A stretch of DNA of 64,000 nt from an uncultured Gammaproteobacteria bacterium. GTDB taxonomy: Bacteria; Patescibacteriota; Patescibacteriia; SG8-24. Numbering within the stretch: the first letter of the stretch is position 1; every line of letters starts with the position of its first letter. Below are positions 1-64,000 of this stretch, piece after piece. The DNA is taken from NCBI GenBank assembly GCA_964491475.1, contig CAZBFO010000004.1:3290-67289 (forward strand), written 5' to 3'. A model generated the notes under the pieces. That model saw only the letters and a program-made list of their open reading frames with translations. It ran no database searches and had not been told where the DNA came from. The position numbers and the translations under genes were made by a program.

Positions 1-262
1 CGAAGAAGCGCTTTTCGTCAACTAAAAGACCCCGCATGACGTCCAAGTTTTGGCTCTTTCCAGTCGGACCCTGCCTCGGCAGTGCCGAGAGCGCGTCGGG
101 CGCCTGGTTCGGCCTCGAGTAGGTTCAGGTGAACCGCCCAAGGACGAGCTTCCGCGTCCGGCAACAGGTCGCTGGAATTCTCTGGCGTCCGCCACAGCGG
201 CCGCCAATAGCGAATCCCTCCAAACAAAGAGTGTCCCAAAACTTTTTCGTGTGCGAGGCCTA

Positions 263-291
263 CCTAAAAGGTATCTCCGTTTGGAGATACC
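263..291 (-). terminator. rho-independent terminator after amidotransferase gene
   Basis: perfect 9-bp inverted repeat ggtatctcc / ggagatacc with 4-nt loop, followed on the minus strand by a U-run (cttttagg); lies just 3' of the 327..1076 minus-strand CDS. Confidence 0.5.
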
Positions 292-326
292 TTCAAGGGT
301 CGTTGGTGGATAGGCTGTGTACTTCC

Positions 327-1076
327 CTATCGCTGCAGCACCACGCGGTCGATGAAGCGTTCGAGAATGGCTTCAGCGTCGGGCGACTCCTGCAGTTTTG
401 CCGCGATCGCGTCTGCGGCGGCCTTCTGTGACGGGTCCTGTTGGACGCGCAGCGCCAGGCCGCGCTCGTAATCCGCCTTGCTGCGCTCCGGATGGAACTG
501 CACGCCGTAGACGTCGGTGCCAGGAATGGCGAAGGCCTGCACGGGACACAATTCGCTGAATGCCAGCACCACGGCGCCGGCCGGCGGCGCGGTGATGCAG
601 TCATGGTGCGCGCATTGCGCCTTGAAGGTGAACGGCGCGTCGGCGAACAGCAGATCGGTGAAGGAGTCGTCGGAGGTGGTGATGTCGTAAGTGCCGCGCT
701 CCTCCTTGGCGTGGTCGCGCACGACCTTGCCGCCGAAGATGTGGGCCAGAAACTGCGCGCCGAAGCAGATGCCGAGGACGGGAATCTTCTTGGCGCGCGC
801 CGCTTTGGCCACCTCGGCCAGCGCTGCACCGTTTGGCATTTCTTCCCAAACGGATTTCTTCGAGCCTCCGATGACCAGCGCGTGGACGCCATCGAGCATC
901 GACAGGGTCGGTGCGGTGTCGTGCACGTTGACGAAGCGCATCTGCTGTTCCGTCAGCTTGAAGGCGCGAAGGAACGAATCGACGTCGATTCGTTGCGCTT
1001 CTTCCGTATCATTGAACAGGAACGCCAGTACCTTCACCCGTTCCCGCGACATTCCCATAGCCATAGCGATCGGCAT
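327..1076 (-). CDS. class I glutamine amidotransferase (GATase1) domain protein
   Basis: 249-aa ORF; GATase1 signature ...IPVLGICFGAQFLA... (catalytic Cys in G-x-C-x-G) and later ...VYGVQFHPE... His/Glu pair. Confidence 0.8.
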   Translation of the reverse strand: MPIAMAMGMSRERVKVLAFLFNDTEEAQRIDVDSFLRAFKLTEQQMRFVNVHDTAPTLSMLDGVHALVIGGSKKSVWEEMPNGAALAEVAKAARAKKIPVLGICFGAQFLAHIFGGKVVRDHAKEERGTYDITTSDDSFTDLLFADAPFTFKAQCAHHDCITAPPAGAVVLAFSELCPVQAFAIPGTDVYGVQFHPERSKADYERGLALRVQQDPSQKAAADAIAAKLQESPDAEAILERFIDRVVLQR

Positions 1077-1086
1077 CTCTGCGCGG

Positions 1087-1569
1087 TTACTTGTTGTTGG
1101 GAGCGTTGACCGGCGCAGGAGCCTTCACGTCGCCGTAGCTGCAGCCTGCGGCCCGCGCGAGATCCTCGAGCGTCTGCTCGCCGGTCTTCTCGGTACCGTC
1201 GGCGAATCGCCAGGTCGGATAGCCCTTGATGTTGTTGTCCTTGCATATCTGGGTCTGCTGGCTGTTGTCGCCGGGGACCGCGCACTCCACGTAAGCGACG
1301 TTCTTGAATGCTGCCGTGCCGAAGTCCTTCTTCTGCTGCGCGCAGTGGGGACACCACGAAGCGCCGAACATCTTCACGCCCTTTTCGGTGAGGCATTGCG
1401 CGAGCGCGACCTTGTCGTCTCCGTTCGAAGCAGCGCTGCCGCCCTCCTGCTTACCCGTATCTTCGGCAGGCTTGCTGGCCAGCTTGGCAACGACAAGACC
1501 GCCGAGCACGATGACGACTGCCGCGACGACGAGGGTAGCATTGCTGATTTTTGGTTTGCCTGGAGCCAT
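1087..1569 (-). CDS. membrane-anchored thioredoxin-fold protein (thiol:disulfide oxidoreductase-like)
   Basis: trimmed to internal Met (MAPGKPKIS...). N-terminal hydrophobic anchor ATLVVAAVVIVLGGLVVAKLA followed by thioredoxin active site W-C-P-H-C; 10 nt upstream of amidotransferase gene (operon). Confidence 0.7.
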   Translation of the reverse strand: MAPGKPKISNATLVVAAVVIVLGGLVVAKLASKPAEDTGKQEGGSAASNGDDKVALAQCLTEKGVKMFGASWCPHCAQQKKDFGTAAFKNVAYVECAVPGDNSQQTQICKDNNIKGYPTWRFADGTEKTGEQTLEDLARAAGCSYGDVKAPAPVNAPNNK

Positions 1570-1593
1570 AAAAAAGAAGTGATTGATAAGGAT

Positions 1594-1623
1594 TTTATAA
1601 CATGTACTACGCCGTAAAGACAA
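1594..1623 (-). promoter_or_regulatory. candidate sigma70-like promoter for trx-like/amidotransferase operon
   Basis: on minus strand reads TTGTCT - 17 nt - TTATAAAAT in an AT-rich island just upstream of the 1569 start; would give a near-leaderless transcript. Confidence 0.3.
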
Positions 1624-1786
1624 GAAAAGGTGCCAGGGTTCGCAACTCGAAACAGTTCGAGGTCGCCAACGCTGACACCTGCTCAAAGAGGAGAAAAATT
1701 ATCCTCAACCAAGGAACCATGCTCACGACAAAGCATGGTTATGCTAGCACCGTGCTAGGCACTCGCAAGGGCAAATCTGTGGATAG

Positions 1787-1812
1787 AAAAATGCGACGCG
1801 TGCGCGTCGCAT
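1787..1812 (-). terminator. rho-independent terminator after ndk
   Basis: 10-bp stem atgcgacgcg / cgcgtcgcat with 2-nt loop, followed on minus strand by UUUU. Confidence 0.5.
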
Positions 1813-1818
1813 TCCGGA

Positions 1819-2316
1819 CTACTTCTTGATGGTGAACTTGGTGTACGAAGGCGCGTGACTGACCAATTCCTCTGGCTTGAACCAGACGCCGACTTCCACC
1901 GGAGCCTCTTCCACCGAACCGGAGGCATGGATCAGGTTGAACACGCCGATGTTGTTGGCGTCCGCGTACTTGAACGAGACATGGGCGTAGTCGCCGCGGA
2001 TGGTGCCGGGAGCGGCCGACTTGGGCTCGGTGGCGCCGACCATCTTGCGGACCACTTCGACGATCTCGATGCCCTCGAGGACGATGGCCACGATGGGTCC
2101 GGAGGTGATCATGTCGACCATCAGCTCGCGGACCTTTTCGCCGCGGCGCTGGGCCAGGTCGTCGGTGTAGTGCTGCTTGGCGGTGTCCTTCTCGGACACC
2201 AATAGCTTCATGCCGACGATGGACGCACCGACGCGCTCGAAGCGCGTGATGATTTCTCCGATGATGCCGCGCTCGAGCGCGTCGGGCTTGAGCAGGACGA
2301 GTGTGCGCTGAATCAT
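1819..2316 (-). CDS. ndk: nucleoside diphosphate kinase
   Basis: trimmed to Met of MIQRTLVLLKPDALERG...; NDK motifs LVLLKPD, GxxxxxR, NIIHGSD-like (NLIHASGS); ATG confirmed (cat at 2314-2316). Confidence 0.9.
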   Translation of the reverse strand: MIQRTLVLLKPDALERGIIGEIITRFERVGASIVGMKLLVSEKDTAKQHYTDDLAQRRGEKVRELMVDMITSGPIVAIVLEGIEIVEVVRKMVGATEPKSAAPGTIRGDYAHVSFKYADANNIGVFNLIHASGSVEEAPVEVGVWFKPEELVSHAPSYTKFTIKK

Positions 2317-2479
2317 ATATGCAGTGCGGTTTCGTTGGATAAGTTTGACCCGAGTATACGCAAAAGCGCCGAATCGTTCAAGGGCGTCGGCCCGACGCAC
2401 CGGCGTTGACAAACCTTCCGGTTTGCGGCATTCTTGGCGGTCGCATTCTCGCGACGACAAGACTACAAGGAGTTCATCA

Positions 2480-3100
2480 ATGCGGAAATCGTTCGTTTTC
2501 CTGGCCAGCCTGGCCGCAGCCGTGCCGTGCGCCTCGACCGCCGCTGCCGACACCGCGTTCAACGTCGAGCCGATCGTGGCGCTGGAATCGACCAAACAAG
2601 CCGACCCCTCCGTCGAGGGATCGCTAGCGCACGTCTTTCAGGACTCCAAGTTCGGCGTGTCCGGCTTCTGGTGGGTCACGAAGGATTGGGCAGAGTTCCA
2701 CGGCGGCCCCACCTACGCATTCGCCTCCTGGCTGACGCTGGGCGCGGACCTAGGCGTGGAACAGGACGGTCAGAACGGCCTAGGAGGCCGCTATGCGGTC
2801 AACGCCTGGATCAGCAAAGGCGACTTCTCCGCCTCCGGCTGCTTTGAGTGGGGCAAGCCGGTCATGCGCGGCGAATGGAGCAACGCCTGGTACGATGCCC
2901 AGATCACCTACACGCCGTTCGCCCGCTTCACCGGCGGCGCGCGTGCGCGTCGGGCCATCGGCATCGGCCCCTACGTGCAGGTCAACGTGCCCGAGGTGAA
3001 CACCAAGCTGTGGCTGCTATGGGCCGCTGCCGATCCGGGACGACCCCCCGCTCCCCCGTTCTCCTCGGCGTTGTTCGGACTGACCTTCGAGTTCAAGTGA
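2480..3100 (+). CDS. secreted hypothetical protein (Trp/Gly-rich, C-terminal aromatic residue)
   Basis: trimmed to MRKSFVFLASLAAAVPCASTAAAD signal peptide; mature part rich in W/G/A with ...GLTFEFK C-terminus; no recognisable enzymatic motif. Confidence 0.55.
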   Translation: MRKSFVFLASLAAAVPCASTAAADTAFNVEPIVALESTKQADPSVEGSLAHVFQDSKFGVSGFWWVTKDWAEFHGGPTYAFASWLTLGADLGVEQDGQNGLGGRYAVNAWISKGDFSASGCFEWGKPVMRGEWSNAWYDAQITYTPFARFTGGARARRAIGIGPYVQVNVPEVNTKLWLLWAAADPGRPPAPPFSSALFGLTFEFK

Positions 3101-3105
3101 CGGCA

Positions 3106-3129
3106 CCGGCGCTTTGCGCCGGTTTTTTA
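3106..3129 (+). terminator. rho-independent terminator
   Basis: stem ccggcgc / gcgccgg, 3-nt loop, then TTTTTTA; immediately after stop of 2480..3100. Confidence 0.5.
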
Positions 3130-3999
3130 TTTGTCCGTTTTCTCCACGTGCGCTTCATCCTTCCCGACAACCACGCGGACGCTACCGTCCTTGTCGGTCC
3201 GGTACGCCTTGGCACCGACCGCCCGTAAGCGTAACAGCGTGACCGGCGCAGGGTGGCCGAACTTGTTCTTCGCGCCAAGCGACATGATCGCTTCCTGCGG
3301 ACGCACCGCGCGAAGAAACTCCGGAGAGCTGGAGGTGCGGCTCCCGTGATGTCCGACCTTCAGCACGTCGGCCGCCAATGGCACCCCAGATGACAGAAGC
3401 GCTTTCTCGACCGCTGCCGTGGCGTCGCCCATAAGCAGGATGGCGGCGCGTGCGGAAGACGCCTTCTCTGCCGTCACGCGCAGCACGACCGATTCGGTGT
3501 TGGCGTCCTTGGTGATGACTTCCGGAAAACGTCGGTTGGGCCAGAGCACGTCGGCACGTCCGCAGCCGGAGACGTCGATGCTGTCGCCGTCGTGCACGAC
3601 GGACGTCTGCGCTCCTGACGCGCGAACGGCAGCCAGAAGCGCCCGGTATTCCGGCGTGTCGGATGCCCCCCCGGAAGTGTAGAAGTGCAGCACGCGATAG
3701 CGCCCGAACACGCCGATGAGCCCGAAGTAATGGTCGGCGTGCGGATGGGTGAGCACGACTGCCTCGATGGTGCGGTCGAAGAACGGCATGGCCTGCCCAA
3801 GCCGGGAAAGCACGGTGTCGTCCGGCCCGCCGTCGACCAGAAGTTGCCGGTTGCCGCATTGCAGCAGAATGGCGTCGCCTTGGCCGACGTCAAACACGGT
3901 GGCGGTGAACCTACGGTCGGGCAGGACAAGGACGGCGAGCAGCGCCAGCGCTGCCGCTACGATCACGAGACGAATTGCGAAGATGATGTTGCGTTTCAT
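3127..3999 (-). CDS. comEC: ComEC C-terminal metallo-beta-lactamase-fold domain protein
   Basis: starts MKRNIIFAIRLVIVAAALALLAVLVL (TM helix) then MBL motifs ...DVGQGDAILLQ..., THPHADHYFG, KVGHHGS; ATG (cat 3997-3999) overlaps stop (tca 3996-3998) of the upstream comEC ORF. Confidence 0.8.
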   Translation of the reverse strand: MKRNIIFAIRLVIVAAALALLAVLVLPDRRFTATVFDVGQGDAILLQCGNRQLLVDGGPDDTVLSRLGQAMPFFDRTIEAVVLTHPHADHYFGLIGVFGRYRVLHFYTSGGASDTPEYRALLAAVRASGAQTSVVHDGDSIDVSGCGRADVLWPNRRFPEVITKDANTESVVLRVTAEKASSARAAILLMGDATAAVEKALLSSGVPLAADVLKVGHHGSRTSSSPEFLRAVRPQEAIMSLGAKNKFGHPAPVTLLRLRAVGAKAYRTDKDGSVRVVVGKDEAHVEKTDK

Positions 4000-5576
4000 A
4001 GTTCCCGTTTGCGCAGCGCAAGCCGCAATAAGATAAGTATCGCCGCCATCGCCAAAGATTCGGCAGCGGTCGTTTGGAGATGCATCGGCGGCATCAGCGC
4101 CGCGCCGGTCGCGGCGAAGAAGCGCATCGCCTTCGTGGCCGCTGCCGTCGCCAACGCGAAGGGCAGTCCGAGCGGCGACCACAGTGCCCCCAATGCCAGG
4201 GTCAGCGCACCTGTCGCCGTGGCCAAAGGCACCAGCGGCACGATCAGCATGTTCACCGGCAATGCCGCGATCGGGAGCAAGCCAAAATCGTGCAGCTCGA
4301 TGGGCAACGTGGCGACCGTCGCCGACAAAGTCTCCGCGCAGGCGGAACGGATGCCGAAAGATTCCGGCAGCCAACCGAGACGCTTGGCAAACGGTTTTCC
4401 GAAGGCACGCATGCCGACCACCGCCGCAAAGGACAGCCTGAAGCCGACGTCGCTCGCGGCGGCAAGCGGATCCAGCGCCAGCATTACCGCCGCGACCAGC
4501 AAAAGCGGCTGCCAGCCGGCATTGCGGCGCCCAAGCAGCGAAGCCGCCACGGCCGCGCCGCCCATCAGCGCGGCGCGAACCGCAGGGGCGCCTGCACCGG
4601 ACAGCAGCGCGAATACGGTCACGAACGCCGCCACCGCGACCGCCGCCGACTTCCGCCGCAAAAGGCAGAACGCGAACAGGCCAAAGGCGAAGTTGGCCAC
4701 GAGCGACACGTTGTAGCCGGACACTGCCAGCACATGCGACGTGCCCGTGGCGCGAAAGTCGCCCACGACCTCTCGCGGCACGCCGCCGGTGTCACCGATG
4801 AGCAGGCCCAGTACGAACGACGCGTCAGGTTCGGGAATCAGCCCATAGATGACGGAGCGAATGCCGTTTTTGAAACCCAGCAGCCCGTTTGCGAAGCCGT
4901 TGCGGCCCTGCGCCGTGACCGTCGGCGGCGACCGCGGAGCGCAGTGCCAAACGTTTGGCACACCTCGGGCGGCCGTCATTCCCTCCTGCGGAAATACCTT
5001 GCAGGTCCAGGTCAGTACGTCGCCGATTGCGGCATCTGGAGCGCGTGACAGGGTCAGTGCGAATTCGCCGTCCACGCTTTTGCGGCCGCCGGCGTATCCT
5101 TGCCCGAATGCGCCCGCATCGGGAAAAACGAAAACGCGATCCATCACGATGGTCGCGCCCTTGACCGTCAATTTCGGTTCCCGTGCAAGACGGCCCTCGT
5201 ATCGTGCCTGCCAACGCGGCGGTTCCGTCGCCGAACCTGGGGCGGAAACGGATGCGTCGAACCGGGCGACCCCTGCAGTTGCTGCGGCAATCAGCAAAAT
5301 CGGGAATCGTACCCTCGGCATGCCTCGCCAAACCGCTGCGGTTGCGAACAGCGCCAGCGCCGCGGGACCGAGCATTTCCGGCACGCTCCATCGCCTGACG
5401 TCCCAACTGTGCAGCAACACGGCCGCAACGAAGGCCGAAGCGGTCAGCAGCAGCGTTTTTGACGGCGAGGCGGAGAGACGGTCGTAGGTGGCGGGCATAG
5501 CCGCCACCGCATACCATGCCGCCGGAAAAACATGCAAGCGCAACAAAAAAGCCCCGCGTGTTGCGGGGCTCGCCAT
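3996..5576 (-). CDS. comEC: ComEC N-terminal part (DUF4131/OB-fold plus competence membrane domain)
   Basis: contains hallmark ComEC competence-domain motifs ...GLLIGDTGGVP... and ...GTSHVLAVSGYNVSLV... within a polytopic membrane region; start trimmed to MASPATRG (5576), alternative MPATYDRL (5498); ORF track extends spuriously to 6215. Confidence 0.7.
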   Translation of the reverse strand: MASPATRGAFLLRLHVFPAAWYAVAAMPATYDRLSASPSKTLLLTASAFVAAVLLHSWDVRRWSVPEMLGPAALALFATAAVWRGMPRVRFPILLIAAATAGVARFDASVSAPGSATEPPRWQARYEGRLAREPKLTVKGATIVMDRVFVFPDAGAFGQGYAGGRKSVDGEFALTLSRAPDAAIGDVLTWTCKVFPQEGMTAARGVPNVWHCAPRSPPTVTAQGRNGFANGLLGFKNGIRSVIYGLIPEPDASFVLGLLIGDTGGVPREVVGDFRATGTSHVLAVSGYNVSLVANFAFGLFAFCLLRRKSAAVAVAAFVTVFALLSGAGAPAVRAALMGGAAVAASLLGRRNAGWQPLLLVAAVMLALDPLAAASDVGFRLSFAAVVGMRAFGKPFAKRLGWLPESFGIRSACAETLSATVATLPIELHDFGLLPIAALPVNMLIVPLVPLATATGALTLALGALWSPLGLPFALATAAATKAMRFFAATGAALMPPMHLQTTAAESLAMAAILILLRLALRKREL

Positions 5577-5578
5577 GG

Positions 5579-6010
5579 TCAGCGCGGCGAAGATGAGCTG
5601 GGTGCCGCTGCCGGAGAACCGGGCAGGACATATTCGCCGCGCGCGGGATCGTAGGCGCGCGTGCGAATTGCCGTGCAAGTCTCGCGGGTCAGGCCGACCT
5701 CGCGGTAGGCGGTCTCCCAGTCGCCGCCCATCACCTGAACCCGATTGTACATGTTGGAGAGATGGACCAGATGGCCGCTGCGCTCGCTGGTCCAGTAGAT
5801 GCCGTCCGAGTGCTCCTCGTTGGAGATCGAGACGTTGTGCAGCTCCCAGCAGCGAAACGGCTTGCCGGTGTTGTCCATCTGGACGACGACCCAGTCGGCG
5901 CCGAAGCTCTGCGCGCTGCATGACGAGCAGTCGCGCTGAAATCCCGCGCAGCCGACGAGCAGAAGGCCGAACACTACGGTGCCCAGGCGGGAAATGAACG
6001 GTTTTTTCAC
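5579..6010 (-). CDS. hypothetical lipoprotein
   Basis: GTG start (cac 6008-6010) preceded by GGAGAA SD; N-terminus VKKPFISRLGTVVFGLLLVGC with lipobox LLVGC; Cys-containing ~120-aa mature domain. Confidence 0.5.
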   Translation of the reverse strand: MKKPFISRLGTVVFGLLLVGCAGFQRDCSSCSAQSFGADWVVVQMDNTGKPFRCWELHNVSISNEEHSDGIYWTSERSGHLVHLSNMYNRVQVMGGDWETAYREVGLTRETCTAIRTRAYDPARGEYVLPGSPAAAPSSSSPR

Positions 6011-6117
6011 GATGTTCTCCTTGTGACGCGGCGCATCCCTCCTTGATGAGGAAAGCTGCCGGACACGAGAAGCTACCAAGAAAAGGCGCTTCCGTCAAGA
6101 CCCGCAGGACCGCAACG

Positions 6118-6495
6118 TCAGAAATGTCGCGGCGGCGCATGGCGCGCAGGCGGCACATGCCTGCGTGACGGCGGCGAGTAATGGTGGCGATGATGCCACG
6201 GCGGCGGATAGCCATGGCGATACCCCCAGGTAATGCCCGGCCGATGCACGTAGACGCCGCCGGTGTAGACGTAGTAGCCGTAGTACGGACCGGTCACCCA
6301 ACGGCAGTTCGGGTACCAGATGCCGTCGGCCCAGCAGCCGCCGTCGGGGTAGGTGTAGACGTAGCCGGGCGTGACCACGTAGACCGGGCGCGGCGGTTCC
6401 GGTTCGACCACGATGCTCGAGGTTTCCGAGACGAGGCAGCCGGCCGAAAGCACGGCCAAAGCCGCAAAAAGGAGTACTGGCGAAAGGCTTCTCAT
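6118..6495 (-). CDS. small Tyr/Gly/Pro/His-rich lipoprotein
   Basis: MRSLSPVLLFAALAVLSAGC lipobox; mature part is low-complexity (YVVTPGYVYTYPDGG..., GPYYGYYVYTGGVYVH, HHRHHY); GGAGG SD 8 nt upstream of ATG. Confidence 0.5.
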   Translation of the reverse strand: MRSLSPVLLFAALAVLSAGCLVSETSSIVVEPEPPRPVYVVTPGYVYTYPDGGCWADGIWYPNCRWVTGPYYGYYVYTGGVYVHRPGITWGYRHGYPPPWHHRHHYSPPSRRHVPPARHAPPRHF

Positions 6496-6555
6496 GAAAA
6501 CGCCTCCGCAACCACCGTACAGGTTTTTGGGGGAAAAGCAATCCTGCCGGCATAC

Positions 6556-6583
6556 GAAAAATGACCGCGCCGTTCGCGGTCAT
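6556..6583 (-). terminator. rho-independent terminator
   Basis: 9-bp stem atgaccgcg / cgcggtcat, loop ccgtt, minus-strand U-run; directly after stop of 6585..7304. Confidence 0.45.
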
Positions 6584-6584
6584 C

Positions 6585-7304
6585 TTATCGTTCGTCCTCC
6601 CAGGTCATGCCCTGTTCGACGCTGAAGTCCTCGTGGTCGCAGGTCTCGTCGCTGGTGACCTCGCGGCGCACCACGCGGATGTGCCGCTGGCTGACGATGG
6701 GCGTCATGATCATCACCTCGGGGGTGAAGAAGGTCTTGGGCAGCCTGGCCGGCGCGTTCGACTTGGCCAGCCAGTGCGTGCCTTCGGGAAGATCGACGCG
6801 ACGATAGTGCGCCTTGAAGTCCTTGAGCGGGACGATGCTGTCCCAATACTTTTGGAAGGCGCCGCGGTAGCGGTCGAGCCCCGTCTGGTTGGCACCGATG
6901 AACGGAATCAGCGCGGAGATGAAGTCCATGTCGCCGACGTAGGCCTCTTCCGGATCGATCTGCAGTTCAAGAATGTAGCGCTCGCGGCGGAACGGGAAGC
7001 GCGGCGTCTCGTCGGTGGGCGTGGCGTAGACCGCACCGAGGCGGCTGACGCCGCGATCGACCAGCCGCTTGGGCCGGTGCCGGTCGAGCAGTTCCATTTC
7101 GGCGCGCATGTCGGGGTGGCGGGTTTCGGCGGGAGGGACCGACAAACCCTCGCGGATGATGCGCATGACCTCGTCGAGAGAGCATTCGCGATAGACCGAA
7201 ACGTAGTGCTTCGGCACGTCGGCAAGGCCGGTACCGAGCATGACGCTCCAGTCGATGGTCGCGCCATCGTAGGCGCTATACAAGCCGTCGGCTCGTTGTC
7301 CCAT
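6585..7304 (-). CDS. hypothetical protein (co-transcribed with leuS)
   Basis: 239-aa ORF beginning 8 nt downstream of leuS stop; no motif I can assign. Confidence 0.5.
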   Translation of the reverse strand: MGQRADGLYSAYDGATIDWSVMLGTGLADVPKHYVSVYRECSLDEVMRIIREGLSVPPAETRHPDMRAEMELLDRHRPKRLVDRGVSRLGAVYATPTDETPRFPFRRERYILELQIDPEEAYVGDMDFISALIPFIGANQTGLDRYRGAFQKYWDSIVPLKDFKAHYRRVDLPEGTHWLAKSNAPARLPKTFFTPEVMIMTPIVSQRHIRVVRREVTSDETCDHEDFSVEQGMTWEDER

Positions 7305-7312
7305 AGATGCTT

Positions 7313-9718
<2,406 letters not shown>

Positions 9719-9781
9719 AAAAGCGGTTCAAGAAACGTCATCTTTGCACCTTTGGCGTGAAAAGACCAGCCGATAGGCAGT

Positions 9782-10201
9782 TCAGCGTTTTCCTTGGTCG
9801 GAACGGTAGGTTTTGAAATCATTGCCATGCGCCATGTAGTGCAGCAGCTGCACGAATTCGATGAAGGCGCCGATCAGGAAACCGATTGCCGTAAAGAGGG
9901 CCAAAGTGGCTAGGACCGTCGGAAACAGGTCCTGAACGCGTTGCCCGATCAACCCCCACGAAGAGCTTATGCCGGCAAGCAGCCCGAGCGCCGTCCCCCA
10001 GAAGATCGACCACAGCCGTCGAGAATGCAGCAGGCCGGCGATGATGCCGAAGACGATCGCCAGCGGCGGCACCAAGGCCAAATCCGTCGTCGGGGTGCCC
10101 ACGTCGAGGCCGGCGACGGTCAAAATGACTGCTACCAGAGCCGTGGCGGCCAGTCCGGTCGCCGTGGGATTCCAATGCGCTTTGGCTTTATTCGCAGGCA
10201 T
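9782..10201 (-). CDS. hypothetical integral membrane protein (4 TM)
   Basis: 139 aa with four hydrophobic segments; upstream of leuS same strand. Confidence 0.45.
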   Translation of the reverse strand: MPANKAKAHWNPTATGLAATALVAVILTVAGLDVGTPTTDLALVPPLAIVFGIIAGLLHSRRLWSIFWGTALGLLAGISSSWGLIGQRVQDLFPTVLATLALFTAIGFLIGAFIEFVQLLHYMAHGNDFKTYRSDQGKR

Positions 10202-10293
10202 AAGGCCAGTATACCATCATTGACACGGCGCAGGCCGCACAGTACGGTGCAACCGGCTCATTCTCAAGGCAAAAAACAAAGAAAGGTGCCGTT

Positions 10294-11127
10294 ATGAACG
10301 CACGCGCATGCCTCGCGTTCGCGGCAGCGATGCCGCTTTTGCTGCTGGCCTCCGAGGCCAAGGCCGACGAGGAGGACGCCCACGCCTTTTTCGAACGGAC
10401 GCACCCGGTGCGGTTCCGTTCGGGTTTCACCTATTCGTCTGCCAGCCACGAAGGGCTCGAGCTGCAACACGCCGACGCCTTCGTGGGCATTGGCTACGAC
10501 TGGTCGCGGCTGCTTTCGCTGCACGCCGACCTGCACTACGGCACGACGCGGTTCGCCTACAAGTCGAGCCTCGATGACAGCCTGGCGGTCGATGGACGCT
10601 TTTCGACCCCGCTGGACGTTTCGGGCTCCTCCGGCCTGACGCTGCATCTGATGCGGCAAAAGCCGTTCTGGGCAGATTTCGAAACGGAGTTCGAATCGTC
10701 GCTGTTCAACTCCGCGCCGAAAATCAGTTCGTTGAGCATCACTACGCCGCAAGGCGTCTTCGATGTCGCGCCGTACGCGCAACGGCAGACCACGCTCTCG
10801 ACGTCCTGGTACAGGTTGCGAGTCGGCACCGTCTTCGGCGCACGATTCGGACCGGTCGAACCGCAGCTGGGACTGGCGTTCGAGTACGTGCACGCCGCGA
10901 TGGACGTGAAGCTCAATGCCGACAGCCGCGACTCGCTCTCCATGCTCGGACACGACTCCGGCATGGTCGAGAACCCCCATTCGGCGGGATTCTTCCACGT
11001 GCTGCTGACGCCCGGCGTCGACCTTCACCTGGGAAAGCGTGACGCCATCGGCATCGGCGGATCGTTCGCTCCTGGCGCGAGCATCGACTCGTTCGGCGGA
11101 CAGCTGCTCTTCCGGCATCGGTTCTGA
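10294..11127 (+). CDS. secreted hypothetical protein, paralog 1 of tandem triplet
   Basis: signal peptide MNARACLAFAAAMPLLLLASEAKA; C-terminal ...VDLHLGKRDAIGIGGSF...LLFRHRF shared with next two genes. Confidence 0.55.
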   Translation: MNARACLAFAAAMPLLLLASEAKADEEDAHAFFERTHPVRFRSGFTYSSASHEGLELQHADAFVGIGYDWSRLLSLHADLHYGTTRFAYKSSLDDSLAVDGRFSTPLDVSGSSGLTLHLMRQKPFWADFETEFESSLFNSAPKISSLSITTPQGVFDVAPYAQRQTTLSTSWYRLRVGTVFGARFGPVEPQLGLAFEYVHAAMDVKLNADSRDSLSMLGHDSGMVENPHSAGFFHVLLTPGVDLHLGKRDAIGIGGSFAPGASIDSFGGQLLFRHRF

Positions 11128-11282
11128 ACCGGCCCCGCTTCATGCGGGGCTTTTTTTCTGCCGCCCGTTGACCTCCTCACGCCCCCTATGTACCGTATTC
11201 TCATAGTCCTTTGTCCGAACCCTCGGCCAGGCTACGCAGTCAAAATAGGCTCATTTCAGCCCAACCACAGTACCGAGGTTCA

Positions 11283-12095
11283 ATGAAACCCATTGCCGGC
11301 ATCGCGCTCGTCGCGGCGCTCGCCTTCGCCAAAGAGGCGCGCGCCGACGACACATCCGCGGCATCTTCAGTACGCCTGGAGACGGGTTTCGGAACGTGGA
11401 TTTCCCACGGATCCGACAGCAGCCTCCGCCAGGCCCGCTTCACGCTCGCACCGGAGTTCGATTACGCCAACAGGCTCCGCATCGCGCCGTTCGTGCGGAT
11501 GACCAGCACGGAGATCGACCTGCTGCAGAAGAACAACATGGAGTTCGACGCCTCGCTGATGCTCCCGTGGCAGCCGTCGCTGGGAGCCCGCGTCTCGTAC
11601 GACCTCTTCCGGGCATGGCGCCTGCACTTCATCCTTCAGGGGGAATTTGAGACGCCGCTCGGCGAAAACCGCGCGCGCATCGAGACGTTCACTCCCAAGG
11701 GCAAGATCGCCAACCAGCAGATCGACCTGGAGGCGTTGCGCAACCACGTCACCATCGATCACCGCTGGCGCTCCCTCCAGGGAGCGCTGCGGGTGAAGGG
11801 CGACTTCGGCTGGGTGCATCCGTACGTCGATCTCGGATACCTGTCCATCGACGGTCGTCTGGCGGTCAACTTCGACGCCACCTCGACGACGATGCTGAAG
11901 GGGGCGAACCTGTCGCCCGACCGGCACTACGACGCCGGCGGCAACTCGCTCTTCTACATGGCCGGAACGGAAATCGACCTCGGCAAGGGGTTCCAGCTCC
12001 GTCTCAACGGCACCATGATTCCTTCGGGTCATCGCACGTTTTACGCGGGAGAGGCGTTCCTCGTCATCCCGCTCAACCTTCACTTCGGAAACTAG
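11283..12095 (+). CDS. secreted hypothetical protein, paralog 2
   Basis: trimmed to MKPIAGIALVAALAFAKEARA signal peptide; shares ...GDFGWVHPYVDLG... and ...IDLGKGFQLRLNGT...FYAGEAFLVIPL... with paralog 3. Confidence 0.55.
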   Translation: MKPIAGIALVAALAFAKEARADDTSAASSVRLETGFGTWISHGSDSSLRQARFTLAPEFDYANRLRIAPFVRMTSTEIDLLQKNNMEFDASLMLPWQPSLGARVSYDLFRAWRLHFILQGEFETPLGENRARIETFTPKGKIANQQIDLEALRNHVTIDHRWRSLQGALRVKGDFGWVHPYVDLGYLSIDGRLAVNFDATSTTMLKGANLSPDRHYDAGGNSLFYMAGTEIDLGKGFQLRLNGTMIPSGHRTFYAGEAFLVIPLNLHFGN

Positions 12096-12203
12096 GCGGC
12101 TCCCCTCTTTGGGGGCCGTTTTTGTTTTCGTTTGACAGGGCTGCTGCAGCCGCTACCGTGAGTGCAGAGTGCTCTTTGCCCGTCGCCTCGAAAGGAGGGC
12201 GCC

Positions 12204-12941
12204 GTGACACGAACGTTTGGCGTCGTGCTCCTTTTTGCGTTCACCGTGGCGACGCGCGCGCAAGCGGCGGACCCGCCCGAATCCCTGCATCCGGACGAAT
12301 GCGTCATTTCGTCCAGCGCCCCGCAGCCGCCCAACTACGGATTTTCCGTTTCGTTTCCGCCCTGCCTGGTGCCTCGGTGGTCGCCGGTCGCAGCCGTCGC
12401 GGCAAACGACAACCGCAGGCTCCTGGCTGTCCCCCTGTCGGAGGAAAAAAAGGGGCCGCCGCCGGCACCGATCGTCGAGCAGCCCGGCCTGATTCCCATC
12501 CTCGCCGCTAACGGTGCCCTGCTTCGAAGCGACCTGTCATTGCCGGTGCTGAACCTGGTGGGCAGGACGCTGCTTCCCAAGACCTTCCCCAAGTTCGTCA
12601 GTCTCGAAAAGGACTGGCGCACCTCGCAGGGGCTGCTCCGGTTGCACGCGAACATCGGACGGGTGCACCCCTTCGTCGAGGGCAGCATGATCGTCGTCGA
12701 CGGGCGCATCATCAACCTGCTCCTCTCCGACCCGAACCCGTCGCCGGTGCTGCGCGAGGATCGCCGGGTGTCCGAACTGCTGTTCCTGGGCGCGGCGCGA
12801 TCGCCGTATTGGTTCGGCGGCGTCATCATCGACCTCGGCAAGGGATTCGCCGTCGGCATCGGCGGTACCGCGCTGTACGTCGACCGCCCTTTTTACGCCG
12901 GCGCGCTCATCCTGACGGTTCCGCTGGCCCCCCAACGCTGA
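12204..12941 (+). CDS. secreted hypothetical protein, paralog 3
   Basis: GTG start after AAAGGAGGG SD; signal VTRTFGVVLLFAFTVATRAQA; ...IGRVHPFVEGS... and ...IDLGKGFAVGIGGT...FYAGALILTVPL... Confidence 0.5.
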   Translation: MTRTFGVVLLFAFTVATRAQAADPPESLHPDECVISSSAPQPPNYGFSVSFPPCLVPRWSPVAAVAANDNRRLLAVPLSEEKKGPPPAPIVEQPGLIPILAANGALLRSDLSLPVLNLVGRTLLPKTFPKFVSLEKDWRTSQGLLRLHANIGRVHPFVEGSMIVVDGRIINLLLSDPNPSPVLREDRRVSELLFLGAARSPYWFGGVIIDLGKGFAVGIGGTALYVDRPFYAGALILTVPLAPQR

Positions 12942-12976
12942 ACTGAAAAGCGGCCCCTTTGCGGGAGCCGCCTTTT

Positions 12977-13915
12977 TTATTCTCCGCGCTCCTTCATTTC
13001 CATCGCCTCGACGTACCGCTGGGCGTCCAGCGCCGCCGCGCATCCGCTGCCGGCCGCAGTGATGGCCTGCCGATACTTCCAATCGGCCACGTCGCCTGCC
13101 ACGAACACGCCGGAAACGTTGGTTTCCGAGACGTTCTTGGTCTTGATGTAACCGCGCTCGTCGAGCTCGATGACGCCCTTGAACAGGTCCACGCTGGGCA
13201 CCAGCCCGATGGCCAGGAACATGCCGTCGCAGGCCAGGTCGCGGGTGTCCCCCGCCACCGAATCCTTCAGGCGCAGGCCGGTGACGTGCCCGGCATCGAC
13301 GCCCAGCACTTCCTCGACGGCGACATTGAAGATGAACTCGATCTTGGGATTCATCTTGCAGCGCTCGGCCATGATCTTAGAGGCGCGCAGCTTGTCGGTG
13401 CGGACCAGCACGTACACCTTGGAGGCGAAGCGCGCGATGAACATGGCTTCCTCCATGGCAGAGTCGCCGCCGCCGACCACGGCGACCACCTTGTTCTTGA
13501 AGAAGAAGGCGTCGCAGGTGGCGCAGGCCGAGATGCCCTTGCCCCACAGCGCCTCCTCGCTGGGTATGCCGAGCTTGCGGTGCATCGCGCCAGTGGAAAT
13601 GATGACCGTCTTGGCCTCCTCCGTGCGGTTGCCGGCGGTGACCTTGAGCGGCGTCGACGAGAAGTCGATGGCGGTGACGTTCTCGCTGACCAGCTCGGCG
13701 CCGAAGCGCTTGGCCTGCTCGCGCATCTCGCCCATCAGCTCCGGTCCCAATATGCCCTTGGCGAATCCCGGATAGTTCTCGACGTCCGTGGTGGTCATGA
13801 GCTGGCCGCCGTAGGTGACGCCTTCGAATACCAGCGGTTTGAGGTCGGCGCGTCCGGCATAGACGGCTGCGGTGTAGCCGGCAGGACCGGCGCCGATGAT
13901 GATGACGTTTCGCAT
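12977..13915 (-). CDS. trxB: thioredoxin-disulfide reductase
   Basis: 312 aa; FAD motif IIGAGPAGYTAA, redox-active CATCD, NADPH motif VVGGGDSAMEEA. Confidence 0.95.
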   Translation of the reverse strand: MRNVIIIGAGPAGYTAAVYAGRADLKPLVFEGVTYGGQLMTTTDVENYPGFAKGILGPELMGEMREQAKRFGAELVSENVTAIDFSSTPLKVTAGNRTEEAKTVIISTGAMHRKLGIPSEEALWGKGISACATCDAFFFKNKVVAVVGGGDSAMEEAMFIARFASKVYVLVRTDKLRASKIMAERCKMNPKIEFIFNVAVEEVLGVDAGHVTGLRLKDSVAGDTRDLACDGMFLAIGLVPSVDLFKGVIELDERGYIKTKNVSETNVSGVFVAGDVADWKYRQAITAAGSGCAAALDAQRYVEAMEMKERGE

Positions 13916-13919
13916 AGCG

Positions 13920-14240
13920 TTACATTGCCTTCTTCAGGGCTTCCAAATACTTCTCCTTGGTCTGCGTGCCGACCAGCTGCGCGACCACCTTGCCGCCCTT
14001 GAAGACCATCACGGCGGGAATGCTCATGATGCCGAACTGCTGCGACAACGACGTGTTCTCGTCTACGTTGACCTTGCCGACCTTGGCGCCCTTGCCGTCG
14101 AGTTCGGCGGCGATTTCCTCGATCATCGGGCCGATCATGCGGCACGGGCCGCACCACGGGGCCCAGAAGTCGACCATGACGGGCACCGGCGACTTGAGGA
14201 CTTCGGCGTCAAAGTTTTCTTGGGTGAAAGTGTTGGCCAT
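13920..14240 (-). CDS. trxA: thioredoxin
   Basis: trimmed to [17 protein letters not shown]...; WCGPC active site; 106 aa; ORF track N-terminal extension is spurious. Confidence 0.95.
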
Positions 14241-14344
14241 AAGTTTGATGATAAGTAGGGTGGGACCGAAGTATAAATCCGAGGACCAAAAAGGGGAAGT
14301 GCGTACATCGTACCACTTCCCCCTCCCCTGCTCCATCAGGGATT

Positions 14345-16342
14345 TTACGCCGTAAACACGAGCTTCTTCTCGCGGCGCTCTTCCTTGAATACCTCCAGGC
14401 GATCGCCGACCAGCGCCGGGCGGCGGATGGAAACCTTGAGACCGCACTCCTGGCCCATGCGGACCTCCTTGGTGTCCTGCTTGCCGGACTGCAGTTGGAG
14501 GATCTTGCCTTCGTCGACCGGGTCCGTGCCGCGGTAGACCACGACGTTGGCGCCCGGTTCCAGATGGCCGTCGGTGACGCGGCCGCCGATGACGTGGCCG
14601 GTCTTGTCGCTGCGGAAGATGGCCAGCACCTCGAGCTTGCCGAGGTCGGTGCGGATGACTTCTGCCGGCACCAGGGCCTGCAGGCGCTTCTTCACCTCGT
14701 CGAACAGCTCGTAGATGATCTTGTACTGGAGCACGTCGACCTTCTTGTCGCGGGCGTAAATCTGCGCCTCGCGCGTGACGTTGACGTTGAATGCCATGAC
14801 GACGCCGCCGGTGGCCTCTGCGCGCGAGACATCGCCGTCGGAGACGTTGCCGAGGCCGCGACCGACGATGGCCACGCCGACTTCCTCGGACTTGTATTTC
14901 TCGAGCGTGCCGACGATGGCCTCGAGCGAACCCAACGCGTCGGTTTTCAAGACGACGTTCAGGAACTTCTTGCCGCCCTCCTTTTCTTCCTCCTGCTTGG
15001 AGAACGAGGTCGGAGCCGTCTGCTTCTCGACGGTGTATTGCTTCTTGAGCTTGTTCAGGGCGCTGGCGTCTTCGGGGACCTGGACGATGTCTCCCACCTG
15101 CGGGGCCACCTTGAAGCCGATGACCTTCACCGGCGTGCCGGGGACGGCCTTTTCGACCAGCTTGCCGTTCCAATCCTTCATGGCACGGACGCGGCCGTAC
15201 AGGTTGCCGGCAATGGCCAGCTCCTGGTTGCGGCGAAGCGTGCCGGACTGCACCAAAGCCGTGGCGACCGGGCCTTCGCCCTTGTCGATGTGCGACTCGA
15301 TGATGGTGCCGATGGCCAAGCGGTCAGGGTTGGCTTTGACCTTTTCGGGGTCCAAGTCGGCTGTCAGCAAAATCATGTCGAGCAGCTGCTCCACGCCCGC
15401 ACCGGTCTTGGCAGACACCGGAACAAAGGTGACCTTGCCGCCCCATTCTTCGGGAATGACGTTCTTTTCGGACAACTGGGTCTTCACCAGCTGCAAGTCC
15501 ACGCCCGGCTTGTCCATCTTGTTGAGCGCGACGACGAAGGGAATCTTGGCGGCCTCGATGATCTTGATGACTTCGACCGTCTGGGGCTGCACGCCGTCAT
15601 CGGCGGCGACGACCAAAATGGCCACGTCGGCGACGCGCGCGCCGCGCGAGCGCATGACGGTAAAGGCCTCATGGCCCGGGGTGTCGATGAAGGTGATGTT
15701 GCGGCCGTTGCGCTCCACCTGGTACGCGCCGATGTGCTGGGTGATGCCGCCGGCTTCGCCCTTGGCGACGTTCTGGGTGCGAATCCTGTCCAACAGCGAG
15801 GTCTTGCCATGGTCGACGTGACCCATCACGACCACGACCGGCGGGCGGGGCTTGAGCTTGTGGGCTTCCTCGGCCTCCAGCATGGTCTTGAGGTCGTCAG
15901 CCGACATGCTCCCCTCTGCCTGCTGGTCCTTCTCGGCTTCCCGGCTGACGCCGTAACCTAAGTCCTCGGCCACGATGCTGGCCGTCTCGAAATCGATGCG
16001 CTCGTTGATGGTGGCGAGGATGCCGTTCTTCATCAGCTCGGCGATCACCAAGTTGAGCGGCAGCGCCATCTTGGCGGCGAAGTCGCGGACGGTGATGACC
16101 TTGGGCAGCTCGATCGATTTTACCTGCGCGATGGCCTCCTCCTTGATCTTCTCCTCCTTCTGGTACTTCACCTTGAGGCGGTCGAGCTTCCGCATCTCGG
16201 ACCACTTTTCCATGATCTTGTTGACCAGGCGGTCGTCGACCTTGATGGCCTTGCGACCGACGTCAAAACCGAGCATCGGGAGTTTTTCTCGAAGCTCTTC
16301 GGGGTTGGTGCGGAGTCGGCGGGCAAGTTCGGAGATGTTCAT
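14345..16342 (-). CDS. infB: translation initiation factor IF-2 (short form)
   Basis: 665 aa; G-domain [24 protein letters not shown]; C-terminal IF2 beta-barrel domains. Confidence 0.95.
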
Positions 16343-16439
16343 GTGAGGACGGAGGGATGGACGGAATGCCGCTTATGTGGGTGAATACTATAGTTAAGCT
16401 GGCCTTGCGTCAATGGCTTGAGCCCATTATTTAGCCAAA

Positions 16440-17120
16440 ATGGACGGTTTTCTCCTCATCGACAAACCGGCCGGAATCACCTCGTTCGGCGTAATCGCTA
16501 GGTTGCGCCGCATTACGGGGGTCCGCCGCATCGGCCACGCCGGCACCCTCGACCCGTTCGCCACGGGCCTTTTGATCGTGGGCGTGGGCCGAGGAGCCAC
16601 CAAGCACCTGGCCGACTACCTCGGTCAGCGCAAAACTTACGAAGCCGTGGCCGTGCTCGGCGCCACCACGGTCACCCAAGACAAGGACAGCAACGTCGTT
16701 CCCACCGAAGGCGCGACGATGCCGACCGAGGAGGAAATTCGCGCCGCGCTCCCCCGCTTCACCGGCGAACTGTCCCAAACGCCGCCGATGTTCTCGGCCA
16801 AGAAAATCGACGGCAAACGGCTGTACGAGCTGGCACGCGAAGGGGTAGAGGTAGACCGCAAGTCCGTCACCGTTACCATATACGACTTGGAAATGCTCTC
16901 GTACCAGCCGCCCAAGCTCTCCTTCCGCACGACCGTTTCTGCCGGTACCTACGTCCGCACGTTGGCGCACGACATCGGCGCAGCCCTCGGCTGTGGCGCG
17001 TACCTCGAAGCGCTCCGCCGCACCAAGATCGGCGACTATGCCGTCGAAAACGCGTCGACGCTCGATGCGCTGACCGCGGACAACTGGCAGGCGCGTCTCT
17101 TGCCGATCGTTTCGCGGTAA
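16440..17120 (+). CDS. truB: tRNA pseudouridine(55) synthase
   Basis: 226 aa; catalytic motif GHAGTLDPFATGLL; no PUA domain (short form). Confidence 0.9.
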   Translation: MDGFLLIDKPAGITSFGVIARLRRITGVRRIGHAGTLDPFATGLLIVGVGRGATKHLADYLGQRKTYEAVAVLGATTVTQDKDSNVVPTEGATMPTEEEIRAALPRFTGELSQTPPMFSAKKIDGKRLYELAREGVEVDRKSVTVTIYDLEMLSYQPPKLSFRTTVSAGTYVRTLAHDIGAALGCGAYLEALRRTKIGDYAVENASTLDALTADNWQARLLPIVSR

Positions 17121-17199
17121 AAATGCCGGTGGAGCGACTGGACTCGACGGCGAGTTATTGCTATCTTCCCCACCGCGTTCTTTCGCCCAAGGAGGGCAA

Positions 17200-17925
17200 A
17201 TGAAGCAGGCGACGAAGGAAACCGTGTACAAAGTGCTGGTGGCTGCCGCGATGGTCACGCCGCCCTGGAACGTCTTCTGGTGGACCGTGGGCGGCATCGT
17301 CTATGCCGTCAGCGGCGGAAAAGGCTGGGACACATCCGGCGACGGCGCCCTGGCCGTGGTGATCGGCGCGCCGGTCACGCTGCCGATGCTGCCGTTCATG
17401 CTGCTCAAGGATCGGCGCGAACTGCGGGAACGTGAAAAGCGACAGGCGCTCTACGCGAAAGCGGCCACGTGGATCGCGACGGAGCTTGCCAGGAGCGGCA
17501 TCGCGGTCCAAAAACACGGTGCCGGCTTCATGGGCGTCGACGTCACGGCGACGCCAGACGGTCCCAGCCAAGAGAACGAACATGCCGTGATCTACGCGCT
17601 GGCGGTGCGCCGTTTCGCGTCCGAAGGACTGACCATCGACGAAATCTGCGAACGCGCGGAGCCGCTGCACACCCTCGACCGCACCTGGGCCAAGGTCAAC
17701 GGCTTCACGGCCTGGGCCGAAGAGGTCTTCACCAAGAACTGCGTCGACTGCGGCCAACGGCTGTCGCTCGGCTGGTTCTTCGGAGGAGCGGCCGACGGCA
17801 TGCGAAGGCTGGAAAGTCGGCATCGTTCCCGCATCGCCCTCAAGGACGGCAGCGAACGGGTCGTCGACGGCCACATCTGCCGGGAATGCCTGGAAAAAAT
17901 CGACTACCGCTTCATCAGCAGCTGA
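17200..17925 (+). CDS. hypothetical membrane protein with C-terminal Cys4 zinc-ribbon-like motif
   Basis: ATG at 17200 after AAGGAGGG SD; two N-terminal TM segments; CVDCGQ...CRECLEK at C-terminus. Confidence 0.5.
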   Translation: MKQATKETVYKVLVAAAMVTPPWNVFWWTVGGIVYAVSGGKGWDTSGDGALAVVIGAPVTLPMLPFMLLKDRRELREREKRQALYAKAATWIATELARSGIAVQKHGAGFMGVDVTATPDGPSQENEHAVIYALAVRRFASEGLTIDEICERAEPLHTLDRTWAKVNGFTAWAEEVFTKNCVDCGQRLSLGWFFGGAADGMRRLESRHRSRIALKDGSERVVDGHICRECLEKIDYRFISS

Positions 17926-17944
17926 ACGGAACCGACCCCAAACG

Positions 17945-17976
17945 AAAACGACGGCGCTTGCCGTCGTTTTTTCTTT
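17945..17976. terminator. bidirectional rho-independent terminator
   Basis: stem cgacggc / gccgtcg with gctt loop, A-run on one side and T-run on the other; sits between convergent genes 17200..17925 (+) and 17988..19511 (-). Confidence 0.5.
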
Positions 17977-17987
17977 TTCGTCTTGCG

Positions 17988-19511
17988 CTAGTTCGCCAGG
18001 AAGATCGTCTTGAGCGCGTCGTACACGGGCTTCTTGCTGCCGTCGTAACGGTACATGCCGAAGAAGTTTTCGGTAGTGACCGTCGAGGTGCCCAAGTCGG
18101 TGTAGGTGTGCCAGAAGAATCCCCCGATCAGCGGGTCGGCCAAGGACAGCGACAGCGCCTCCCTGCCGATGGCCGCCTGCAGGTCCTCGCTCACGTGATC
18201 CGGGCTGTTGGCAAGGTTGTAGTCGGCGGTCGTGGCGAGCGCGCCGGGACCGTTCGTCGGAGCGCCGACCTCGGTGATCCAGATCTTCTTGGTGCCGTCG
18301 CCGTTGCCGTTCATGATGCTGCGGAGGCTGACGCTGGTACTTGACATCTGCTGCCAGGCGTTCCATTCGGCTTTATACGAAGGGAGCACCGGGAACGAGT
18401 ACGGGTGGAAGGCGACTGCATCCATCGAGGGACCGACGCCCAAGGCGTAGGCCTGGGACAGGAAGTCGCGCGGCGAAACGTCGCCGTTGCCGGTCGCGGC
18501 CGGGGCCAGACCGCCGAGCAGCACGGTTGCCGAAGGGTCGCTCTTGCGAACCGCCGGCGCCGCCAGCTTCAGCAGGGCGACGTAATCGGCGACCGCCGAA
18601 GGCGACTGCCAGAAGACGTGCACGTTCTCCTCGTTCCAAATCTCATAGGCGTGCACGCCCATCGGGGCGTAGCGAGCCGCGGCAGTGCCGGCGAATGTGG
18701 CGAACGCGGCAGGATCAGCGGGAGCGCAGCGCGGTGCCGTGCAACCCGATGCGCGAGCCCAAGCCGGCGAGTAGGCCACGACGGCCAACGGCTTCAAACC
18801 ATGCGCGATCGCGGCTTTCACGAAGGTGTCAGGGCCGGTCCAGCTGAAGGAGGCGCTGCTGGTCTGCTGCACTTCGCTCCAGTCGATGTCGAAGCGCACC
18901 CAGGTGACGCCCATCGAGACCATGTCGTTGAGGCGGTTGTTCATCTCGGTGCTCGACAGTCCCATCATGGTCGTGCCGACGGCCATGCCGAAAGGATGCG
19001 TCGAAGCGCTGGAGGCGACCAGCGTGCCGCTGATGGGAGCGGTGCCGGTGCCCGAACCGGAGGTCGGCGCCGTGTTCGTGTTGGTCGGGACGGTATTGGT
19101 ATTGGTCGGCGCCGTGTTGGCGTTGACGACGACCGTGTTGGCGTTTGCGGGAGAAGTATTCGTATTGGTCGGCGCGGGAGAGGGCGTGATCGGAGCGGTA
19201 ACGGGAGAAGTGGCGGGCTTGCGGTAACGCGTACGGGCGTATGTTGCGGCGCGCAGCACCTCTTCCTCGCTGGTGTCGAGGCCGTTCAGCCTGTCCGCCA
19301 GCTTTTTCAGCGCGGACACTTCGGTAGGAACCGCAGCCACGCTCTGGACGCGCGGCAGATCGGATACATCGGGCAGCTCGGGTGCGCGCACCGCCTGCTG
19401 AAGAAGGACGGCCACGGCCGCAATGGTAAAAAGGGCCACTAAACCGTATGCAGCCCCGTTGCGCCATCGCGTGTTGTCCGACGAACGTCGCTCTTGTGGT
19501 GTGTTTGGCAT
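17988..19511 (-). CDS. membrane-anchored glycoside hydrolase, GH5/GH39-like (PslG-like endoglycanase candidate)
   Basis: trimmed to MPNTPQERR...; N-terminal TM AAYGLVALFTIAAVAVLL; Thr/Asn/Pro repeat stalk; (beta/alpha)8 hydrolase motifs ...HAYEIWNEEN... (acid/base Glu) and ...IWITEVG... (nucleophile Glu). Confidence 0.7.
   Translation of the reverse strand: MPNTPQERRSSDNTRWRNGAAYGLVALFTIAAVAVLLQQAVRAPELPDVSDLPRVQSVAAVPTEVSALKKLADRLNGLDTSEEEVLRAATYARTRYRKPATSPVTAPITPSPAPTNTNTSPANANTVVVNANTAPTNTNTVPTNTNTAPTSGSGTGTAPISGTLVASSASTHPFGMAVGTTMMGLSSTEMNNRLNDMVSMGVTWVRFDIDWSEVQQTSSASFSWTGPDTFVKAAIAHGLKPLAVVAYSPAWARASGCTAPRCAPADPAAFATFAGTAAARYAPMGVHAYEIWNEENVHVFWQSPSAVADYVALLKLAAPAVRKSDPSATVLLGGLAPAATGNGDVSPRDFLSQAYALGVGPSMDAVAFHPYSFPVLPSYKAEWNAWQQMSSTSVSLRSIMNGNGDGTKKIWITEVGAPTNGPGALATTADYNLANSPDHVSEDLQAAIGREALSLSLADPLIGGFFWHTYTDLGTSTVTTENFFGMYRYDGSKKPVYDALKTIFLAN
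19062..19175 (-). repeat. in-frame tandem repeat encoding PTNTNT/ANANT linker
   Basis: DNA shows repeated gtgttggt/gtattggt units; translates to PAPTNTNTSPANANTVVVNANTAPTNTNTVPTNTNTAPT within the GH5-like protein. Confidence 0.7.
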
Positions 19512-19537
19512 ACGTGTCCGGTTAAGTGTCCTTTTTG

Positions 19538-21982
19538 TCAGGATAGCACGGCGTTTTGCCTCGATAAAGCTGCCGATTTCCGGCTTAAAACGTACAGTAT
19601 CAGGCCGCAGAGCGCCGTGATGGCGTTTCCGACGATCCAAGCGAAACCGATGCCGGCGAGGCCAAAGCGGAGGAAGGCGTTGGCAAAACCGATGAGGGCG
19701 GCAGCATACACGACGTTGGTGATGACCAAAGCTTTCAGGTTCTTGCTGATGCGGAATAGCGCCGTATAGAAGGACACGATCGCCACGGGCACGCACGCCA
19801 AGGTGATGAGGTCCAAAAAGCGAATGCCGCCGGTGCCGTAGTTCTTGCCGAACATTCGCAGCAGCCACTCGCCGAAGAGCAGCAGGAAAGCCGCGGCGGC
19901 GGCCAAGGCAGGCGCCATGATTCCGATCGCCTTTCGGATATGCCGCTTCAGTTCGGTCTGATCGTGAGAACCCTCGGCGAACAGCGAACGAGTAGTGGCC
20001 CAAGCGACGGTATAGAGCATGTTGCCTATCATCATCACGACGTAAAAATAGGCGGAGCTTGCGGGACCGAGCCTGTTGGTGATCAGAATCGGCAAATACG
20101 TCACCGGAATCAGGTTGAATGCGCCGGCGAAATAATTGCCGGCGCAGTACTTTGCCACCAGTTTTATGACACGGCCGTCCAGCCGCAACTGCGGCCGGTA
20201 TCCCATGTGCCGAATCAGCGCAGCCATGCTCAACGTGAACCCGATGACCTGCGCGAGCGCTGCGGCCAGGTAGATGCCGGTGGCGCCAAGGCTGACGAAA
20301 AACAGCGGGAACATCATCTTGGCGAAGCTGAAGATGGTGTTGATTGCCAGGGTATATTCCGCCTTGCGGTAGGCGAGGAAAACCGAATCCGTGATGATGT
20401 TCAGCGCCATCAGGATGGCGAAGAGCACGAACGCCGCGCTGTACAACGGCGACTGGCGCACGAACGTCAGGCTCGGCGAAATCAGGTGTACGAGCGCGAT
20501 GAAACCGGACGCCAGCAGGAGGGCAGTGACGCTCACCACCAAAAAGCCGGTATTGAGCTTCTGGTTGCGAGTTTCGGACGTCGGAAGGAAGCGCACGAAG
20601 GCCATGTCGAAACCGGCCAGCGAGAGCGTGGCGATCAGGTTCATGATGGCGATCAGCGTTGTCGCCACGCCGATGTCCGCCGCGCCGTACAGGCGGGCAT
20701 TGATGAGCCAGAAGAAGAAACCGAAACCGGCCATCACGGCAGTCGCAAGCATGAGGCAGAGCGAATTCCGAAACAGCACGTCAGCGGAGAGCCTTTCGAG
20801 CAAGGACGGGACGATCCGGCGCAGCCCGCCCTTTCGCCGCACGCCCGTGGCCTCAATGCAGACGGCCTCGAGTTTTTTGGTAGCGGCAAGCCAGCTGCAG
20901 CTGCGTTCGACGTGACGCCGGGCGCGCTCCCCCATCTCCTTGCGCAGGGCGGAGTCAGCAAGAAGCGGAGCGATCGCCGCGGCCAGCGCCTCTGGAGACT
21001 CCGGCTGCGCGTAAGTGACGTTGTCGCCGAACTCCTCCCGCATTCCGCCGATGTCGGCAATGACGACTGCCTTTCCGCAAGCCAAATACTCGTAGACCTT
21101 GAAGGGAGATGTCGCCCCGGCGCGTATCCCGATCGGATAACAGATGCAGATGTCCGAGCTGCCGATGATTGCCGGCACTTCGGCATGAGCGACCGGCGGA
21201 TGCAGCCCGATGCGGTCGGCGAACGGCGAAGCGGCTACGAGCGATGCGATGCGCGGGCCCTCCGGGCCTTTGCCGGTGATGGAAAATCGGACGTCCGCGC
21301 GGCCGGCGCAGACGATTTCTGCGGCTTTCACGATATGCTCCACGCCTTGCCACGAAGCAAAGCTGCCGACATAGCCTACGACGATTTCTCCGTGGGTCGG
21401 TTTTGGCATCGGCTTGAAGACGTCAGTGTCGACGCCGCTCGAAACGAAGGTCACGCGATCGGCGGGAATGCCGTAGGTTGAGATGACGTGATCGCGAATG
21501 CCGGCGGTCACGCCGATCATTCTCTGGGAGTTTCTGAAATTGAAGAGTTCAAGCGCATGAAAGACGCGCAGAGCGGACAGCAACCGGTTGACCGCGCCTT
21601 TGTTGAAGCGGGCGTCATCGCCATACCTGCTGTTCACCTCCTGAACGATAGGCACGCCGAACGCCCTGGCCACGAGGGTCGGGACGAAAAGAAGGTGGCT
21701 GTGCCGAGAATAGATGAAATCTGGACGGCGAAGAACGATTTCGACGCCGAGCCTGACGAGCAATGACAGCTGATAAAACACCGCGAGCATCGCCCGTGGC
21801 GTACGAATGAGCACCGTGTCGATCGGTGCCAGGTACGGGCGCGTACCCGTCTTCGGCGCGAACAGGACCACTCGATGGCCGAGCAGCCTGAAATTACGGC
21901 ACACCTCCAGCACGTGCACGGCCGGAGCGAAGTCGTCATTGAAGTCGAAATCGGTGGTGTAGACGATGTTCATGCGACTCAT
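19538..21982 (-). CDS. fusion protein: GT4 glycosyltransferase + MOP-superfamily (Wzx-like) polysaccharide flippase
   Basis: N-terminal ~390 aa GT-B/GT4 (…GYVGSFASWQGVEH…, EYLACGKAVVIADIGGMRE); C-terminal ~420 aa with ~12 TM helices typical of polysaccharide biosynthesis/Wzx flippases. Confidence 0.75.
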   Translation of the reverse strand: MSRMNIVYTTDFDFNDDFAPAVHVLEVCRNFRLLGHRVVLFAPKTGTRPYLAPIDTVLIRTPRAMLAVFYQLSLLVRLGVEIVLRRPDFIYSRHSHLLFVPTLVARAFGVPIVQEVNSRYGDDARFNKGAVNRLLSALRVFHALELFNFRNSQRMIGVTAGIRDHVISTYGIPADRVTFVSSGVDTDVFKPMPKPTHGEIVVGYVGSFASWQGVEHIVKAAEIVCAGRADVRFSITGKGPEGPRIASLVAASPFADRIGLHPPVAHAEVPAIIGSSDICICYPIGIRAGATSPFKVYEYLACGKAVVIADIGGMREEFGDNVTYAQPESPEALAAAIAPLLADSALRKEMGERARRHVERSCSWLAATKKLEAVCIEATGVRRKGGLRRIVPSLLERLSADVLFRNSLCLMLATAVMAGFGFFFWLINARLYGAADIGVATTLIAIMNLIATLSLAGFDMAFVRFLPTSETRNQKLNTGFLVVSVTALLLASGFIALVHLISPSLTFVRQSPLYSAAFVLFAILMALNIITDSVFLAYRKAEYTLAINTIFSFAKMMFPLFFVSLGATGIYLAAALAQVIGFTLSMAALIRHMGYRPQLRLDGRVIKLVAKYCAGNYFAGAFNLIPVTYLPILITNRLGPASSAYFYVVMMIGNMLYTVAWATTRSLFAEGSHDQTELKRHIRKAIGIMAPALAAAAAFLLLFGEWLLRMFGKNYGTGGIRFLDLITLACVPVAIVSFYTALFRISKNLKALVITNVVYAAALIGFANAFLRFGLAGIGFAWIVGNAITALCGLILYVLSRKSAALSRQNAVLS

Positions 21983-24900
21983 CGGTAAACGCGGGAATCG
22001 CCGTTGTCGTAGAGACGGTCCTTTTGCTCGTCCAGGAAGTCGACCGGATAGCTGTAGAAAAAGGAGGAGTCGTTGTAGTCCGTGGCGCTGACGCGCTTGT
22101 GGATGTTGGCGTAGCCGAGGAAGACGTAGGCGTACTTGCGCACGAGGCCCGGATAAATGTCGAAGAGCACGTTCGTGCCAGCGATGCTGCTCACCTTGCT
22201 GGAAAGAAAGCGGTCGGATTGCACGCTCGCCTGGTACTCGAAGTGCGGGTCATTCGACTTTATTTCGGAAAGCCATTCCACGCCGAGCACTTCCCCGCGA
22301 TGAAGGTAATACTCATCGTAGTAGTCTCCGGAATTGTTCAGGTGCAGCTGCGGTCCGTAGGCTCCCAACGCCTGGGTAAACACGCCGGTCGACGAGTACA
22401 GGAAGACGACCGCCATGACGGCGCCGATGCCGATCCTGACGCGATCGCTTGCGCCCAACGGCCACGCCAGGCTGCCGAGCACGATGAAGATGCCCATGAA
22501 AACCAGGGACTGTTCGAAGGCCCGCATGATGCCGTATTCGACGGAAAGCACGGGGAGAAGCACCAAGGCCAAAATGAACAGCAGGCTGGCGATCGCCATG
22601 AGACCGTATTCGAGGTCGAGCTTGCGCCGCAGGAACCGCCGACCCAGCAGGCAGGCGCCCATGCCGACGAAAATGAGGATTTGCAGCAGCTTGGCGGTGC
22701 CCTGCCTGAAATCGTAGTTGAACGCGGCCACATCGACCCCCAGCGACTGCAACCATCGTCCGACGGGCGTCAGCTCGAGGACGACCGGCTTGGAGGCGGT
22801 CACTTCGTCCTTACGGTATTCGGCCGGCGCGAAAAACGTTCCCGGCAATTCCCTGCCGCGCGCCTTCTCGACCACCTTGTTCTGATATTCGGCGAGCAGC
22901 TCGGCCGGCGTTTGGCTCTTGTGCCACGAGAAGAGGCTGTAAAGCACCGTCCCCGATTGCGCGTCCTCACGGACATTGCTGCGCATGACGGCGACGGTCT
23001 TTACGACGACGCGGTACAGGCTGTTCGAAGACGTGTCGGTCAGCACGCTGCTCCAAAGAAAGCTGGCACCGCCCAAAATGATGACGACCGGAACCGTAAT
23101 CACGTAACCCCTCGGAACCGGCCCTGACGGCGTGAGGGCGACGCCCGCCCGCTTGAACCATCCCCACTTCGCCAAAAGACGGACGATGGGCCGGGTGAAA
23201 AGCAGGATGAGCATCAGCAAGATGACCGTGTACGTGGTTGAATAGTGCGACAGCACCAAACCAAATCCCAGCGACACGAACAGCCGTCTGCGCAGCTTGA
23301 GCGAAATGTCGGTGGCGAAGGCCAAGTACGTCATTATCGCCACGAACATGAAGGCGATCTCCTGGCGGTCCAGCATGGGCATGTCCCCGAAGAAGGTCGG
23401 AAACGCCATGAAATAGATCGCGTTCATGACCGCCAGCGTCGAAGACACGAATCGGCGCGTGGTAAGGTACAGGACGCTCGGAACGGTCGCGAAGAGGATT
23501 TGAAAGAAGACCTTGTACGCGTACGGGTCGGAAAACTTGAGCGTGCGCGCAAACATCACCGGCAGAATCGTGATGCTGATGCAGGCGTTGTAGGCGTCGT
23601 GAAAGTTCGCGATGGACCAGTAGCCGTTATGTTTCGTCAGCTGGAATACGCGGAATTCGCGCTGCACGTCGTGGCCGGTCGTAAACCAGCCGCGAAGCGA
23701 GGTCATGAAGAGCAGGGAGAGCCCCATGAAGAACAGGGCCGTCGCGACGGCGTCGGGATGAATGCGCTTTGCGCGCCACATCAGAAGGCCCGCGTACGCC
23801 CCGATGCCCACGAGCATCGCGTAGGTCAGCCACGAGCTGCCGCCGTTGTTGAGCAGGATGGCCCCGAAGGCGCTCATCGCCACGAATACCGACGGGAAAA
23901 ACGCCAAAACGACATCACCGGTTTTTCCCAGGAACGAGAAATCGAATGGCACGTATTCGACCTTCGCGCGCAGGATGCAGACGATGGCCAGGGCATAGAC
24001 CAGCAACGTGGTCTCAATCAATATGTACGGTCCGTACAGCGGTTGCGCGATGCCCAGCAACGGAAAGACGGTGTTGCCCAAAAGGCCCGCCAGCATGAGC
24101 TCAAGAACGCCGAAACCGATGACCAGGCTCAAGCTGCCCCACAACGGCATGCTCTTGAGGCGGATGGCCAAGACCGTCAAATAGCCCGGCACCAGAACCA
24201 GCGAAAGGAACCCGACGATGTTCAGCATCTGATAACTGTTGAACTGCAAAGCCGACAGCACCGTAAAAGCCGACCAGGCCAGCATGGCCGCGGCCAGGCC
24301 GCCGAATGCAGGAGCGCGGTCGAGGACGGCGGGACGCGCCTTGGCGGCAACGCCGTCATACGCTGCTTGAATCCGCCCGACGAAAACGTCGACGGTATGG
24401 AGTCTCGCCTTTGCCGCGCTGGCGCGCGACAAATCCGAAAGCAGGCGCTTCTTCTCCCAAAGCATCTCGATGACCTGGACGAACTGCTCGACATACGGCT
24501 CGTTGACCAGGATGCCCGTGTCGCCCAACAGGCCCGCAATGCCGCTGACGTTGGTGCCTACGACCGGCAACCCTCCGGCCATCGCCTCCAAGACGACCAG
24601 AGGCGTACCGCCTTCGCGATCGGAAGAAATCAGCAGCATGTCGTTCGATGCGTGATAGGCCTTCATCTCGGCGTCATTCTTGCTGCCGACGAACGTCACG
24701 TTGTGACGAGAGTGCTCGGCCACCAGCTTTTCGAGCGCCCGCCGCTCTTCACCGTCGCCCACGACCGTCAGATGCGCCGGTACTTTCAGTTGCGCAACGG
24801 CCTCGATCAGGCGTTCGACGCGTTTCTGGCGCGCCAGACGCCCGACGTACAAAAGGCGGAAGACGTCCTCGTGCGGCACGTAATCGCGCCGTACGAAAAA

Positions 24901-25461
24901 GTCCGCTTTGACGGCGTTAGGGATGATCGAGATGCGATCGGACCGCACGCCGTATTTTTTTTGCAGGACGGACGCCTGATCCTCTGCGCAGACGATGATC
25001 CGGCTGGCACCGCGGAACAGCGGCACCCACGCAAGTCGCTTGTAGAGGAGAAACAGCGTGCCGAACGGGCCAGAGGGACCGACATCGAGATGAAAGTGAA
25101 CCACGTACCGGAGATTCCTCACCCGAGCGGCAAGCATGACCAGCTCCGGCCAATAGGCCTGCGAAAGATGCAGATGCAAAATGCTGTCCTTCGGGAGCTT
25201 CATGAGCTCCCAAAAAAGTCCCGGAGCAAAAGGCGTGTGCGCGAATTCGAAGCTTGCCAGCCGCTTGACGGTCAGGTTCCCGACGGTATTGCTGCCGCGC
25301 CGATCGCCTTGCGAGGACGCCAAAACGAGGACGCGATGGCCCGCCGCGGCCATGGCCTCCGCGATCGTGCGCGCCACGCGCTCCAAGCCGCCGACGTACG
25401 GCGGATAGTGCGGGCTAAGATGTACCAAAAGCGGCTGCTTGCTCATATTCACGAAAGGCAA
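21979..25461 (-). CDS. fusion protein: GT4 glycosyltransferase + ~770-aa polytopic membrane domain of unknown function (GT-C-like/DUF2206-like candidate)
   Basis: N-terminal GT4 (…LLYVGRLARQKRVERL…, PLVVLEAMAGGLPVVGTNVSGIAG); then >15 predicted TM helices and a C-terminal ~120-aa soluble domain. Confidence 0.7.
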   Translation of the reverse strand: MPFVNMSKQPLLVHLSPHYPPYVGGLERVARTIAEAMAAAGHRVLVLASSQGDRRGSNTVGNLTVKRLASFEFAHTPFAPGLFWELMKLPKDSILHLHLSQAYWPELVMLAARVRNLRYVVHFHLDVGPSGPFGTLFLLYKRLAWVPLFRGASRIIVCAEDQASVLQKKYGVRSDRISIIPNAVKADFFVRRDYVPHEDVFRLLYVGRLARQKRVERLIEAVAQLKVPAHLTVVGDGEERRALEKLVAEHSRHNVTFVGSKNDAEMKAYHASNDMLLISSDREGGTPLVVLEAMAGGLPVVGTNVSGIAGLLGDTGILVNEPYVEQFVQVIEMLWEKKRLLSDLSRASAAKARLHTVDVFVGRIQAAYDGVAAKARPAVLDRAPAFGGLAAAMLAWSAFTVLSALQFNSYQMLNIVGFLSLVLVPGYLTVLAIRLKSMPLWGSLSLVIGFGVLELMLAGLLGNTVFPLLGIAQPLYGPYILIETTLLVYALAIVCILRAKVEYVPFDFSFLGKTGDVVLAFFPSVFVAMSAFGAILLNNGGSSWLTYAMLVGIGAYAGLLMWRAKRIHPDAVATALFFMGLSLLFMTSLRGWFTTGHDVQREFRVFQLTKHNGYWSIANFHDAYNACISITILPVMFARTLKFSDPYAYKVFFQILFATVPSVLYLTTRRFVSSTLAVMNAIYFMAFPTFFGDMPMLDRQEIAFMFVAIMTYLAFATDISLKLRRRLFVSLGFGLVLSHYSTTYTVILLMLILLFTRPIVRLLAKWGWFKRAGVALTPSGPVPRGYVITVPVVIILGGASFLWSSVLTDTSSNSLYRVVVKTVAVMRSNVREDAQSGTVLYSLFSWHKSQTPAELLAEYQNKVVEKARGRELPGTFFAPAEYRKDEVTASKPVVLELTPVGRWLQSLGVDVAAFNYDFRQGTAKLLQILIFVGMGACLLGRRFLRRKLDLEYGLMAIASLLFILALVLLPVLSVEYGIMRAFEQSLVFMGIFIVLGSLAWPLGASDRVRIGIGAVMAVVFLYSSTGVFTQALGAYGPQLHLNNSGDYYDEYYLHRGEVLGVEWLSEIKSNDPHFEYQASVQSDRFLSSKVSSIAGTNVLFDIYPGLVRKYAYVFLGYANIHKRVSATDYNDSSFFYSYPVDFLDEQKDRLYDNGDSRVYR

Positions 25462-27731
25462 TCGGAAATGAGCGCTCGGTACTGCGCCACCTGCGCGGCC
25501 ATGCCGTACTTGGTGCGGGCCTTGCGGACGCCGTTGGCGGCGAGATGCCGGGCAAAGGGCTCGTCGCTCAACACGCGGCGAATGGCGGCGGCAAGCGCGG
25601 ACTCGTCGCCGGGAGTCACCAGCAGGCCGTCTTCGCCGTCGGCGATGACCTGCGGGATGCCGCCGACGTTCGAACCGATGACCGGGCGGCCGCTGGCCAT
25701 GGCCTCGATGAGAACGATGCCGAACGCTTCGGCGCCCGTGAGCGACGGCAGCGTCAACGCGCTGCTGCGGCGGTACGCCCGCACCAGTTCGTCGCCGAGC
25801 ATCGGACCGGAAAAGATGACGTTCCGCTCGATGCCGAGATCCTTGGCCATGGCACGATAGCGCGGCACGGCGTCTCCGCCGCCGACCAATTCCAATTTGG
25901 CGTCGGGAATCGACCGCGCGACGAGCTTCATGGCGCGAAGCAGCGCCGCAATCCCCTTCCAGGAAGAGGTCTCCTCGATGCGGCCCACGAACAGCACCGT
26001 CTTGCTGCCGGACGGCAGCGGGGTAGCGGCGAAACGTTCATCATCCACGGAGGGAGGGATGTCGTGCACCTTGGCGCGGAACTCCGGAAAGGCGCTCTCG
26101 AAATATTTGGTCGAAATGGCGACGATCGCCCGCGCCTTCTTGAACAGCAGGCGCAGCACGTACTGTTCGTACGCCCAAATCACGGCATCGATCGGGTAGC
26201 GGCCCTTGCGCATGCTGCCGGCGTGATACGTCACCAAGACGGGCGTCTGGCCTGCGGCCATGGCAGCCACGTCGGCGATGAAGGGCACCGGGGAGTGCGC
26301 GTGAACGAGTTGCGGCTTGGCGAATCGGAAGAGCTTGCGCAGCCAGAAGTACCACATCGGATTGACCGGCGTGTTCGACACGCGGAAGGCCGTCGGCAGA
26401 CGGTGCACGGTCATGCCGTCGATGACGTCCTGGCGGTAACCGGCGCCGTCGTGATTGCTGGTAATCACGCTGACGTCGCAGTCGCCGGATCGCTGCAGCC
26501 GGCGGGAAAGCTCGTAGGAGTAATTCTCGAGGCCTCCGATCTTCGGGTAGAAGTACGGAACGACCACGGCAATGCGCGTTTTGCCCGGAACCCCTTCCGG
26601 AAGGGCGCCGCGCAAAAACGCCTCGTACGCCGCGGCGCGCGATTCCCACATGTAGGCGGCGCCGATCTTGGCGCGTCCGGCGGCTCCCATCGCGGCGGCC
26701 AGGGCGTCGTCCTTGAGCAACCGCGTTATCCGTGCGGCAAAGGCGGGCGCGTCTCCCGGAGCGCAGGTGAAACCGTTTACGCCGTCCTCCACCAGACCGC
26801 TGCCGATTTTGCCGCAGACCACGGGCAGCCCGCAGCTCATTGCCTCGAGCACCACCATCGAGAAGCTGTCGTTGTGCGTCGGCAGGCAGAACACGCGTGA
26901 CTCCTGATATGCGCGCACCAATGCGGCCCCTTCGGCCTTGCCGTAAAAACGCACGGCCCCCGCAAGACCGAGCAGGCGTATTCGCTCCTCATGTTCCGAA
27001 CGCATGTCGCCGTCTCCGACCACCAGCAGGCGTGCCGCAGGAATCTCGGCGGCCACCGGCACGAAGGCGTCGATCAGCGTTTGCAGGCCCTTGTGCTGTT
27101 CCGAACGTCCCAAGCCGCCCACGAACAGCACCGTCGGTTCGGGTTTCCGGCTGCCGGCCGCAGGAACGAAAACGGAACCGTCGACGGCGGGCGTGACGGT
27201 CGTGCTCTTGTACCTGTAGGCGCGCAAAAAGTCGTTGCGCACGGCATCCGACGAGCAGATAATGCGGTCGGCGCGGCGCAGCAGCAGGGGCAGGAGCACT
27301 TTTTCGTATGCCCAAATGACCGGATCGACCCAGCGGTTGCCCTTGCGCATGCTCAAGCCGTGATAGGTCACGACGACCGGCGTCTTGCCGGCGACGAGCG
27401 AGGCGATGTCACCGATGCCGGGGACGGGCATGTGCACGTTGATGACGGCAGGGCGAAGTTCCCGGATGATGCGCCTGATCTTGAACGGCCACAGGAACGC
27501 AAAAGGCATGTTCGACCATTTACAGGCGTAGGCCAGCTTATGCACGGTGATGCCGTCGACCGCGGCGATCTCGTCCTTGCCGAAACGGGCGCCGGATGTG
27601 ACAAAGGTGACCTTCCAACCATGCGTTGCCCGCAGCCGCTTGGCCATTGCCAGGGCATAACGCTCCAACCCTCCGCCGTTCGGCGGAAAGTAAGGCGTGA
27701 CGAACAGGATGTTCGTTTGTTCCTGGCGCAT
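25449..27731 (-). CDS. tandem double GT4 glycosyltransferase
   Basis: two complete GT-B/GT4 units (…VLFVGGLGRSEQHKGL…SMVVLEAMSCGLPVV… and …VLFVGRIEETSSWKGI…GIVLIEAMASGRPVIGSNVGGIP…). Confidence 0.8.
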   Translation of the reverse strand: MRQEQTNILFVTPYFPPNGGGLERYALAMAKRLRATHGWKVTFVTSGARFGKDEIAAVDGITVHKLAYACKWSNMPFAFLWPFKIRRIIRELRPAVINVHMPVPGIGDIASLVAGKTPVVVTYHGLSMRKGNRWVDPVIWAYEKVLLPLLLRRADRIICSSDAVRNDFLRAYRYKSTTVTPAVDGSVFVPAAGSRKPEPTVLFVGGLGRSEQHKGLQTLIDAFVPVAAEIPAARLLVVGDGDMRSEHEERIRLLGLAGAVRFYGKAEGAALVRAYQESRVFCLPTHNDSFSMVVLEAMSCGLPVVCGKIGSGLVEDGVNGFTCAPGDAPAFAARITRLLKDDALAAAMGAAGRAKIGAAYMWESRAAAYEAFLRGALPEGVPGKTRIAVVVPYFYPKIGGLENYSYELSRRLQRSGDCDVSVITSNHDGAGYRQDVIDGMTVHRLPTAFRVSNTPVNPMWYFWLRKLFRFAKPQLVHAHSPVPFIADVAAMAAGQTPVLVTYHAGSMRKGRYPIDAVIWAYEQYVLRLLFKKARAIVAISTKYFESAFPEFRAKVHDIPPSVDDERFAATPLPSGSKTVLFVGRIEETSSWKGIAALLRAMKLVARSIPDAKLELVGGGDAVPRYRAMAKDLGIERNVIFSGPMLGDELVRAYRRSSALTLPSLTGAEAFGIVLIEAMASGRPVIGSNVGGIPQVIADGEDGLLVTPGDESALAAAIRRVLSDEPFARHLAANGVRKARTKYGMAAQVAQYRALISDCLS

Positions 27732-27742
27732 ATCGTGAATGA

Positions 27743-28441
27743 TTACGGCAGCTCCGCGTTAATGACGCAGCGCACGTCCGAGGCGGCGGCAATGTGCGCG
27801 AAGACGCGTTCCAGCCTTCGCCAATCGCCGTTCTTTTCGATTTCCCAAGAATGGCCCCAGAGGTGGAACGCGGAACCTTCGGCACAGGCTTTGTCGAAAA
27901 GCGCATTGGCCAGTTTGTCCCAGTTGAGATAGCAGCGCAGGAACTTGCCGGGGCCGACGGCACGCAGGATGGCGAGAGCGTCGGACCAATGTCGGTAGGC
28001 GTGAACGGTCGTGGTCAGCGCGAAGCGGTTGGCATCGGCCGCAGGACCGAAGCGGCGCACGGTGCGTGCCAGGGTGAACCCCGCCTCTGCCGCCATGGCT
28101 TCGTGCCGAGCTGAAAAATCCCCGCAGGGATAGCAGAACGAGGTGACCGGCCTGCCGGTGACGCGTTCGAGGTATTCGCGCGACTCGCGCATTTCCTCCA
28201 GTGCCCGATCATCGGGAATACGCGAAATGCGCGGATGGGTCATAGTATGCGCGCCGATCTCGGCCTCCGCGGCCAACGCGCGAATCTGCTGGTCGGTCAG
28301 GCGGTCATCCGGAGCCACTTCCCTGCTCCGCGGAGCCACGTAGAACGTCCCCTTAAGGCCGTATTTCCGCAGCAAAGCAAGCACTTTCAGATCGAGCTTG
28401 TGCCCGTCATCCCAGCTTGTCGTCACTGCGGTTCGTTTCAT
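27743..28441 (-). CDS. polysaccharide deacetylase (NodB/CE4 family)
   Basis: TSWDDGH motif (Asp-Asp metal/catalytic pair), later His residues; 232 aa. Confidence 0.8.
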   Translation of the reverse strand: MKRTAVTTSWDDGHKLDLKVLALLRKYGLKGTFYVAPRSREVAPDDRLTDQQIRALAAEAEIGAHTMTHPRISRIPDDRALEEMRESREYLERVTGRPVTSFCYPCGDFSARHEAMAAEAGFTLARTVRRFGPAADANRFALTTTVHAYRHWSDALAILRAVGPGKFLRCYLNWDKLANALFDKACAEGSAFHLWGHSWEIEKNGDWRRLERVFAHIAAASDVRCVINAELP

Positions 28442-28446
28442 AGGTT

Positions 28447-30294
28447 TCAGCCGAATACGCGCTGCAGGCTGCCGGCGACCTTCTGCCAGTCGTAGCGCTC
28501 GATGTCCTGACGGGGGCGCAAGTCGTCGCGCGTGGCGAGCACCTGGAGCATCTTCGAAGCCAGGGCGTCGACGTCGGGAGTCACCAGAAACCCGTTGACC
28601 CCTTCGCTGATCAGTTCCTTGGCGGCGTTGTTTTCATGTTCGGTGGTTATGACCGGAATGTCGGCGGCGTTCGCCTCGACCACCACCAGGCCGAAGCCTT
28701 CGCGGACGGACGGCAGCACCAGCATCTTCGACGCCTTCATCTTGGCGTAGACGTCCTCTGCGCCTTCGATGGCGCCGTAGAAGGTCACGTTTTCCTCCAG
28801 GCCGAGCTCGGCAACCAGCGCCTGCAGCTTCTGCCGCTCCGGACCGACGCCGACGATGGCCGTGCGGAACTGCGGATGAATCATCTTCACCGTCGCGGTG
28901 GCGCGAATCAGCAGGTCGACGTTCTTGTGGTCGATCAGTCGGCCGACGTAAATGGCGTCGCTGCCTTCCGCCGCGGGAACGGCGGCAGTGATACTCTCGA
29001 GGTCGGCGCCCAGCGGCACCGTCACGATTTCACAGCGCACGTTCTCCAGGCGCAGGCGGCGCGTGGTGTGCTCGGAGTTGGAGATGATGACGTCCGGCAG
29101 GCGCATGGAAAGGCTCTCCACGGCGTGACCGAGGAGGCCGGAGACGCCGCCCAGATAGTGCTTCCAATAGGCGCGTCCCCAGACTTCATGCCAGGTGGCG
29201 TGCAGCTTTTTGCCGCGCACCCAAGTGGCCAGGCGGGCGCCGAGCAGCGGGAAGAACGGCATGTGGTCGACGTCGATCACGTCAAACTTGGCGAAGGCCA
29301 GCTTCAGCGAGGCCAGCCCGAAGCACAGCGCCTGCAAAATGGAGCGGCGGCCGTTCACGTACATCGGACGATGGCCGCAGAGCGCGTGGTAGCGGATGCC
29401 GTCCACGACCTTGATCTTCGGGCCTTCCCACCACTGCATGGTGTAGATGCGCACTTCGCAGTCGTCGGAGACCATGCGGCGGGCGATCTCGTACAGGCGC
29501 TTCTCCTTGCCGCCCTGATGGAACGGCATGACGGCGTCGGACACGAACGCCAGGGTGCGGACGTCCGGCTTTTCCGGTTCCCAAACGAGCACGCGCAGGA
29601 ACATCGACATGATGCGCGCGCCGTCGGTGAGCGGGTTCAGGTTGCTTTCGCCGGCGCGGGCGTCGTAGCTGATGGGGACGCAGTAAATCTCCTCGCCCAG
29701 CCTGGCCATCTTGGTGACCATCTCCATCTCGATCGAGAAGTCGGTCGACTTGAGGTGCGGGGCGAGACGGAGCAGCGACTCGCGCTTCCAGGCGAAGTAG
29801 CCGGTCAGCACGTCGGTCACGTTGGCGCCATAAAAATAGCGGACCAGGTGCGAGAAGATCCAGTTGCCGATGCGGTTGACGGCGCCCATCGAACCTTCGG
29901 AAATGCGGCCCGCGAGGCGCGAACCGATGACCACGCTGCAAAAGCCGGAATCGAGCGGTTCAACCAGGCGCAGCACCTCTTCGGGGCGGTAGGTGTCGTC
30001 GCCGTCGAGCATCACCACGTAGTCGGCGTCGTTCTGGGCGACGTACTCGAAGCCGTGGCGGATGGCGTTGCCCTTGCCCTTCTTGTCTTCGGACAGCACC
30101 GTGGCGCCGTTCTCGCGGGCGATCTCGGCGGTACGGTCCTTGGAGTTGTTGTCGATGACGATGACCTCGAGCTCGTAGCCGAAAGCCGCAAGGCGCTCCT
30201 TGGGGAACTTGCGGATGACCGAAGCGATGCCCTGCTCTTCGTTGTAGCAAGGGATCAGGACCGCGATTTTCTTTTTCACGTCCGGTTGATGCAT
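28447..30294 (-). CDS. fusion protein: GT2 (polyprenyl-phosphate sugar synthase, DPM1/GtrB-like) + GT4 glycosyltransferase
   Basis: N-terminal GT-A: IPCYNEE, VIDNNSKDRT, VVMLDGDDT (DxD); C-terminal GT-B/GT4: …AIYVGRLIDHKNVDLL…GLVVVEANAADIPVITT…. Confidence 0.8.
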   Translation of the reverse strand: MHQPDVKKKIAVLIPCYNEEQGIASVIRKFPKERLAAFGYELEVIVIDNNSKDRTAEIARENGATVLSEDKKGKGNAIRHGFEYVAQNDADYVVMLDGDDTYRPEEVLRLVEPLDSGFCSVVIGSRLAGRISEGSMGAVNRIGNWIFSHLVRYFYGANVTDVLTGYFAWKRESLLRLAPHLKSTDFSIEMEMVTKMARLGEEIYCVPISYDARAGESNLNPLTDGARIMSMFLRVLVWEPEKPDVRTLAFVSDAVMPFHQGGKEKRLYEIARRMVSDDCEVRIYTMQWWEGPKIKVVDGIRYHALCGHRPMYVNGRRSILQALCFGLASLKLAFAKFDVIDVDHMPFFPLLGARLATWVRGKKLHATWHEVWGRAYWKHYLGGVSGLLGHAVESLSMRLPDVIISNSEHTTRRLRLENVRCEIVTVPLGADLESITAAVPAAEGSDAIYVGRLIDHKNVDLLIRATATVKMIHPQFRTAIVGVGPERQKLQALVAELGLEENVTFYGAIEGAEDVYAKMKASKMLVLPSVREGFGLVVVEANAADIPVITTEHENNAAKELISEGVNGFLVTPDVDALASKMLQVLATRDDLRPRQDIERYDWQKVAGSLQRVFG

Positions 30295-30303
30295 ACGTCG
30301 TCG

Positions 30304-30738
30304 CTAGATGGTCCGAGGAAGGGTGAAGTGAATCGATCGTCCGAAGTCCGGCAGATCGACGAAGAACTCGACTTTCGGCGAGGCAGCCGTGAAGAAGTAC
30401 TTCTGCTCGATCAGCTGCTTCTCCCCGTCCGGAATCGTCACCGTCGTCTCCGTCAGCGTCGTGACCGGCCGGTTGCCGTTCTGCATGGTGACGCGGTAGC
30501 GGTAGTCGACCTGCCGACCCTCGAGGTTACGGATGTAAAAGCGGAATGTCAGGAAACTGCCCTCTTGGATGGCCGTCATGGCGGGCAAGTTGTCGTCAAA
30601 GTACAGCTCGGTGAGACGTTCCTCTTTCGGCCACAGGTTCAGCTTGGTCAGTTCGTTTTTGAGGTAGCCGGTCTCGACGGCATACGCAAAAGCCGAAAGC
30701 ATGATCACACCGGCAAAAATGGCGATGATTCGACGCAT
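30304..30738 (-). CDS. small membrane-anchored hypothetical protein (first gene of glycan locus)
   Basis: ATG at 30738 (MRRIIAIFAGVIMLSAFAYA TM anchor); ~125-aa extracytoplasmic domain; 10 nt upstream of GT2-GT4 gene. Confidence 0.45.
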   Translation of the reverse strand: MRRIIAIFAGVIMLSAFAYAVETGYLKNELTKLNLWPKEERLTELYFDDNLPAMTAIQEGSFLTFRFYIRNLEGRQVDYRYRVTMQNGNRPVTTLTETTVTIPDGEKQLIEQKYFFTAASPKVEFFVDLPDFGRSIHFTLPRTI

Positions 30739-31189
30739 AACGGCCCGAAAAATAAGGCGAAAGACGACGCCTACACTTACCACGAATTTGTCGCTGTGTC
30801 AAGCCAATCCTTGGTCGTGTTGACCCTCCCAAACCCCCGTGCTACCTTGAAAACAGGTACGTTCATATTCAATCCTGCGAGAAATGACCGAAGGGTGGCC
30901 GCAAACTGCAGTTCTGGCGTGGCAACCCTGTGACGATATGAGGAATTCGACCAATGGTAATCCTGAATGGGCACACGCGGTAATCGAGACGTTCGTCCCG
31001 GGCGCACTTGCCTCGGAAAAGACGGACGGTGAGCGTGACGTAAACAGCCCGGAACAAGCAAAAACAAACGCCTGATACCCTTCAGGCGTGCTTGCCATTG
31101 CGACAACCTGCATATCGCGCACGCCTTCCGGCGTCGCTTGCCGTCGCTGACGGCACGGCCGAAACCTCGCAGGAATGTAGAGGTTTTTT

Positions 31190-32779
31190 ATGTCCCCAGT
31201 TATCGCCGCAATCGTCGCGCTCGCCGTGGGCGCAGGCATCGGTTACGTCTACCGCAAGTCGGTGGCGCTCCAGCAGACCGATTCCGCAGAGTCCAAAGCT
31301 ACCAAAATGCTGGCCGAAGCCGAGGCCAAAGCGCTCAAGCTGACCGCCGAAGCCGAAGCCAAAGTCTCCACGGCCTCCAAAGAGGCCGAAGCCAAGAGCC
31401 AGCAGATGATCATCGAGGCCCAAGGCAAGGCCATCAAGATGAACGAGGAATCCAAGATCGAGGACGAGAACCGCCGAAAGGAATTGCGCGTCATCCAGGC
31501 CAAACTGGCCAAAATCGAGGAGGATCTGGCCGTGAAGATTTCCAACGCCCAGCGCAAGAGCGAGGACCTCGACGGCAAGCTCGCCAAAGCCGCCGAAACG
31601 CAGAAGGAAGTCGACGAGCTGAAGGCCCAACAGGTCACCAAGCTCGAACAGGTTGCCTCGCTCTCGCGCGACGAAGCCAAGGAAATCCTGTTCAAGGAAG
31701 TCGAAGGCCTGGCTGCCGAGGAGTTCGACAGCCGCATGCGCAAGATCGAGAACACCACGGTCGAAGAGCTCGAAAAGAAGTCTCGCGCCCTGCTCGGCCT
31801 GGTCATTCAGCGCCTGGCTTCGTCCCACTCGGTCGACACCACCACCACGGCGGTCCCGCTCCCCAGCGACGACATGAAGGGCCGTATCATCGGCAAGGAA
31901 GGCCGCAACATCAAGGCGGTCGAACACATGACCGGCTGCGAAATCATCGTCGACGACACCCCAGGCGCCATCACCATCTCCGGCTTCTCCCCCATCCGCC
32001 GCCAAGTCTGCAAGCTGGCCCTGCTCAAGCTGATCGAGGACGGCCGCATCCACCCCGGACGCATCGAAGAAGCCGTCGAGGACGCCAAGAAGGACTTGGC
32101 CGTCGACATCAAGAAGGCCGGCGAAGAAGCGCTCATCGAGCTGGGCGTACCGGTCCACTCTCTGGACCCCAAGCTGGTCCAAATCCTCGGCCGCCTCAAG
32201 TACCGCACCAGCTACGGCCAGAACGTGCTGCGGCACTCCATGGAAGTGGCGCAGCTGTCCGTGCTGATGGCCCAGGAGCTCCACGCTGACGTGAAGGTCT
32301 GCCGGCTGGGTGGCATCCTCCACGACATCGGCAAGGCCGTGGACCACGACGTGCAGGGCGCCCATCCGGAAATCGGCTACAACATCATGAAGAAGTTCGG
32401 CCTGCCGGAAGAAATCTGCTACCAGTCGATCGGCCACCACGAGGACAAGCCGAAGACGCTTGAAGCCATGATCGTGAAGGCCGCCGACGCCATCTCCGGC
32501 GCGCGCCCCGGCGCCCGCAAGGACACCTACGAGCTGTACGTGCAGCGGCTCGAGGAACTCGAGAGCACCGCTTCCAGCTTCCCCGGCGTCGACAAGGTCT
32601 ACGCCATCCAGGCCGGCCGCGAAGTGCGCGTCTTCGTCCAACCGAAGATGGTGGACGACTTCGGCGCCTACCGCCTGGCCCGCGACATCGCCAAGAAGAT
32701 CGAATCCGAACTGAAGTACCCCGGCGAGATTCGCGTGAACGTGATTCGCGAGACTCGCGTGGTGGAGTACGCGAGATAA
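31190..32779 (+). CDS. rny: ribonuclease Y
   Basis: 529 aa; N-terminal TM, long coiled coil, KH domain (IIGKEGRNIK), HD domain (…HDIGK…, …GHHED…). Confidence 0.9.
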   Translation: MSPVIAAIVALAVGAGIGYVYRKSVALQQTDSAESKATKMLAEAEAKALKLTAEAEAKVSTASKEAEAKSQQMIIEAQGKAIKMNEESKIEDENRRKELRVIQAKLAKIEEDLAVKISNAQRKSEDLDGKLAKAAETQKEVDELKAQQVTKLEQVASLSRDEAKEILFKEVEGLAAEEFDSRMRKIENTTVEELEKKSRALLGLVIQRLASSHSVDTTTTAVPLPSDDMKGRIIGKEGRNIKAVEHMTGCEIIVDDTPGAITISGFSPIRRQVCKLALLKLIEDGRIHPGRIEEAVEDAKKDLAVDIKKAGEEALIELGVPVHSLDPKLVQILGRLKYRTSYGQNVLRHSMEVAQLSVLMAQELHADVKVCRLGGILHDIGKAVDHDVQGAHPEIGYNIMKKFGLPEEICYQSIGHHEDKPKTLEAMIVKAADAISGARPGARKDTYELYVQRLEELESTASSFPGVDKVYAIQAGREVRVFVQPKMVDDFGAYRLARDIAKKIESELKYPGEIRVNVIRETRVVEYAR

Positions 32780-32920
32780 GCGCGGCAGGAAAAGCGCTCC
32801 GTAATGGGGCGTTTTTTCGTACCGCCTTCGGGGCCGATCAGTCTTGACTTCAACGGCAAAACGGAGCATGCTCCATGGTCGCCGTCGCCACTTTGGCACG
32901 GCGCGACAAGGAGGCATGCA

Positions 32921-33916
32921 GTGCCGAAAATCCATGATGTCATCGTGATCGGCGGCGGGCCCGCAGGGCTCGCGGCTACTATCAACGCCTCGTCCGAAGG
33001 GCTGGACACCGTGCTGATCGACGCCAACGAGCAGCTCGGCGGCCAAGCCAGCGCCAGCTCGCTGGTCGAGAACTATCCGGGCTTTCCCGAGGGAATCTCG
33101 GGCAAGGAACTGACGGAGAAGTTCATTCATCAGGCCACGCGCTTCGGCGCCATGCAGGTGCGGCCGGTAACGGCGACAGGCATCAGCGTCGACAACGGCG
33201 TGGTCACGGCGACTACGGACGACGCCGAGCATCGTCGCATCCGCGCTCGCGCGGTCATCCTGGCGCTCGGCCTTTCCTACAATCGGCTGTCGGCGCATCG
33301 CGTCGCAGACTTCGTGGGACGCGGCGTCTACTACGGCGGCACGCCCCCGCAGCTCTGGCACGACGCCAAGCACGTCTGCGTAGTCGGCGGGGCCAACTCC
33401 TCCGGCCAAGCGGCGGTGCACCTGGCCAGCCGCGGCTGCGAAGTCACGCTCGTTGCCCGCAGCAAGAGCCTGGAAGACGCCGGCATGTCTAACTACCTGG
33501 TCGAGCGCATCAAGGCCGCCAAGAACATCAAGGTGCTTACCGGCACGGTGATACACGAGGCCGTCGGCGATCAGGAGCTCGAGTCGGTGGTGGTGAGAAG
33601 CATCTTCGAGAACATCACCAACCGAAAAATCGACGTCTGCGCCGTGTGCGTCTTCATCGGCGCCTCGCCAAAAACCTACTGGCTCAACAACGTCGTAGAG
33701 CAGGCGGTCGGACGCGGGTACATCCTCACCGGCAACTTGGTGAAGGCCGACCACGGCCGCCCCATCTACCCGTTCGAAACCTCGCTCCCCGGCGTCTTCG
33801 CCTGCGGAGACGTCCGCGAGGGCTCGACCAAGCGCATCGCCACCGCCGTCGGCGAAGGGTCCATGGCCGTGCAACAGGTGAAGGACTTCATCAGCAAAAG
33901 CAACGAAACACGTTAA
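32921..33916 (+). CDS. FAD-dependent pyridine nucleotide-disulfide oxidoreductase (TrxR-like, lacks CxxC)
   Basis: GTG start after AAGGAGG SD; FAD motif VIVIGGGPAGLAA; second Rossmann VCVVGGANSSGQAAV; GDVREG near C-terminus; no redox-active Cys pair. Confidence 0.7.
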   Translation: MPKIHDVIVIGGGPAGLAATINASSEGLDTVLIDANEQLGGQASASSLVENYPGFPEGISGKELTEKFIHQATRFGAMQVRPVTATGISVDNGVVTATTDDAEHRRIRARAVILALGLSYNRLSAHRVADFVGRGVYYGGTPPQLWHDAKHVCVVGGANSSGQAAVHLASRGCEVTLVARSKSLEDAGMSNYLVERIKAAKNIKVLTGTVIHEAVGDQELESVVVRSIFENITNRKIDVCAVCVFIGASPKTYWLNNVVEQAVGRGYILTGNLVKADHGRPIYPFETSLPGVFACGDVREGSTKRIATAVGEGSMAVQQVKDFISKSNETR

Positions 33917-33923
33917 GTCGCGA

Positions 33924-33955
33924 GCCGGTCTGGCATCATGTCGGACCGGTTTTTC
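33924..33955 (+). terminator. rho-independent terminator
   Basis: stem ccggtc / gaccgg followed by TTTTTC just after stop of 32921..33916. Confidence 0.4.
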
Positions 33956-34043
33956 ATGTGTTGGCGGTTTTTTGTTCCCCAATGGCCCGACCTCCAAGTC
34001 ACCGTATTTCCACCGTCCGAAAAGGGCGTAATAGTGCTAACTG

Positions 34044-34072
34044 TTGGCATAAAAACGACCTTGTGTTACACT
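34044..34072 (+). promoter_or_regulatory. candidate sigma70-like promoter of hup
   Basis: TTGGCA - 17 nt - TACACT; ~115-nt leader to hup ATG. Confidence 0.4.
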
Positions 34073-34187
34073 TTTTCGGCAAGGTGTTCGGAAGGCGGTA
34101 GAGAGGACGGCCAGCATCCGACGCACCGTTACTTAATCATTATTCGTCATTAACGACGGTCGGCGCCCACGCGCCGCCAGATGGAAT

Positions 34188-34472
34188 ATGAACAAAGCAG
34201 AACTCGTCACCAAGCTCGCAGAGAAGGTCGGCATCTCCAAGAAGCAGGCCGAAGACACCATCGAGGCCTTCACCGACACCGTCATGCAGACCCTCAAGGC
34301 CGGTGGCGAAGTCACCATCGCCGGTTTCGGCGCTTTCTCGGCCAAGCAGCGCGCCGGCCGCATGGGCGTCAACCCGCAGAATCCTTCCGAAAAGATCCAG
34401 ATTCCTCCGGTCATCGTCCCCAAGTTCAAGGCCGGCAAGGCACTCAAGGACACGCTCAAGGGGAAGGCCTAG
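34188..34472 (+). CDS. hup: DNA-binding protein HU
   Basis: 94 aa; MNKAELV…, GFGAFS…R.GRNP beta-arm signature (AGFGAFSAKQRAGRMGVNPQN). Confidence 0.9.
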   Translation: MNKAELVTKLAEKVGISKKQAEDTIEAFTDTVMQTLKAGGEVTIAGFGAFSAKQRAGRMGVNPQNPSEKIQIPPVIVPKFKAGKALKDTLKGKA

Positions 34473-34487
34473 TCCGTCAAAAACGAA

Positions 34488-34511
34488 AACCCGCCACGTG
34501 GCGGGTTTTTG
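34488..34511 (+). terminator. rho-independent terminator after hup
   Basis: stem cccgcc / ggcggg, loop acgt, then TTTTT. Confidence 0.6.
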
Positions 34512-34581
34512 ATTGCGCCTGCACCGTTGACTTTTCGGTGAAAATCAGTATACTGCGGGAGGCTTTTGCAAGGAGAAAAAC

Positions 34582-34929
34582 GTGGCGAAAGATGAAGTAA
34601 CGTTCAGCAGGAACCTGTCGGTCGGATTCAATGACAGGGGCATGGGCAGGGGTGATTTTGCCGTCGTGCAGAAGGTGGGCGACGAGACCCGACTCGTTGC
34701 CCGCCTGGTCGACATCGGCATCCAGGAGCCCGGCAAGCGCCCTCTCACGGTCGAGGACATCAACCCTGTACGTGAGAACGCCGCGCTCTTTGCTGCCGCG
34801 CCGGAACTCTATGACGCGTGCGTCGACGCGTTGCGTGAAATGCGGGGTTTCCGGGAAGGCGGCAGCCGCGCATTCTCCGAAGAGATCGAGCGGTTGGAAA
34901 AGGCGATCGCCAAGGCGACGCCGCGATGA
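34582..34929 (+). CDS. hypothetical small protein
   Basis: GTG start after AAGGAGA SD; 115 aa, no recognisable motif. Confidence 0.45.
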   Translation: MAKDEVTFSRNLSVGFNDRGMGRGDFAVVQKVGDETRLVARLVDIGIQEPGKRPLTVEDINPVRENAALFAAAPELYDACVDALREMRGFREGGSRAFSEEIERLEKAIAKATPR

Positions 34930-34935
34930 CTAAAA

Positions 34936-34957
34936 ACGGGCCGCTTGGCCCGTTTTT
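34936..34957. terminator. bidirectional terminator between 34582..34929 (+) and proS (-)
   Basis: stem gggcc / ggccc, loop gctt, flanked by A-run and T-run. Confidence 0.5.
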
Positions 34958-34966
34958 CTATTGCCG

Positions 34967-36238
34967 TCATGCTGCAAGGAAGTGCTGGACTTCGGCGGCC
35001 GCGCCGTCAAACGCGACGATGCGCGCTTCGTCCGCAGTGCGAAGCTTCCATTCGACGCCCCCTGCGGCCAAGGTTTTTTCGGAAATCACCAAGCGCACGG
35101 GCAGGCCGATGAGGTCGGCGTCGGCGAACTTTTCGCCGGCGCGGGCATCCTCGCGGTCATCGAACAGCGGTTCGCAGCCGACAGCCGTGAGCGCTCGCTC
35201 CAGTTCTTCGGCGGCGGCACGGACTCGTTCGGCCACGGCGGGATCCTTGGCACCGATCATCACCAGATGCACCGGGAACGGCGCCACGGACTTTGGCCAG
35301 ACCATGCCCTTCTCGTCGTGCGAGGCCTCTACGATGGCTCCGACCAAGCGGGTGATGCCGATGCCGTAACAGCCCATGAAAACGTCCTGCTTGGCGCCGT
35401 CGGCACCCTGCACCTTCAGGTCAAAGGCCTGGGTGAAGCGGTCGCCGAGGTCGAAGATGTTGCCGACCTCGATGCCTTTGCTGGCCTCCAACACTGCGTG
35501 GCATTTGGGACAGGCGTCGCCGACCTTGTCGTTGGAAATTTCGGTGTTCTGGCAGTAGTCGCAGTTGCGGCAGATGATCAGGTTGTCTTCGCCGGCAGGC
35601 GTTTCGATTTGGAACTCGTGCGAGACCTTCTTGGTGAAGGAGCCGCCGGAGGATTCGGTGACGCGCGCGTGCATGCCGCAGCGGGCGAAGGTACGAAGGT
35701 AGCCCTGCTTGCAGCGCTCGTAGAACTGCTCGAAGTCCTCGCGCGAAACGTGGAACGAGTACATGTCCTTCATCAGGAACTCGCGGCCGCGCAGCACGCC
35801 GCTCTTAGCACGCAACTCGTCGCGGAACTTGGTCTGAATCTGGTAGACGGCCACAGGCACGTCCTTGTAAGAGCGCAGGAAGCTCTTCATCAGGGGCGTG
35901 ACCACGTCTTCGGCGGTGGGACCGAGCGCGTATTCCTTGCCGGTCTGGCTGGGAATCCTGAACAGCACGTCCACAGAGTCCCAGCGGCCCGACTGGACCC
36001 AGTTGTCCTTAGGCTGGAGCGCGGTCAAATGCAACTCCTGCCCGCCCAAGCCGTTCATTTCTTCGCGCACGATGTTCTCGACCTTGCGCAGCACGCGCAA
36101 TCCCAGCGGCAGCCAAGCATACGCACCGGCCATGACTTGGTCGACAAAGCCGGCCTGCACCAACAGGCGGGCGTTCACGGAATCCGAATCGGCGGGAATG
36201 GTCTTGGTGGTCTTCGTGAAAAGGCGGGAATAGCGCAT
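34967..36238 (-). CDS. proS: proline--tRNA ligase (minimal form without INS editing domain; zinc-ribbon insertion)
   Basis: 423 aa; class II motif 2 FRDE…R.REF…D, motif 3 GCYGIGITR; CxxC…CxxC (CRNCDYC…CPKC) between motifs 2 and 3; C-terminal anticodon-binding domain. Confidence 0.85.
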   Translation of the reverse strand: MRYSRLFTKTTKTIPADSDSVNARLLVQAGFVDQVMAGAYAWLPLGLRVLRKVENIVREEMNGLGGQELHLTALQPKDNWVQSGRWDSVDVLFRIPSQTGKEYALGPTAEDVVTPLMKSFLRSYKDVPVAVYQIQTKFRDELRAKSGVLRGREFLMKDMYSFHVSREDFEQFYERCKQGYLRTFARCGMHARVTESSGGSFTKKVSHEFQIETPAGEDNLIICRNCDYCQNTEISNDKVGDACPKCHAVLEASKGIEVGNIFDLGDRFTQAFDLKVQGADGAKQDVFMGCYGIGITRLVGAIVEASHDEKGMVWPKSVAPFPVHLVMIGAKDPAVAERVRAAAEELERALTAVGCEPLFDDREDARAGEKFADADLIGLPVRLVISEKTLAAGGVEWKLRTADEARIVAFDGAAAEVQHFLAA

Positions 36239-36360
36239 AACAGTGTCAACGATACCGCCTTGGACACCAACGGTAAAGGGCTTTGGCGCGCGCCGTGCGA
36301 CGTGCTAGAATCCTGAATGTTCGGCCGTCTGGCCGACCGTTTCCTTCACCCTCGCCCCTT

Positions 36361-36684
36361 ATGTGGCCGTTCAAAAAGACGGACGAACATTCTCTCATCC
36401 TGCACAAGCTCCTGCTTGTCCTGTCGGTTCTGACCCTTGCCTCCAGCCTGCTGGTGCTGTTCAAGGTGAAGCTGCTGCTCAAGGAAGAAATGAATATCCG
36501 GGACTCGGTCTCCCAGCTCCAAGCGAACATGCAGCAGCTGGGCGGCAAGATCAACGCCGCCGAACGACGCACCATGCAGGACCGCATGATGCAGCCGATG
36601 CCCATGAACCAGGCCGGCTTTCCCGAAAGGATCGCGCCGACGCCGGCTCCCGCGCCGGCTCCGGTTCCGTCGGCTAAAAAGTAG
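36361..36684 (+). CDS. small membrane-anchored hypothetical protein
   Basis: MWPFKKTDEHSLILHKLLLVLSVLTLASSLLVLF TM then coiled-coil and Pro/Ala-rich tail; ATG at 36361. Confidence 0.4.
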   Translation: MWPFKKTDEHSLILHKLLLVLSVLTLASSLLVLFKVKLLLKEEMNIRDSVSQLQANMQQLGGKINAAERRTMQDRMMQPMPMNQAGFPERIAPTPAPAPAPVPSAKK

Positions 36685-36690
36685 GAATCG

Positions 36691-36716
36691 AAAAACGCCC
36701 GGTCGGGCGTTTTTCT
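36691..36716. terminator. bidirectional rho-independent terminator
   Basis: stem cgccc / gggcg with ggtc loop, A-run upstream, T-run downstream; between convergent 36361..36684 (+) and 36720..36923 (-). Confidence 0.55.
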
Positions 36717-36719
36717 TTA

Positions 36720-36923
36720 TCAGCGGACGAAACGCGTCACTCTTCGCATCTGCATGATCTGCCGGTCGGTGGCTACCGCCACGTAGATGGCGACGCCCAA
36801 CGTGACGACGATGCCCACGACGATGAACGCTTCGATGAACGTGATGCCGCCGCGCAACTCCCCGGCATATGGCGAGTGCGGTGGCGCACGTTTATGCAAG
36901 TCTCCGCGACGGATGATGGACAT
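36720..36923 (-). CDS. pilin-like mini-protein (class III signal-peptide-like: G-ITFIE then hydrophobic helix)
   Basis: 67 aa; MSIIRRGDLHKRAPPHSPYAGELRGG | ITFIEAFIVVGIVVTLGVAIYVAV…; Glu at +5 after Gly-Gly, followed by 20-residue hydrophobic helix as in type IV/Flp prepilins; 6 nt after stop of upstream 509-aa gene. Confidence 0.35.
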   Translation of the reverse strand: MSIIRRGDLHKRAPPHSPYAGELRGGITFIEAFIVVGIVVTLGVAIYVAVATDRQIMQMRRVTRFVR

Positions 36924-36929
36924 CTGGCA

Positions 36930-38459
36930 TCAGTTCCGGATGACGGGGGCTTCTACGCGCACCTCGGCCGTTCCGGCGGTAATGTCGTAAGCCTGGACGG
37001 TATAGATGTAGCTACCGAAGCCGTAATCGGCGGCGTTCAGGGTCGGCGGCAGCGCCTCGGAGAGTGCCTTGTCGAGCAGCGGCGCGAAGCTCTTTTCCGG
37101 GACCACCAAGGCACGGAAGCGCAACGAGAGCGTCAGGGCAAAGGTGGCACCGGACGTACCGACCTTGGGCGCGGTCACGGCGAGCTCCTTCGAGGTGATC
37201 ATGTCGGGGTTGGTCTTTTCGCCGGCAGCGAGCATCGCGGCGAAATTGTCGATTGCCTCTTTGCGCAACTTGTCAGTCAGCGAGGCCTTGGCGGCGTCGA
37301 TGTCGGATTGCGATACGCCGGGTCCGTTGCCCGCGCCGCCCGTCATGGGCGCGTCGCTCTTGGCGGTAATCTGCTTCTGGAGCGCGGGAGACAGGCCGGG
37401 AATTGTGAAGGTCGTCGGACCCAAGTCCCCTTCAGCACCGGGCTGATCCGCATGGACGTTTACCGTCACCGAACCGTTGGCCGGAATCGGAGTAGTCGCG
37501 TTCATTCGGAACAGGACGCCTTCCTTGGAAAGCAGGCGCGTGGTGGCGACGAAGGTGTACTCCTTGGCGGTGGTGTTGACGATGGTCGCCTTGCCGGTCG
37601 ACTTGTCGACCTTGGATGAGGCCGTGCCGGTGGCGGGGAAGGTGCCGCCGGCCTTGCCGTCAGACTCGATCATCCGGGAGGTGATGAACTCCTTGGCGCC
37701 GGGCGTGGCGGGCGCAGCCGTTCCCACCAGCGCGGTAACCGACACGGAAGCGGGCGCCTTCGGTCCGGCGGGAACGTGCTTGGCGACTTGGTTCTGCGCG
37801 CCGGTCGACGGCCTCTTCAGGAACGAGGCGAACGATGGCAGGCCCGACTTTGCCAGGAACATGTACACGCCACCGGCCGCCGCCACGAACAGGACCAGCA
37901 CCAGCACGGCCAAGGCGAAGGTCTTCAGGCCCGAGCGCCGCGACTGCCCGTCGTCGCGATCCATATACGACATCTCGTCATCCCCCTCCTCTTCGGCCAT
38001 CGCCGCGCGCTTCGGCAGGGTGTCGCCGCGCAAGATCGAATCGATCGAAAGGCGCCCGTCGTCGCCGCCGAGAGAGGGCGCGTCGTTGATTTCCCGCGTC
38101 GCCATCTTCGATTTGAGATTCTCGTCGGAACGAAGAATTTCGCCAATCCCCAATCCGAAGTCCGGCTCGTCGCCCTGCTCCGAGCGATCCTGGAAGGCCT
38201 CAAGACGTTTGGCTGCCGCCGCCTTCTTGGCGGCTTCTTGTGCCGAATCCGTGGCCGCCTTCGCGAAGGCAGTCGGCTCCAATGCCGCGCGCTTCGGCCG
38301 CGCTTCTTCTTCGCGGGTCTCGGCAATCGGCTCCGCGTAGGAGGGAATCTCTACCGCCGGCGCCTCGTGCGGCATCTCGGCGGCGGTCATCTCGGCGGCG
38401 GGCTCCTCGACGCGAGTCCGTTTCTTTCGCGATGCTGGTTTTTTGGCTTGCGCGACCAT
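36930..38459 (-). CDS. single-pass membrane protein, charged low-complexity cytoplasmic N-terminus, ~300-aa extracytoplasmic domain
   Basis: 509 aa; residues ~1-180 Ala/Glu/Lys/Asp-rich; TM LKTFALAVLVLVLFVAAAGGVYMFL; extracellular region Thr/Ala/Gly-rich then mixed. Confidence 0.5.
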   Translation of the reverse strand: MVAQAKKPASRKKRTRVEEPAAEMTAAEMPHEAPAVEIPSYAEPIAETREEEARPKRAALEPTAFAKAATDSAQEAAKKAAAAKRLEAFQDRSEQGDEPDFGLGIGEILRSDENLKSKMATREINDAPSLGGDDGRLSIDSILRGDTLPKRAAMAEEEGDDEMSYMDRDDGQSRRSGLKTFALAVLVLVLFVAAAGGVYMFLAKSGLPSFASFLKRPSTGAQNQVAKHVPAGPKAPASVSVTALVGTAAPATPGAKEFITSRMIESDGKAGGTFPATGTASSKVDKSTGKATIVNTTAKEYTFVATTRLLSKEGVLFRMNATTPIPANGSVTVNVHADQPGAEGDLGPTTFTIPGLSPALQKQITAKSDAPMTGGAGNGPGVSQSDIDAAKASLTDKLRKEAIDNFAAMLAAGEKTNPDMITSKELAVTAPKVGTSGATFALTLSLRFRALVVPEKSFAPLLDKALSEALPPTLNAADYGFGSYIYTVQAYDITAGTAEVRVEAPVIRN

Positions 38460-38533
38460 AGTGATGAAGAGGTTACGCCGCTTTCGCCTATCGTCATGTG
38501 CTCCGTAAATAAGGCGGCAGCAGCTTCACAGCC

Positions 38534-38545
38534 AATATACCACAC
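38534..38545 (-). promoter_or_regulatory. candidate extended -10 promoter for 509-aa gene
   Basis: minus strand reads gTGtGGTATATTgg (TG-n-TATATT). Confidence 0.3.
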
Positions 38546-38571
38546 TATGGGAGGGGTCTGCCATCAGAACG

Positions 38572-38603
38572 GAAAAGGGCCTCGCGTGATGACGCGAGAC
38601 CCC
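38572..38603 (-). terminator. rho-independent terminator after response-regulator gene
   Basis: minus-strand hairpin ggggtctcgcg-tcatca-cgcgaggccc followed by UUUUCC. Confidence 0.5.
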
Positions 38604-38626
38604 TGTAACGCCATTTGCCCGGCTGC

Positions 38627-39040
38627 CTACCTCCCCTTTGACATCTGCCCTTTGCCCAGCACCTTGCGAACTTCCTCGATGATGCGGCTGGGGGTCAGGT
38701 TCGCCTTCGTAAGAAAACATTCGGCACCGAGCGCGAGTCCGCGCTTTACTTCGTACGGCTGCCCGAGGTTGGAGAGGATGATGACCGGTATGTTCGCCGT
38801 GCGCGGATTGGCCTTCAGGTCCTTCAGCACCTCGAAGCCGTCCTTGATGGGCAGCACGACGTCAAGCAGGATCAACGACGGCTGACCCTGGATCGCCTTG
38901 TCGAGCCCTTCAATGCCGTCGGCCGCCTGCATCACCTCGAAGCCCTCGATATCCAGCTTGGTGGCGTAGATGTCGCGCAACGACGGTTCATCCTCGATGA
39001 CCAGGATGGTCTGTTTGTTCTTCATGTCACGGTTTTCCAT
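38627..39040 (-). CDS. stand-alone response regulator receiver (CheY-like)
   Basis: ILVIEDEPSLRD…LILLDVVLP…(phospho-acceptor Asp)…VIILSNLG…K; no output domain; 4 nt after sensor kinase stop. Confidence 0.85.
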   Translation of the reverse strand: MENRDMKNKQTILVIEDEPSLRDIYATKLDIEGFEVMQAADGIEGLDKAIQGQPSLILLDVVLPIKDGFEVLKDLKANPRTANIPVIILSNLGQPYEVKRGLALGAECFLTKANLTPSRIIEEVRKVLGKGQMSKGR

Positions 39041-39043
39041 AGG

Positions 39044-41602
39044 TCATGCGTTAACGACGGCAATGCCGTTCTCTGGCGATTGATCGTCTTCTGTCGGGAA
39101 GCTCACCGCAACTGTCGTGCCCACTCCCTCCCGGGATTCGATGGTGATGCGGCCGCCGTGCAGTTCCACCAGGCGCTTGGCCATGTAGAGACCGAGGCCC
39201 GTGCCTTCGACCTCGAAGCCGGTGATGTTCGTCGCCCGGAAGAAGCGCGTGAAGATGCGTTTGGTATCCTCTGCGGGAATGCCGATGCCGCTGTCTTTGA
39301 CGATCACCTTCACGAAACCGCCCTTCTTGCCGTCGTGCCGGACCGCCATCTCCTGACTCACGCGAATCTCCACGAAGCCCTTGGGAAGCGTGTATTTTAC
39401 CGCGTTCGTCACCAAGTTCAGCAGCACCTTCTCCACGTAGACCGCATCTGCCGAGACTTTGGGCGCAGGCTCGGCGGGCCGAGCCCATTTCAGCTCGACA
39501 CCCTTCTTTCGCGCCTCGACCGCCACCTGTCCGGCGACCGCGTCGACGACATCCTCGAGGGCTACGGGAGCCTTGTGCAGCGCCACGCGACCGCGGTCGA
39601 TGAGCATGACGTCCTGCAGGTCCCTGAACAGGTTGCTCAACCGCTGGCTGGTCTGGTGCAGGCGCTCGATCAGCTCCATCTGCTCCTTGTTGAGCCGGCC
39701 CGTGTCGCCGAACCGCATGGCGTCCAGCGTCCAGCGGAAGACGTTCAGCGGGACCCGCAGCTCTCGCGTGGCGTGATCGAGGAAGTCATGCCGTTCCCTT
39801 ACTGCCGCCCGCAGGGCCTGGGTGCGCTCGCCGATCGCCTCGAGCATGTGGTTAAAGGCGGAGGCGAGCTGCCCGACTTCGTCCGGACTGCCGTACTTGA
39901 CCCGGTGGTCGTATTCTTCGCGCTCCACCTTGACAGCGGCGGTGCGAAGTTCGCGAATCGGCCGCAACGTGACCGTCATGCTGAACAGCAGCAGCGCCGT
40001 TATCAGCATGACCGCGAACAGCGTGAGAAGAGCGACCAGCGAAATGATGCGGAACGCCTCCGCATCGAGCGTCCGGTTGGCGACGACCGTGTAAAAGTAG
40101 CCATGCGCCTCACCATCGGAGTCGAAGGTGCGCTCAAGGAAAAAGCTGTTTTCGCCGTCGTCGTAAAAACTGATGCCTCCGGGAAGCACGTGATAACGCA
40201 ATTGGTCCCGAACCGAGCTGTCGACGGCAGGTCCCGCGGAGAAGACGGCGTCCCCGCTGTCCGAGACATAACCGTAGCCTGACGAGCTGATGGGGGCCAC
40301 GGACAGGTATTCGTTGAAATTGAAGGCCGAATCGACGTCGGTGACGATGGCCGCGCCGCGGACGGACCCGTCCGAGGACATGATGGGCTCGGCGGCACGA
40401 AGCACCCAGAGGCCGAACGCGTCATCCTTTTCGATCGAGGCATGCCCCCTGCCGGACAAGGCACGCGCGATGGCGTGCGAGTCGACGAGAAAGCCTCCGA
40501 TGGCGGCGTCTGCGCGAGTGGAGAAAAGGATACGACTGTCACGGTCGACGAGATCGAATACCCGCGTACCATGCACGGGACTGGCCAACTCGTTCAGTTC
40601 CGCCCGCAAGACGGGCACGTCCTCCTTGACGCCCCCCAGCACCGACACCGTCCTGGACATTTCCGCAAAGCGATTGGCTTCGTCAATTTGAGCGAACTGC
40701 CGCAACTTGACCGCTTGGACGAAATACCGCAGGTCGCGCTGCATCGCCACGTGGCGAGCGTTCATGGTGCCCTCCACGAACGACGAGGCGATGACGGCCA
40801 GCATGCCGATGGACAGCAGCCAGATGGCGATGACGTTCATCCCAACCGCTTTGAGCATCAGGCTCTTGCGGAACAGGACGTACGGCCGCAGCCGAACCGC
40901 CTTTTCGGGGTGATCCTCGGTCAGAGCCGCCATGAAGGTCAGGAAAAGGAACGCCAGGTAAGCCGCCATGGACGGGACCACCAACGACGCGGTCTGCAGC
41001 ACCACGGCCAAGATCACCATCAGGTTGAAAAGCATGCCGAAGAGCCCCGCGTTCAGCATCATGCGGTCTGCCGGACCCTGACGTTCACCGACGCCCCGCA
41101 GGCGCGCAAGCGCCGACGACCTGCGTATGACCATGCCCAGCAAGGCGAAAAAGAGCGGCGAGTAGATGACGCACAGCTGCCAAGCCGTGTAGAAGATGAA
41201 GGTCACGCCGTTTGCCTGCGTGGCCATCGGCTTCATGGCCACAAGCATGCAGATGCTGCTCGCGGCAAGGACAGCGGTGCATCCGGTCATCAGCCACCAC
41301 AGGTCCTTCTTGTATCGGCTGAAGTACGCCGCGGCGAGAAAGACCCCTCCCACCGAAGTGAACGCGGAAGACATGCGCAGAGCATCGATGGCCGTCTGGT
41401 CATGCCCGTTTGCCGCCAAGACCTGGCCGCCGAAAGTCGTGGCTGCCGCGAACGCTTGCGTCAAAAAAGCCAAGGAATAAAAAAGGAGCGACCGGGTACG
41501 GCGCACCGCATATTCCTTGGCAAGAACGGCAAAAGCGATGACGGAAACGACCGTCAACGTCATCTCAAAAAAAACGGTGCCGATGGTCGAAAACACAGGC
41601 AT
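39044..41602 (-). CDS. sensor histidine kinase with large multi-TM N-terminal sensor domain
   Basis: 852 aa; ~8 N-terminal TM helices, periplasmic/cytoplasmic linker, HisKA (HATRELRVPLNVF, phospho-His), HATPase_c (N-box LNLVTNAVKYT, G-boxes DSGIGIP, GTGLGL). Confidence 0.85.
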   Translation of the reverse strand: MPVFSTIGTVFFEMTLTVVSVIAFAVLAKEYAVRRTRSLLFYSLAFLTQAFAAATTFGGQVLAANGHDQTAIDALRMSSAFTSVGGVFLAAAYFSRYKKDLWWLMTGCTAVLAASSICMLVAMKPMATQANGVTFIFYTAWQLCVIYSPLFFALLGMVIRRSSALARLRGVGERQGPADRMMLNAGLFGMLFNLMVILAVVLQTASLVVPSMAAYLAFLFLTFMAALTEDHPEKAVRLRPYVLFRKSLMLKAVGMNVIAIWLLSIGMLAVIASSFVEGTMNARHVAMQRDLRYFVQAVKLRQFAQIDEANRFAEMSRTVSVLGGVKEDVPVLRAELNELASPVHGTRVFDLVDRDSRILFSTRADAAIGGFLVDSHAIARALSGRGHASIEKDDAFGLWVLRAAEPIMSSDGSVRGAAIVTDVDSAFNFNEYLSVAPISSSGYGYVSDSGDAVFSAGPAVDSSVRDQLRYHVLPGGISFYDDGENSFFLERTFDSDGEAHGYFYTVVANRTLDAEAFRIISLVALLTLFAVMLITALLLFSMTVTLRPIRELRTAAVKVEREEYDHRVKYGSPDEVGQLASAFNHMLEAIGERTQALRAAVRERHDFLDHATRELRVPLNVFRWTLDAMRFGDTGRLNKEQMELIERLHQTSQRLSNLFRDLQDVMLIDRGRVALHKAPVALEDVVDAVAGQVAVEARKKGVELKWARPAEPAPKVSADAVYVEKVLLNLVTNAVKYTLPKGFVEIRVSQEMAVRHDGKKGGFVKVIVKDSGIGIPAEDTKRIFTRFFRATNITGFEVEGTGLGLYMAKRLVELHGGRITIESREGVGTTVAVSFPTEDDQSPENGIAVVNA

Positions 41603-41722
41603 GCGACCGGCTCGAATAGCAAACGATAACTGGCTTCATTTTACCAAATTTTTGGCCTTTTTAAAAGACCCGTTCTTGCCGAAAGGCAGCCACGGCAAAC
41701 GCCGTCGGCAGCTTGGCATAAA

Positions 41723-41748
41723 GAAAAAACGCATCCCGTAAGATGCGT
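41723..41748 (-). terminator. rho-independent terminator after tRNA-Lys
   Basis: minus-strand hairpin acgcatc-ttacgg-gatgcgt followed by UUUUUUC. Confidence 0.5.
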
Positions 41749-41754
41749 GCTTTC

Positions 41755-41830
41755 TGGTGGATTGGCTGGGGATCGAACCCAGGACCAAACGCTTAAGAGG
41801 CGCTTGCTCTACCAGCTGAGCTACCAATCC
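41755..41830 (-). tRNA. tRNA-Lys (anticodon CUU), CCA encoded
   Basis: reverse complement folds as cloverleaf: acceptor GGATTGG/CCAATCC, D-arm GCTC/GAGC, anticodon stem AGCGC/GCGTT loop CTCTTAA (CUU), T-arm CCTGG-TTCGATC-CCCAG, discriminator A, genomic CCA. Confidence 0.9.
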
Positions 41831-41928
41831 TCGCTTCCGGTCACTTTTTATTGAGTAGCGGCATCGTAGCAAAAGATATGGGACCTGACAAGTCCCCTGG
41901 AGCCGCCTTTCTTTCCCTGCAGGCCGCA

Positions 41929-41957
41929 TTGACCGCCGGTCAGTTTTGTGCTACTTT
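41929..41957 (+). promoter_or_regulatory. candidate sigma70-like promoter of first FGE-family gene
   Basis: TTGACC - 17 nt - TACTTT, ~55 nt upstream of ATG 42013 which has GGAGGG SD. Confidence 0.4.
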
Positions 41958-42012
41958 GGATGGTCGCGAACCGCGATTTCGGCGCGACAACGGGAAGCGG
42001 AGGGTTGTAGCA

Positions 42013-43026
42013 ATGCGAACGCGAAATCTGCTCATTTTCTGCGTTTTTACGGCGTTTTTGACTGGATCGTGTACCTGCAAGAAGTACGGCGGCCTCGAGC
42101 CTGCCAGCGTCGGAAATGACGGCGTCACGGATGCGGGGGCGCCGATCGGCACGACCGATGCGCGGTCCCTTTCCGATCCCCAACGGACGGAAGTCGCGGC
42201 TACGGCCGTGACGGGACGCAAGTACTCCCCCTCCTGTCCGGAGGGAATGAAGGAAGTGTCCGGAGACTACTGCAAAACCGTAGAGCACCGTTGCCTCAAG
42301 GGCCGCGACGCGATCTTCGTCCCTGACGAGGACCATCCTGGCGGTCTCTACGTTCAGAAGACCATCCCTTGGTCTTGCAACAAGGCCGAAGGATGTCCCG
42401 TCCCCTACTACTGCGACAAGTTCGTGGAAGGGTACGCCATCTGCGGCGGCGACGCCAAATCGCTGCGGTTCTGCATCGACGAGTACGAGTACCCCAACGT
42501 CATCGGCCAAAAGCCGGCGGTGATGGTGACCTGGTACGATGCGAAGCAGGCATGTGCCGACGCCGGCAAGCGGCTCTGCGACGACGACGAGTGGGGTCTG
42601 GCCTGCGAAGGTCCGGACCACGTTCCCTACGGCTACGGCTGGGAGCGTGACGCCACCGCCTGCAACATCGACAGGCCGCAGAAAGAGGGCGGCGTGAACA
42701 CCGACGCCCTCGGTTCGTCTGTCGCCGCCGTACGCGAGGCCGAACTCGCCCGGCTCGACCAGCGGGCGCCCATCGGCTCGTTCCCGCGATGCGTGTCGCC
42801 GTACGGAGTACACGACATGACGGGAAACGTGGACGAGTGGGCCAACAACGTCACTCGCGGCGGAAAGCCGTACCGGTCCATCTTCGCCGGCGGCCACTGG
42901 GTCGGCGGCAAGGACGGCGGGGCGCGCAACCGCTGCCGCCCGCGCACGGACAGCCACAGCGAAGGCTTCCGGTTCTATGCCGAAGGCTTCCGCTGCTGCG
43001 CCGACGCCAAGCAGTCCGTGCGCTGA
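42013..43026 (+). CDS. FGE-sulfatase (formylglycine-generating enzyme/SUMF1-like) family lipoprotein
   Basis: trimmed to MRTRNLLIFCVFTAFLTGSC (lipobox); FGE-domain motifs WYDAKQACADAGKRLCDDDEWGLAC, HDMTGNVDEW, GFRCCAD; many Cys. Confidence 0.75.
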   Translation: MRTRNLLIFCVFTAFLTGSCTCKKYGGLEPASVGNDGVTDAGAPIGTTDARSLSDPQRTEVAATAVTGRKYSPSCPEGMKEVSGDYCKTVEHRCLKGRDAIFVPDEDHPGGLYVQKTIPWSCNKAEGCPVPYYCDKFVEGYAICGGDAKSLRFCIDEYEYPNVIGQKPAVMVTWYDAKQACADAGKRLCDDDEWGLACEGPDHVPYGYGWERDATACNIDRPQKEGGVNTDALGSSVAAVREAELARLDQRAPIGSFPRCVSPYGVHDMTGNVDEWANNVTRGGKPYRSIFAGGHWVGGKDGGARNRCRPRTDSHSEGFRFYAEGFRCCADAKQSVR

Positions 43027-43032
43027 AATCGC

Positions 43033-43066
43033 GGGACCGGTCCTGAAAGGGCCGGTCTTTTTTTTG
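43033..43066 (+). terminator. rho-independent terminator
   Basis: stem gaccgg / ccggtc then TTTTTTTT after stop of 42013..43026. Confidence 0.55.
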
Positions 43067-43091
43067 ATTTTCCAAACCGGTTTACCTGAAA

Positions 43092-43117
43092 TAAAAACGC
43101 CCGACGGATGTCGGGCG
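43092..43117 (-). terminator. rho-independent terminator
   Basis: minus-strand hairpin cgcccgac-atcc-gtcgggcg followed by UUUUU after stop of 43125..44009. Confidence 0.55.
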
Positions 43118-43124
43118 AAAGGCG

Positions 43125-44009
43125 TCACTTGGCTTCGGAACAGCAGCGGAAGCCGACCTGGATGCCGGAGTAGGTCTTGTCGTGTTCCGTGGTGGTCGCC
43201 TCGGTGCCGCAGCGGTTGCGGAGGTTCCCCCACCAGCCGCCCTTGAGCCAGCTGCCGCCGTTCGCGCTGCCGTCGGACGAGACCCACTCGTCGACGTTGC
43301 CGGTCATGTCGTGGACGCCGAAGGCGCTCACGCATCCGGAATACTCGCCCGACGGCTTGGAGAAGTTGACGCACGCCTGCCCCTTGATGGGCGCCGGCGT
43401 GCGACCGTATCCCTGCGCGGCGGCGTCGGCCCAGCGCGGCTCTTTGCCGCCCAGGTCGATGCGGCAGGCTTGGCTGTTGCGTTCGGTGCCGTACGGGTAC
43501 GGCTGCCACTTCGGCCCTTGGCAGGCGAAGGTCCACTCGTCGGCGGCGCACAGCCGCTTGCCCTGATCGTGACAGAGCTTCTGGGCTTCGCCCCAGAGGA
43601 CCATCACCTTCGGCGCCTCGCCCGGCTTGTTCGGGTACTCGTAGGCGTCGATGCAGTAGTGCTTCTGGACCGTCGCGCCCTTGCAGGTGCTGGCGGAGAA
43701 ACGCTTGCAGCGGAAGTGGTCGTCAGCGGCCATCCACTCGGCGCAGGTCTCCTTGAGATCGGGACAGTAGGTGCCGCTGATCTCGACCATGTCCGACGGA
43801 CACTTCCCGGAGACGGGCTGTTGCGCCGCCGGAGCCGGATCGGCGGCGACGGTCGCCGGTTCTGCCGGCCGTTCGTTCGTGACGGGTTCGGGAGAACGCG
43901 TCTCGACGGCGGTCTGCGACGCGTCCGCAGGCGGGCTGGTGGGGCTCGAGTGGTTGCAAGCAGCGGCGATGAACAGCGTTGCGGGAATGAGCGGAAGGAC
44001 CTTTCGCAT
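43125..44009 (-). CDS. FGE-sulfatase family lipoprotein (paralog, convergent)
   Basis: trimmed to MRKVLPLIPATLFIAAAC (lipobox); Pro/Ala-rich linker; motifs VLWGEAQKLCHDQGKRLCAADEWTFAC, HDMTGNVDEW, GFRCCSEAK. Confidence 0.75.
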   Translation of the reverse strand: MRKVLPLIPATLFIAAACNHSSPTSPPADASQTAVETRSPEPVTNERPAEPATVAADPAPAAQQPVSGKCPSDMVEISGTYCPDLKETCAEWMAADDHFRCKRFSASTCKGATVQKHYCIDAYEYPNKPGEAPKVMVLWGEAQKLCHDQGKRLCAADEWTFACQGPKWQPYPYGTERNSQACRIDLGGKEPRWADAAAQGYGRTPAPIKGQACVNFSKPSGEYSGCVSAFGVHDMTGNVDEWVSSDGSANGGSWLKGGWWGNLRNRCGTEATTTEHDKTYSGIQVGFRCCSEAK

Positions 44010-44127
44010 TCGGACTCCTTTCACGAGTGCCGTTTAACCCTGCGCAAAAAGGACGGTTTTGGCAAGGGTCTGCCCCAGGCCTTCCGAAAAGGACAAAAAA
44101 CCTCGCAGAAACGCGAGGTTGCGAGGA

Positions 44128-44739
44128 CTACGGTTCGTATATGCGTTGTGCCGGCACTTTCACGACGACTTCGTCGCCGGCATGAATGATGCCGGAGCAG
44201 TATACGGAACCCACGACGCCGCGCCTGCCCATGGCCGCCTTCACGAACTTGGGGGCCAACTTTGGGATGCCGGGATTCTTTGCAGCAATGGCTTCTCCTG
44301 GAACGACGCAGGGTTTGTTTTCACCCCAGACCACCAGCACTGCTGTCCGCGACTGTTCGTCGTTCTTTCGAAAGAACAACATGGTGCCGATCGGCAGGCT
44401 CGTCAGTCGCGGAATGCCGGACAGGATCAGATTTTCTCCGAGACTGCCGTAAGATATCGGCGGCACGTCCATGCCGACCGCAATCTCCTTGAGCTCCTCG
44501 ACCGACACCGCCGAAAACTCCCGATGATTGGCGATTTCGGTCCCCTTTCCGAAACCGAATGACAGCATCCCCTGTTCGCGAGCATCTACCAAGCGCGGTC
44601 CGGCATGTCCGTCTCCGCGCACGCCATGTCCGCGCACGACCTGGATTTTTTCCGCCGATTGCGACACGTGATCGCCGAACGTCGCCGCGACCAGCACCGC
44701 CTCGACCTTGCCCCGCAAAATGAACGCTTCTTTTGTCAC
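44128..44739 (-). CDS. MOSC domain-containing protein
   Basis: GTG start (cac 44737-44739) after AAAGGAG SD; …RGHGVRGDGHAGP…VSVEELKEI…PGQLGENL-like (GSLGENLILSG) and conserved Cys (KPCVVPG) typical of MOSC/YiiM; ORF-track N-terminal extension overlaps tRNA-Arg and is rejected. Confidence 0.6.
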   Translation of the reverse strand: MTKEAFILRGKVEAVLVAATFGDHVSQSAEKIQVVRGHGVRGDGHAGPRLVDAREQGMLSFGFGKGTEIANHREFSAVSVEELKEIAVGMDVPPISYGSLGENLILSGIPRLTSLPIGTMLFFRKNDEQSRTAVLVVWGENKPCVVPGEAIAAKNPGIPKLAPKFVKAAMGRRGVVGSVYCSGIIHAGDEVVVKVPAQRIYEP

Positions 44740-44795
44740 GGTAACTCCTTTTTGCGTTGGCACACAGTATGTCAAGAAAACCGTTTTGTCAACGT

Positions 44796-44818
44796 AAAAA
44801 CGCCAGTGCGCTGGCGTT
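44796..44818 (-). terminator. rho-independent terminator after tRNA-Arg
   Basis: minus-strand hairpin aacgccag-cgca-ctggcgtt followed by UUUUU. Confidence 0.5.
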
Positions 44819-44823
44819 CTTAC

Positions 44824-44898
44824 TGGTGCGGGCGGAGGGATTCGAACCCCCAAAAGCAGCTTCGAAGGCTGCCGTGATATCCATTTCACCACGCCCGC
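44824..44898 (-). tRNA. tRNA-Arg (anticodon UCG), CCA encoded
   Basis: reverse complement: acceptor GCGGGCG/CGCCCGC, D-arm GTGA/TCAC, anticodon stem GCAGC/GCTGC loop CTTCGAA (UCG), 4-nt variable loop, T-arm GGGGG-TTCGAAT-CCCTC, discriminator A, CCA. Confidence 0.9.
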
Positions 44899-44965
44899 GG
44901 GGCTGGTCCGGACTGCCGCCACGTTAGCAAAAAACCGCGGACCTGAAAAGACCCCGAAGGGTCCT

Positions 44966-46045
44966 TTACTTGTTCTTGCCATTGGAGCTGGTGGCGCCTT
45001 CGTTCAGCACGTAATGCTCGGCCACTTCGGCCTCGACGATGCCGTTCTTCACCAAGTGGTCCAAATCCTGCTCAAAGGTGGTCATGCCCTTGCCGGCAGA
45101 AGTCTGCAGCACGTTCACGATCTGGGCCGCCTTGTTTTCGCGGATGAGGTTGGCGACCGCAGAATTGTTGACCAGGATTTCGCGGGCAGCGACGCGACCG
45201 CCGCCGATCTTGGGGAGCAGCTGCTGCGAAATGACGCCGCGGAGCGTCAGTGCCAGCTGGGTGCGGATCTGGTTCTGCTGGTGCGACGGGAAGGCGTCGA
45301 TGAGGCGATTGATGGTCTGCGAGGCGCTGTAGGTGTGCAGCGTGGCGAACACCAAGTGGCCGGTCTCGGCGATGGTCAGGGTGGTGGCGATGGTATCCAT
45401 GTCGCGCATTTCGCCGACCATGACGACGTCGGGGTCCTGGCGCAGGATGTGCTTCAAGGCGTCCGGGAAGGAGATGAAGTCCTGTCCGAACTGGCGCTGG
45501 CGAATGACGGCCTTCTTGGCCTCGAAGATGAACTCGATCGGGTCTTCGAGCGTGATGATGTTGACCGGCTCGCGCATGTTGATGGCGTTGACCATCGAGG
45601 CGAGAGCGGTTGACTTGCCGGAACCGGTCGGACCGGTGACCAGCACCAGGCCGTGCGGAAACTCGGTCATCGCCTGGGCGCTCGGAGGCAGGCCCAGCGA
45701 GCTCATGCTTGGAATGTCGGACGGGATGGTGCGTGCGGCCATGGCCACGTTGCGCCGCTCCCAGTGCACGTTGATGCGAAAGCGCTTGCCTGTCGGAATC
45801 TGATAGGCCACGTCGAGCTCCTTCTGCTCCATGAACACCCGCTTTTCCTGTTCGGTAATGAAGGAGAACACCAGCTCCTCGACGTTCTGGTTGGTGAGCG
45901 CCTTGGCGCCCTCGATGGGCACCAAGTCGCCATTAAGGCGGAGCAGCGGCGGGCGGCCGACCACAAGATGAATGTCGGACGCCCCCTTGGCGACCGCAAT
46001 CTCAAACAAAGTGTTCATCACGTCGAGCGGTGTGCTTGCTGCCAT
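44966..46045 (-). CDS. pilT: type IV pilus retraction ATPase PilT
   Basis: 359 aa; Walker A GPTGSGKST, Asp box, Walker B DVVMVGEMRD, His box TLHT, PilT-specific AIRNLIRE-like motif (AVANLIRENK). Confidence 0.9.
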   Translation of the reverse strand: MAASTPLDVMNTLFEIAVAKGASDIHLVVGRPPLLRLNGDLVPIEGAKALTNQNVEELVFSFITEQEKRVFMEQKELDVAYQIPTGKRFRINVHWERRNVAMAARTIPSDIPSMSSLGLPPSAQAMTEFPHGLVLVTGPTGSGKSTALASMVNAINMREPVNIITLEDPIEFIFEAKKAVIRQRQFGQDFISFPDALKHILRQDPDVVMVGEMRDMDTIATTLTIAETGHLVFATLHTYSASQTINRLIDAFPSHQQNQIRTQLALTLRGVISQQLLPKIGGGRVAAREILVNNSAVANLIRENKAAQIVNVLQTSAGKGMTTFEQDLDHLVKNGIVEAEVAEHYVLNEGATSSNGKNK

Positions 46046-46063
46046 AGTACTCGCACGTTACCA

Positions 46064-46093
46064 CAAAAAAAGACCTCCAGGAAGGTCTTCCTT
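46064..46093 (-). terminator. rho-independent terminator after rnc
   Basis: stem aagacct / aggtctt with U7 run on the minus strand; located between rnc stop and pilT start. Confidence 0.5.
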
Positions 46094-46118
46094 TTGCACA
46101 GGTTCGCGCCCTCGGCGG

Positions 46119-46811
46119 TTACCAGTTCTTCGCCCGCAAGCCTTTTTCGGCCGCGTCGATCTGGGCCTCCTGCTTCGAGGTTCCCACGCCTTGCGCCACC
46201 AGCTCGTCGCCGAGGAATACCCCGACGGTGAACTCCTTGGCATGGTCGGGGCCCTTCTCGCTCATCACGCGGTAGGTAGGCGTGATCCCGGCGGTCTCCT
46301 GCGCCCGTTCTTGGAATCGGCTCTTGGGATCCAAATGCAGCTGATGCTCGAGGATGTGCGGAAGCCTCGACAGAATGAAACGGTTCACAAAGGTGCGTAC
46401 CACTTCGAAACCCTGGTCCAGGTACATGGCGCCTATGACCGCCTCGATGGCGTTGGCCAAAATGTACTGTCGAGCCTTGCTCTGCGCGTCCTTCGACTCG
46501 CCGTGCGACAGGAACAGGTTGGCCTCGATGCCGATCTCGGACGAGATTTCGGCCAGCATCTTGGCATTCACCAGCGCGGCGCGCCAGTTTGTCAGCTCCC
46601 CTTCAGGATTCGGATAGTTGCGGTACAGGTGCTCCGTCACCACCAGTTCCAATACCGCGTCGCCCAAAAACTCCAGCCGCTCGTTGTGGCCGTGCGTGAA
46701 CGTCGGATGCTCGTTGATGTACGAGCGGTGAACAAAAGCCTGCGTCAGCAGCCCCTTGTCCGCCCAAACTACTCCGATCCCGTTTTCGAACTTGGAAAAA
46801 TCCTTCTGCAT
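46119..46811 (-). CDS. rnc: ribonuclease III
   Basis: trimmed to MQKDFSKFE…; RNase III signature ERLEFLGDAVLELVV, dsRBD at C-terminus. Confidence 0.9.
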   Translation of the reverse strand: MQKDFSKFENGIGVVWADKGLLTQAFVHRSYINEHPTFTHGHNERLEFLGDAVLELVVTEHLYRNYPNPEGELTNWRAALVNAKMLAEISSEIGIEANLFLSHGESKDAQSKARQYILANAIEAVIGAMYLDQGFEVVRTFVNRFILSRLPHILEHQLHLDPKSRFQERAQETAGITPTYRVMSEKGPDHAKEFTVGVFLGDELVAQGVGTSKQEAQIDAAEKGLRAKNW

Positions 46812-46974
46812 ACTCGAAGCGTGAAGTCGCCGGCCCGCAGGCCGGTCGACGGCACGGCATCGCCAATCGTCCGTCATCTTTCACTCCCCCGTTTCCCGAG
46901 CGGAAGAAAGATAAGAGACCATTGATGATCCGTATTTTTAATAAGTAAGTGAACGACGCCTACGCCGGCTCTAA

Positions 46975-47115
46975 AGAACGGCCCACCCACCCGAATGCAC
47001 GCTGCGCCCCCGTAGCTTGTACGCGGGGGTGGCAGGGGGTGGGGACCCCGCGAGCGCGCAGTGTCGCCCGCAGGCGACCGAGCACTCGCGGGGTGACCCC
47101 CTGACAGGCCCAGCG
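46975..47115. other. GC-rich structured intergenic element (nested perfect hairpins plus G-tracts) between nusB and rnc
   Basis: gcgcccccg…cgcggggg hairpin; 9-bp perfect IR ccccgcgag…ctcgcgggg enclosing 6-bp IR gtcgcc-cgcag-ggcgac; runs gggggtggcagggggtgggg; no ORF. Confidence 0.4.
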
Positions 47116-47152
47116 CACCCCCTAAGAACGTCAGCGCACCCCGGGAACGCGC

Positions 47153-47668
47153 CTACTCTTCCGACTTCTCCGTAGGCGCCTCCATCGCCTCCGACCCTTC
47201 CTTCGCCTCCTTTTTCTTCTTTTCGATCTTGTCGACCTCCTTGATTTCGCCCTTCACGACCATGTCCTTGTAAATCGCGCCGAGCACGCCGTTCACGAAG
47301 CGCCCCGAAGACTCGCCGCCGAAGGTCTTGGCGAGCTCGATGGCCTCGTTGATGGCCACCTTGGAAGGTATCGTCTCGCTGAACTTCAGCTCCTGCACGC
47401 CGATGCGCAGGATGTTGCGGTCGACGTTGGTGATCTGCTCGATCGGCCAGTCGGGAGCGTACTTGGTGATGATGGTGTCGATCTTCTTGACGTTCTCGAT
47501 GACGCTCTTCACGAGCTCCTCGACGAAACCCTTATCGTCGAAATCGGGAGCGAACTCCTTGAGGTTCGCCTCGATGACGTCGTCGAGCGACTTGGCCTCT
47601 TTGCCGTTGAAGTCCCACTGGTAGAGGGACTGCATGGCGATGGTACGGGCGAGATGGCGGTTAGACAT
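47153..47668 (-). CDS. nusB: transcription antitermination factor NusB with Lys/Glu-rich C-terminal tail
   Basis: [20 protein letters not shown]…; conserved NusB helices; last ~35 aa [29 protein letters not shown]. Confidence 0.85.
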
Positions 47669-47768
47669 ACGAGTGGACGTTAGGAGCGAATGAGCATTGG
47701 TGCGTTAAACATAGCATTTTCCGTCCTGGCACGAAAAGACGCGCGGCGTTGCCACACGTCTCCGGCTA

Positions 47769-48014
47769 TCAGTCGTGCTTGTGACCCTTGTGGTCGTCGT
47801 GATCGTGCTTGGCGACGGCCTTCTTCTTCGACAAGGGGCTCTTGAGCTCCAGGACCTTGCGTCCGGCATAGGTGCCGCAGGACGGGCAGGTGACATGGGG
47901 CAGCATCTGCTCCTTGCACTTGGGGCAGGCGACGAGCACCAGCTTTTTGAGCGCAAAATGCGCGGCGCGGCGGCGCTTGTGCGAGCTAGTTCGGCGATGT
48001 CCAGGGAGACCCAT
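47769..48014 (-). CDS. rpmF: 50S ribosomal protein L32 with His/Asp-rich C-terminal extension
   Basis: RRTSSHKRRRAAHFAL… and CPKC…CPSCG zinc ribbon; extra tail KHDHDDHKGHKHD. Confidence 0.8.
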   Translation of the reverse strand: MGLPGHRRTSSHKRRRAAHFALKKLVLVACPKCKEQMLPHVTCPSCGTYAGRKVLELKSPLSKKKAVAKHDHDDHKGHKHD

Positions 48015-48044
48015 AGTGGCTGCGGAATAACCTATAAATCGAAA

Positions 48045-48073
48045 GTATCGACACTCTACCCAAATGCCCCGGC
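48045..48073 (-). promoter_or_regulatory. candidate sigma70-like promoter of rpmF
   Basis: minus strand: TTGACG - 17 nt - TAGAGT, ~30 nt upstream of rpmF ATG. Confidence 0.4.
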
Positions 48074-48085
48074 GCCGTCAAGGGC

Positions 48086-48110
48086 GAGGGTACGAAAAAC
48101 CGCCCTTTTA
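48086..48110 (-). terminator. rho-independent terminator after lipid-kinase gene
   Basis: minus-strand hairpin ccgccc-ctaaaa-gggcgg followed by UUUUU. Confidence 0.5.
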
Positions 48111-48122
48111 GGGGCGGCAGAG

Positions 48123-49091
48123 TCATCCGACGACGAATGACAGCGTGGGGCCGGACGTAAGCACGTCACGAGTAGTGGGGGCGTTCATTTCCCCGTCCAA
48201 AGTGCAGATGGTCGGTTCCTGGTACTCGATGACCGCGTTCGGCACGGTGGTGTCGAAGGTGCGGGGCAGAGGCATGCCGGCCCAGGCGGCGCCCATGCTG
48301 GCCATGTACCCCCAGAACGACATGTTCGACGAACGGAGCATGAAGTGTCCTGGCGCGCTCATGGCGTCGGGAAGCGCCCGGCAGCCGAGACCGACTTCGT
48401 CGACTGCACCGCACATGATGGTGGTGTGCGTCATGTACGGTCCGACGGGCGGATCGTGCCCGTCCGGCAGCGTGATCTTGGCGTGCACCGGCTTGGTGAG
48501 CAGCTGCTTGGACTTGCGGAAGGTCAGCAGCGACCAGAGCTCGTTGCGGAGCGCCTGCAGGATGACCCGCAACGCCCCGCGCGGTCCGCGCACTTCCTTG
48601 TCTTCGTAGTAGCTCTTCAGCAGGTTGACCGGCAGTCCGGAAGCGTACAGGAATCCGAACTCGTCGTTGACGCGAATCGGGTTCAGGTGCGCGACGTTAA
48701 GCGGTCGGCCCGACTGAATCTGCGTGCGCATCCGTTGCGCCATCTTCACGGCGGAATAGCGAGTCAGGCCGAGCACGTTGCCGACGACGTTCATGGTCCC
48801 CGTGGGGATGATCAGGAACTGCGGCAGCGGCTGGTTCGGACTCGCTTCATGCGCGAGCAGGATGCGCGTGATGGTCTGCTTGACCGTCCCGTCGCCGCCG
48901 GCGATGACCACGATGTCCGGCCGGTCGCGATTCAGCTCGATCGCCGCCTCGTCGAGCTCGGCAAGGTCGGCAGTGTTGTAATGGTACGTGGGCGTGGCGA
49001 GAATCTTGCCGATGACGAGCCCCAAGCCCGCGCGCGAGGTGTTCTTCCCCGCGTTGGCATTGGAGACCACGGCAACCTTCGTTTTGGCCAT
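48123..49091 (-). CDS. diacylglycerol/lipid kinase catalytic-domain protein (YegS/BmrU-like)
   Basis: trimmed to MAKTKVAVVSNANAGK…; DAGK_cat motifs …VVIAGGDGTV…, …IIPTGTMNVV…. Confidence 0.75.
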   Translation of the reverse strand: MAKTKVAVVSNANAGKNTSRAGLGLVIGKILATPTYHYNTADLAELDEAAIELNRDRPDIVVIAGGDGTVKQTITRILLAHEASPNQPLPQFLIIPTGTMNVVGNVLGLTRYSAVKMAQRMRTQIQSGRPLNVAHLNPIRVNDEFGFLYASGLPVNLLKSYYEDKEVRGPRGALRVILQALRNELWSLLTFRKSKQLLTKPVHAKITLPDGHDPPVGPYMTHTTIMCGAVDEVGLGCRALPDAMSAPGHFMLRSSNMSFWGYMASMGAAWAGMPLPRTFDTTVPNAVIEYQEPTICTLDGEMNAPTTRDVLTSGPTLSFVVG

Positions 49092-49188
49092 TTTTTCCTC
49101 TGTGTCGTCCGCCTGGCATGTGTGAACGACTTGGCATATATAGCAGGAAAGGGCCGTCACGACAAGGGTCTGGGCGCCATCTGCCGGA

Positions 49189-49217
49189 TTGACATATCCT
49201 GATCCAACGTCTATGGT
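49189..49217 (+). promoter_or_regulatory. sigma70-like promoter of small two-gene operon
   Basis: TTGACA - 17 nt - TATGGT; AGGAG SD 7 nt before ATG 49272. Confidence 0.5.
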
Positions 49218-49271
49218 CAGCGGTCGTCAGAACGTCTGCGGTAACTCGCAGCGCGACGACAGGAGAAAACA

Positions 49272-49529
49272 ATGGACAAGCCCGAGAACCTCGAAAATGC
49301 CCCTGGCACCAAACCGGAATACAGGACGGTGCAATTCAAATTGCTGCTCGACACTTACGTAAAGGTCGGAGAGCTCGCGGAGATGCTCAAGTCCGCCAAC
49401 CGCGCTGACGCCGTCGCCAGGGCCATCGACATCGCCGTGATCGTTGTCAGGTGCATCAAGGCGGGAGGCGACGTCATCCTCGTGCACGACAACGAACGCC
49501 GCGACCGGCTGATCGTGGAAGGACTGTAG
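49272..49529 (+). CDS. hypothetical small protein (85 aa)
   Basis: good promoter and SD; no recognisable motif. Confidence 0.5.
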   Translation: MDKPENLENAPGTKPEYRTVQFKLLLDTYVKVGELAEMLKSANRADAVARAIDIAVIVVRCIKAGGDVILVHDNERRDRLIVEGL

Positions 49530-49534
49530 GAGCC

Positions 49535-49873
49535 ATGTCGAGCAAAAAGGAAAGACGCGCCGCCAAAAAAGTGGCCGAGCGCATCGGATACCGCTGGATG
49601 ATGCGATGCCTCCGTGCGGCCGAAAAGGCGATGGAGAAAGGCCAGGCCAGCGTCGAGGTCATCGTCCACCGCGTCGGCAAATACCGTTACGGCAAGCGGT
49701 ACAAGGCCTTTGTGGCAGCCTGCAAGCCGGCCGCAAAGCACGCGATCGCGATGATGCGCAACGGCAGCTTCCGAGCCGGATTCACCTTTCGCAAGGCGGG
49801 AACGAAAGGCGACACCAAGCTCGAGCGTGCCTATCCCCTGTCCCACAAAGTAATCATCGTCATGCACCTGTAG
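49535..49873 (+). CDS. hypothetical small basic protein (113 aa, Lys/Arg-rich)
   Basis: ATG 5 nt after upstream stop with AGGAG SD; MSSKKERRAAKKVAERIGYRW…; pI clearly basic. Confidence 0.5.
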   Translation: MSSKKERRAAKKVAERIGYRWMMRCLRAAEKAMEKGQASVEVIVHRVGKYRYGKRYKAFVAACKPAAKHAIAMMRNGSFRAGFTFRKAGTKGDTKLERAYPLSHKVIIVMHL

Positions 49874-49933
49874 CGTGACGCGCGCTTCTGCCGCCCCATC
49901 AGGCGGTTTTTCTTTAAGAAGGAAAAACGCGCC

Positions 49934-50575
49934 TCAAGAAGAGACGCGCGAAGGGCGAAAGAAGATTTTCCAGATGACGAACGCGAGCGCGATGCCCGCG
50001 ATGACGTCGACCGCGTAGTGCTGGCGGACGAACACCGTCGAGACGGCGACGAGCCCCGCCCAGACAAGCACGGCAGCCCGCATCGGCCTGACGCAATGTC
50101 CGACGGCGAGCGCGGTCAGGAACGAAAGCGAAACGTGCAGGCTGGGAAAACAGTTGCCGTTCACGTCGAGTCGGTACTGCAGCGTCAGGAGCCGATCGAG
50201 GAGGTCCGTGTCCGACAGCGCCACGCGCGGCGGCGGAAGCGAGACCAGCAGGAACAGAGGTGCGCTCACCAGCACGGCCGCCGTGAACGCGCCGCAGAAA
50301 CGCAGGAAGGTACGCCGGTCGCAGGGCACGAACAGCAGCCCCGCAGGCAGCAGATAGGCAGACGTATACGGCACCACGAAAGCGCTGACGTACGGCGTCC
50401 GCCACACCGGATCCCACGGCAAGGCCGAGGCCGGAGCGTGCGGCAGCATGTTCACGCCAAAGTACACCAGCCCCCAAAGCGCCCAAAGACCGAGAAAAAG
50501 GACGAGTCTCTCCGCGAAGGTCGCTTGCGCGGACGGATTGCGCATCGATGCACCTCCGGACCAACGGTATGGCAA
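49934..50575 (-). CDS. PAP2-family (type 2 phosphatidic acid/undecaprenyl-PP) phosphatase
   Basis: PAP2 motifs KxxxxxxRP-like, PSLH (PSGH), SRxxxxxHxxxD (RQHYAVDVIAG); multiple TM helices. Confidence 0.75.
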   Translation of the reverse strand: MPYRWSGGASMRNPSAQATFAERLVLFLGLWALWGLVYFGVNMLPHAPASALPWDPVWRTPYVSAFVVPYTSAYLLPAGLLFVPCDRRTFLRFCGAFTAAVLVSAPLFLLVSLPPPRVALSDTDLLDRLLTLQYRLDVNGNCFPSLHVSLSFLTALAVGHCVRPMRAAVLVWAGLVAVSTVFVRQHYAVDVIAGIALAFVIWKIFFRPSRVSS

Positions 50576-50612
50576 GCCGAGTCAAAAGAAAAGACCGCCG
50601 CGAAAGCGCCGG

Positions 50613-51155
50613 TCAGTAGTCGATGACGATATGGCTGCCCTGGTTGCGCAGCCATTTGTGAGGATGCCGCAACGGAGCAAGCAGCGTGCGGAGGCTGCGG
50701 CCATGCCCCACGATCATGACCGTCTCGTCGTCATGCTCGATCTTGAGGTCTTCGAGCAGCTCGACCTGGCGGTCGTACACGTCGATGCCGCGCTCGCCGC
50801 CGAAGCGCGTGAAGTCCGCCTGCAGCGCGAGCCTGGCCATGGGAAGGTTGCGAAACCCGCACTTCAGCGCGAATTGCGGGAACGATAACCCGTCGAGCGT
50901 ACCGAAACCGCATTCACGCAGGCGACGGTCGACGGTCACCGTCACACCGACGAGCTCGGCGACGATTTCCGCGGTCTGCATGGAGCGAGCCAGGTCGGAA
51001 CACCAGATGCCGACGAGGCCGTAAGATCGCACGCCTCGCGCGAGTTCCACGGCCTGCTTCCAGCCGGTGTCGTCCAGCGGGATGTCGATGTGACCCTGCA
51101 TCAGGCCGTGCGCGTTGTATGCCGTCCGACAATGCCGCGCGATGACGGTTTTCAT
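50613..51155 (-). CDS. histidine phosphatase family protein (phosphoglycerate mutase-like)
   Basis: trimmed to MKTVIARHC…; RH(C/G)xT.xN N-terminal catalytic His motif and C-terminal …VGHGRSLR…. Confidence 0.7.
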   Translation of the reverse strand: MKTVIARHCRTAYNAHGLMQGHIDIPLDDTGWKQAVELARGVRSYGLVGIWCSDLARSMQTAEIVAELVGVTVTVDRRLRECGFGTLDGLSFPQFALKCGFRNLPMARLALQADFTRFGGERGIDVYDRQVELLEDLKIEHDDETVMIVGHGRSLRTLLAPLRHPHKWLRNQGSHIVIDY

Positions 51156-51230
51156 GCGAGGCCTCCGTTGAAAAAAAGAGCCAGCCAAGCATAACAGCGG
51201 CCACGCCGTCCGTGAAGCAAAACCGCCCCT

Positions 51231-52196
51231 CTATTGGGGCGGTTCTTTCGGGGTCTCGTCGTCTTTTTTTTCCGCTTCAGACTCAACGTCCTTTTCTTCC
51301 AACGCCTCCGTCTTCTCTTCGTCGGGCAGCCTGGCATCCACTTCCTCGTCGGCAACCATCTCTGGTGCCATCGGCACGTGCTCAATTCCCGAAACGGGCT
51401 GGCTCCGCTCGTCGGAGACGATGCTGCCCATGATCAGGAAGTACACGACGGTATAGGCGAACGGGATCGGCAGCGCCATGAAACCGAACAGGATGTTGAT
51501 CAGAATGGGCAACGTCACCGCATGCAGGCCGCAAGCGAACCAAGAGGCGTAGCGCATGTTCACGCGCCACAGCTTGCCGAACAGCCAGGCGAACAGCGAA
51601 TAGACGGCCACGGTCAAGACCGTCGAAGCCAGGAACCCGGCCCAGAACAGCGCCCCAAAAAGCAGGGTGGCAAGCACTAAAATCCAGCCGCCGAAATCGG
51701 ACAGCCATCCCAGAACCATGTATCGGCTCAACGTCAAGTCGGGCAGCGTCCTGAACTCCCGCACTTCCATCGCATCTACCGGATTGCGCACGAACATCGC
51801 GTCACGTCCCAGGAGGATGCCGGCGGTCTTCAGCTTTTCGGGAAACGCGGTGCCCTCGTGAGAGGGATCGACGATGACGTGAAAACTGTCATTACCCAGC
51901 TCATACGGCACCGAAAGCGTGGTCGACAACTGCCCGTGCGAGACGGTGATTGAAGCGGTCTCCGGTAACGTCTTGTAGAGGTAGTCAGACAGGGCCGCCT
52001 TCACCCCCAGCGAAACGGGAACAAAAAGCAGCGTAACGCAGATCGCCAGCGCGAAATGCAGCCGCATCGCATACCACACCGCCTCTTTCACCGGCCGCGT
52101 GCGCACTCCGCGGTAAAACTCCATGTCATAACAGCTCTTCCCCGCCACAGCGAAGAAAGCCCCGATTCCATTGAACATTTTGCGTACGGTATTCAT
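51231..52196 (-). CDS. hypothetical membrane protein with acidic C-terminal tail
   Basis: trimmed to MNTVRKMFNGIG…; ≥5 TM helices; tail …DEEVDARLPDEEKTEALEEKDVESEAEKKDDETPKEPPQ; -10-like TATACT 4 nt upstream of ATG (possible leaderless mRNA). Confidence 0.55.
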   Translation of the reverse strand: MNTVRKMFNGIGAFFAVAGKSCYDMEFYRGVRTRPVKEAVWYAMRLHFALAICVTLLFVPVSLGVKAALSDYLYKTLPETASITVSHGQLSTTLSVPYELGNDSFHVIVDPSHEGTAFPEKLKTAGILLGRDAMFVRNPVDAMEVREFRTLPDLTLSRYMVLGWLSDFGGWILVLATLLFGALFWAGFLASTVLTVAVYSLFAWLFGKLWRVNMRYASWFACGLHAVTLPILINILFGFMALPIPFAYTVVYFLIMGSIVSDERSQPVSGIEHVPMAPEMVADEEVDARLPDEEKTEALEEKDVESEAEKKDDETPKEPPQ

Positions 52197-52267
52197 GTCG
52201 CAAAGTATAGCATAAGCCCCCGCAACGTTCTCGCGGGGGTCCGGCGGGCGCGCGGGGCGCATGTTCA

Positions 52268-52302
52268 GAAAAACCAAAGCCCCGGGAACGTGCCCCGGGG
52301 CT
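52268..52302 (-). terminator. rho-independent terminator after gyrA
   Basis: minus-strand hairpin agccccgggg-cacgtt-ccccggggct followed by UUGGUUUUU. Confidence 0.55.
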
Positions 52303-52315
52303 TCTTGCTGTTCAG

Positions 52316-54808
52316 TTAGACCAGAGTGGCGTTCGCAACTCCGTCCTTGTCCTCCTTGAAGCGCATGATGCGCACGCCCTGCGTGTCGCGCCCGAGCACG
52401 GGCACCTGGGCGATCGGCATGCGGATCATCTGGCCCTTCGAGGAGACGGCGAGCAGGTCGCGTTCCTCCTTGGAATTGACCACCATGCCCATGACGATGG
52501 TGCCGGTCTTGTCGGTCACGTGGGCAGTCTTGATGCCGGAGCCGCCGCGACCCTGGACCTTGTACTGCTCCAGGCCGGTGCGCTTGCCGAAGCCATTCTC
52601 CATGATGATCATCAGCTCGAAGCCGCTCTTCTTTCCGTCGTCCGGTGAAACGACGTCCATGCCCACGACCTTGTCGCGGTTCTTGAGCTTGATGCCGCGC
52701 ACTCCTGCTGCAGCGCGTCCCATGGGGCGCACGTCCTTCTCGGAGAAGCGGATGGACTGGCCCTCGGCGGTGACCACCGAGACTTCTTCCTTGCCGTTGG
52801 TTGGCTTGACCCACTCCAGCAGGTCGTCGCCGTTCAGCTTGATGGCGATCAGGCCGCTGCGGCGCACGTTCTTGAAGTCCTCCAGCGGGGTCTTCTTCAC
52901 GTTGCCCTTGGTGGTGGCCATCATCAGGAACTTGGAGTCCGGCATCTCGTCCGAAGACAGCACTGCCGAGACCTTCTCGCCCGGGGCGAGCTGCAGGAAG
53001 TTCACCATGGCCTGGCCCTTGGAAGTGCGGGAGCCGGCCGGCACGTCGTAGGCCTTCAGCTGGAAGACGCGGCCCTTGGAGGTGAAGAACAGCAGGTCGG
53101 CGTGGGTGTTGGTCGAGAACAGGTGCTCCACGGCGTCCTCTTCCTTGGTCTTCACTCCCGCGACGCCCTTGCCGCCGCGCTCCTGCGTGCGGAAGGTGTC
53201 CGGCGGCAGGCGCTTGATGTAGCCGTCGGCGGTGATGAGCACGATGGTCGGCTCGTTCGGAATCAAATCCTCCGTGGAGAACTGGCCGACGGCGCCGGCG
53301 ACGATCTGGGTGCGGCGGTCCTGGCCGTACTTTTCCTTGAGGCCGGTGACTTCGGTCTTCACGATGCCCAGGATCTTCTTGGGCGACTTGAGAATGGCCT
53401 CGAGCTCGGCGATCAGCGCCTTCACGGCCTTATACTCGTCCTCGATCTTCTTGCGCTCAAGGTTGGCGAGCTGCTGCAGGCGCATGTCCAAGATGGCCTG
53501 GGCCTGGATCTCGGACAGCTTGAACTTCTTGATGAGGTTGAGCTTGGCGTCGTCCTTGTCGGCAGAGGCGCGGATGGTCTTGATGACGGCGTCGAGATTG
53601 TCGAGCGCGATCTTCAGGCCTTCCAAGACGTGGGCGCGGGCCTTGGCCTTGGCGAGGTCGAACTCGGTGCGCTTGCGCACGATCACCTGGCGGTGCGAGA
53701 CGTACTGCTCCAGCGCGCTCTTGAGGTTCAGTACGCGCGGCTGCAAGCCGTCGACCAGCGCCAGCAGGTTCACGTGGTAGGTGTCCTGCAGCTGCGAGTG
53801 GTGGAACAGGGCGTTCAGCACCTTCTTGGGATAAGCATCGCGCTTCAGTTCGATGACGATGCGCACGCCTTCCTTGTTGGACTCGTCGCGCAGGTCGCGG
53901 ATGCCGTCGATCTTCTTGTCGTTGACCAGCTGGGCGATCTTCTCGAGCAGCGCGGCCTTGTTCACCTGGTACGGCACCTCCGTCACCACGATGTTGAACT
54001 GGCCGTTCTTGGTCTCGACGATTTCGGTCTTGGCGCGCATGACGATGCCGCCGCGGCCGGTGGCGTACGCCTGGGCGATGGCCCGCTTGTCGTAAATGAT
54101 GCCTCCGGTCGGGAAGTCCGGACCTTTCACGAACTCGGTGAGGTCGGGAACGGAACAGTCCGGGTTGTCGATGAGGTGGTTGATGGCGTCGACCAGCTCG
54201 TTGAGGTTGTGCGGCGGGATCTTGGTGGCCATGCCGACGGCGATGCCGTCGGAGCCGTTCAAAAGCAGGTTCGGCAGGTTGGCCGGCAGGACGCTCGGCT
54301 CCTTGTGGGTGCCGTCGTAGTTGGGGATCCAGGGCACCGTCTCCTTCTCGATGTCCGCCATCATGTTCTCCGAAATGGACTCGAGCTTGCACTCGGTGTA
54401 ACGCATGGCGGCCGCGCTGTCGCCGTCCATCGAACCGAAGTTACCTTGGCCGAGCACCAGCGGGTAGCGCATGTTGAAGTCCTGCGCCATGCGGACCAAG
54501 GTGTCGTAAATGGCGGCGTCGCCGTGCGGATGGTACTTGCCCATCACTTCGCCGACGACAGTGGCGGACTTGCGGAACTTGGCGGTGTACTTGAGGCCCG
54601 TGTTCCACATCGCGAAAAGCACGCGGCGGTGCACCGGCTTGAGGCCGTCGCGGGCGTCAGGAAGCGCACGCCCGATGATCACGGACATGGCGTAGTCCAA
54701 GTATGATTCCTGCACTTCGTCGCTGATGTTTCGCGCTATGACCTTGTTGGCGGGTTCATCGATAGGGAGGAGCGGCTGGTTCTTGCCGCCGGTGCTTTTG
54801 CTAGGCAT
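52316..54808 (-). CDS. gyrA: DNA gyrase subunit A
   Basis: 830 aa; catalytic region …AAAMRYTE… (active-site Tyr), GyrA-box QRRGGKG-like (QERGGKG), C-terminal beta-pinwheel repeats. Confidence 0.95.
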
Positions 54809-54826
54809 GTCTTTCCGGGTCAGCGG

Positions 54827-55219
54827 TTAGGGAGTTGCGGGAGCATTCACTTTCGTATCGGGGGAGCCGGTGGACGCGTTGGCATTCAGGCCGCTGTTGA
54901 TCTTGGCGCGGAGCTCTTCGATGTTGATGGCGTTGCTGGCGTTGGTGTTGCCGGCCTCCAGCTGGTTGCGAGCCACGGCATTAAGCCGTTCGCGCTGTCT
55001 CTGCAGCAGCTCGACGAACGACTGCGACGAGTCCTGGCCGTCGGCCTTGCGCTCCGATATCCAACGGGACAGCGAAGCATCGCCGGAAGAATCGGCCTTG
55101 AACTTGGCCAGCTGGTGCGGCAGCACGAAGGCCCACAGCGCCACGATGATTGCCGTCGTGCCCCCCACGGAGGCCCACAGTACCAAACGTTTCTTGTGAT
55201 AGTCGTCGAGCTGCGGCAT
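54827..55219 (-). CDS. membrane-anchored hypothetical protein
   Basis: 130 aa; one TM (LVLWASVGGTTAIIVALWAFVL); immediately upstream of gyrA. Confidence 0.45.
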   Translation of the reverse strand: MPQLDDYHKKRLVLWASVGGTTAIIVALWAFVLPHQLAKFKADSSGDASLSRWISERKADGQDSSQSFVELLQRQRERLNAVARNQLEAGNTNASNAINIEELRAKINSGLNANASTGSPDTKVNAPATP

Positions 55220-55230
55220 AGGCGTACTGA

Positions 55231-55884
55231 TTATTGCGGTTCAAGGGTGATGACCTTGGTCTCTTCCTGCGGAAGGTCCTTCTTGGAAATCTTCAGTTTG
55301 GGCAGCGCCTCGATCTTTCCCGTACCCATGGCCTTGAGGAAGGCATCGACTGTTTCCAGCTTGCCGCCCGCGCCGCCGACGCCGTAGTGCATCGGAATGA
55401 TGATGCGAGGTTCGAGCTGGGCCACGACCTCCGCGGCCTGCTTGCCGTTCAGCACGTCGCCGCCGCCCACCGGCACGAACAGGATGTCTACAGAATGGAA
55501 CTCCTCGAGGTGCTTTTCTTCCAACGCATGCTTCAGGTCGCCCAGGTGCACCACGTGGATGTCGCCGATGGTGACGTAGTACATCGTGTTGGTCCCCTTC
55601 TCCTTGCCCTCGACGCTGTCGTGGTAGGTGGAGATGCCCGTGACGAAGGCGTCCTTCACTTCGAATTCGCCGGGACCGCTGATGATGAACGGATTGCCGC
55701 CGACCGCCTCGACGTTGTTGTGGCGGTCATGTTCGTGGCTGACAATGACCAGGTCACCCGTCAGGTTCCGCGGGAGCTTGAAGCCGTCCTGATTGGTGAA
55801 AGGGTCGATGACCACGGAAACCTCGTGGCCGTTGATCGTCTCGGAGATGCGGAAGCAGGAAAAACCGTGCCAGGTGATAAGCAT
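55231..55884 (-). CDS. MBL-fold metal-dependent hydrolase (UPF0173-like)
   Basis: MLITWHGFSCFRI…, HEHDRHN metal-binding His cluster, later …HLGD…, …PMHYG…. Confidence 0.7.
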   Translation of the reverse strand: MLITWHGFSCFRISETINGHEVSVVIDPFTNQDGFKLPRNLTGDLVIVSHEHDRHNNVEAVGGNPFIISGPGEFEVKDAFVTGISTYHDSVEGKEKGTNTMYYVTIGDIHVVHLGDLKHALEEKHLEEFHSVDILFVPVGGGDVLNGKQAAEVVAQLEPRIIIPMHYGVGGAGGKLETVDAFLKAMGTGKIEALPKLKISKKDLPQEETKVITLEPQ

Positions 55885-55998
55885 AAGGTCGAGAAGTTCA
55901 GTGCGCGTTTCGCTGCCAGCGTAACACGCGCGGCACCAAAAGTGAAGCCGTGCAGGTACGAAAAACCGCTCGCGTCAAGGGCGGGCGGTCTTCGATTT

Positions 55999-56724
55999 TC
56001 AGGCTTTCAAAAAGGACGCCAGCGTTCCCTTCCAGTACTCCGTTTCCTGCTCCAGATCGTCCAAATCGGTGTCATTGCCCACCACCGACCAGCCCTCTTC
56101 TATGGTGCGGATGCGCTCCTTGATTTCGGGCTCCCATTTGGCGCTGACGCCGGCCAACCGGCGCAATTCGTCGATTTGCGCGGCTATCTTCTCCTGCCTG
56201 TCGGCATATTGCTTGACCAGCAGCTTGTACTCGTCGCGCTTTTGGGTCGTCACCAGCTGTTCGATCTCCGCGCGGGCGTAGTCACGGGCGATGAACAGCG
56301 CCTGCTCTATGGCCGCAATCTCCTTGGGTTCGAAAAAGCGTTCGAACGGCGATTTTTGCCGCTGCTCGTCTTCGGACTTCACCTTGGGAATGTAGCCGAT
56401 CTTGCCGCCCTCGTGGATGAACCGCTCGTATTTTTGCTTCAGCTCCCCTTCCAGGTTCTCGAGCAAAAACGCCTCTTCGGACGAGTGTCCGTAACGCGCG
56501 TACACGTCTTCGTAGGCCTTGCGGTACGCCCAAGAGTCCTTGCCCAAAGAAACGATAGTCTTCTGAATCTCAAGGTACTTGGTACCCGGCTTCTCCAGGA
56601 ACTGCTGCAGCTTCTTTTCGTAGGCGCGGCGCTTTTCCTTGGAAAAGGTCGGCGGCAAATGCGAGACTGCCAGACGGAGCAGCTCCAGGGTGTAGGTGTA
56701 GGGGTGGAGGGTGGGTTTGGGCAT
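55999..56724 (-). CDS. hypothetical protein (predicted coiled-coil)
   Basis: trimmed to MPKPTLHPYTYTL…; 241 aa, Lys/Glu-rich helical; no motif assigned. Confidence 0.45.
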   Translation of the reverse strand: MPKPTLHPYTYTLELLRLAVSHLPPTFSKEKRRAYEKKLQQFLEKPGTKYLEIQKTIVSLGKDSWAYRKAYEDVYARYGHSSEEAFLLENLEGELKQKYERFIHEGGKIGYIPKVKSEDEQRQKSPFERFFEPKEIAAIEQALFIARDYARAEIEQLVTTQKRDEYKLLVKQYADRQEKIAAQIDELRRLAGVSAKWEPEIKERIRTIEEGWSVVGNDTDLDDLEQETEYWKGTLASFLKA

Positions 56725-56859
56725 AGGCTGACCCCAGTATAACAACAAACGGTCCGGTCCGCACTTGCTCACGAATGCGTATTGATTTTTCCGGCCCCTT
56801 CGTGTTTTCATTGTTGTCGGTCCGCAATAACGCTCCTTACATGAAGAAAGAGGAAACGA

Positions 56860-57879
56860 ATGAGCAAATCCGCTGAACATTTGGCGCGAGAGAAGGAGAG
56901 GATAAACGCGCTGATGCGCGAAGAACGGGAACGAGGCGAGATGTTTTGGCGGTATCGCCATACGCTGCGCGTCGGCGATCCCGTGCTGGTGCGCGGAGAA
57001 GATCCGTGGTCCAGATGCAGTCCAGACCATAAGGCCAAACGGTATCCCGTCGGCAGCCCCGGCGTAATCGTGGGCTTCGCCGTCAGGTCCGTGTGCCGCC
57101 TTAATACGTCGGCCAAGACCAAGCCCGGCATCTACGTCGACCAAGAATGGCCGTTCGTCCGTCTGGCCGGCGCGTCCGACATCCGAAGAATCCGCGCGAA
57201 CCATCTTCAGCTTCTCTCGTACGACGCTGCGACGAGGCTTGAGCTGCAGAGGAAGGAGCACCCGGAACGCGCTCCTTTCCATGGTGATTTCATCTGCGAC
57301 CTGCCTGACACCGAGGTATGGGAGGGCGACATCGTCCGCCCGAAGCCGTGGTTGACGGACAAGGTCCCGGAAGAAGTGGCACGCGATTCGGTTCCCGGCT
57401 TGCCGGGCACCTTCGTCGTCAGTTGGATGAGCTTCGTGGAGCATCCCGGTGACGTTCACGAATCGCTCGGGGCCTCACCGCGATTCACCGTCAGCGACCG
57501 GTTCTTCCGAAAGGGGGGCGGCAGCTTTTACGACTTCCAGCTCGAAGTCGTCGAGCGCGGCAACCTCTGGCGGCGCGCCCACGGCCAACGCGAATCGTAT
57601 CGCGACCTGGAGGAGGAAGCCTTCTTCCTCTATCGCATGGGCGAGCTCGATCCGGCGCCGGAGCACTCCCCCAGCTTCCCCACCAGGGAAGAGGCGGTTG
57701 CCGCCGTCCGCATCGGGCCATGGCATGGCATTCGCTACTACGATGAATTCCTCGACTGGGGAAGCAGTACCGGATATACCGTGATCCGTTATCGCGATGA
57801 CGACACCGGTCGGCGAATCGCCGAAGCGACACTCACGTCCGGCTTCATGATTCCCGGCGATTGCGAACCGCCCGCTTGA
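56860..57879 (+). CDS. hypothetical protein
   Basis: 339 aa; AGAGGAAAcgaATG SD; no motif assigned. Confidence 0.45.
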   Translation: MSKSAEHLAREKERINALMREERERGEMFWRYRHTLRVGDPVLVRGEDPWSRCSPDHKAKRYPVGSPGVIVGFAVRSVCRLNTSAKTKPGIYVDQEWPFVRLAGASDIRRIRANHLQLLSYDAATRLELQRKEHPERAPFHGDFICDLPDTEVWEGDIVRPKPWLTDKVPEEVARDSVPGLPGTFVVSWMSFVEHPGDVHESLGASPRFTVSDRFFRKGGGSFYDFQLEVVERGNLWRRAHGQRESYRDLEEEAFFLYRMGELDPAPEHSPSFPTREEAVAAVRIGPWHGIRYYDEFLDWGSSTGYTVIRYRDDDTGRRIAEATLTSGFMIPGDCEPPA

Positions 57880-57884
57880 AACAC

Positions 57885-57915
57885 GCCTCCTTCGGCCGAC
57901 GAAGGAGGTTTTTCT
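57885..57915 (+). terminator. rho-independent terminator
   Basis: stem cctccttcg / cgaaggagg, loop gccga, then TTTTTC. Confidence 0.55.
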
Positions 57916-57924
57916 TTGCTGAAT

Positions 57925-57953
57925 TTCGTCACAGAGACGCCCCCTTGACCGCA
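57925..57953 (+). promoter_or_regulatory. candidate sigma70-like promoter of rpsA
   Basis: TTGACC - 17 nt - TATACT; ~115-nt leader. Confidence 0.45.
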
Positions 57954-58074
57954 ACCGCCATCTCCCCTATACTCCCACAGACTTTAATTCAGTCATTCTC
58001 GAGGCCTGTCTGTGGCTTCGGGAGCTCCATGGTCTGCTTATGCGGGCGACGGGGTTAAGCGATTTTTTTCGTAT

Positions 58075-59202
58075 ATGAGCACTAAAGAAAAGTTGAGGCT
58101 GGCCGATCTTCTTGAAGACAAGGCGTTCCTGATGATTCCCAAGCAGGGCGATGTGGTGAAGGGCAAGGTCATTTCCGTTTCCAAGAACGAGGTCCGCATC
58201 GATATCGAGAACTACCGCACCGGCGTGGTCCGCGGCCGCGAAATCGCCGACCCCTCGCGCGTCTTTGCCGACGTACAGGCCGGTGACTCCGTTGAGGCCA
58301 CCGTCGTCGACCTCGAAAACGAGGCGGGCGAAGTCGAACTGTCCTTCCGCTTTGCGGGTCACCGCAAGGCCTGGGACATGCTCCAGGACCTGTTCCGCTC
58401 GGGTGAAACCGTGGCCGTGAAGGTCCTCGAGGCTTCCAAGGGCGGCTTGCTGGTCAAGCTGAACCACATCTCGGGCTTCCTCCCCGTCTCGCAGCTCGCT
58501 CCGGACAACTACCCGCGCGTGGCCGGCGGCGACAAGTCCAAGATTCTCGAGAAGCTGAAGACCTTCACCGGAAAGTCGATGGACGTCCGCGTCATCGACG
58601 TCAACGAGGGCGAAGAGAAGCTCATCGTTTCCGAGAAGGCCGTCTGGGAAGACAAGCAGAAGAACGTCATTTCCAAGTTCAAGGTCGGTGACACCGTCGA
58701 AGGAGAAGTTTCCGCGCTCGCCGACTTCGGCGCGTTCGTGAAGTTCGACATCCTCGAGGGTCTCGTCCACATCTCGGAGATCGCCTGGCAGCGCATCGAC
58801 CACCCGCGCGACATCCTCAAGGTCGGCGACACGGTCAAGGCCGAAATCATCGGCATCGAGGGCTCCAAGATCTTCCTCTCCATGAAGAAGCTCGTCGAGG
58901 ACCCCTGGAAGCGCGTCGGCGACAAGTACAAGGTCGGCGAGAAGGTCATGGGCAAGGTCCTCAAGATCAACCCCTTCGGCTTCTTCGTCGAATTGGATCC
59001 GGAGATTCACGGCCTGGCCCACATTTCCGAGCTGTCCTCCAAGCCGGTCGCCGACCCGGGCGAAATCGCCAAGGCCGGCGAGACCCGCGAGTTCATGATC
59101 GTCTCCATCGAACCCGAACAGCACCGCCTCGGCCTCTCCATCAAGGCGCTCACCGAAAAGCCCGCCAAGAAGGAAGAGAAGAGCGAGGAAGCGGCGGCGT
59201 AA
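58075..59202 (+). CDS. rpsA: 30S ribosomal protein S1 (four S1 domains)
   Basis: trimmed to MSTKEKLRLADL…; four repeats of the S1 OB-fold (…GDVVKGKV…, …GETVAVKVLE…, …GDTVEGEVSALADFGAFVKF…, …GEKVMGKVLKINPFGFFVEL…). Confidence 0.85.
   Translation: MSTKEKLRLADLLEDKAFLMIPKQGDVVKGKVISVSKNEVRIDIENYRTGVVRGREIADPSRVFADVQAGDSVEATVVDLENEAGEVELSFRFAGHRKAWDMLQDLFRSGETVAVKVLEASKGGLLVKLNHISGFLPVSQLAPDNYPRVAGGDKSKILEKLKTFTGKSMDVRVIDVNEGEEKLIVSEKAVWEDKQKNVISKFKVGDTVEGEVSALADFGAFVKFDILEGLVHISEIAWQRIDHPRDILKVGDTVKAEIIGIEGSKIFLSMKKLVEDPWKRVGDKYKVGEKVMGKVLKINPFGFFVELDPEIHGLAHISELSSKPVADPGEIAKAGETREFMIVSIEPEQHRLGLSIKALTEKPAKKEEKSEEAAA
59146..59202 (+). repeat. direct repeat DR-L (3' end of rpsA)
   Basis: 57 nt gcgctcaccgaaaagcccgccaagaaggaagagaagagcgaggaagcggcggcgtaa; ~89% identical to 61234..61290. 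Confidence 0.7.
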
Positions 59203-59217
59203 CAGCCAACACAGTAC

Positions 59218-59247
59218 GAAAGCCCCGTCTGAGGACGGGGCTTTTTA
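59218..59247 (+). terminator. rho-independent terminator after rpsA
   Basis: stem agccccgtc / gacggggct, loop tgag, then TTTTT. Confidence 0.6.
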
Positions 59248-59370
59248 CTAACTTGATTACTGAGGAGATTTCCGAGCATCAACTGCGAGTCGAACGTGTT
59301 ACTGGTTTCGGCAGTATTTGTTATGCTTGCACCGAACTTAATCTTTAACGATAGACGTCACCATCTCCTT

Positions 59371-60174
59371 ATGAGCCAGTTCGATAATCCGCAAAGCCCT
59401 GAATACAGGGAAAACATGAAAATGCGGGTAGAGAGCGTCCGCAAGTCGGTTGAAGCGAACGCGGAGCGCGTTGCTTCGGCGGGCGAATGGCCAGCGCACA
59501 TCAAGCCCGGATCCCTGCTTGAACGTATTCCCAAGGAGGGGGAGAAAAACGCTCCCGGCTTTGATGCGGGCATAGCTGCAGCTCTCGACTTGATCCCAAA
59601 GGACAAGCAGGACCTGTCGGCGCATCTTCATGCGAACTACACCAAAGATGCGGTGCTCCGAGTGAGAAAAGAAATTGCGGAACTGGATCCAGATTCCCAG
59701 ACCGCATGGTGGCTGGCAGCCTGCGCCATTTGCAAAGAGGGTGACGTCGACACTGAACAGTTCTTGCGACAAATCGACGACTTCAAGAAGCTCGCCGCTG
59801 ATCCCCAGCTCCGGGAGCAGGCGGCTAAAAAAGAATATGAGCACATAACGAGCGCATTCACGATGAAGGATGGCGTTCCTTATGGTGAAAAGGACGGCAG
59901 CATACAGGGCGCATATATTGCCGGACATCCCTTCGGCTCGACGTACTCCGAAAAATACGGTCTCTATTTCGTGGGTACGTACGAGGACTCGCTCGGCCTT
60001 GAGGACTTCAAATGGTCGGATGAAAAGGACGAGAAGGGCAGGCCAAAAAGTGGACCAGTGTTCGGCAGCAAGCAGTTCGTAAAATGCGCCAGCGAGGAAG
60101 AGTGGAAACGCGTCATGGAAGTCGTCAAGGCCAAACTGCCTGACACCGAGGGGGAAGATTCGACCGTTAAATGA
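59371..60174 (+). CDS. hypothetical protein A of islet (shares AGH-[PL]-FG motif with B)
   Basis: 268 aa from ATG 59371 (alternative GTG 59296 would add a hydrophobic N-terminus); …GAYIAGHPFGSTYSEKYGLYFVG…. Confidence 0.45.
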   Translation: MSQFDNPQSPEYRENMKMRVESVRKSVEANAERVASAGEWPAHIKPGSLLERIPKEGEKNAPGFDAGIAAALDLIPKDKQDLSAHLHANYTKDAVLRVRKEIAELDPDSQTAWWLAACAICKEGDVDTEQFLRQIDDFKKLAADPQLREQAAKKEYEHITSAFTMKDGVPYGEKDGSIQGAYIAGHPFGSTYSEKYGLYFVGTYEDSLGLEDFKWSDEKDEKGRPKSGPVFGSKQFVKCASEEEWKRVMEVVKAKLPDTEGEDSTVK

Positions 60175-60181
60175 TTCTGCT

Positions 60182-61228
60182 ATGGGCGAAAGACCAGGGT
60201 ACGTTCCCGAAGAAGAAATGACGAAAATGCACGAGGATGCCCTTGAGGTGAATAAGGAGCTCGATGACGTTTTGGCCGAAGGAAAGTACGTGGAAGTACA
60301 GGAGACGGCCAACAAGATAATCAAAAAGCGCGATCTGGCTTCGTCATTTAGCAAAGAAATGGCGACAGCGCTTACGGGGCTGCCTGAAGGCAAGAAGCCG
60401 ACGATGGCCCTCAATGAGAAGGGCATCGCCAATATGTACATGGCGGGACATCTTTTCGGCAAGGATTTCACCATGGAGAACATCGCCAAATGCCTTGTCG
60501 AAGGCGAAGAGGTCACCGACAAGATGAAGCACGGTGCGGAGGGGTCGCGATATTTCAAAATCGACATCCCACATGGTGCCGGCCTGCCGGGCCGCTTTGT
60601 CGTCCCGCAGGAAAGCGGCACGCCCCTTGCGGAACACGTCGCTAACTGGAATCAAAATTGCGAATACAAGTTCAGGCACGGCAACCTTGCTCCCGTAATC
60701 AAGAAGAAGGACATTCCAGACTGGCTCATCGATTACGAGTCGACTTTTTACGTGATCGTCGAGAAGAACCAGCTGCCGGATGGCAAGCTGCAGGTTGCCG
60801 ACGGCCCGACAGAAAACGATCCTGAAGGAAGTTGGCTCATCTCGACGGTCCACTACGGCCAGCCTTCGCGAATCAAACCGCGACCCCCGCGAGAACCGAA
60901 GTGGGACGAATTGAAGAAAGATCCGGCAGCCTCGATGGATGCCGTCGTTGCCTACCTGAAGCAGCAAAGCAAGTACCAGCGGGACTATGACAACTGGAAC
61001 GACGAGCAGAAGAGGGTGGTCTTCGTCGATCTTGAAGCAGAAGGCGTCGGCCAAAGCAGCGTGAAAGATCGACCGAGGGCTGCCGAAAATGCAAGCGACA
61101 CGACTGCCGTACGCCTCGCCGAGATGGAGGGTGATAACGTTGCGTTGCGCAAAATGCTGATGGAAGCCCTGGGTGAAATCAAGCAGCTACGCGCAGATGT
61201 CAAGGGAATGAAGACAAGGCAAAAGTGA
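60182..61228 (+). CDS. hypothetical protein B of islet (paralogous N-terminal region, C-terminal coiled coil)
   Basis: 348 aa; …ANMYMAGHLFGKDFTMENIAKCLVEG…; C-terminal …LAEMEGDNVALRKMLMEALGEIKQLRADVKGMK. Confidence 0.45.
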   Translation: MGERPGYVPEEEMTKMHEDALEVNKELDDVLAEGKYVEVQETANKIIKKRDLASSFSKEMATALTGLPEGKKPTMALNEKGIANMYMAGHLFGKDFTMENIAKCLVEGEEVTDKMKHGAEGSRYFKIDIPHGAGLPGRFVVPQESGTPLAEHVANWNQNCEYKFRHGNLAPVIKKKDIPDWLIDYESTFYVIVEKNQLPDGKLQVADGPTENDPEGSWLISTVHYGQPSRIKPRPPREPKWDELKKDPAASMDAVVAYLKQQSKYQRDYDNWNDEQKRVVFVDLEAEGVGQSSVKDRPRAAENASDTTAVRLAEMEGDNVALRKMLMEALGEIKQLRADVKGMKTRQK

Positions 61229-61233
61229 GCGGT

Positions 61234-61290
61234 GTGCTCGACGAAAAGCCCGCCGAGAAGGAAGAGAAGGGCGAGGAAGCCGCGGCGTAA
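61234..61290 (+). repeat. direct repeat DR-R (degenerate copy of rpsA 3' end)
   Basis: gtgctcgacgaaaagcccgccgagaaggaagagaagggcgaggaagccgcggcgtaa; would encode …EKPAEKEEKGEEAAA* vs rpsA …EKPAKKEEKSEEAAA*. Confidence 0.7.
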
Positions 61291-61304
61291 ATCCGTAGCA
61301 AGCG

Positions 61305-61331
61305 AAAAGCCGCCCGATGAGGGCGGTTTTT
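61305..61331 (+). terminator. rho-independent terminator after DR-R
   Basis: stem ccgccc / gggcgg, loop gatga, then TTTTT. Confidence 0.55.
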
Positions 61332-61431
61332 CGTGTCCGCGAGTCTTCGGCCTCAACCCGACACCATTGACGCGTCCGCGTTTTTTGGTTACCGTTCCGG
61401 GTGGTCTTTCACTCGAAAGGAATAGGAAACA

Positions 61432-62136
61432 GTGGAATGGTTTGCAGCGATGCTGCTGACGTTCTGGCATGCCGCTGAGAGGCTTTCCGGACGGCTGCGA
61501 CGACAAGGGAGACGGATGCTCCCGGCCAAGGAGCCTCGCGTTCGCGTGTACTTGCCGCAAGCCTTCTTTGGCGGCCAACGCACGCGGACCGCTGTGCACG
61601 AGGCGGGTCACGCCGTGCTCGCATGGGAAGCGCGCTGCGTAATGGACGTCACGTCGGCGCAGATCGTCGCCGATGACGACGAACGGAGCGCCGGTCTGGT
61701 CAAATACCGTTCAAGGCTGCCGGTCATAGCGCGGGACAATTGGGAACAGGTTTCCATTTGCCTCGCGGGGCTCGCCGCAGAAGTGACGATGTACGGCTCT
61801 TGCCAGAAGGGCGGAGCCGAAGACGACATTCGAAGCGCCCGAGAACTCGTGGACGAGATTTACCAGGGCGAGCGCGGGTATTTCGGCAGTTCGGCCTGCC
61901 CCTGGAACGAGGAGGCGGACAAAGCTCCCTCCATCGCCGGGACGGTGTACGGAGACGACGAAAGGTCGCGCAAGAACGAGATCATCGATTCCTGCTATCG
62001 TCACGCGCTCGCCAAGATTCGCGAACATCGGCATCTGTTCGATGCCGTTGCCGCCGCGCTCGATCAAAAAGGGCGTTTGGACCAGGACGAACTTGCCACG
62101 CTTCTGGGCGAACGTCAGTGGTACCTCTTCCGCTGA
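61432..62136 (+). CDS. stand-alone FtsH-like M41 zinc-metallopeptidase domain protein (no AAA ATPase, no TM)
   Basis: HEXXH zinc site in TAVHEAGHAVLAWE (FtsH: TAYHEAGHA), downstream …GLAAEVTMYG… and third-ligand region …ARELVDE…; 234 aa. Confidence 0.55.
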   Translation: MEWFAAMLLTFWHAAERLSGRLRRQGRRMLPAKEPRVRVYLPQAFFGGQRTRTAVHEAGHAVLAWEARCVMDVTSAQIVADDDERSAGLVKYRSRLPVIARDNWEQVSICLAGLAAEVTMYGSCQKGGAEDDIRSARELVDEIYQGERGYFGSSACPWNEEADKAPSIAGTVYGDDERSRKNEIIDSCYRHALAKIREHRHLFDAVAAALDQKGRLDQDELATLLGERQWYLFR

Positions 62137-62154
62137 CATGACCGGCCTTACGCG

Positions 62155-62186
62155 GCGCACGGGAATTCCCGTGCGCTTTTCTTTTT
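62155..62186 (+). terminator. rho-independent terminator
   Basis: stem gcgcacggg / cccgtgcgc, loop aatt, then TTTTCTTTTT. Confidence 0.55.
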
Positions 62187-62218
62187 GCGGAAAATGCCAG
62201 AAACACGGGGCCTGATTT

Positions 62219-62243
62219 AGTTAGTGTTGACAGTACACTAACT
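62219..62243. promoter_or_regulatory. 25-bp perfect palindrome (candidate operator) overlapping a TTGACA -35-like hexamer upstream of pnuC
   Basis: AGTTAGTGT-TGACAGT-ACACTAACT; 43 nt upstream of pnuC ATG (62286). Confidence 0.4.
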
Positions 62244-62285
62244 ACGGCATACGGTGAGGGCATAAAGTCATTAACCCCCGCACGT

Positions 62286-62960
62286 ATGGCAAAACGCCTC
62301 TTCCCGACCGCGCTCGCGTCCGCATCCGTCCTGCTCACCGTCGCCTCCTGGCGGCACTGGGTTTCGCTCGACCTTACCGAAACGCTCGGCTTCGTGACCG
62401 GCGCCTGGTGCGTCTGGCTCACCGTCAAGGAAGACGTGCTGAACTGGCCCATCGGGATCGCCAACGCGGCCTTCTACGTCGTCGTGTTCCTGCGCGCCAA
62501 GCTGTTCGCCGACATGTCGCTGCAAGTGCTCTATGTCATCCTCGGATTTCTCGGGTGGTACTGGTGGCTGAAGGGCGGCGAGAAAAAGACCGAACTTTTG
62601 GTGACCGCGACTCCCCTCGTGGAATGGGCCTGGCTGCTGCCGGTGTCAGCCCTGTGCACCTGGGGCATGACGCTGTACCTCCGAAGCATCGCCGACGCCG
62701 CGCCGTTCCTGGATGCGCTGACGACGGTGATGAGCCTGGTGGCGCAATATCTGCTCACCAAGAAGTACATTGAGAACTGGCTCGTCTGGATTTCTGCCGA
62801 CGTCATTTACATCGGCCTGTACGCCTGGAAGGGGCTGCCGCTCACCAGCGCGCTCTACTTCATCTTCCTGTGCATGTGCGTCGCGGGACTCAAGGAGTGG
62901 AAGCGATCGCTCGCCGCGCCGCGGCAGGTAACCGCCGAAACGTATGCCGAAGCGATTTGA
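62286..62960 (+). CDS. pnuC: nicotinamide riboside transporter PnuC
   Basis: 224 aa, 7-8 TM; PnuC signatures …GFLGWYWWLKG… and …NWLVWISADVIYIGLY…. Confidence 0.85.
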   Translation: MAKRLFPTALASASVLLTVASWRHWVSLDLTETLGFVTGAWCVWLTVKEDVLNWPIGIANAAFYVVVFLRAKLFADMSLQVLYVILGFLGWYWWLKGGEKKTELLVTATPLVEWAWLLPVSALCTWGMTLYLRSIADAAPFLDALTTVMSLVAQYLLTKKYIENWLVWISADVIYIGLYAWKGLPLTSALYFIFLCMCVAGLKEWKRSLAAPRQVTAETYAEAI

Positions 62961-63972
62961 GCATGGCGTGGTCATAGGAAAATTCCTGCCGCCGCATCGG
63001 GGACACAAGTTCCTGATCGACACGGCCGCGGCGCAGTGCGAAAGCGTCACCGTCATCGTCTGCGACAAGGCCGGACAGCCGATTCCCGGCGAGCGCCGCG
63101 CCTCTTGGCTGCGCGAAATCCATCCGGGGACGCGCGTGATCCGCTTCGATGACGTGCTCGCGGACGACGACACGCCTGGCTGGGCCAAGGCTACCGTCGA
63201 CCTGCTCGGCGGCGCTCCCGACGCCGTGTTTTCTTCCGAAGACTACGGGCCCGGATACGCCGCAGCGATGGGTTGCGCGCACGTGATGGTGGACCGAGCC
63301 CGCACCGCCTTCCCCGTTTCGGGCACGTCAATACGACGCGATCCGCTGGCACAGTGGCAATTCCTGGAACCGTGCGTGCGTGCGCATTTCGCCAGGCGCG
63401 TCTGCGTGCTCGGCGCCGAATCCACCGGCACCACGACCATGGCCCGTGCGCTTGCCGAAAAATACCGCACCGTCTGGGCCCCGGAATACGGCCGCGTCTT
63501 TTCGGAAGGCAAATACGCCGCCGGCGATCCCGCCTGGAGCACTGCGGAGTTCGTGCACATCGCCGAGCAGCAATCGGCGATGGAAGACTGGCTGGCACGC
63601 TCGGCCAACAAGCTGGTGGTCTGCGACACCGACCCGTTTGCCACGACCATCTGGCATGAACGCTACATGGGCAGGCCGTCTGCGGCGGTCAAGGCGATTG
63701 CCGACGCGCGGCGTTACGACCTCTACCTGCTGACTGCCGACGACATCCCGTTCGTGCAGGACGGCACCAGGGACGGCGAACATCTGCGCAACTGGATGCA
63801 CGGCCGTTTTGAGGAGGCGCTGGCGGCCAGCGGACGCCCGTATGTGGTCCTGCGCGGAACGCACGCGGAACGGCTGCGGGAAGCATCGGCGCTGATTGAC
63901 GGGCTGCTGTCTGAGGTTTCTCGTGCCTGTGCTATCCTGTCTCCATGCGCAACCGCCCCCATGCCATTCTGA
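62944..63972 (+). CDS. nadR: bifunctional NMN adenylyltransferase / ribosylnicotinamide kinase (NadR-like, no HTH domain)
   Basis: N-terminal nucleotidyltransferase motif GKFLPPHRGH (HxGH); C-terminal P-loop GAESTGTTT and …VCDTD… ; overlaps pnuC by 17 nt. Confidence 0.8.
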   Translation: MPKRFEHGVVIGKFLPPHRGHKFLIDTAAAQCESVTVIVCDKAGQPIPGERRASWLREIHPGTRVIRFDDVLADDDTPGWAKATVDLLGGAPDAVFSSEDYGPGYAAAMGCAHVMVDRARTAFPVSGTSIRRDPLAQWQFLEPCVRAHFARRVCVLGAESTGTTTMARALAEKYRTVWAPEYGRVFSEGKYAAGDPAWSTAEFVHIAEQQSAMEDWLARSANKLVVCDTDPFATTIWHERYMGRPSAAVKAIADARRYDLYLLTADDIPFVQDGTRDGEHLRNWMHGRFEEALAASGRPYVVLRGTHAERLREASALIDGLLSEVSRACAILSPCATAPMPF

Positions 63973-64000
63973 TCGTCTTCGTCTTCAGCTGGATGCTTAC

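Follow-up and report, generated by a model that had tools for sequence, protein, structure and literature searches.

The locus described here lies in a window of 64 kb, this being the whole stretch of DNA that was analysed. The following features are relevant to its interpretation:

44966..46045, minus strand: PilT retraction ATPase, 359 aa (TIGR01420)
39044..41602, minus strand: sensor histidine kinase (HK), 852 aa (Pfam and NCBIfam matches, hydropathy scan)
38627..39040, minus strand: receiver-only response regulator (RR), 137 aa (Pfam Response_reg)
38570..38604, minus strand: intrinsic terminator 3′ of the RR gene, with a 13-bp stem and then UUUUCC (RNA folding)
38534..38542, minus strand: extended -10 element TGgTATATT, promoter of a two-gene unit (sequence reading, alignment of relatives)
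36930..38459, minus strand: gene for a 509-aa bitopic membrane protein (alignment to PilM fusions, AlphaFold, Foldseek)
36720..36923, minus strand: gene for a predicted 67-aa mini-prepilin (orthologues, dN/dS, hhalign, codon score)
36690..36715, minus strand: intrinsic terminator at the end of the two-gene unit, with A-tract, GC stem and T-tract (RNA folding)

A first-pass annotation, made from the sequence alone, had proposed this gene set, and its four minus-strand ORFs, two terminators and extended -10 element are all present. Both hairpins and the extended -10 are absent from the output of a consensus promoter/terminator scanner; the hairpins were verified by RNA folding and the promoter by alignment of upstream regions. 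The terminator 3′ of the RR gene folds with a dG of -27.9 kcal/mol (z -4.27), a stability equalled by 0 of 200 shuffled sequences. The one 3′ of the 67-aa ORF, which is probably bidirectional, folds with a dG of -17.9 kcal/mol (z -4.51), and an equivalent hairpin lies 3′ of the mini-pilin orthologue of one relative (L003). The -35 element of the two-gene unit is weak, and an alignment of the DNA upstream of the unit in the window, L003, L005 and L100 shows an invariant TGGTATA(T/G)T. As had been proposed, the 67-aa gene starts 6 nt past the stop codon of the 509-aa gene. Thus, the two genes, near-abutting and with their own extended -10 and a strong terminator, make up their own transcription unit.

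The 509-aa protein has a single TM helix at about residues 176-204 (hydropathy scan core 180-198), and the charged head and Thr/Ala-rich ectodomain first read from its sequence were confirmed: 38% of the cytoplasmic head is charged, and the ectodomain contains 15% Ala and 11% Thr. Residues 1-175 form a cytoplasmic linker that is disordered and charged; two motifs in it, EPDFGLGIGEIL and LSIDSIL, are conserved. The ectodomain (residues 238-509, with an AlphaFold pLDDT >95 throughout) consists of a Baseplate_J-like beta domain, a long helix (384-409) and an alpha/beta domain. With Pfam Baseplate_J (PF04865) the protein scores 20.6 bits, below the gathering threshold of 21.1; several of its homologues carry a precomputed match to this family. 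The top PDB matches found by Foldseek are the baseplate wedge proteins of phi812, A-1(L), Mu, Pa193 and phiCD508 (E 1.5e-5 to 1e-3), the shared fold being a beta domain of ~100 residues (roughly 286-376, rmsd ~3 Å).

The origin of this protein can be read from its homologues. It aligns end to end, at 45% identity, with residues 381-882 of an 882-aa PilM fusion (P0013), and PilM_2/FtsA domains are present in 19 homologues among the 120 listed. Its start corresponds to a Met that is invariant inside all of the fused proteins examined (12/12), in which the junction S-M-V-T-x-x-K-K is also conserved (12/12). Judging from these alignments, the 509-aa protein is the post-PilM half of an ~880-aa Patescibacteria PilM fusion. 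The actin-like ATPase-fold domain PilM (PF11104) is absent from the protein and from the whole window. In the fused homologues, PilM is followed by an NLLP motif, which we take to resemble the PilM-binding N-terminus of PilN; a literature search on the INLLP motif found no paper. In the fusions, this (I)NLLP motif, by which a PilN would be recognized, comes before the fission point, and the 509-aa protein lacks it. The gene evolves with a dN/dS of 0.15-0.19.

The first-pass annotation had suggested checking whether the ectodomain is pilus-associated and of a PilO, PilN or FimV type. The former is supported by the PilM-fused homologues and by homologues that lie inside full pilus clusters. The latter found no support, because the NLLP motif is missing, the C-terminal alpha/beta domain found no PDB match in the structure search, and the central domain matches baseplate wedge proteins; Foldseek/PDB searches detected no structural similarity of the ectodomain to PilN or PilO. 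The absence of PilM and NLLP from the protein, together with this lack of detected PilN/PilO similarity, was counted against a pilus-cluster reading of the locus.

The 67-aa product begins with a basic leader of 26 aa (MSIIRRGDLH...RGG), with a predicted cleavage site between G26 and I27 and a Glu at +5 (E31). In prepilin processing and assembly, the residues that count are Gly-1 and Glu+5. Cleavage after G26 leaves a mature part of 41 residues, where about 42 had been estimated, and this part is alpha1 only, without a globular domain. Hydropathy reaches 2.74 over residues 32-50, in line with the ~20 hydrophobic residues of an alpha1-N segment. The class III-like motif (RGG/ITFIE, the slash marking the cleavage site, plus a hydrophobic stretch) is the sole match in the six frames of the window, and the chance expectation is 0.01 per window (200 second-order Markov simulations).

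Orthologues of 65-67 aa occupy the equivalent place in L003, L005/L004 and L008, and the gene is kept in four lineages. In the four orthologues G-1, F+3, I+4 and E+5 are invariant, which bears out the class III signal with Glu at +5 that had been proposed. The first ten leader residues are also invariant; this is unusual for a leader peptide that is to be discarded. The first-pass annotation had itself named lack of conservation in relatives as a reason to discard the ORF; it is conserved, with a dN/dS of 0.22-0.40 at a dS of 0.97-1.31. Its GC3 is 0.79, and its codon log-odds of +22.6 is the sole positive value among the six frames. Judged by conservation and purifying selection, the ORF is a real gene, and on these grounds a chance hydrophobic ORF is excluded. 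The idea that both genes are non-functional leftovers of a deleted cluster, with the small ORF as an accidental hydrophobic frame, is largely refuted and very improbable. In its favour are the large stretch of DNA missing by comparison with related clusters, the lost globular pilin domain and the near-neutral evolution of the small protein's C-terminal tail. Against it, frame and length have been kept in four lineages at a dS of ~1 with low dN/dS in both genes, the promoter and terminator are conserved, and the codon score is coding-like in this frame only.

The likeness to pilins noticed at first was borne out by profile comparison. In hhalign, the mini-pilin family matches the syntenic pilin family of the relatives with 97.9% probability (E 3.3e-13) over 44 gapless columns, and the homology is with the leader and the first ~41 mature residues of those pilins; in L006 the syntenic gene encodes a full-length pilin of 206 aa. 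By this homology, the 67-aa protein is the leader and alpha1 of the pilin paralogue encoded right after the fusion gene in relatives, that is, a truncated type IVa-style FTLIE pilin. The window protein itself has no N_methyl (PF07963) or TIGR02532 match at E up to 10, and the best orthologue (P0123) stays below the N_methyl threshold (16.0 bits against a cutoff of 21.2). A canonical pilin in the neighbouring cluster genes of L002 passes both (N_methyl 32.9 bits; TIGR02532 27.5 against 16.3). These scores below the N_methyl thresholds and the long leader with its ten invariant residues were likewise counted against a pilus-cluster reading. A word-indexed homologue search with the 67-aa protein returned just itself and one orthologue, and an exhaustive profile search of 1.84 billion representatives gave four true members of the family; a 3077-aa repeat protein (P0125) from the latter search was a spurious match and was dropped on inspection.

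Two other kinds of small pilin were considered. No pilin C-terminal globular domain was found in the window, where full pilins match by tblastn the N-terminal 35 residues only. A Geobacter-type split pilin (PilA-N plus PilA-C) was rejected, as a terminator lies directly 3′ in place of an adjacent gene for the globular half and the tblastn matches are N-terminal only. The first-pass annotation had also likened the protein to Flp pilins. The small size (41 mature residues, helix only) and the long leader would suit a Flp/Tad-type pilin that depends on a Tad system from another part of the genome, but residue +6 is Ala or Leu in 4/4 orthologues instead of Tyr, no Flp_Fap/Flp family match appears even at E up to 10, the relatives of the protein are the FTLIE-type pilins of a PilB/PilC/PilM cluster, and Tad genes are absent from the window. 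This explanation is therefore disfavoured and has hardly any probability.

Related genomes show what the locus may once have contained. Their ancestral layout is HK, RR, RR, pilB, pilC, four minor pilins, a pilM::X fusion, one to three major pilins and proS. For instance, the full pilus cluster of L002 is headed by an 851-aa HAMP/HisKA/HATPase_c kinase and continues with two receivers, PilB, PilC, minor pilins, the PilM fusion, a 98-aa protein and three N_methyl pilins. L014 and L022 have PilB and PilC and, further along, PilM::ecto, pilins and ProRS; in L010, L012, L020 and L021, the fusion is accompanied by pilins and ProRS. Both anchors are still present in the window, with RR on one side and ProRS directly downstream. 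Since synteny is anchored by HK/RR and proS, the comparison indicates a loss of ~10 kb that would have removed the second receiver, the PilM domain and all that lay between them, leaving two pieces. The 167-nt spacer between the RR and 509-aa genes, translated in frame, contains no recognisable PilM remnant.

In a neighbour-joining (NJ) tree of the ectodomain, the stand-alone clade of the window is sister to one fused clade, and more fused clades branch outside this pair, an order that was counted in favour of a reduction from the fused form. In this family, the PilM fusion has come apart or been cut back more than once. A scan with a 28-sequence alignment located relatives of the 509-aa family at 355 places in species-representative genomes. 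A metagenome scan with a PilM-domain alignment gave 8 loci, among which no stand-alone PilM close to the fused ones was found; there is thus no sign of a relocated PilM, because all three close loci are fused. A PilM-domain homologue search was saturated by distant PilMs and missed known fused relatives, so that it carries no weight on the matter of a stand-alone PilM. That close PilM relatives were found only fused was counted against a pilus-cluster reading.

PilT (TIGR01420, 427.9 bits against a cutoff of 319, E 3e-128) is encoded by the sole pilus motor gene of the window. The first-pass annotation had reported pilT as present and pilB and pilC as absent; the TIGR01420 match and tblastn, respectively, agree. 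No pilB, pilC, pilM, second pilin or prepilin peptidase was found in the 64 kb (tblastn for pilB, pilC, pilM and pilins), and the DNA past the window ends (~2.8 kb on the high-coordinate side, ~0.4 kb on the other) has no pilus genes. The absence of assembly genes from the 64 kb and the ~2.8 kb beyond was counted against a pilus-cluster reading. Counted in favour of machinery encoded elsewhere were the intact pilT, a ComEC-like gene within the window, and the stand-alone lineages L015-L018, which have a canonical KG/FTLIE pilin and no pilB, pilC or pilM nearby. In L006, L015 and L016, pilT lies upstream of the stand-alone homologues, in synteny with the window.

The missing assembly genes also bear on an exaptation, in which, after the loss of pilB, pilC and pilM, the Baseplate_J-like protein and a small uncleaved membrane partner would work together at the surface or in host contact and take no part in assembling pili. 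Such a change of function would agree with the loss of the PilM-binding NLLP motif, with the conserved leader and N_methyl score under threshold, and with the stand-alone relatives of ~380 aa that occur without pilins nearby in many Patescibacteria. Nevertheless, Gly-1 and Glu+5 are invariant across a dS of ~1, pilT has been kept, and even the distant ~380-aa subfamily is often encoded right after a PilB-like ATPase gene. We regard the exaptation as unlikely.

The two-component genes were correctly described at first pass as a kinase with a multi-TM sensor and a stand-alone receiver, as domain matches and the hydropathy scan confirm. HK has about 6-7 N-terminal hydrophobic segments, a weak dCache-like extracytoplasmic region (~276-521), a TM helix at 522-540 and then HAMP, HisKA and HATPase_c; the last three are above the Pfam/NCBIfam thresholds and dCache is weak. 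RR matches Pfam Response_reg (E 8e-20, residues 12-124), lacks an output domain, and is 67% identical to the first of the two receivers ahead of pilB in L002. A PilS-PilR-type system was rejected, as RR is a 137-aa receiver-only protein and not an NtrC-type sigma-54 activator. Orthologous kinases lie upstream of the 503-515-aa gene in L003, L004/L009, L100, L101 and L102, and L005 retains just the last 33 codons of HK.

This neighbourhood raises the possibility that the mini-pilin is a membrane-resident signalling ligand, which would report to or tune the adjacent HK by helix-helix contact, much as PilA acts on PilS in Pseudomonas and on PleC in Caulobacter, so that the receiver sets pilus activity. 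HK is found upstream in the window, L003 and L004/L009, that is, in every mini-pilin lineage with upstream DNA, as well as in the sister clade L100-L102; the segment kept is exactly alpha1-N, and the invariant leader suggests a role beyond export. By contrast, a strong terminator parts HK/RR from the mini-pilin unit, L004/L009 have lost RR and kept the mini-pilin, and HK differs from PilS in its extra Cache-like domain and HAMP and in its receiver-only partner. A signalling ligand of this kind would be slightly less probable than the exaptation. A bolder combination, in which a domesticated 41-residue pilin peptide would serve outside the fibre as a dedicated intramembrane HK ligand, a hard-wired form of PilA-PilS or PilA-PleC sensing, and the 509-aa protein would be a hitherto undescribed, CPR-wide envelope component that replaces PilN/PilO and can function detached from PilM, is somewhat more doubtful again.

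The reading that we prefer, with a probability of roughly 0.6, is that a Patescibacteria (Parcubacteria-group) bacterium carries here a type IV pilus (T4P) cluster in reduced form, of which two remnants remain under selection and act as follows. Homology and synteny tie these remnants to pilus clusters, purifying selection acts on both genes, and their transcription signals are in place; we infer that the two proteins probably continue to work for a pilus machine whose genes lie elsewhere. The 509-aa protein would act as a membrane-anchored extracellular module of the pilus assembly platform, without a covalent PilM. The mini-prepilin would insert N-in/C-out, and a prepilin peptidase from another locus would probably cleave it after Gly26; it may then enter the pilus core or platform as a subunit made of a helix only. 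The multi-TM kinase and single-domain receiver, both members of the ancestral cluster, may modulate the pilus machinery by protein-protein contact and not through transcription.

Type IV pili are thought to mediate host attachment and DNA uptake in ultrasmall CPR bacteria. To our knowledge, the envelope-spanning parts of these pili are poorly defined. In the 509-aa family, the Baseplate_J-like ectodomain is found fused to PilM, beside PilB or ahead of pilins, which makes it a candidate for the outer portion that the CPR pilus platform has been missing; no paper joining baseplate J, pilM and their fusion was found in the literature searched. In one small clade, the adjacent pilin has been cut to a 41-residue helix while selection continued, so that about the size of a Tad pilin was reached from a type IVa ancestor. 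This natural minimal pilin offers a system for the possible roles of a helix-only subunit as fibre core, assembly modulator or kinase ligand.

Several known systems resemble parts of this locus. In the PilM-PilN alignment subcomplex of type IVa pili, two chains provide what the fused relatives hold in one, as these combine PilM (PF11104), NLLP, a linker, one TM helix and an extracytoplasmic domain and thus have the topology of PilM plus PilN. The 509-aa protein differs in that it lacks PilM and NLLP and has a disordered linker of ~180 residues and an ectodomain made of a Baseplate_J-like and an unmatched alpha/beta domain. In cultivated Saccharibacteria, PilM, PilN and PilO are separate (PMC11623550). 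With the phage baseplate wedge protein J (Mu gp47, phi812, A-1(L), Pa193), the protein has one beta domain in common, which matches near threshold by sequence and also by fold (Foldseek E 1.5e-5 to 4e-4). In contrast to wedge protein J, it is membrane-anchored, cellular and pilus-cluster-encoded, and phage tail genes are not nearby.

Signalling by pilins through a kinase is also known. In Caulobacter crescentus, 17 mature PilA residues suffice to signal through TM1 of PleC (PMC7196804), and the same paper cites intramembrane PilA-PilS sensing in Pseudomonas aeruginosa. The locus is like both in that a pilus-cluster kinase with a membrane sensor lies beside a nearly pure alpha1-N pilin segment. 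Compared with PilA-PilS, RR lacks the NtrC-type output of PilR, and the kinase adds a Cache-like domain and HAMP.

The PilA-N of Geobacter/Desulfuromonadales (GSU1496) has 61 mature residues, and next to its gene there is always one for PilA-C (GSU1497), which carries the lost globular part (PMC5174107). Both it and the mini-pilin are type IVa-style pilins of full-length ancestry, cut to leader plus alpha1 and encoded beside a two-component system. Unlike PilA-N, the mini-pilin has a mature part of 41 residues and a 26-residue leader with an invariant start, and it lies near a receiver-only RR. A terminator comes right after its gene, and the window contains nothing that resembles PilA-C. Finally, Flp/Tad pilins share with it a tiny, helix-only subunit and a long leader, but it lacks their G/XXXXEY motif and any Flp match, and its ancestry traces to FTLIE-type pilins.

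The first-pass annotation had read the locus as a histidine kinase and a receiver, then a terminator and a promoter-like extended -10 element, then a two-gene unit. All of these are present, the four genes as minus-strand ORFs, as are the six-nucleotide spacing between the last two genes, the charged head, single membrane pass and Ala/Thr-rich ectodomain of the 509-aa protein, and pilT.

Features of the locus and pilT
39044-41602, minus strand: sensor kinase, 852 aa; HAMP, HisKA and HATPase_c above threshold, dCache match weak
38627-39040, minus strand: regulator, 137 aa, a receiver domain alone
3′ of the regulator gene, minus strand: hairpin with a U-run (dG -27.9 kcal/mol, z -4.3)
38534-38542, minus strand: extended -10 element TGgTATATT, past the regulator's hairpin
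36930-38459, minus strand: 509-aa protein; N-terminal 175 residues 38% charged, one TM helix, C-terminal 300 residues Ala/Thr-rich
36720-36923, minus strand: 67-aa ORF (mini-pilin), beginning 6 bases past the stop of the 509-aa gene
3′ of the 67-aa ORF, minus strand: terminator of A-tract, GC-stem and T-tract (dG -17.9, z -4.5)
44966-46045: pilT, intact (TIGR01420, 428 bits against a cutoff of 319)

The kinase contains six to seven hydrophobic segments within residues 1-275 and one more at 522-540, and a tRNA-Lys(ctt) gene (41755-41830, minus strand) lies directly upstream of it. Between the kinase and pilT there are two genes for proteins with an FGE-sulfatase (SUMF1-like) domain (41851-43026, plus strand; 43125-44024, minus strand), and an equivalent pair is syntenic with pilT in the related locus L006. 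A tRNA-Arg(tcg) gene (44824-44898, minus strand) is located between pilT and a MOSC gene, so that this gene's ORF, at 284 aa, has been called too long. Upstream of the 509-aa gene, the element TGGTATA(T/G)T is conserved in the window and in the related loci L003, L005 and L100, and no PilM remnant was found in the spacer there.

By its sequence, the 67-aa protein is a pilin cut down to its leader and alpha1. This is indicated by a profile-profile comparison, in which the mini-pilins match the neighbouring pilin family with 97.9% probability (E 3.3e-13) over 44 gapless columns that run from the end of the leader to about mature residue 40. The class III-like signal with Glu at +5 that was initially proposed, RGG↓ITFIE followed by a hydrophobic run, is the only one in the six frames of the window, where 0.01 would be expected by chance (200 Markov simulations). 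The curated N_methyl/TIGR02532 models do not match the window mini-pilin, and its best orthologue scores 16.0 bits, below the cutoff of 21.2, while the L002 pilin passes. The earlier likening to a Flp- or minor-pilin is upheld as far as pilin descent is concerned, but a Flp/Tad pilin is not supported, since residue +6 is Ala or Leu instead of Tyr. In at least 14 more distant relatives, one or more canonical pilins (KG↓FTLIELLIVIGIIGFLAAA(I/V)LVAVDPVKRIQD ... NRIEIGAC.PEQ..I.VKR) are encoded right after the homologue of the 509-aa protein, and the syntenic counterpart in L006 is a 206-aa pilin with the atypical signal KS↓ISAVD. Beside canonical pilins there recurs a paralogue whose class III signal is degenerate, having Asp at +5, Ser at -1 or an unrecognisable site (L092:4457-5047, L006:11547-12167 and L014:11313-11858), and this paralogue is the closest likeness of the mini-pilin.

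The 67-aa frame is the only one of the six with a positive codon-usage score (+22.6; GC3 0.79). Orthologues of 65-67 aa are found in three other lineages (L003, L005/L004 and L008), 4-6 bases 3′ of a 503-515-aa gene and with ProRS beyond each, and when 1.84 billion representatives were searched exhaustively with a profile, these four were the only family members found. The dN/dS of the small gene is 0.22-0.40, at a dS of 0.97-1.31 (Nei-Gojobori), and that of the large gene is 0.15-0.19. This purifying selection excludes decay of the two genes into pseudogenes and, together with the conservation of the small one, excludes a chance hydrophobic ORF. The leader's first ten residues (MSIIR-GD-H), G26, F29, I30, E31 and several helix positions are invariant; the final ~15 residues evolve near-neutrally. 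The leader start MSIIR(R/H)GD(L/F)H (residues 1-10; 36894-36923, minus strand) is constant in four orthologues, with RGD in three of the four, a degree of conservation well above that usual in prepilin leaders. Between the mini-pilin and ProRS, a convergent 107-aa gene is present in L003 and L008, with no call in L004/L005. Its window copy (36361-36684, plus strand) converges on the mini-pilin terminator and encodes a membrane-anchored protein (MWPF...) with one TM helix, a Pro/Ala-rich tail and no family match. Conserved counterparts occur in L003, L008 and, with 142 aa, L006.

The 509-aa protein aligns over its whole length to residues 381-882 of P0013, an 882-aa PilM fusion (45% identity). 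Among the matches listed, the sources of its homologues are all Patescibacteria-type genomes and metagenomes, and PilM_2/FtsA domains occur in 19 of 120, in proteins of ~690-890 aa. In an alignment of 28 sequences (12 fused and 16 stand-alone forms), nine of the stand-alone forms start at a Met that is invariant within the fused ones (...S-M-V-T-x-x-K-K...); the remaining seven have other start positions or are truncated. This internal Met (L002:11141 and equivalents in P0005-P0035), found in 12 of 12 fusions examined, is the start of the closest stand-alone proteins, the window's included, and may be a second translation start that yields both isoforms. Between the PilM domain and this Met, fusions carry ...GLALRA...SPG(L/M)N(L/F)LP, a motif that we take to resemble the PilM-binding N-terminus of PilN. 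The 509-aa protein has neither the PilM domain nor the N(L/F)LP motif. Its ectodomain and TM helix are retained, as are two conserved motifs of the cytoplasmic part, EPDFGLGIGEIL and LSIDSIL. In an AlphaFold model built with a 99-sequence alignment, pLDDT is >95 at residues 238-509 and residues 1-175 are disordered. The best Foldseek matches to this model in the PDB are phage baseplate wedge proteins (phi812, A-1(L), Mu gp47, Pa193 and phiCD508; E 1.5e-5 to 1e-3, ~100 residues aligned, rmsd ~3 Å), in agreement with a near-threshold Pfam Baseplate_J score (20.6 bits against a cutoff of 21.1).

Gene order in relatives suggests how the pair arose. In L002, the kinase (851 aa) is followed by two regulators, PilB, PilC, four minor-pilin-like genes, the PilM fusion, a 98-aa gene and three pilins. 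The order in L014 and L022 is PilB, PilC, ..., PilM fusion, pilins and ProRS, and the last three also occur in L010, L012, L020 and L021. In the window, the kinase is followed by the regulator (67% identical to the first of L002), the ectodomain gene, the mini-pilin, the convergent gene and ProRS. Both flanks are anchored, because kinase and regulator lie on one side and ProRS on the other, as in relatives, and ~10 kb, from the second regulator through the PilM domain, are missing in between. The sister clade (L100-L102) likewise has kinase, regulator and a gene for 503 aa, with an ORF downstream that starts MPIATHGHDREHPRVHGQLPVLEAFIVLGI... and is interrupted by the contig end. In the nzgw371 MAG (L004/L009:1888-2094), the receiver gene is missing, and the 503-aa gene and the mini-pilin come immediately after the kinase. 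Several fused clusters encode a small one-TM protein (K(W/F)ATAL.GF.AG...PW motif) between the fusion and the first pilin (L002:12703-12999, L011:11265-11663, L019:1670-1903, L022:11172-11495), which is absent from the window. A crude NJ tree of the ectodomain, in which certain "stand-alone" entries reflect truncated gene calls (e.g., P0004), pairs the window's stand-alone clade with a fused sister clade. Other fused clades branch outside this pair and stand-alone forms occupy several places, which makes an ancestral fused state with recurrent splitting the likelier history.

Beyond the 67-aa ORF and pilT, tblastn with a relative's PilB, PilC, PilM domain, minor pilins and pilins found no pilus gene in the window, in line with the absence of pilB and pilC first reported. 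Probably, the remaining machinery is encoded elsewhere in the genome. This is supported by the canonical pilin of stand-alone lineages (L015-L018) that have no pilB, pilC or pilM nearby, by the intact pilT and by a ComEC-like DNA-uptake channel gene (~3996-6215, minus strand; Pfam Competence, with a Lactamase_B gene called alongside), which together with pilT fits a pilus/competence apparatus. By contrast, no assembly gene or peptidase was found in the window or in the ~2.8 kb past its high-coordinate end, the long invariant leader is atypical for a prepilin, and PilM-domain searches found no stand-alone PilM closely related to the fused ones. The 509-aa protein and the mini-pilin may instead have been exapted for a non-pilus surface function.

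The homology, synteny, selection and transcription signals of the locus are established; the mechanism is one that we infer. The 509-aa protein would serve the pilus platform as its membrane and extracellular module, no longer joined covalently to PilM. The mini-prepilin would insert N-in/C-out and be cleaved after G26 by a putative peptidase encoded elsewhere, and would then act either as a subunit consisting of a helix alone or as a partner of the platform. The kinase and its receiver-only regulator, found at the head of a complete pilus cluster in L002, would regulate the pilus machine through protein contact. Alternatively, the mini-pilin may act within the membrane as a ligand of the neighbouring kinase, as PilA does for PleC and PilS: in Caulobacter, 17 mature PilA residues are enough for PilA-PleC signalling (PMC7196804), and the adjacency of the kinase is conserved, although a terminator divides the kinase-regulator unit from that of the mini-pilin and one lineage has lost the regulator.

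The locus itself is of moderate interest, and the family that it exposes, with relatives at 355 places in a species-representative genome collection, is of somewhat more. A distant ~380-aa ectodomain subfamily occurs in AT-rich Patescibacteria directly after a PilB-like ATPase (L055:7862-10849, L071:7823-10849), with no pilins or PilM nearby at either locus. Our literature search found no paper on the PilM fusion or its Baseplate_J-like domain. Among known systems, the mini-pilin comes closest to Geobacter PilA-N, a protein of 61 residues that always has PilA-C as its partner (PMC5174107), whereas the window mini-pilin has 41 mature residues and no partner gene. The fused relatives of the 509-aa protein, in turn, resemble a PilM-PilN fusion carrying a foreign ectodomain; PilM, PilN and PilO are separate in cultivated Saccharibacteria (PMC11623550).

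Follow-up and report, generated by a model that had tools for sequence, protein, structure and literature searches.

A foreign-like two-gene islet between imperfect copies of the rpsA 3' end in a Patescibacterium

The DNA analyzed in this study, referred to as the window, is 64 kb long and contains on its forward strand an rpsA-like gene (positions 58072–59202) that is followed by a short islet with two unannotated genes. The rpsA-like gene encodes a protein of 376 residues that matches Pfam S1 in four stretches (E = 8e-48) and is intact, including its stop codon. Its last 19 codons including the stop (59146–59202), a spacer of 16–18 nt, and terminator 1 (approximately 59218–59246) make up the left repeat (59146–59246, + strand). 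An AT-richer leader (59247–59370, + strand), in which a consensus sigma-70 promoter was not detected, precedes ORF1 (59371–60174, + strand; 267 residues), from an unannotated conserved family, and ORF2 (60182–61228, + strand; 348 residues), from a small orphan family. Both reading frames are intact, and their starts are backed by homologues. The right repeat (61234–61331, + strand) comprises a non-coding relic of the rpsA tail (61234–61290), a spacer, and terminator 2 (approximately 61302–61331). The relic begins 5 nt past the ORF2 stop codon, is out of the ORF2 frame, and lies within no open reading frame of 50 residues or more; the acquired DNA is thus followed directly by an orphaned piece of the rpsA 3' end. 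The resident downstream neighbor (61432–62136, + strand) encodes an M41-only metallopeptidase (Pfam Peptidase_M41) with an HEAGH motif. This structure is exactly reproduced in an independent Logan assembly (L036).

As noted in the first-pass annotation, the terminal 57 nt of rpsA recur about 2 kb downstream at approximately 89% identity: the two tails are identical at 51 of 57 positions with a spacing of 2,088 nt, and they are the only direct repeats of >80% identity in the window. A 38-nt degenerate pattern derived from the repeat has two matches in the window, as compared with an expectation of 0 from 100 shuffles. Local alignment lengthens the repeat to about 99 nt (59148–59246 and 61236–61331), taking in the spacer and the terminator, with a score of 87 and z = 31.5 relative to composition-preserving shuffles. 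The identity of the copies is 0.89 in the tail and 0.63 in the spacer and terminator, and the longest exact block that they have in common is 14 nt. Their differences had been described as silent and conservative, which is incorrect because four of the five differing codons alter the amino acid (A/V, T/D, K/E, S/G). The rpsA tail is compositionally simple, with AAG, GAG, and GAA codons. Each copy does have its own intrinsic terminator, as had been reported; terminators 1 and 2 each form a strong hairpin with a U-run behind it (−23.6 and −25.4 kcal/mol, respectively, z approximately −6). Terminator 2 now closes the ORF1-ORF2 unit and shields the next gene.

The DNA between the copies (59247–61233) is foreign-like in composition. 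Its GC content of 0.537 is 3.8 standard deviations below the window mean of 0.617, making the islet the lowest-GC 2-kb stretch of the window and bearing out the earlier description of it as poorer in GC than its surroundings. GC3 is lowered too, being 0.63–0.67 in the islet genes as compared with 0.71–0.87 in the five flanking genes and 0.70–0.91 in most other window ORFs. The nearest homologues of ORF1 and ORF2 are on contigs of 36–51% GC, whereas the host clade has 58–64% GC. The two genes had also been singled out for their poor Shine-Dalgarno sequences; these are indeed weak, but the feature is not distinctive because rpsA and pnuC lack a Shine-Dalgarno sequence as well. ORF1 and ORF2 take up the whole islet except for 124 nt at its left end and 5 nt at its right end. 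Compared with the upstream regions of ORF1 homologues at other loci, the leader has no significant similarity. No inverted repeats were found at the islet ends, and no transposase was identified in the islet with Pfam or PHROG. Neither ORF1 nor ORF2 matches a Pfam, PHROG, NCBIfam, or PADLOC family or a recombinase fold, no integrase or recombinase was detected among the ten neighboring window genes tested (32.8–51.2 kb), and no tRNA gene is near the islet, both window tRNA genes being >14 kb away. These results uphold the earlier account of an insertion at the rpsA 3' end that duplicated the gene end, left rpsA intact, and involved no integrase, transposase, or tRNA. The window also contains a gene for a PilT-like ATPase, consistent with a type IV pilus.

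The ORF1 family comprises at least 211 clusters, mostly from Patescibacteria, and is without annotation. The ORF2 family is tiny, with 12 representatives that are all single-domain proteins without fusions; ORF2 has a conserved α/β core (approximately residues 75–290) followed by a C-terminal coiled coil. They form a recurrent pair, in that ORF2 family members usually adjoin ORF1 or a remote ORF1 homologue. The two proteins were previously taken to be paralogues with an AGH(P/L)FG motif in a shared N-terminal region. In a single BLASTP comparison, only 13 of 41 residues match around AGHxFG (E = 0.005), and profile-profile comparison with hhalign gives a probability of 0.2% (E = 0.31); paralogy is not supported and was rejected. 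In ORF1 the motif lies near residue 185, within the C-terminal half of the protein, and its His is replaced by Tyr in most ORF1 homologues. Convincing matches to either protein were also absent from phage records and solved structures, and no relatives of solved structure were found by sequence. When all members of the two alignments were scanned with Pfam, only coiled-coil noise appeared, and none of 48 ORF1 family members had a Pfam match. ORF2 has no fold match in the PDB or BFVD and no relatives in IMG/VR or GenBank phages; ORF1 has no relatives in GenBank phages and appears in IMG/VR only in two "viral" contigs of 336–459 kb. The sole match in a phage and plasmid tblastn search was an ORF1 homologue on an 815-kb Miltoncostaea replicon, and neither protein matched the PADLOC defense-system models. 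The PADLOC and PHROG results and the lack of matches in GenBank phages thus lend nothing to the defense, toxin, or phage role suggested in the first-pass annotation; a phage, plasmid, or defense origin was rejected on the PHROG, PADLOC, tblastn, and BFVD results. ORF1 has only a weak fold resemblance to DHH/DHHA1 phosphoesterases (NrnA, RecJ, and PAP phosphatase), from which it differs in that its invariant residues are not those of the DHH motifs and in having no Pfam match. The two cargo proteins form a cytoplasmic pair in which, as a working guess, an ORF1-like protein with a phosphoesterase-like fold would act together with ORF2.

Only the rare M41-only neighbor gene led to L050, the closest relative found; the S1 protein of L050 is 97% identical to the window rpsA product, as compared with 95% for that of L007. 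L050 has a homologue of the upstream gene up339, rpsA, one tail and terminator, and an M41-like gene (4614–5321; 52% amino acid identity to the window M41 gene), with no islet. It aligns to the window up to 59202, and the sequence past its rpsA stop codon (4474–4555) aligns to window positions 61253–61334 (77%, E = 6e-11). L050 is therefore the type of empty site that the first-pass annotation had proposed to look for, with rpsA followed directly by a terminator like the one at 61305 and then by the same downstream gene. ORF1 and ORF2 are absent from the rpsA site in seven more relatives (L007–L011, L015, and L023), of which L007–L011 are unusable as simple empty sites because ftsH follows rpsA there. 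The exact window rpsA protein, sought for strain variants in other contexts, is not on record elsewhere. Because L050 lacks the islet and has one repeat, there was either an insertion in the window lineage or a loss in L050. The L007-window alignment extends through 59246. The copy-1 flank is closest to that of L007 (0.74) and furthest from that of L050 (0.57), and the copy-2 flank has identities of 0.68 to L050 and 0.69 to L007. Codon 3 of the repeat is ACC in copy 1 and L050, GAC in copy 2 and L008, and GAT in L007. These characters hint at hybrid repeats, although flanks of approximately 45 nt and one codon carry a large sampling error. In sliding-window comparisons of rpsA with L050 and L007, there is no clear switch in identity and no donor-derived tract is visible.

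Among the other loci with these genes, L039 has an ORF1-ORF2 block between the copies of an imperfect duplication of 170–260 nt. The duplicated stretch is probably the 3' end of the upstream gene together with an intergenic promoter, and the target is a probable membrane-protein gene. The signals for a flanking duplication are weak or ambiguous in L005 and L053, the block in L043 is flanked by a 120-nt palindromic, MITE-like repeat, and no flanking duplication was found in L034, L035, L003, L001, L037, L038, L047, or L054. A truncated deaminase in L035 was considered as a displaced target fragment and rejected, there being no second copy. Because long direct repeats are common in the scanned loci, no enrichment of flanking duplications can be claimed. 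The window islet shares no conserved non-coding ends with the other ORF1/ORF2 blocks, and no integrase was found in the related loci.

The islet has features of several known types of element. As in an island bounded by attL and attR, there are direct repeats containing the target at both ends and a relative with a single copy and no insert (L050), but no tyrosine or serine recombinase gene is present inside. The limit of 14 nt on exact identity between the copies may reflect either divergence after the event or a site that was imperfect from the start. Stretches that are flanked by repeats and lack a recombination module are known as CIMEs; ICESt1 and ICESt3, for example, are located at the 3' end of fda, and their integrase-less derivatives are CIMEs. 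The term is used in ICEberg 2.0 (PMC6323972) and in a review of IMEs (PMC5704250). As in CIMEs at the 3' ends of protein genes, the islet repeats contain the 3' end of the target, and in both cases the target gene is intact because the direct repeats hold that end. The islet differs from CIMEs in that there is no known related autonomous element or integrase for the site, the repeat exceeds typical att cores in both length and degeneracy, and conserved element ends were not found. In having att-like repeats and no recombination genes, it also resembles trans-mobilized islands of the CIME or microcin H47 type. The microcin H47 island of Escherichia coli has extensive imperfect direct repeats and no recombinase genes, and it excises and integrates, leaving hybrid sites (PMC3191183). 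Both are small, with long imperfect direct repeats and no integrase or excisionase genes of their own, and the mobility of the microcin island depends on host-supplied functions. That island, however, is 13 kb in length, has a known microcin cargo, and was shown by experiment to excise and integrate, whereas the islet is 2 kb; its repeat combines the rpsA 3' end, from an essential ribosomal-protein gene, with the terminator, and its host is a Patescibacterium. A further parallel is C-terminal displacement by homology-facilitated illegitimate recombination at Rhs, CDI, and T6SS effector-immunity loci, where homology-anchored DNA pushes a 3' piece downstream and the orphan persists, with no need for a recombinase encoded by the element (PMC5361080). 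Those loci, however, are polymorphic toxin genes in which new 3' ends alter the protein, whereas the end of the rpsA product is essentially unchanged and the displaced piece is only 19 codons. The islet is neither a transposon nor an insertion sequence, having no transposase, no terminal inverted repeats, and a duplication of about 99 nt as against 170–260 nt in L039, and it does not qualify as a prophage or phage-derived module.

The reading that we favor, at roughly even confidence, is that approximately 2.0 kb of foreign DNA (59247–61233) entered behind rpsA by recombination in the tail and terminator, with a Campbell-type crossover as the most likely event. The incoming DNA, probably circularized, would carry an rpsA 3'-like segment from a related lineage, and this segment would recombine with the resident rpsA tail by a single crossover within the last 57–100 nt and the terminator, with either host recombination or a trans-supplied recombinase as the catalyst. 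Two hybrid direct repeats would result: rpsA would retain its full C terminus and terminator 1, and the second tail and terminator would be moved 2,088 nt downstream, where the tail would decay as non-coding DNA and terminator 2 would close the newly gained ORF1-ORF2 unit before the M41 peptidase gene. We infer the circular intermediate and the crossover within the repeat, as well as the route by which the DNA entered, for which the PilT-like ATPase points to a possible means of uptake. The first-pass annotation had described an integration that regenerated the 3' end of the gene; the insertion stands, and this mechanism is one of three compatible with the data. The favored crossover is consistent with the repeated terminators, the unoccupied L050 site, the foreign-like composition, and the absence of recombinase genes and element ends, with the drop in identity from tail to flank between the copies, with the L007-like copy-1 flank, with codon 3 being as in L050 in copy 1 and as in L008 in copy 2, with the flanking duplication in L039 as a second case, and with the precedent of the microcin H47 island (PMC3191183). 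On the other side, the copy-2 flank is not closer to L050 than to L007, no donor-derived tract is visible in rpsA, and neither a circular form nor a donor genome with rpsA followed by ORF1-ORF2 was found. For RecA-dependent recombination the 14-nt exact block is short, unless divergence of the copies came later; most other ORF1/ORF2 loci have no flanking duplication, long direct repeats are not unusual among the scanned loci, and L050 could equally represent a secondary loss.

The last point can be expanded to a possible, though doubtful, history in which the islet predates the split between the window lineage and L050, so that the L050 site would be excised, not naive, through recombination between the repeats. 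Such a history is a matter of timing and would fit any of the insertion mechanisms. L050 has exactly one repeat unit, and its copy-1-like left part (ACC at codon 3), together with a flank that aligns by BLAST only to the copy-2 flank (global identity there a modest 0.68), is the pattern expected from a deletion between repeats. With 10% divergence between the repeats in the tail, and a higher divergence in the flank, the event is not very recent, yet the GC and GC3 of the islet are still far from host values, and no other relative has the islet at the rpsA site. It is rather unlikely that the target was duplicated in situ, with foreign DNA lacking rpsA homology being joined into a staggered break or through replication template switching, so that approximately 100 nt of resident tail and terminator were doubled on both sides and the copies then drifted. 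The tail and flank of copy 1, copy 2, L050, and L007 are all homologous, with the window tails as the most similar pair (0.89); the duplication length varies between unrelated targets (about 99 nt at rpsA and 170–260 nt in L039), the window and L039 blocks lack conserved non-coding ends, and L007-like characters are split between the copies, copy 1 keeping them in the hairpin and copy 2 in the spacer. A simple duplication is harder to reconcile with flanks that are less similar between the copies (0.63) than between copy 1 and L007 (0.74) despite the 0.89 identity of the tails, and with a two-base ACC/GAC difference at codon 3 that matches alleles segregating among relatives; the mechanism is also undocumented for these bacteria.

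Homology-facilitated illegitimate recombination, which has been described in naturally transformable bacteria and for which the displacement model is documented (PMC5361080, PMC3240628), would start from linear DNA of a relative already ordered rpsA, terminator, ORF1, ORF2. Its left end would be anchored by homology in rpsA, and an illegitimate joining at its right end, 57 nt ahead of the stop codon of the resident gene, would displace the resident tail. The 3' fragment right behind the acquired genes, 5 nt past the ORF2 stop, the L007-like copy-1 flank, and the PilT-like gene all fit such an event, but we judge it unlikely in view of the lack of a visible donor tract in the 3' part of rpsA, the non-L050 allele at codon 3 of copy 2, which should be purely resident, and the need for a donor with the islet already behind rpsA, of which none was found. 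That the islet is the decayed, CIME-like remnant of a larger element, with the repeats as attL and attR and the integrase deleted later, appears very improbable: the protein-gene 3' end in the repeats, the unoccupied site in a relative, and the foreign-like composition are classical att anatomy, but ORF1 and ORF2 leave no space for pseudogenes, no integrase was found in any related ORF1/ORF2 locus, and the repeat is long and imperfect with an exact core of not >14 nt. A chance resemblance of the Lys/Glu-rich tail to unrelated DNA, with both genes as ordinary residents, draws on the simple composition of the tail but has a negligible probability, given a second match in none of 100 shuffles, z = 31.5, a similarity that continues through the spacer into the terminator, and the absence of the genes from this site in eight relatives. 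Finally, the ORF1-like/ORF2 pair might be a new kind of mobile module of Patescibacteria that inserts downstream of genes without a known recombinase, and one of the orphan proteins might supply the activity, leaving long and variable target duplications that include the upstream 3' end. Two independent targets, rpsA in the window and the L039 gene, exhibit the duplication pattern; we nevertheless hold this proposal to be decidedly unlikely.

The genomes of Patescibacteria (the candidate phyla radiation) are very small, and to our knowledge few mobile elements have been described in these bacteria and their gene gain is poorly documented. The rpsA locus provides a clean case with a before-or-after comparison, in which a gene pair was gained beside an essential ribosomal-protein gene, with the gene undisturbed and an integrase absent, and the islet is a modest example of integrase-free gene gain. 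Two unannotated protein families are singled out as a recurrent pair that moves between genomes. Because ORF2 belongs to a very small orphan family without a PDB fold match, co-folding, interaction, and activity tests have a defined target in the pair. Flanking duplications, if they were a regular signature of the pair, would suggest an undescribed route of insertion.

The rpsA gene (58072–59202) encodes a 376-residue protein that has four S1 domains and ends in ...ALTEKPAKKEEKSEEAAA before the stop codon. Its last 57 nucleotides (copy 1, 59146–59202) are present again 2,088 nt downstream at 61234–61290 (copy 2), with 51 of the 57 bases identical, and this pair is the sole direct repeat of >80% identity within the 64-kb window. 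A 38-nt degenerate pattern derived from the rpsA tail has two matches in the window as compared with none in 100 shuffles. A local alignment of 59148–59246 with 61236–61331, comprising tail, spacer, and terminator, has a score of 87 (z = 31.5). The terminators that follow copy 1 (~59218–59246) and copy 2 (~61302–61331) are strong hairpins with U-runs (–23.6 and –25.4 kcal/mol, respectively). An identical repeat and islet structure is present in L036, an independent Logan assembly from the same sample. The copy 2 tail lies outside the frame of ORF2 and outside every ORF of at least 50 aa. The differences between the copies had been described in the first-pass annotation as silent and conservative, but four of the five differing codons change the amino acid, and at three codons copy 2 holds a state that is absent from relatives (A to V, K to E, and S to G); copy 2 therefore has the look of a non-coding relic. 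Upstream of rpsA, a promoter-like site within 57945–58071 (TTGACC and TATACT, separated by 17 nt) and a leader of ~100 nt are kept at the nucleotide level in two relatives, L007 and L050; the conserved sequence may serve as a regulatory leader for the S1 gene.

The DNA between the two copies (59247–61233) has a GC content of 0.537 as compared with a window mean of 0.617 (S.D. of 0.021 for 2-kb windows) and is the lowest-GC stretch in the whole window. ORF1 (59371–60174, forward strand, 267 aa) and ORF2 (60182–61228, forward strand, 348 aa) take up nearly all of it, only 124 nt before ORF1 and 5 nt after ORF2 being left over. GC at third codon positions is 0.63 in ORF1 and 0.67 in ORF2, as compared with 0.71–0.87 in five flanking genes and 0.70–0.91 in most other ORFs of the window. 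Neither protein matched any Pfam, PHROG, PADLOC, or NCBIfam model, and with no PHROG or PADLOC match, no evidence was found that the islet derives from a phage, defence, or toxin module as suggested. The observation is real: a small islet of foreign composition, free of any recombinase, lies behind rpsA, and the 3' end of that gene is duplicated. Two other repeats in the window are a tandem-like repeat with a 21-nt period at 19070–19196 and a 158-nt direct repeat of ~70% identity (26145–26302 and 27282–27439), which probably represents paralogous gene segments.

Relatives were found via the S1 protein, which is identical to that of the window at 95% of positions in L007, 87% in L008 and L015, 84% in L009 and L023, 79% in L010, and 78% in L011. 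ORF1 and ORF2 are absent near rpsA in all of these. In relatives with readable downstream DNA (L007, L008, L010, L012, L016, and L017), rpsA is followed by ftsH, a gene that the window lacks, and L007-type genomes are therefore not simple empty sites. Synteny between the window and L007–L021 breaks from position 59203 onward, the relatives having rpsA-ftsH and the window and L050 having rpsA followed by a gene for an M41-only peptidase (61432–62136, forward strand), a 234-residue member of a rare family with an HEAGH motif. In L051 and L052, two further loci, the M41-only gene comes after a full-length ftsH. A PilT-like T2SSE ATPase gene (44966–46045, reverse strand) is the sole gene common to the window and the region 4–6 kb downstream of rpsA in L008, L010, L011, and L023; it is inverted in the window, a placement that indicates a rearrangement with a breakpoint near rpsA.

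The closest relative found, L050, was located via the rare M41-only peptidase gene. This Logan contig of 6.2 kb encodes an S1 protein with 97% identity to that of the window and is 82% identical to the window in nucleotide sequence over 54684–59202. The aligned stretch takes in the lineage-specific gene that precedes rpsA (56860–57879, forward strand; terminator at 57885–57909), an orphan of 339 codons located between rpsA and a divergent gene farther upstream. The orphan is restricted to the window and L050 (62% amino acid identity), has neither family matches nor flanking repeats, and is missing at this intergenic spot in L007, L008, L009, L010, L011, and L015. L050 has no islet: its only tail and terminator are followed by the M41-like gene, so that the comparison proposed earlier did yield an unoccupied site. 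Positions 4474–4555 of L050 (tail end, spacer, and terminator) align by BLAST to the copy 2 region at 61253–61334 (77%), and its sequence past the rpsA stop gave no BLAST alignment to the copy 1 flank. Because L050 is collinear with the window but has a single tail and terminator and no islet, ORF1-ORF2 either was inserted into what was the local ancestral order or was precisely lost at the repeats in L050, which may thus represent the site after islet loss instead of before insertion. The main idea of the first-pass annotation, an insertion at the 3' end of rpsA that left the gene end duplicated, largely holds; an integration that regenerated this end is one of several readings of the mechanism.

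Among the compared copies, L050, and L007, the most similar tails are those of copies 1 and 2 (identity of 0.89). Copy 1 has tail identities of 0.84 with L007 and 0.81 with L050, and copy 2 of 0.82 and 0.74. For spacer plus terminator, the identity is 0.63 between the two copies, 0.74 and 0.57 between copy 1 and L007 and L050, and 0.69 and 0.68 between copy 2 and the same two relatives; the flanks of copies 1 and 2 are less similar than those of copy 1 and L007. Codon 3 of the repeat is ACC in copy 1, as in L050, L009, L010, and L011, GAC in copy 2, as in L008, and GAT in L007. Such a picture would be expected had two already diverged rpsA 3' segments undergone a single recombination inside the tail, producing hybrid repeats. 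Hybrid repeats of this kind are described for the microcin H47 island of Escherichia coli, which, like the islet, is bounded by extensive imperfect repeats and is without recombinase genes (PMC3191183). We give such a Campbell-type (single crossover) insertion about an even chance, and no better, because there are few comparison positions and a sliding comparison revealed no donor tract in rpsA. Less likely alternatives to the single crossover are an in situ duplication of the target at the rpsA 3' end, a homology-facilitated illegitimate recombination displacing that end (PMC5361080), and a decayed integrase-bearing element. No recombinase-like feature was found in or near the islet and no inverted repeats at its ends, all tRNA genes of the window are >14 kb away, and ten other window genes that were checked are all ordinary housekeeping genes.

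The first-pass annotation regarded ORF1 and ORF2 as paralogues, a homology that was rejected (hhalign probability of 0.2%), and misplaced the AGH(P/L)FG motif. Named homologues belong to Patescibacteria (Parcubacteria, Magasanikbacteria, and Uhrbacteria). The ORF1 family is well conserved (at least 211 clusters, 46–70% identity), with a confident AlphaFold2 model (pLDDT of 94), and has varied neighborhoods among core genes: between a hibernation-factor gene and secA, after rpoBC, or beside lexA/imuB. It extends beyond Patescibacteria because the actinobacterium Miltoncostaea oceani has a homologue with 50.6% amino acid identity on a replicon of 815 kb. In this cultured host the gene (L056, NZ_CP064357.1, 278521–279246), listed as encoding a hypothetical protein, adjoins an HNH endonuclease gene. 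The ORF2 family is very small (36 clusters; 12 representatives among 1.84 billion proteins, none with a domain fusion). The core of ORF2 is strongly conserved, H90, C104, H166, E194, and H224 being invariant, and the protein has a C-terminal coiled coil. The two genes are side by side in the window and in two other loci, L034 and L039, and in reversed order in L035. In L003 and L041–L043, a 251-residue protein that is probably a remote ORF1 homologue (hhalign 60%, E = 9e-5, 129 columns) is encoded next to or near ORF2, and in L045 and L047 the ORF2 partner is an HD-domain protein. As judged from gene order, the ORF1 and ORF2 families do form a pair; the sole functional hint, a weak one, comes from ORF2 partners of a phosphoesterase-type fold or domain. 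L001, a 133,748-nt contig of 61% GC from the same sample (SRR12313479), encodes a further ORF2 family member (72% amino acid identity) at 6001–7089, with no adjoining ORF1 and with 2H-type phosphoesterase, M78 peptidase, and AAA_28 genes nearby; this member may stem from the same genome, as a paralogue, or from a co-occurring relative.

The closest homologues of ORF1 and ORF2 (66–72% identical) are on contigs of 36–51% GC, with the exception of L001, and the host clade has a GC content of 58–64%. In L035, another Patescibacteria MAG, the pair lies within a 2.9-kb low-GC island (4850–7750; 26–40% versus ~48% around it) that contains a short ORF2-like gene, a 68-codon gene, the ORF1 homologue, and a gene for a TadA-like deaminase that is truncated at its 3' end. 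The closest pair, in L039 (68 and 71% identical to the window proteins), is part of a four-gene block with a 265-residue ORF and a RadC-like JAB gene. This block lies between long imperfect duplicates (left, 71–241; right, 3544–3801) that are ~75% identical with an 81-nt indel. On the left, the copy seems to consist of the in-frame end of a preceding gene, probably for a membrane protein, and a promoter-like intergenic stretch; this gene, which runs off the contig, is inferred to be real. The right copy contains stop codons and has an NYN-domain gene downstream. No significant similarity was found between the non-coding ends of the islet and those of the L039 block. A flanking duplication was not found at most other ORF1/ORF2 loci examined, and long direct repeats are frequent in the loci scanned, so no enrichment around ORF1/ORF2 can be claimed. 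In L043, copies of a GC-rich palindromic element of ~120 nt (88–214 and 3112–3234; fold of –51 kcal/mol), which have 94% identity across 127 nt and hardly differ in a core of ~100 nt, bracket a NUDIX/ORF1-like/ORF2 block. Partial copies are close by; the element matches no Rfam family and resembles repeats of the MITE or REP type. L005 has intergenic repeat families with ATGAAC-type motifs (4380–4480, 5452–5546, and 7093–7125) and a 39-nt promoter-plus-hairpin element ahead of both its ORF1 homologue (5951–5989) and secA (7016–7054).

The one aspect that could make the finding more important is an apparent recurrence, in which the ORF1-ORF2 pair of L039 has the same type of flanks at a target unrelated to rpsA. 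The locus belongs to a kind that is already known, namely integrase-less islands with imperfect flanking repeats or 3'-end displacement, and its unusual aspects are the host and the uncharacterised cargo.
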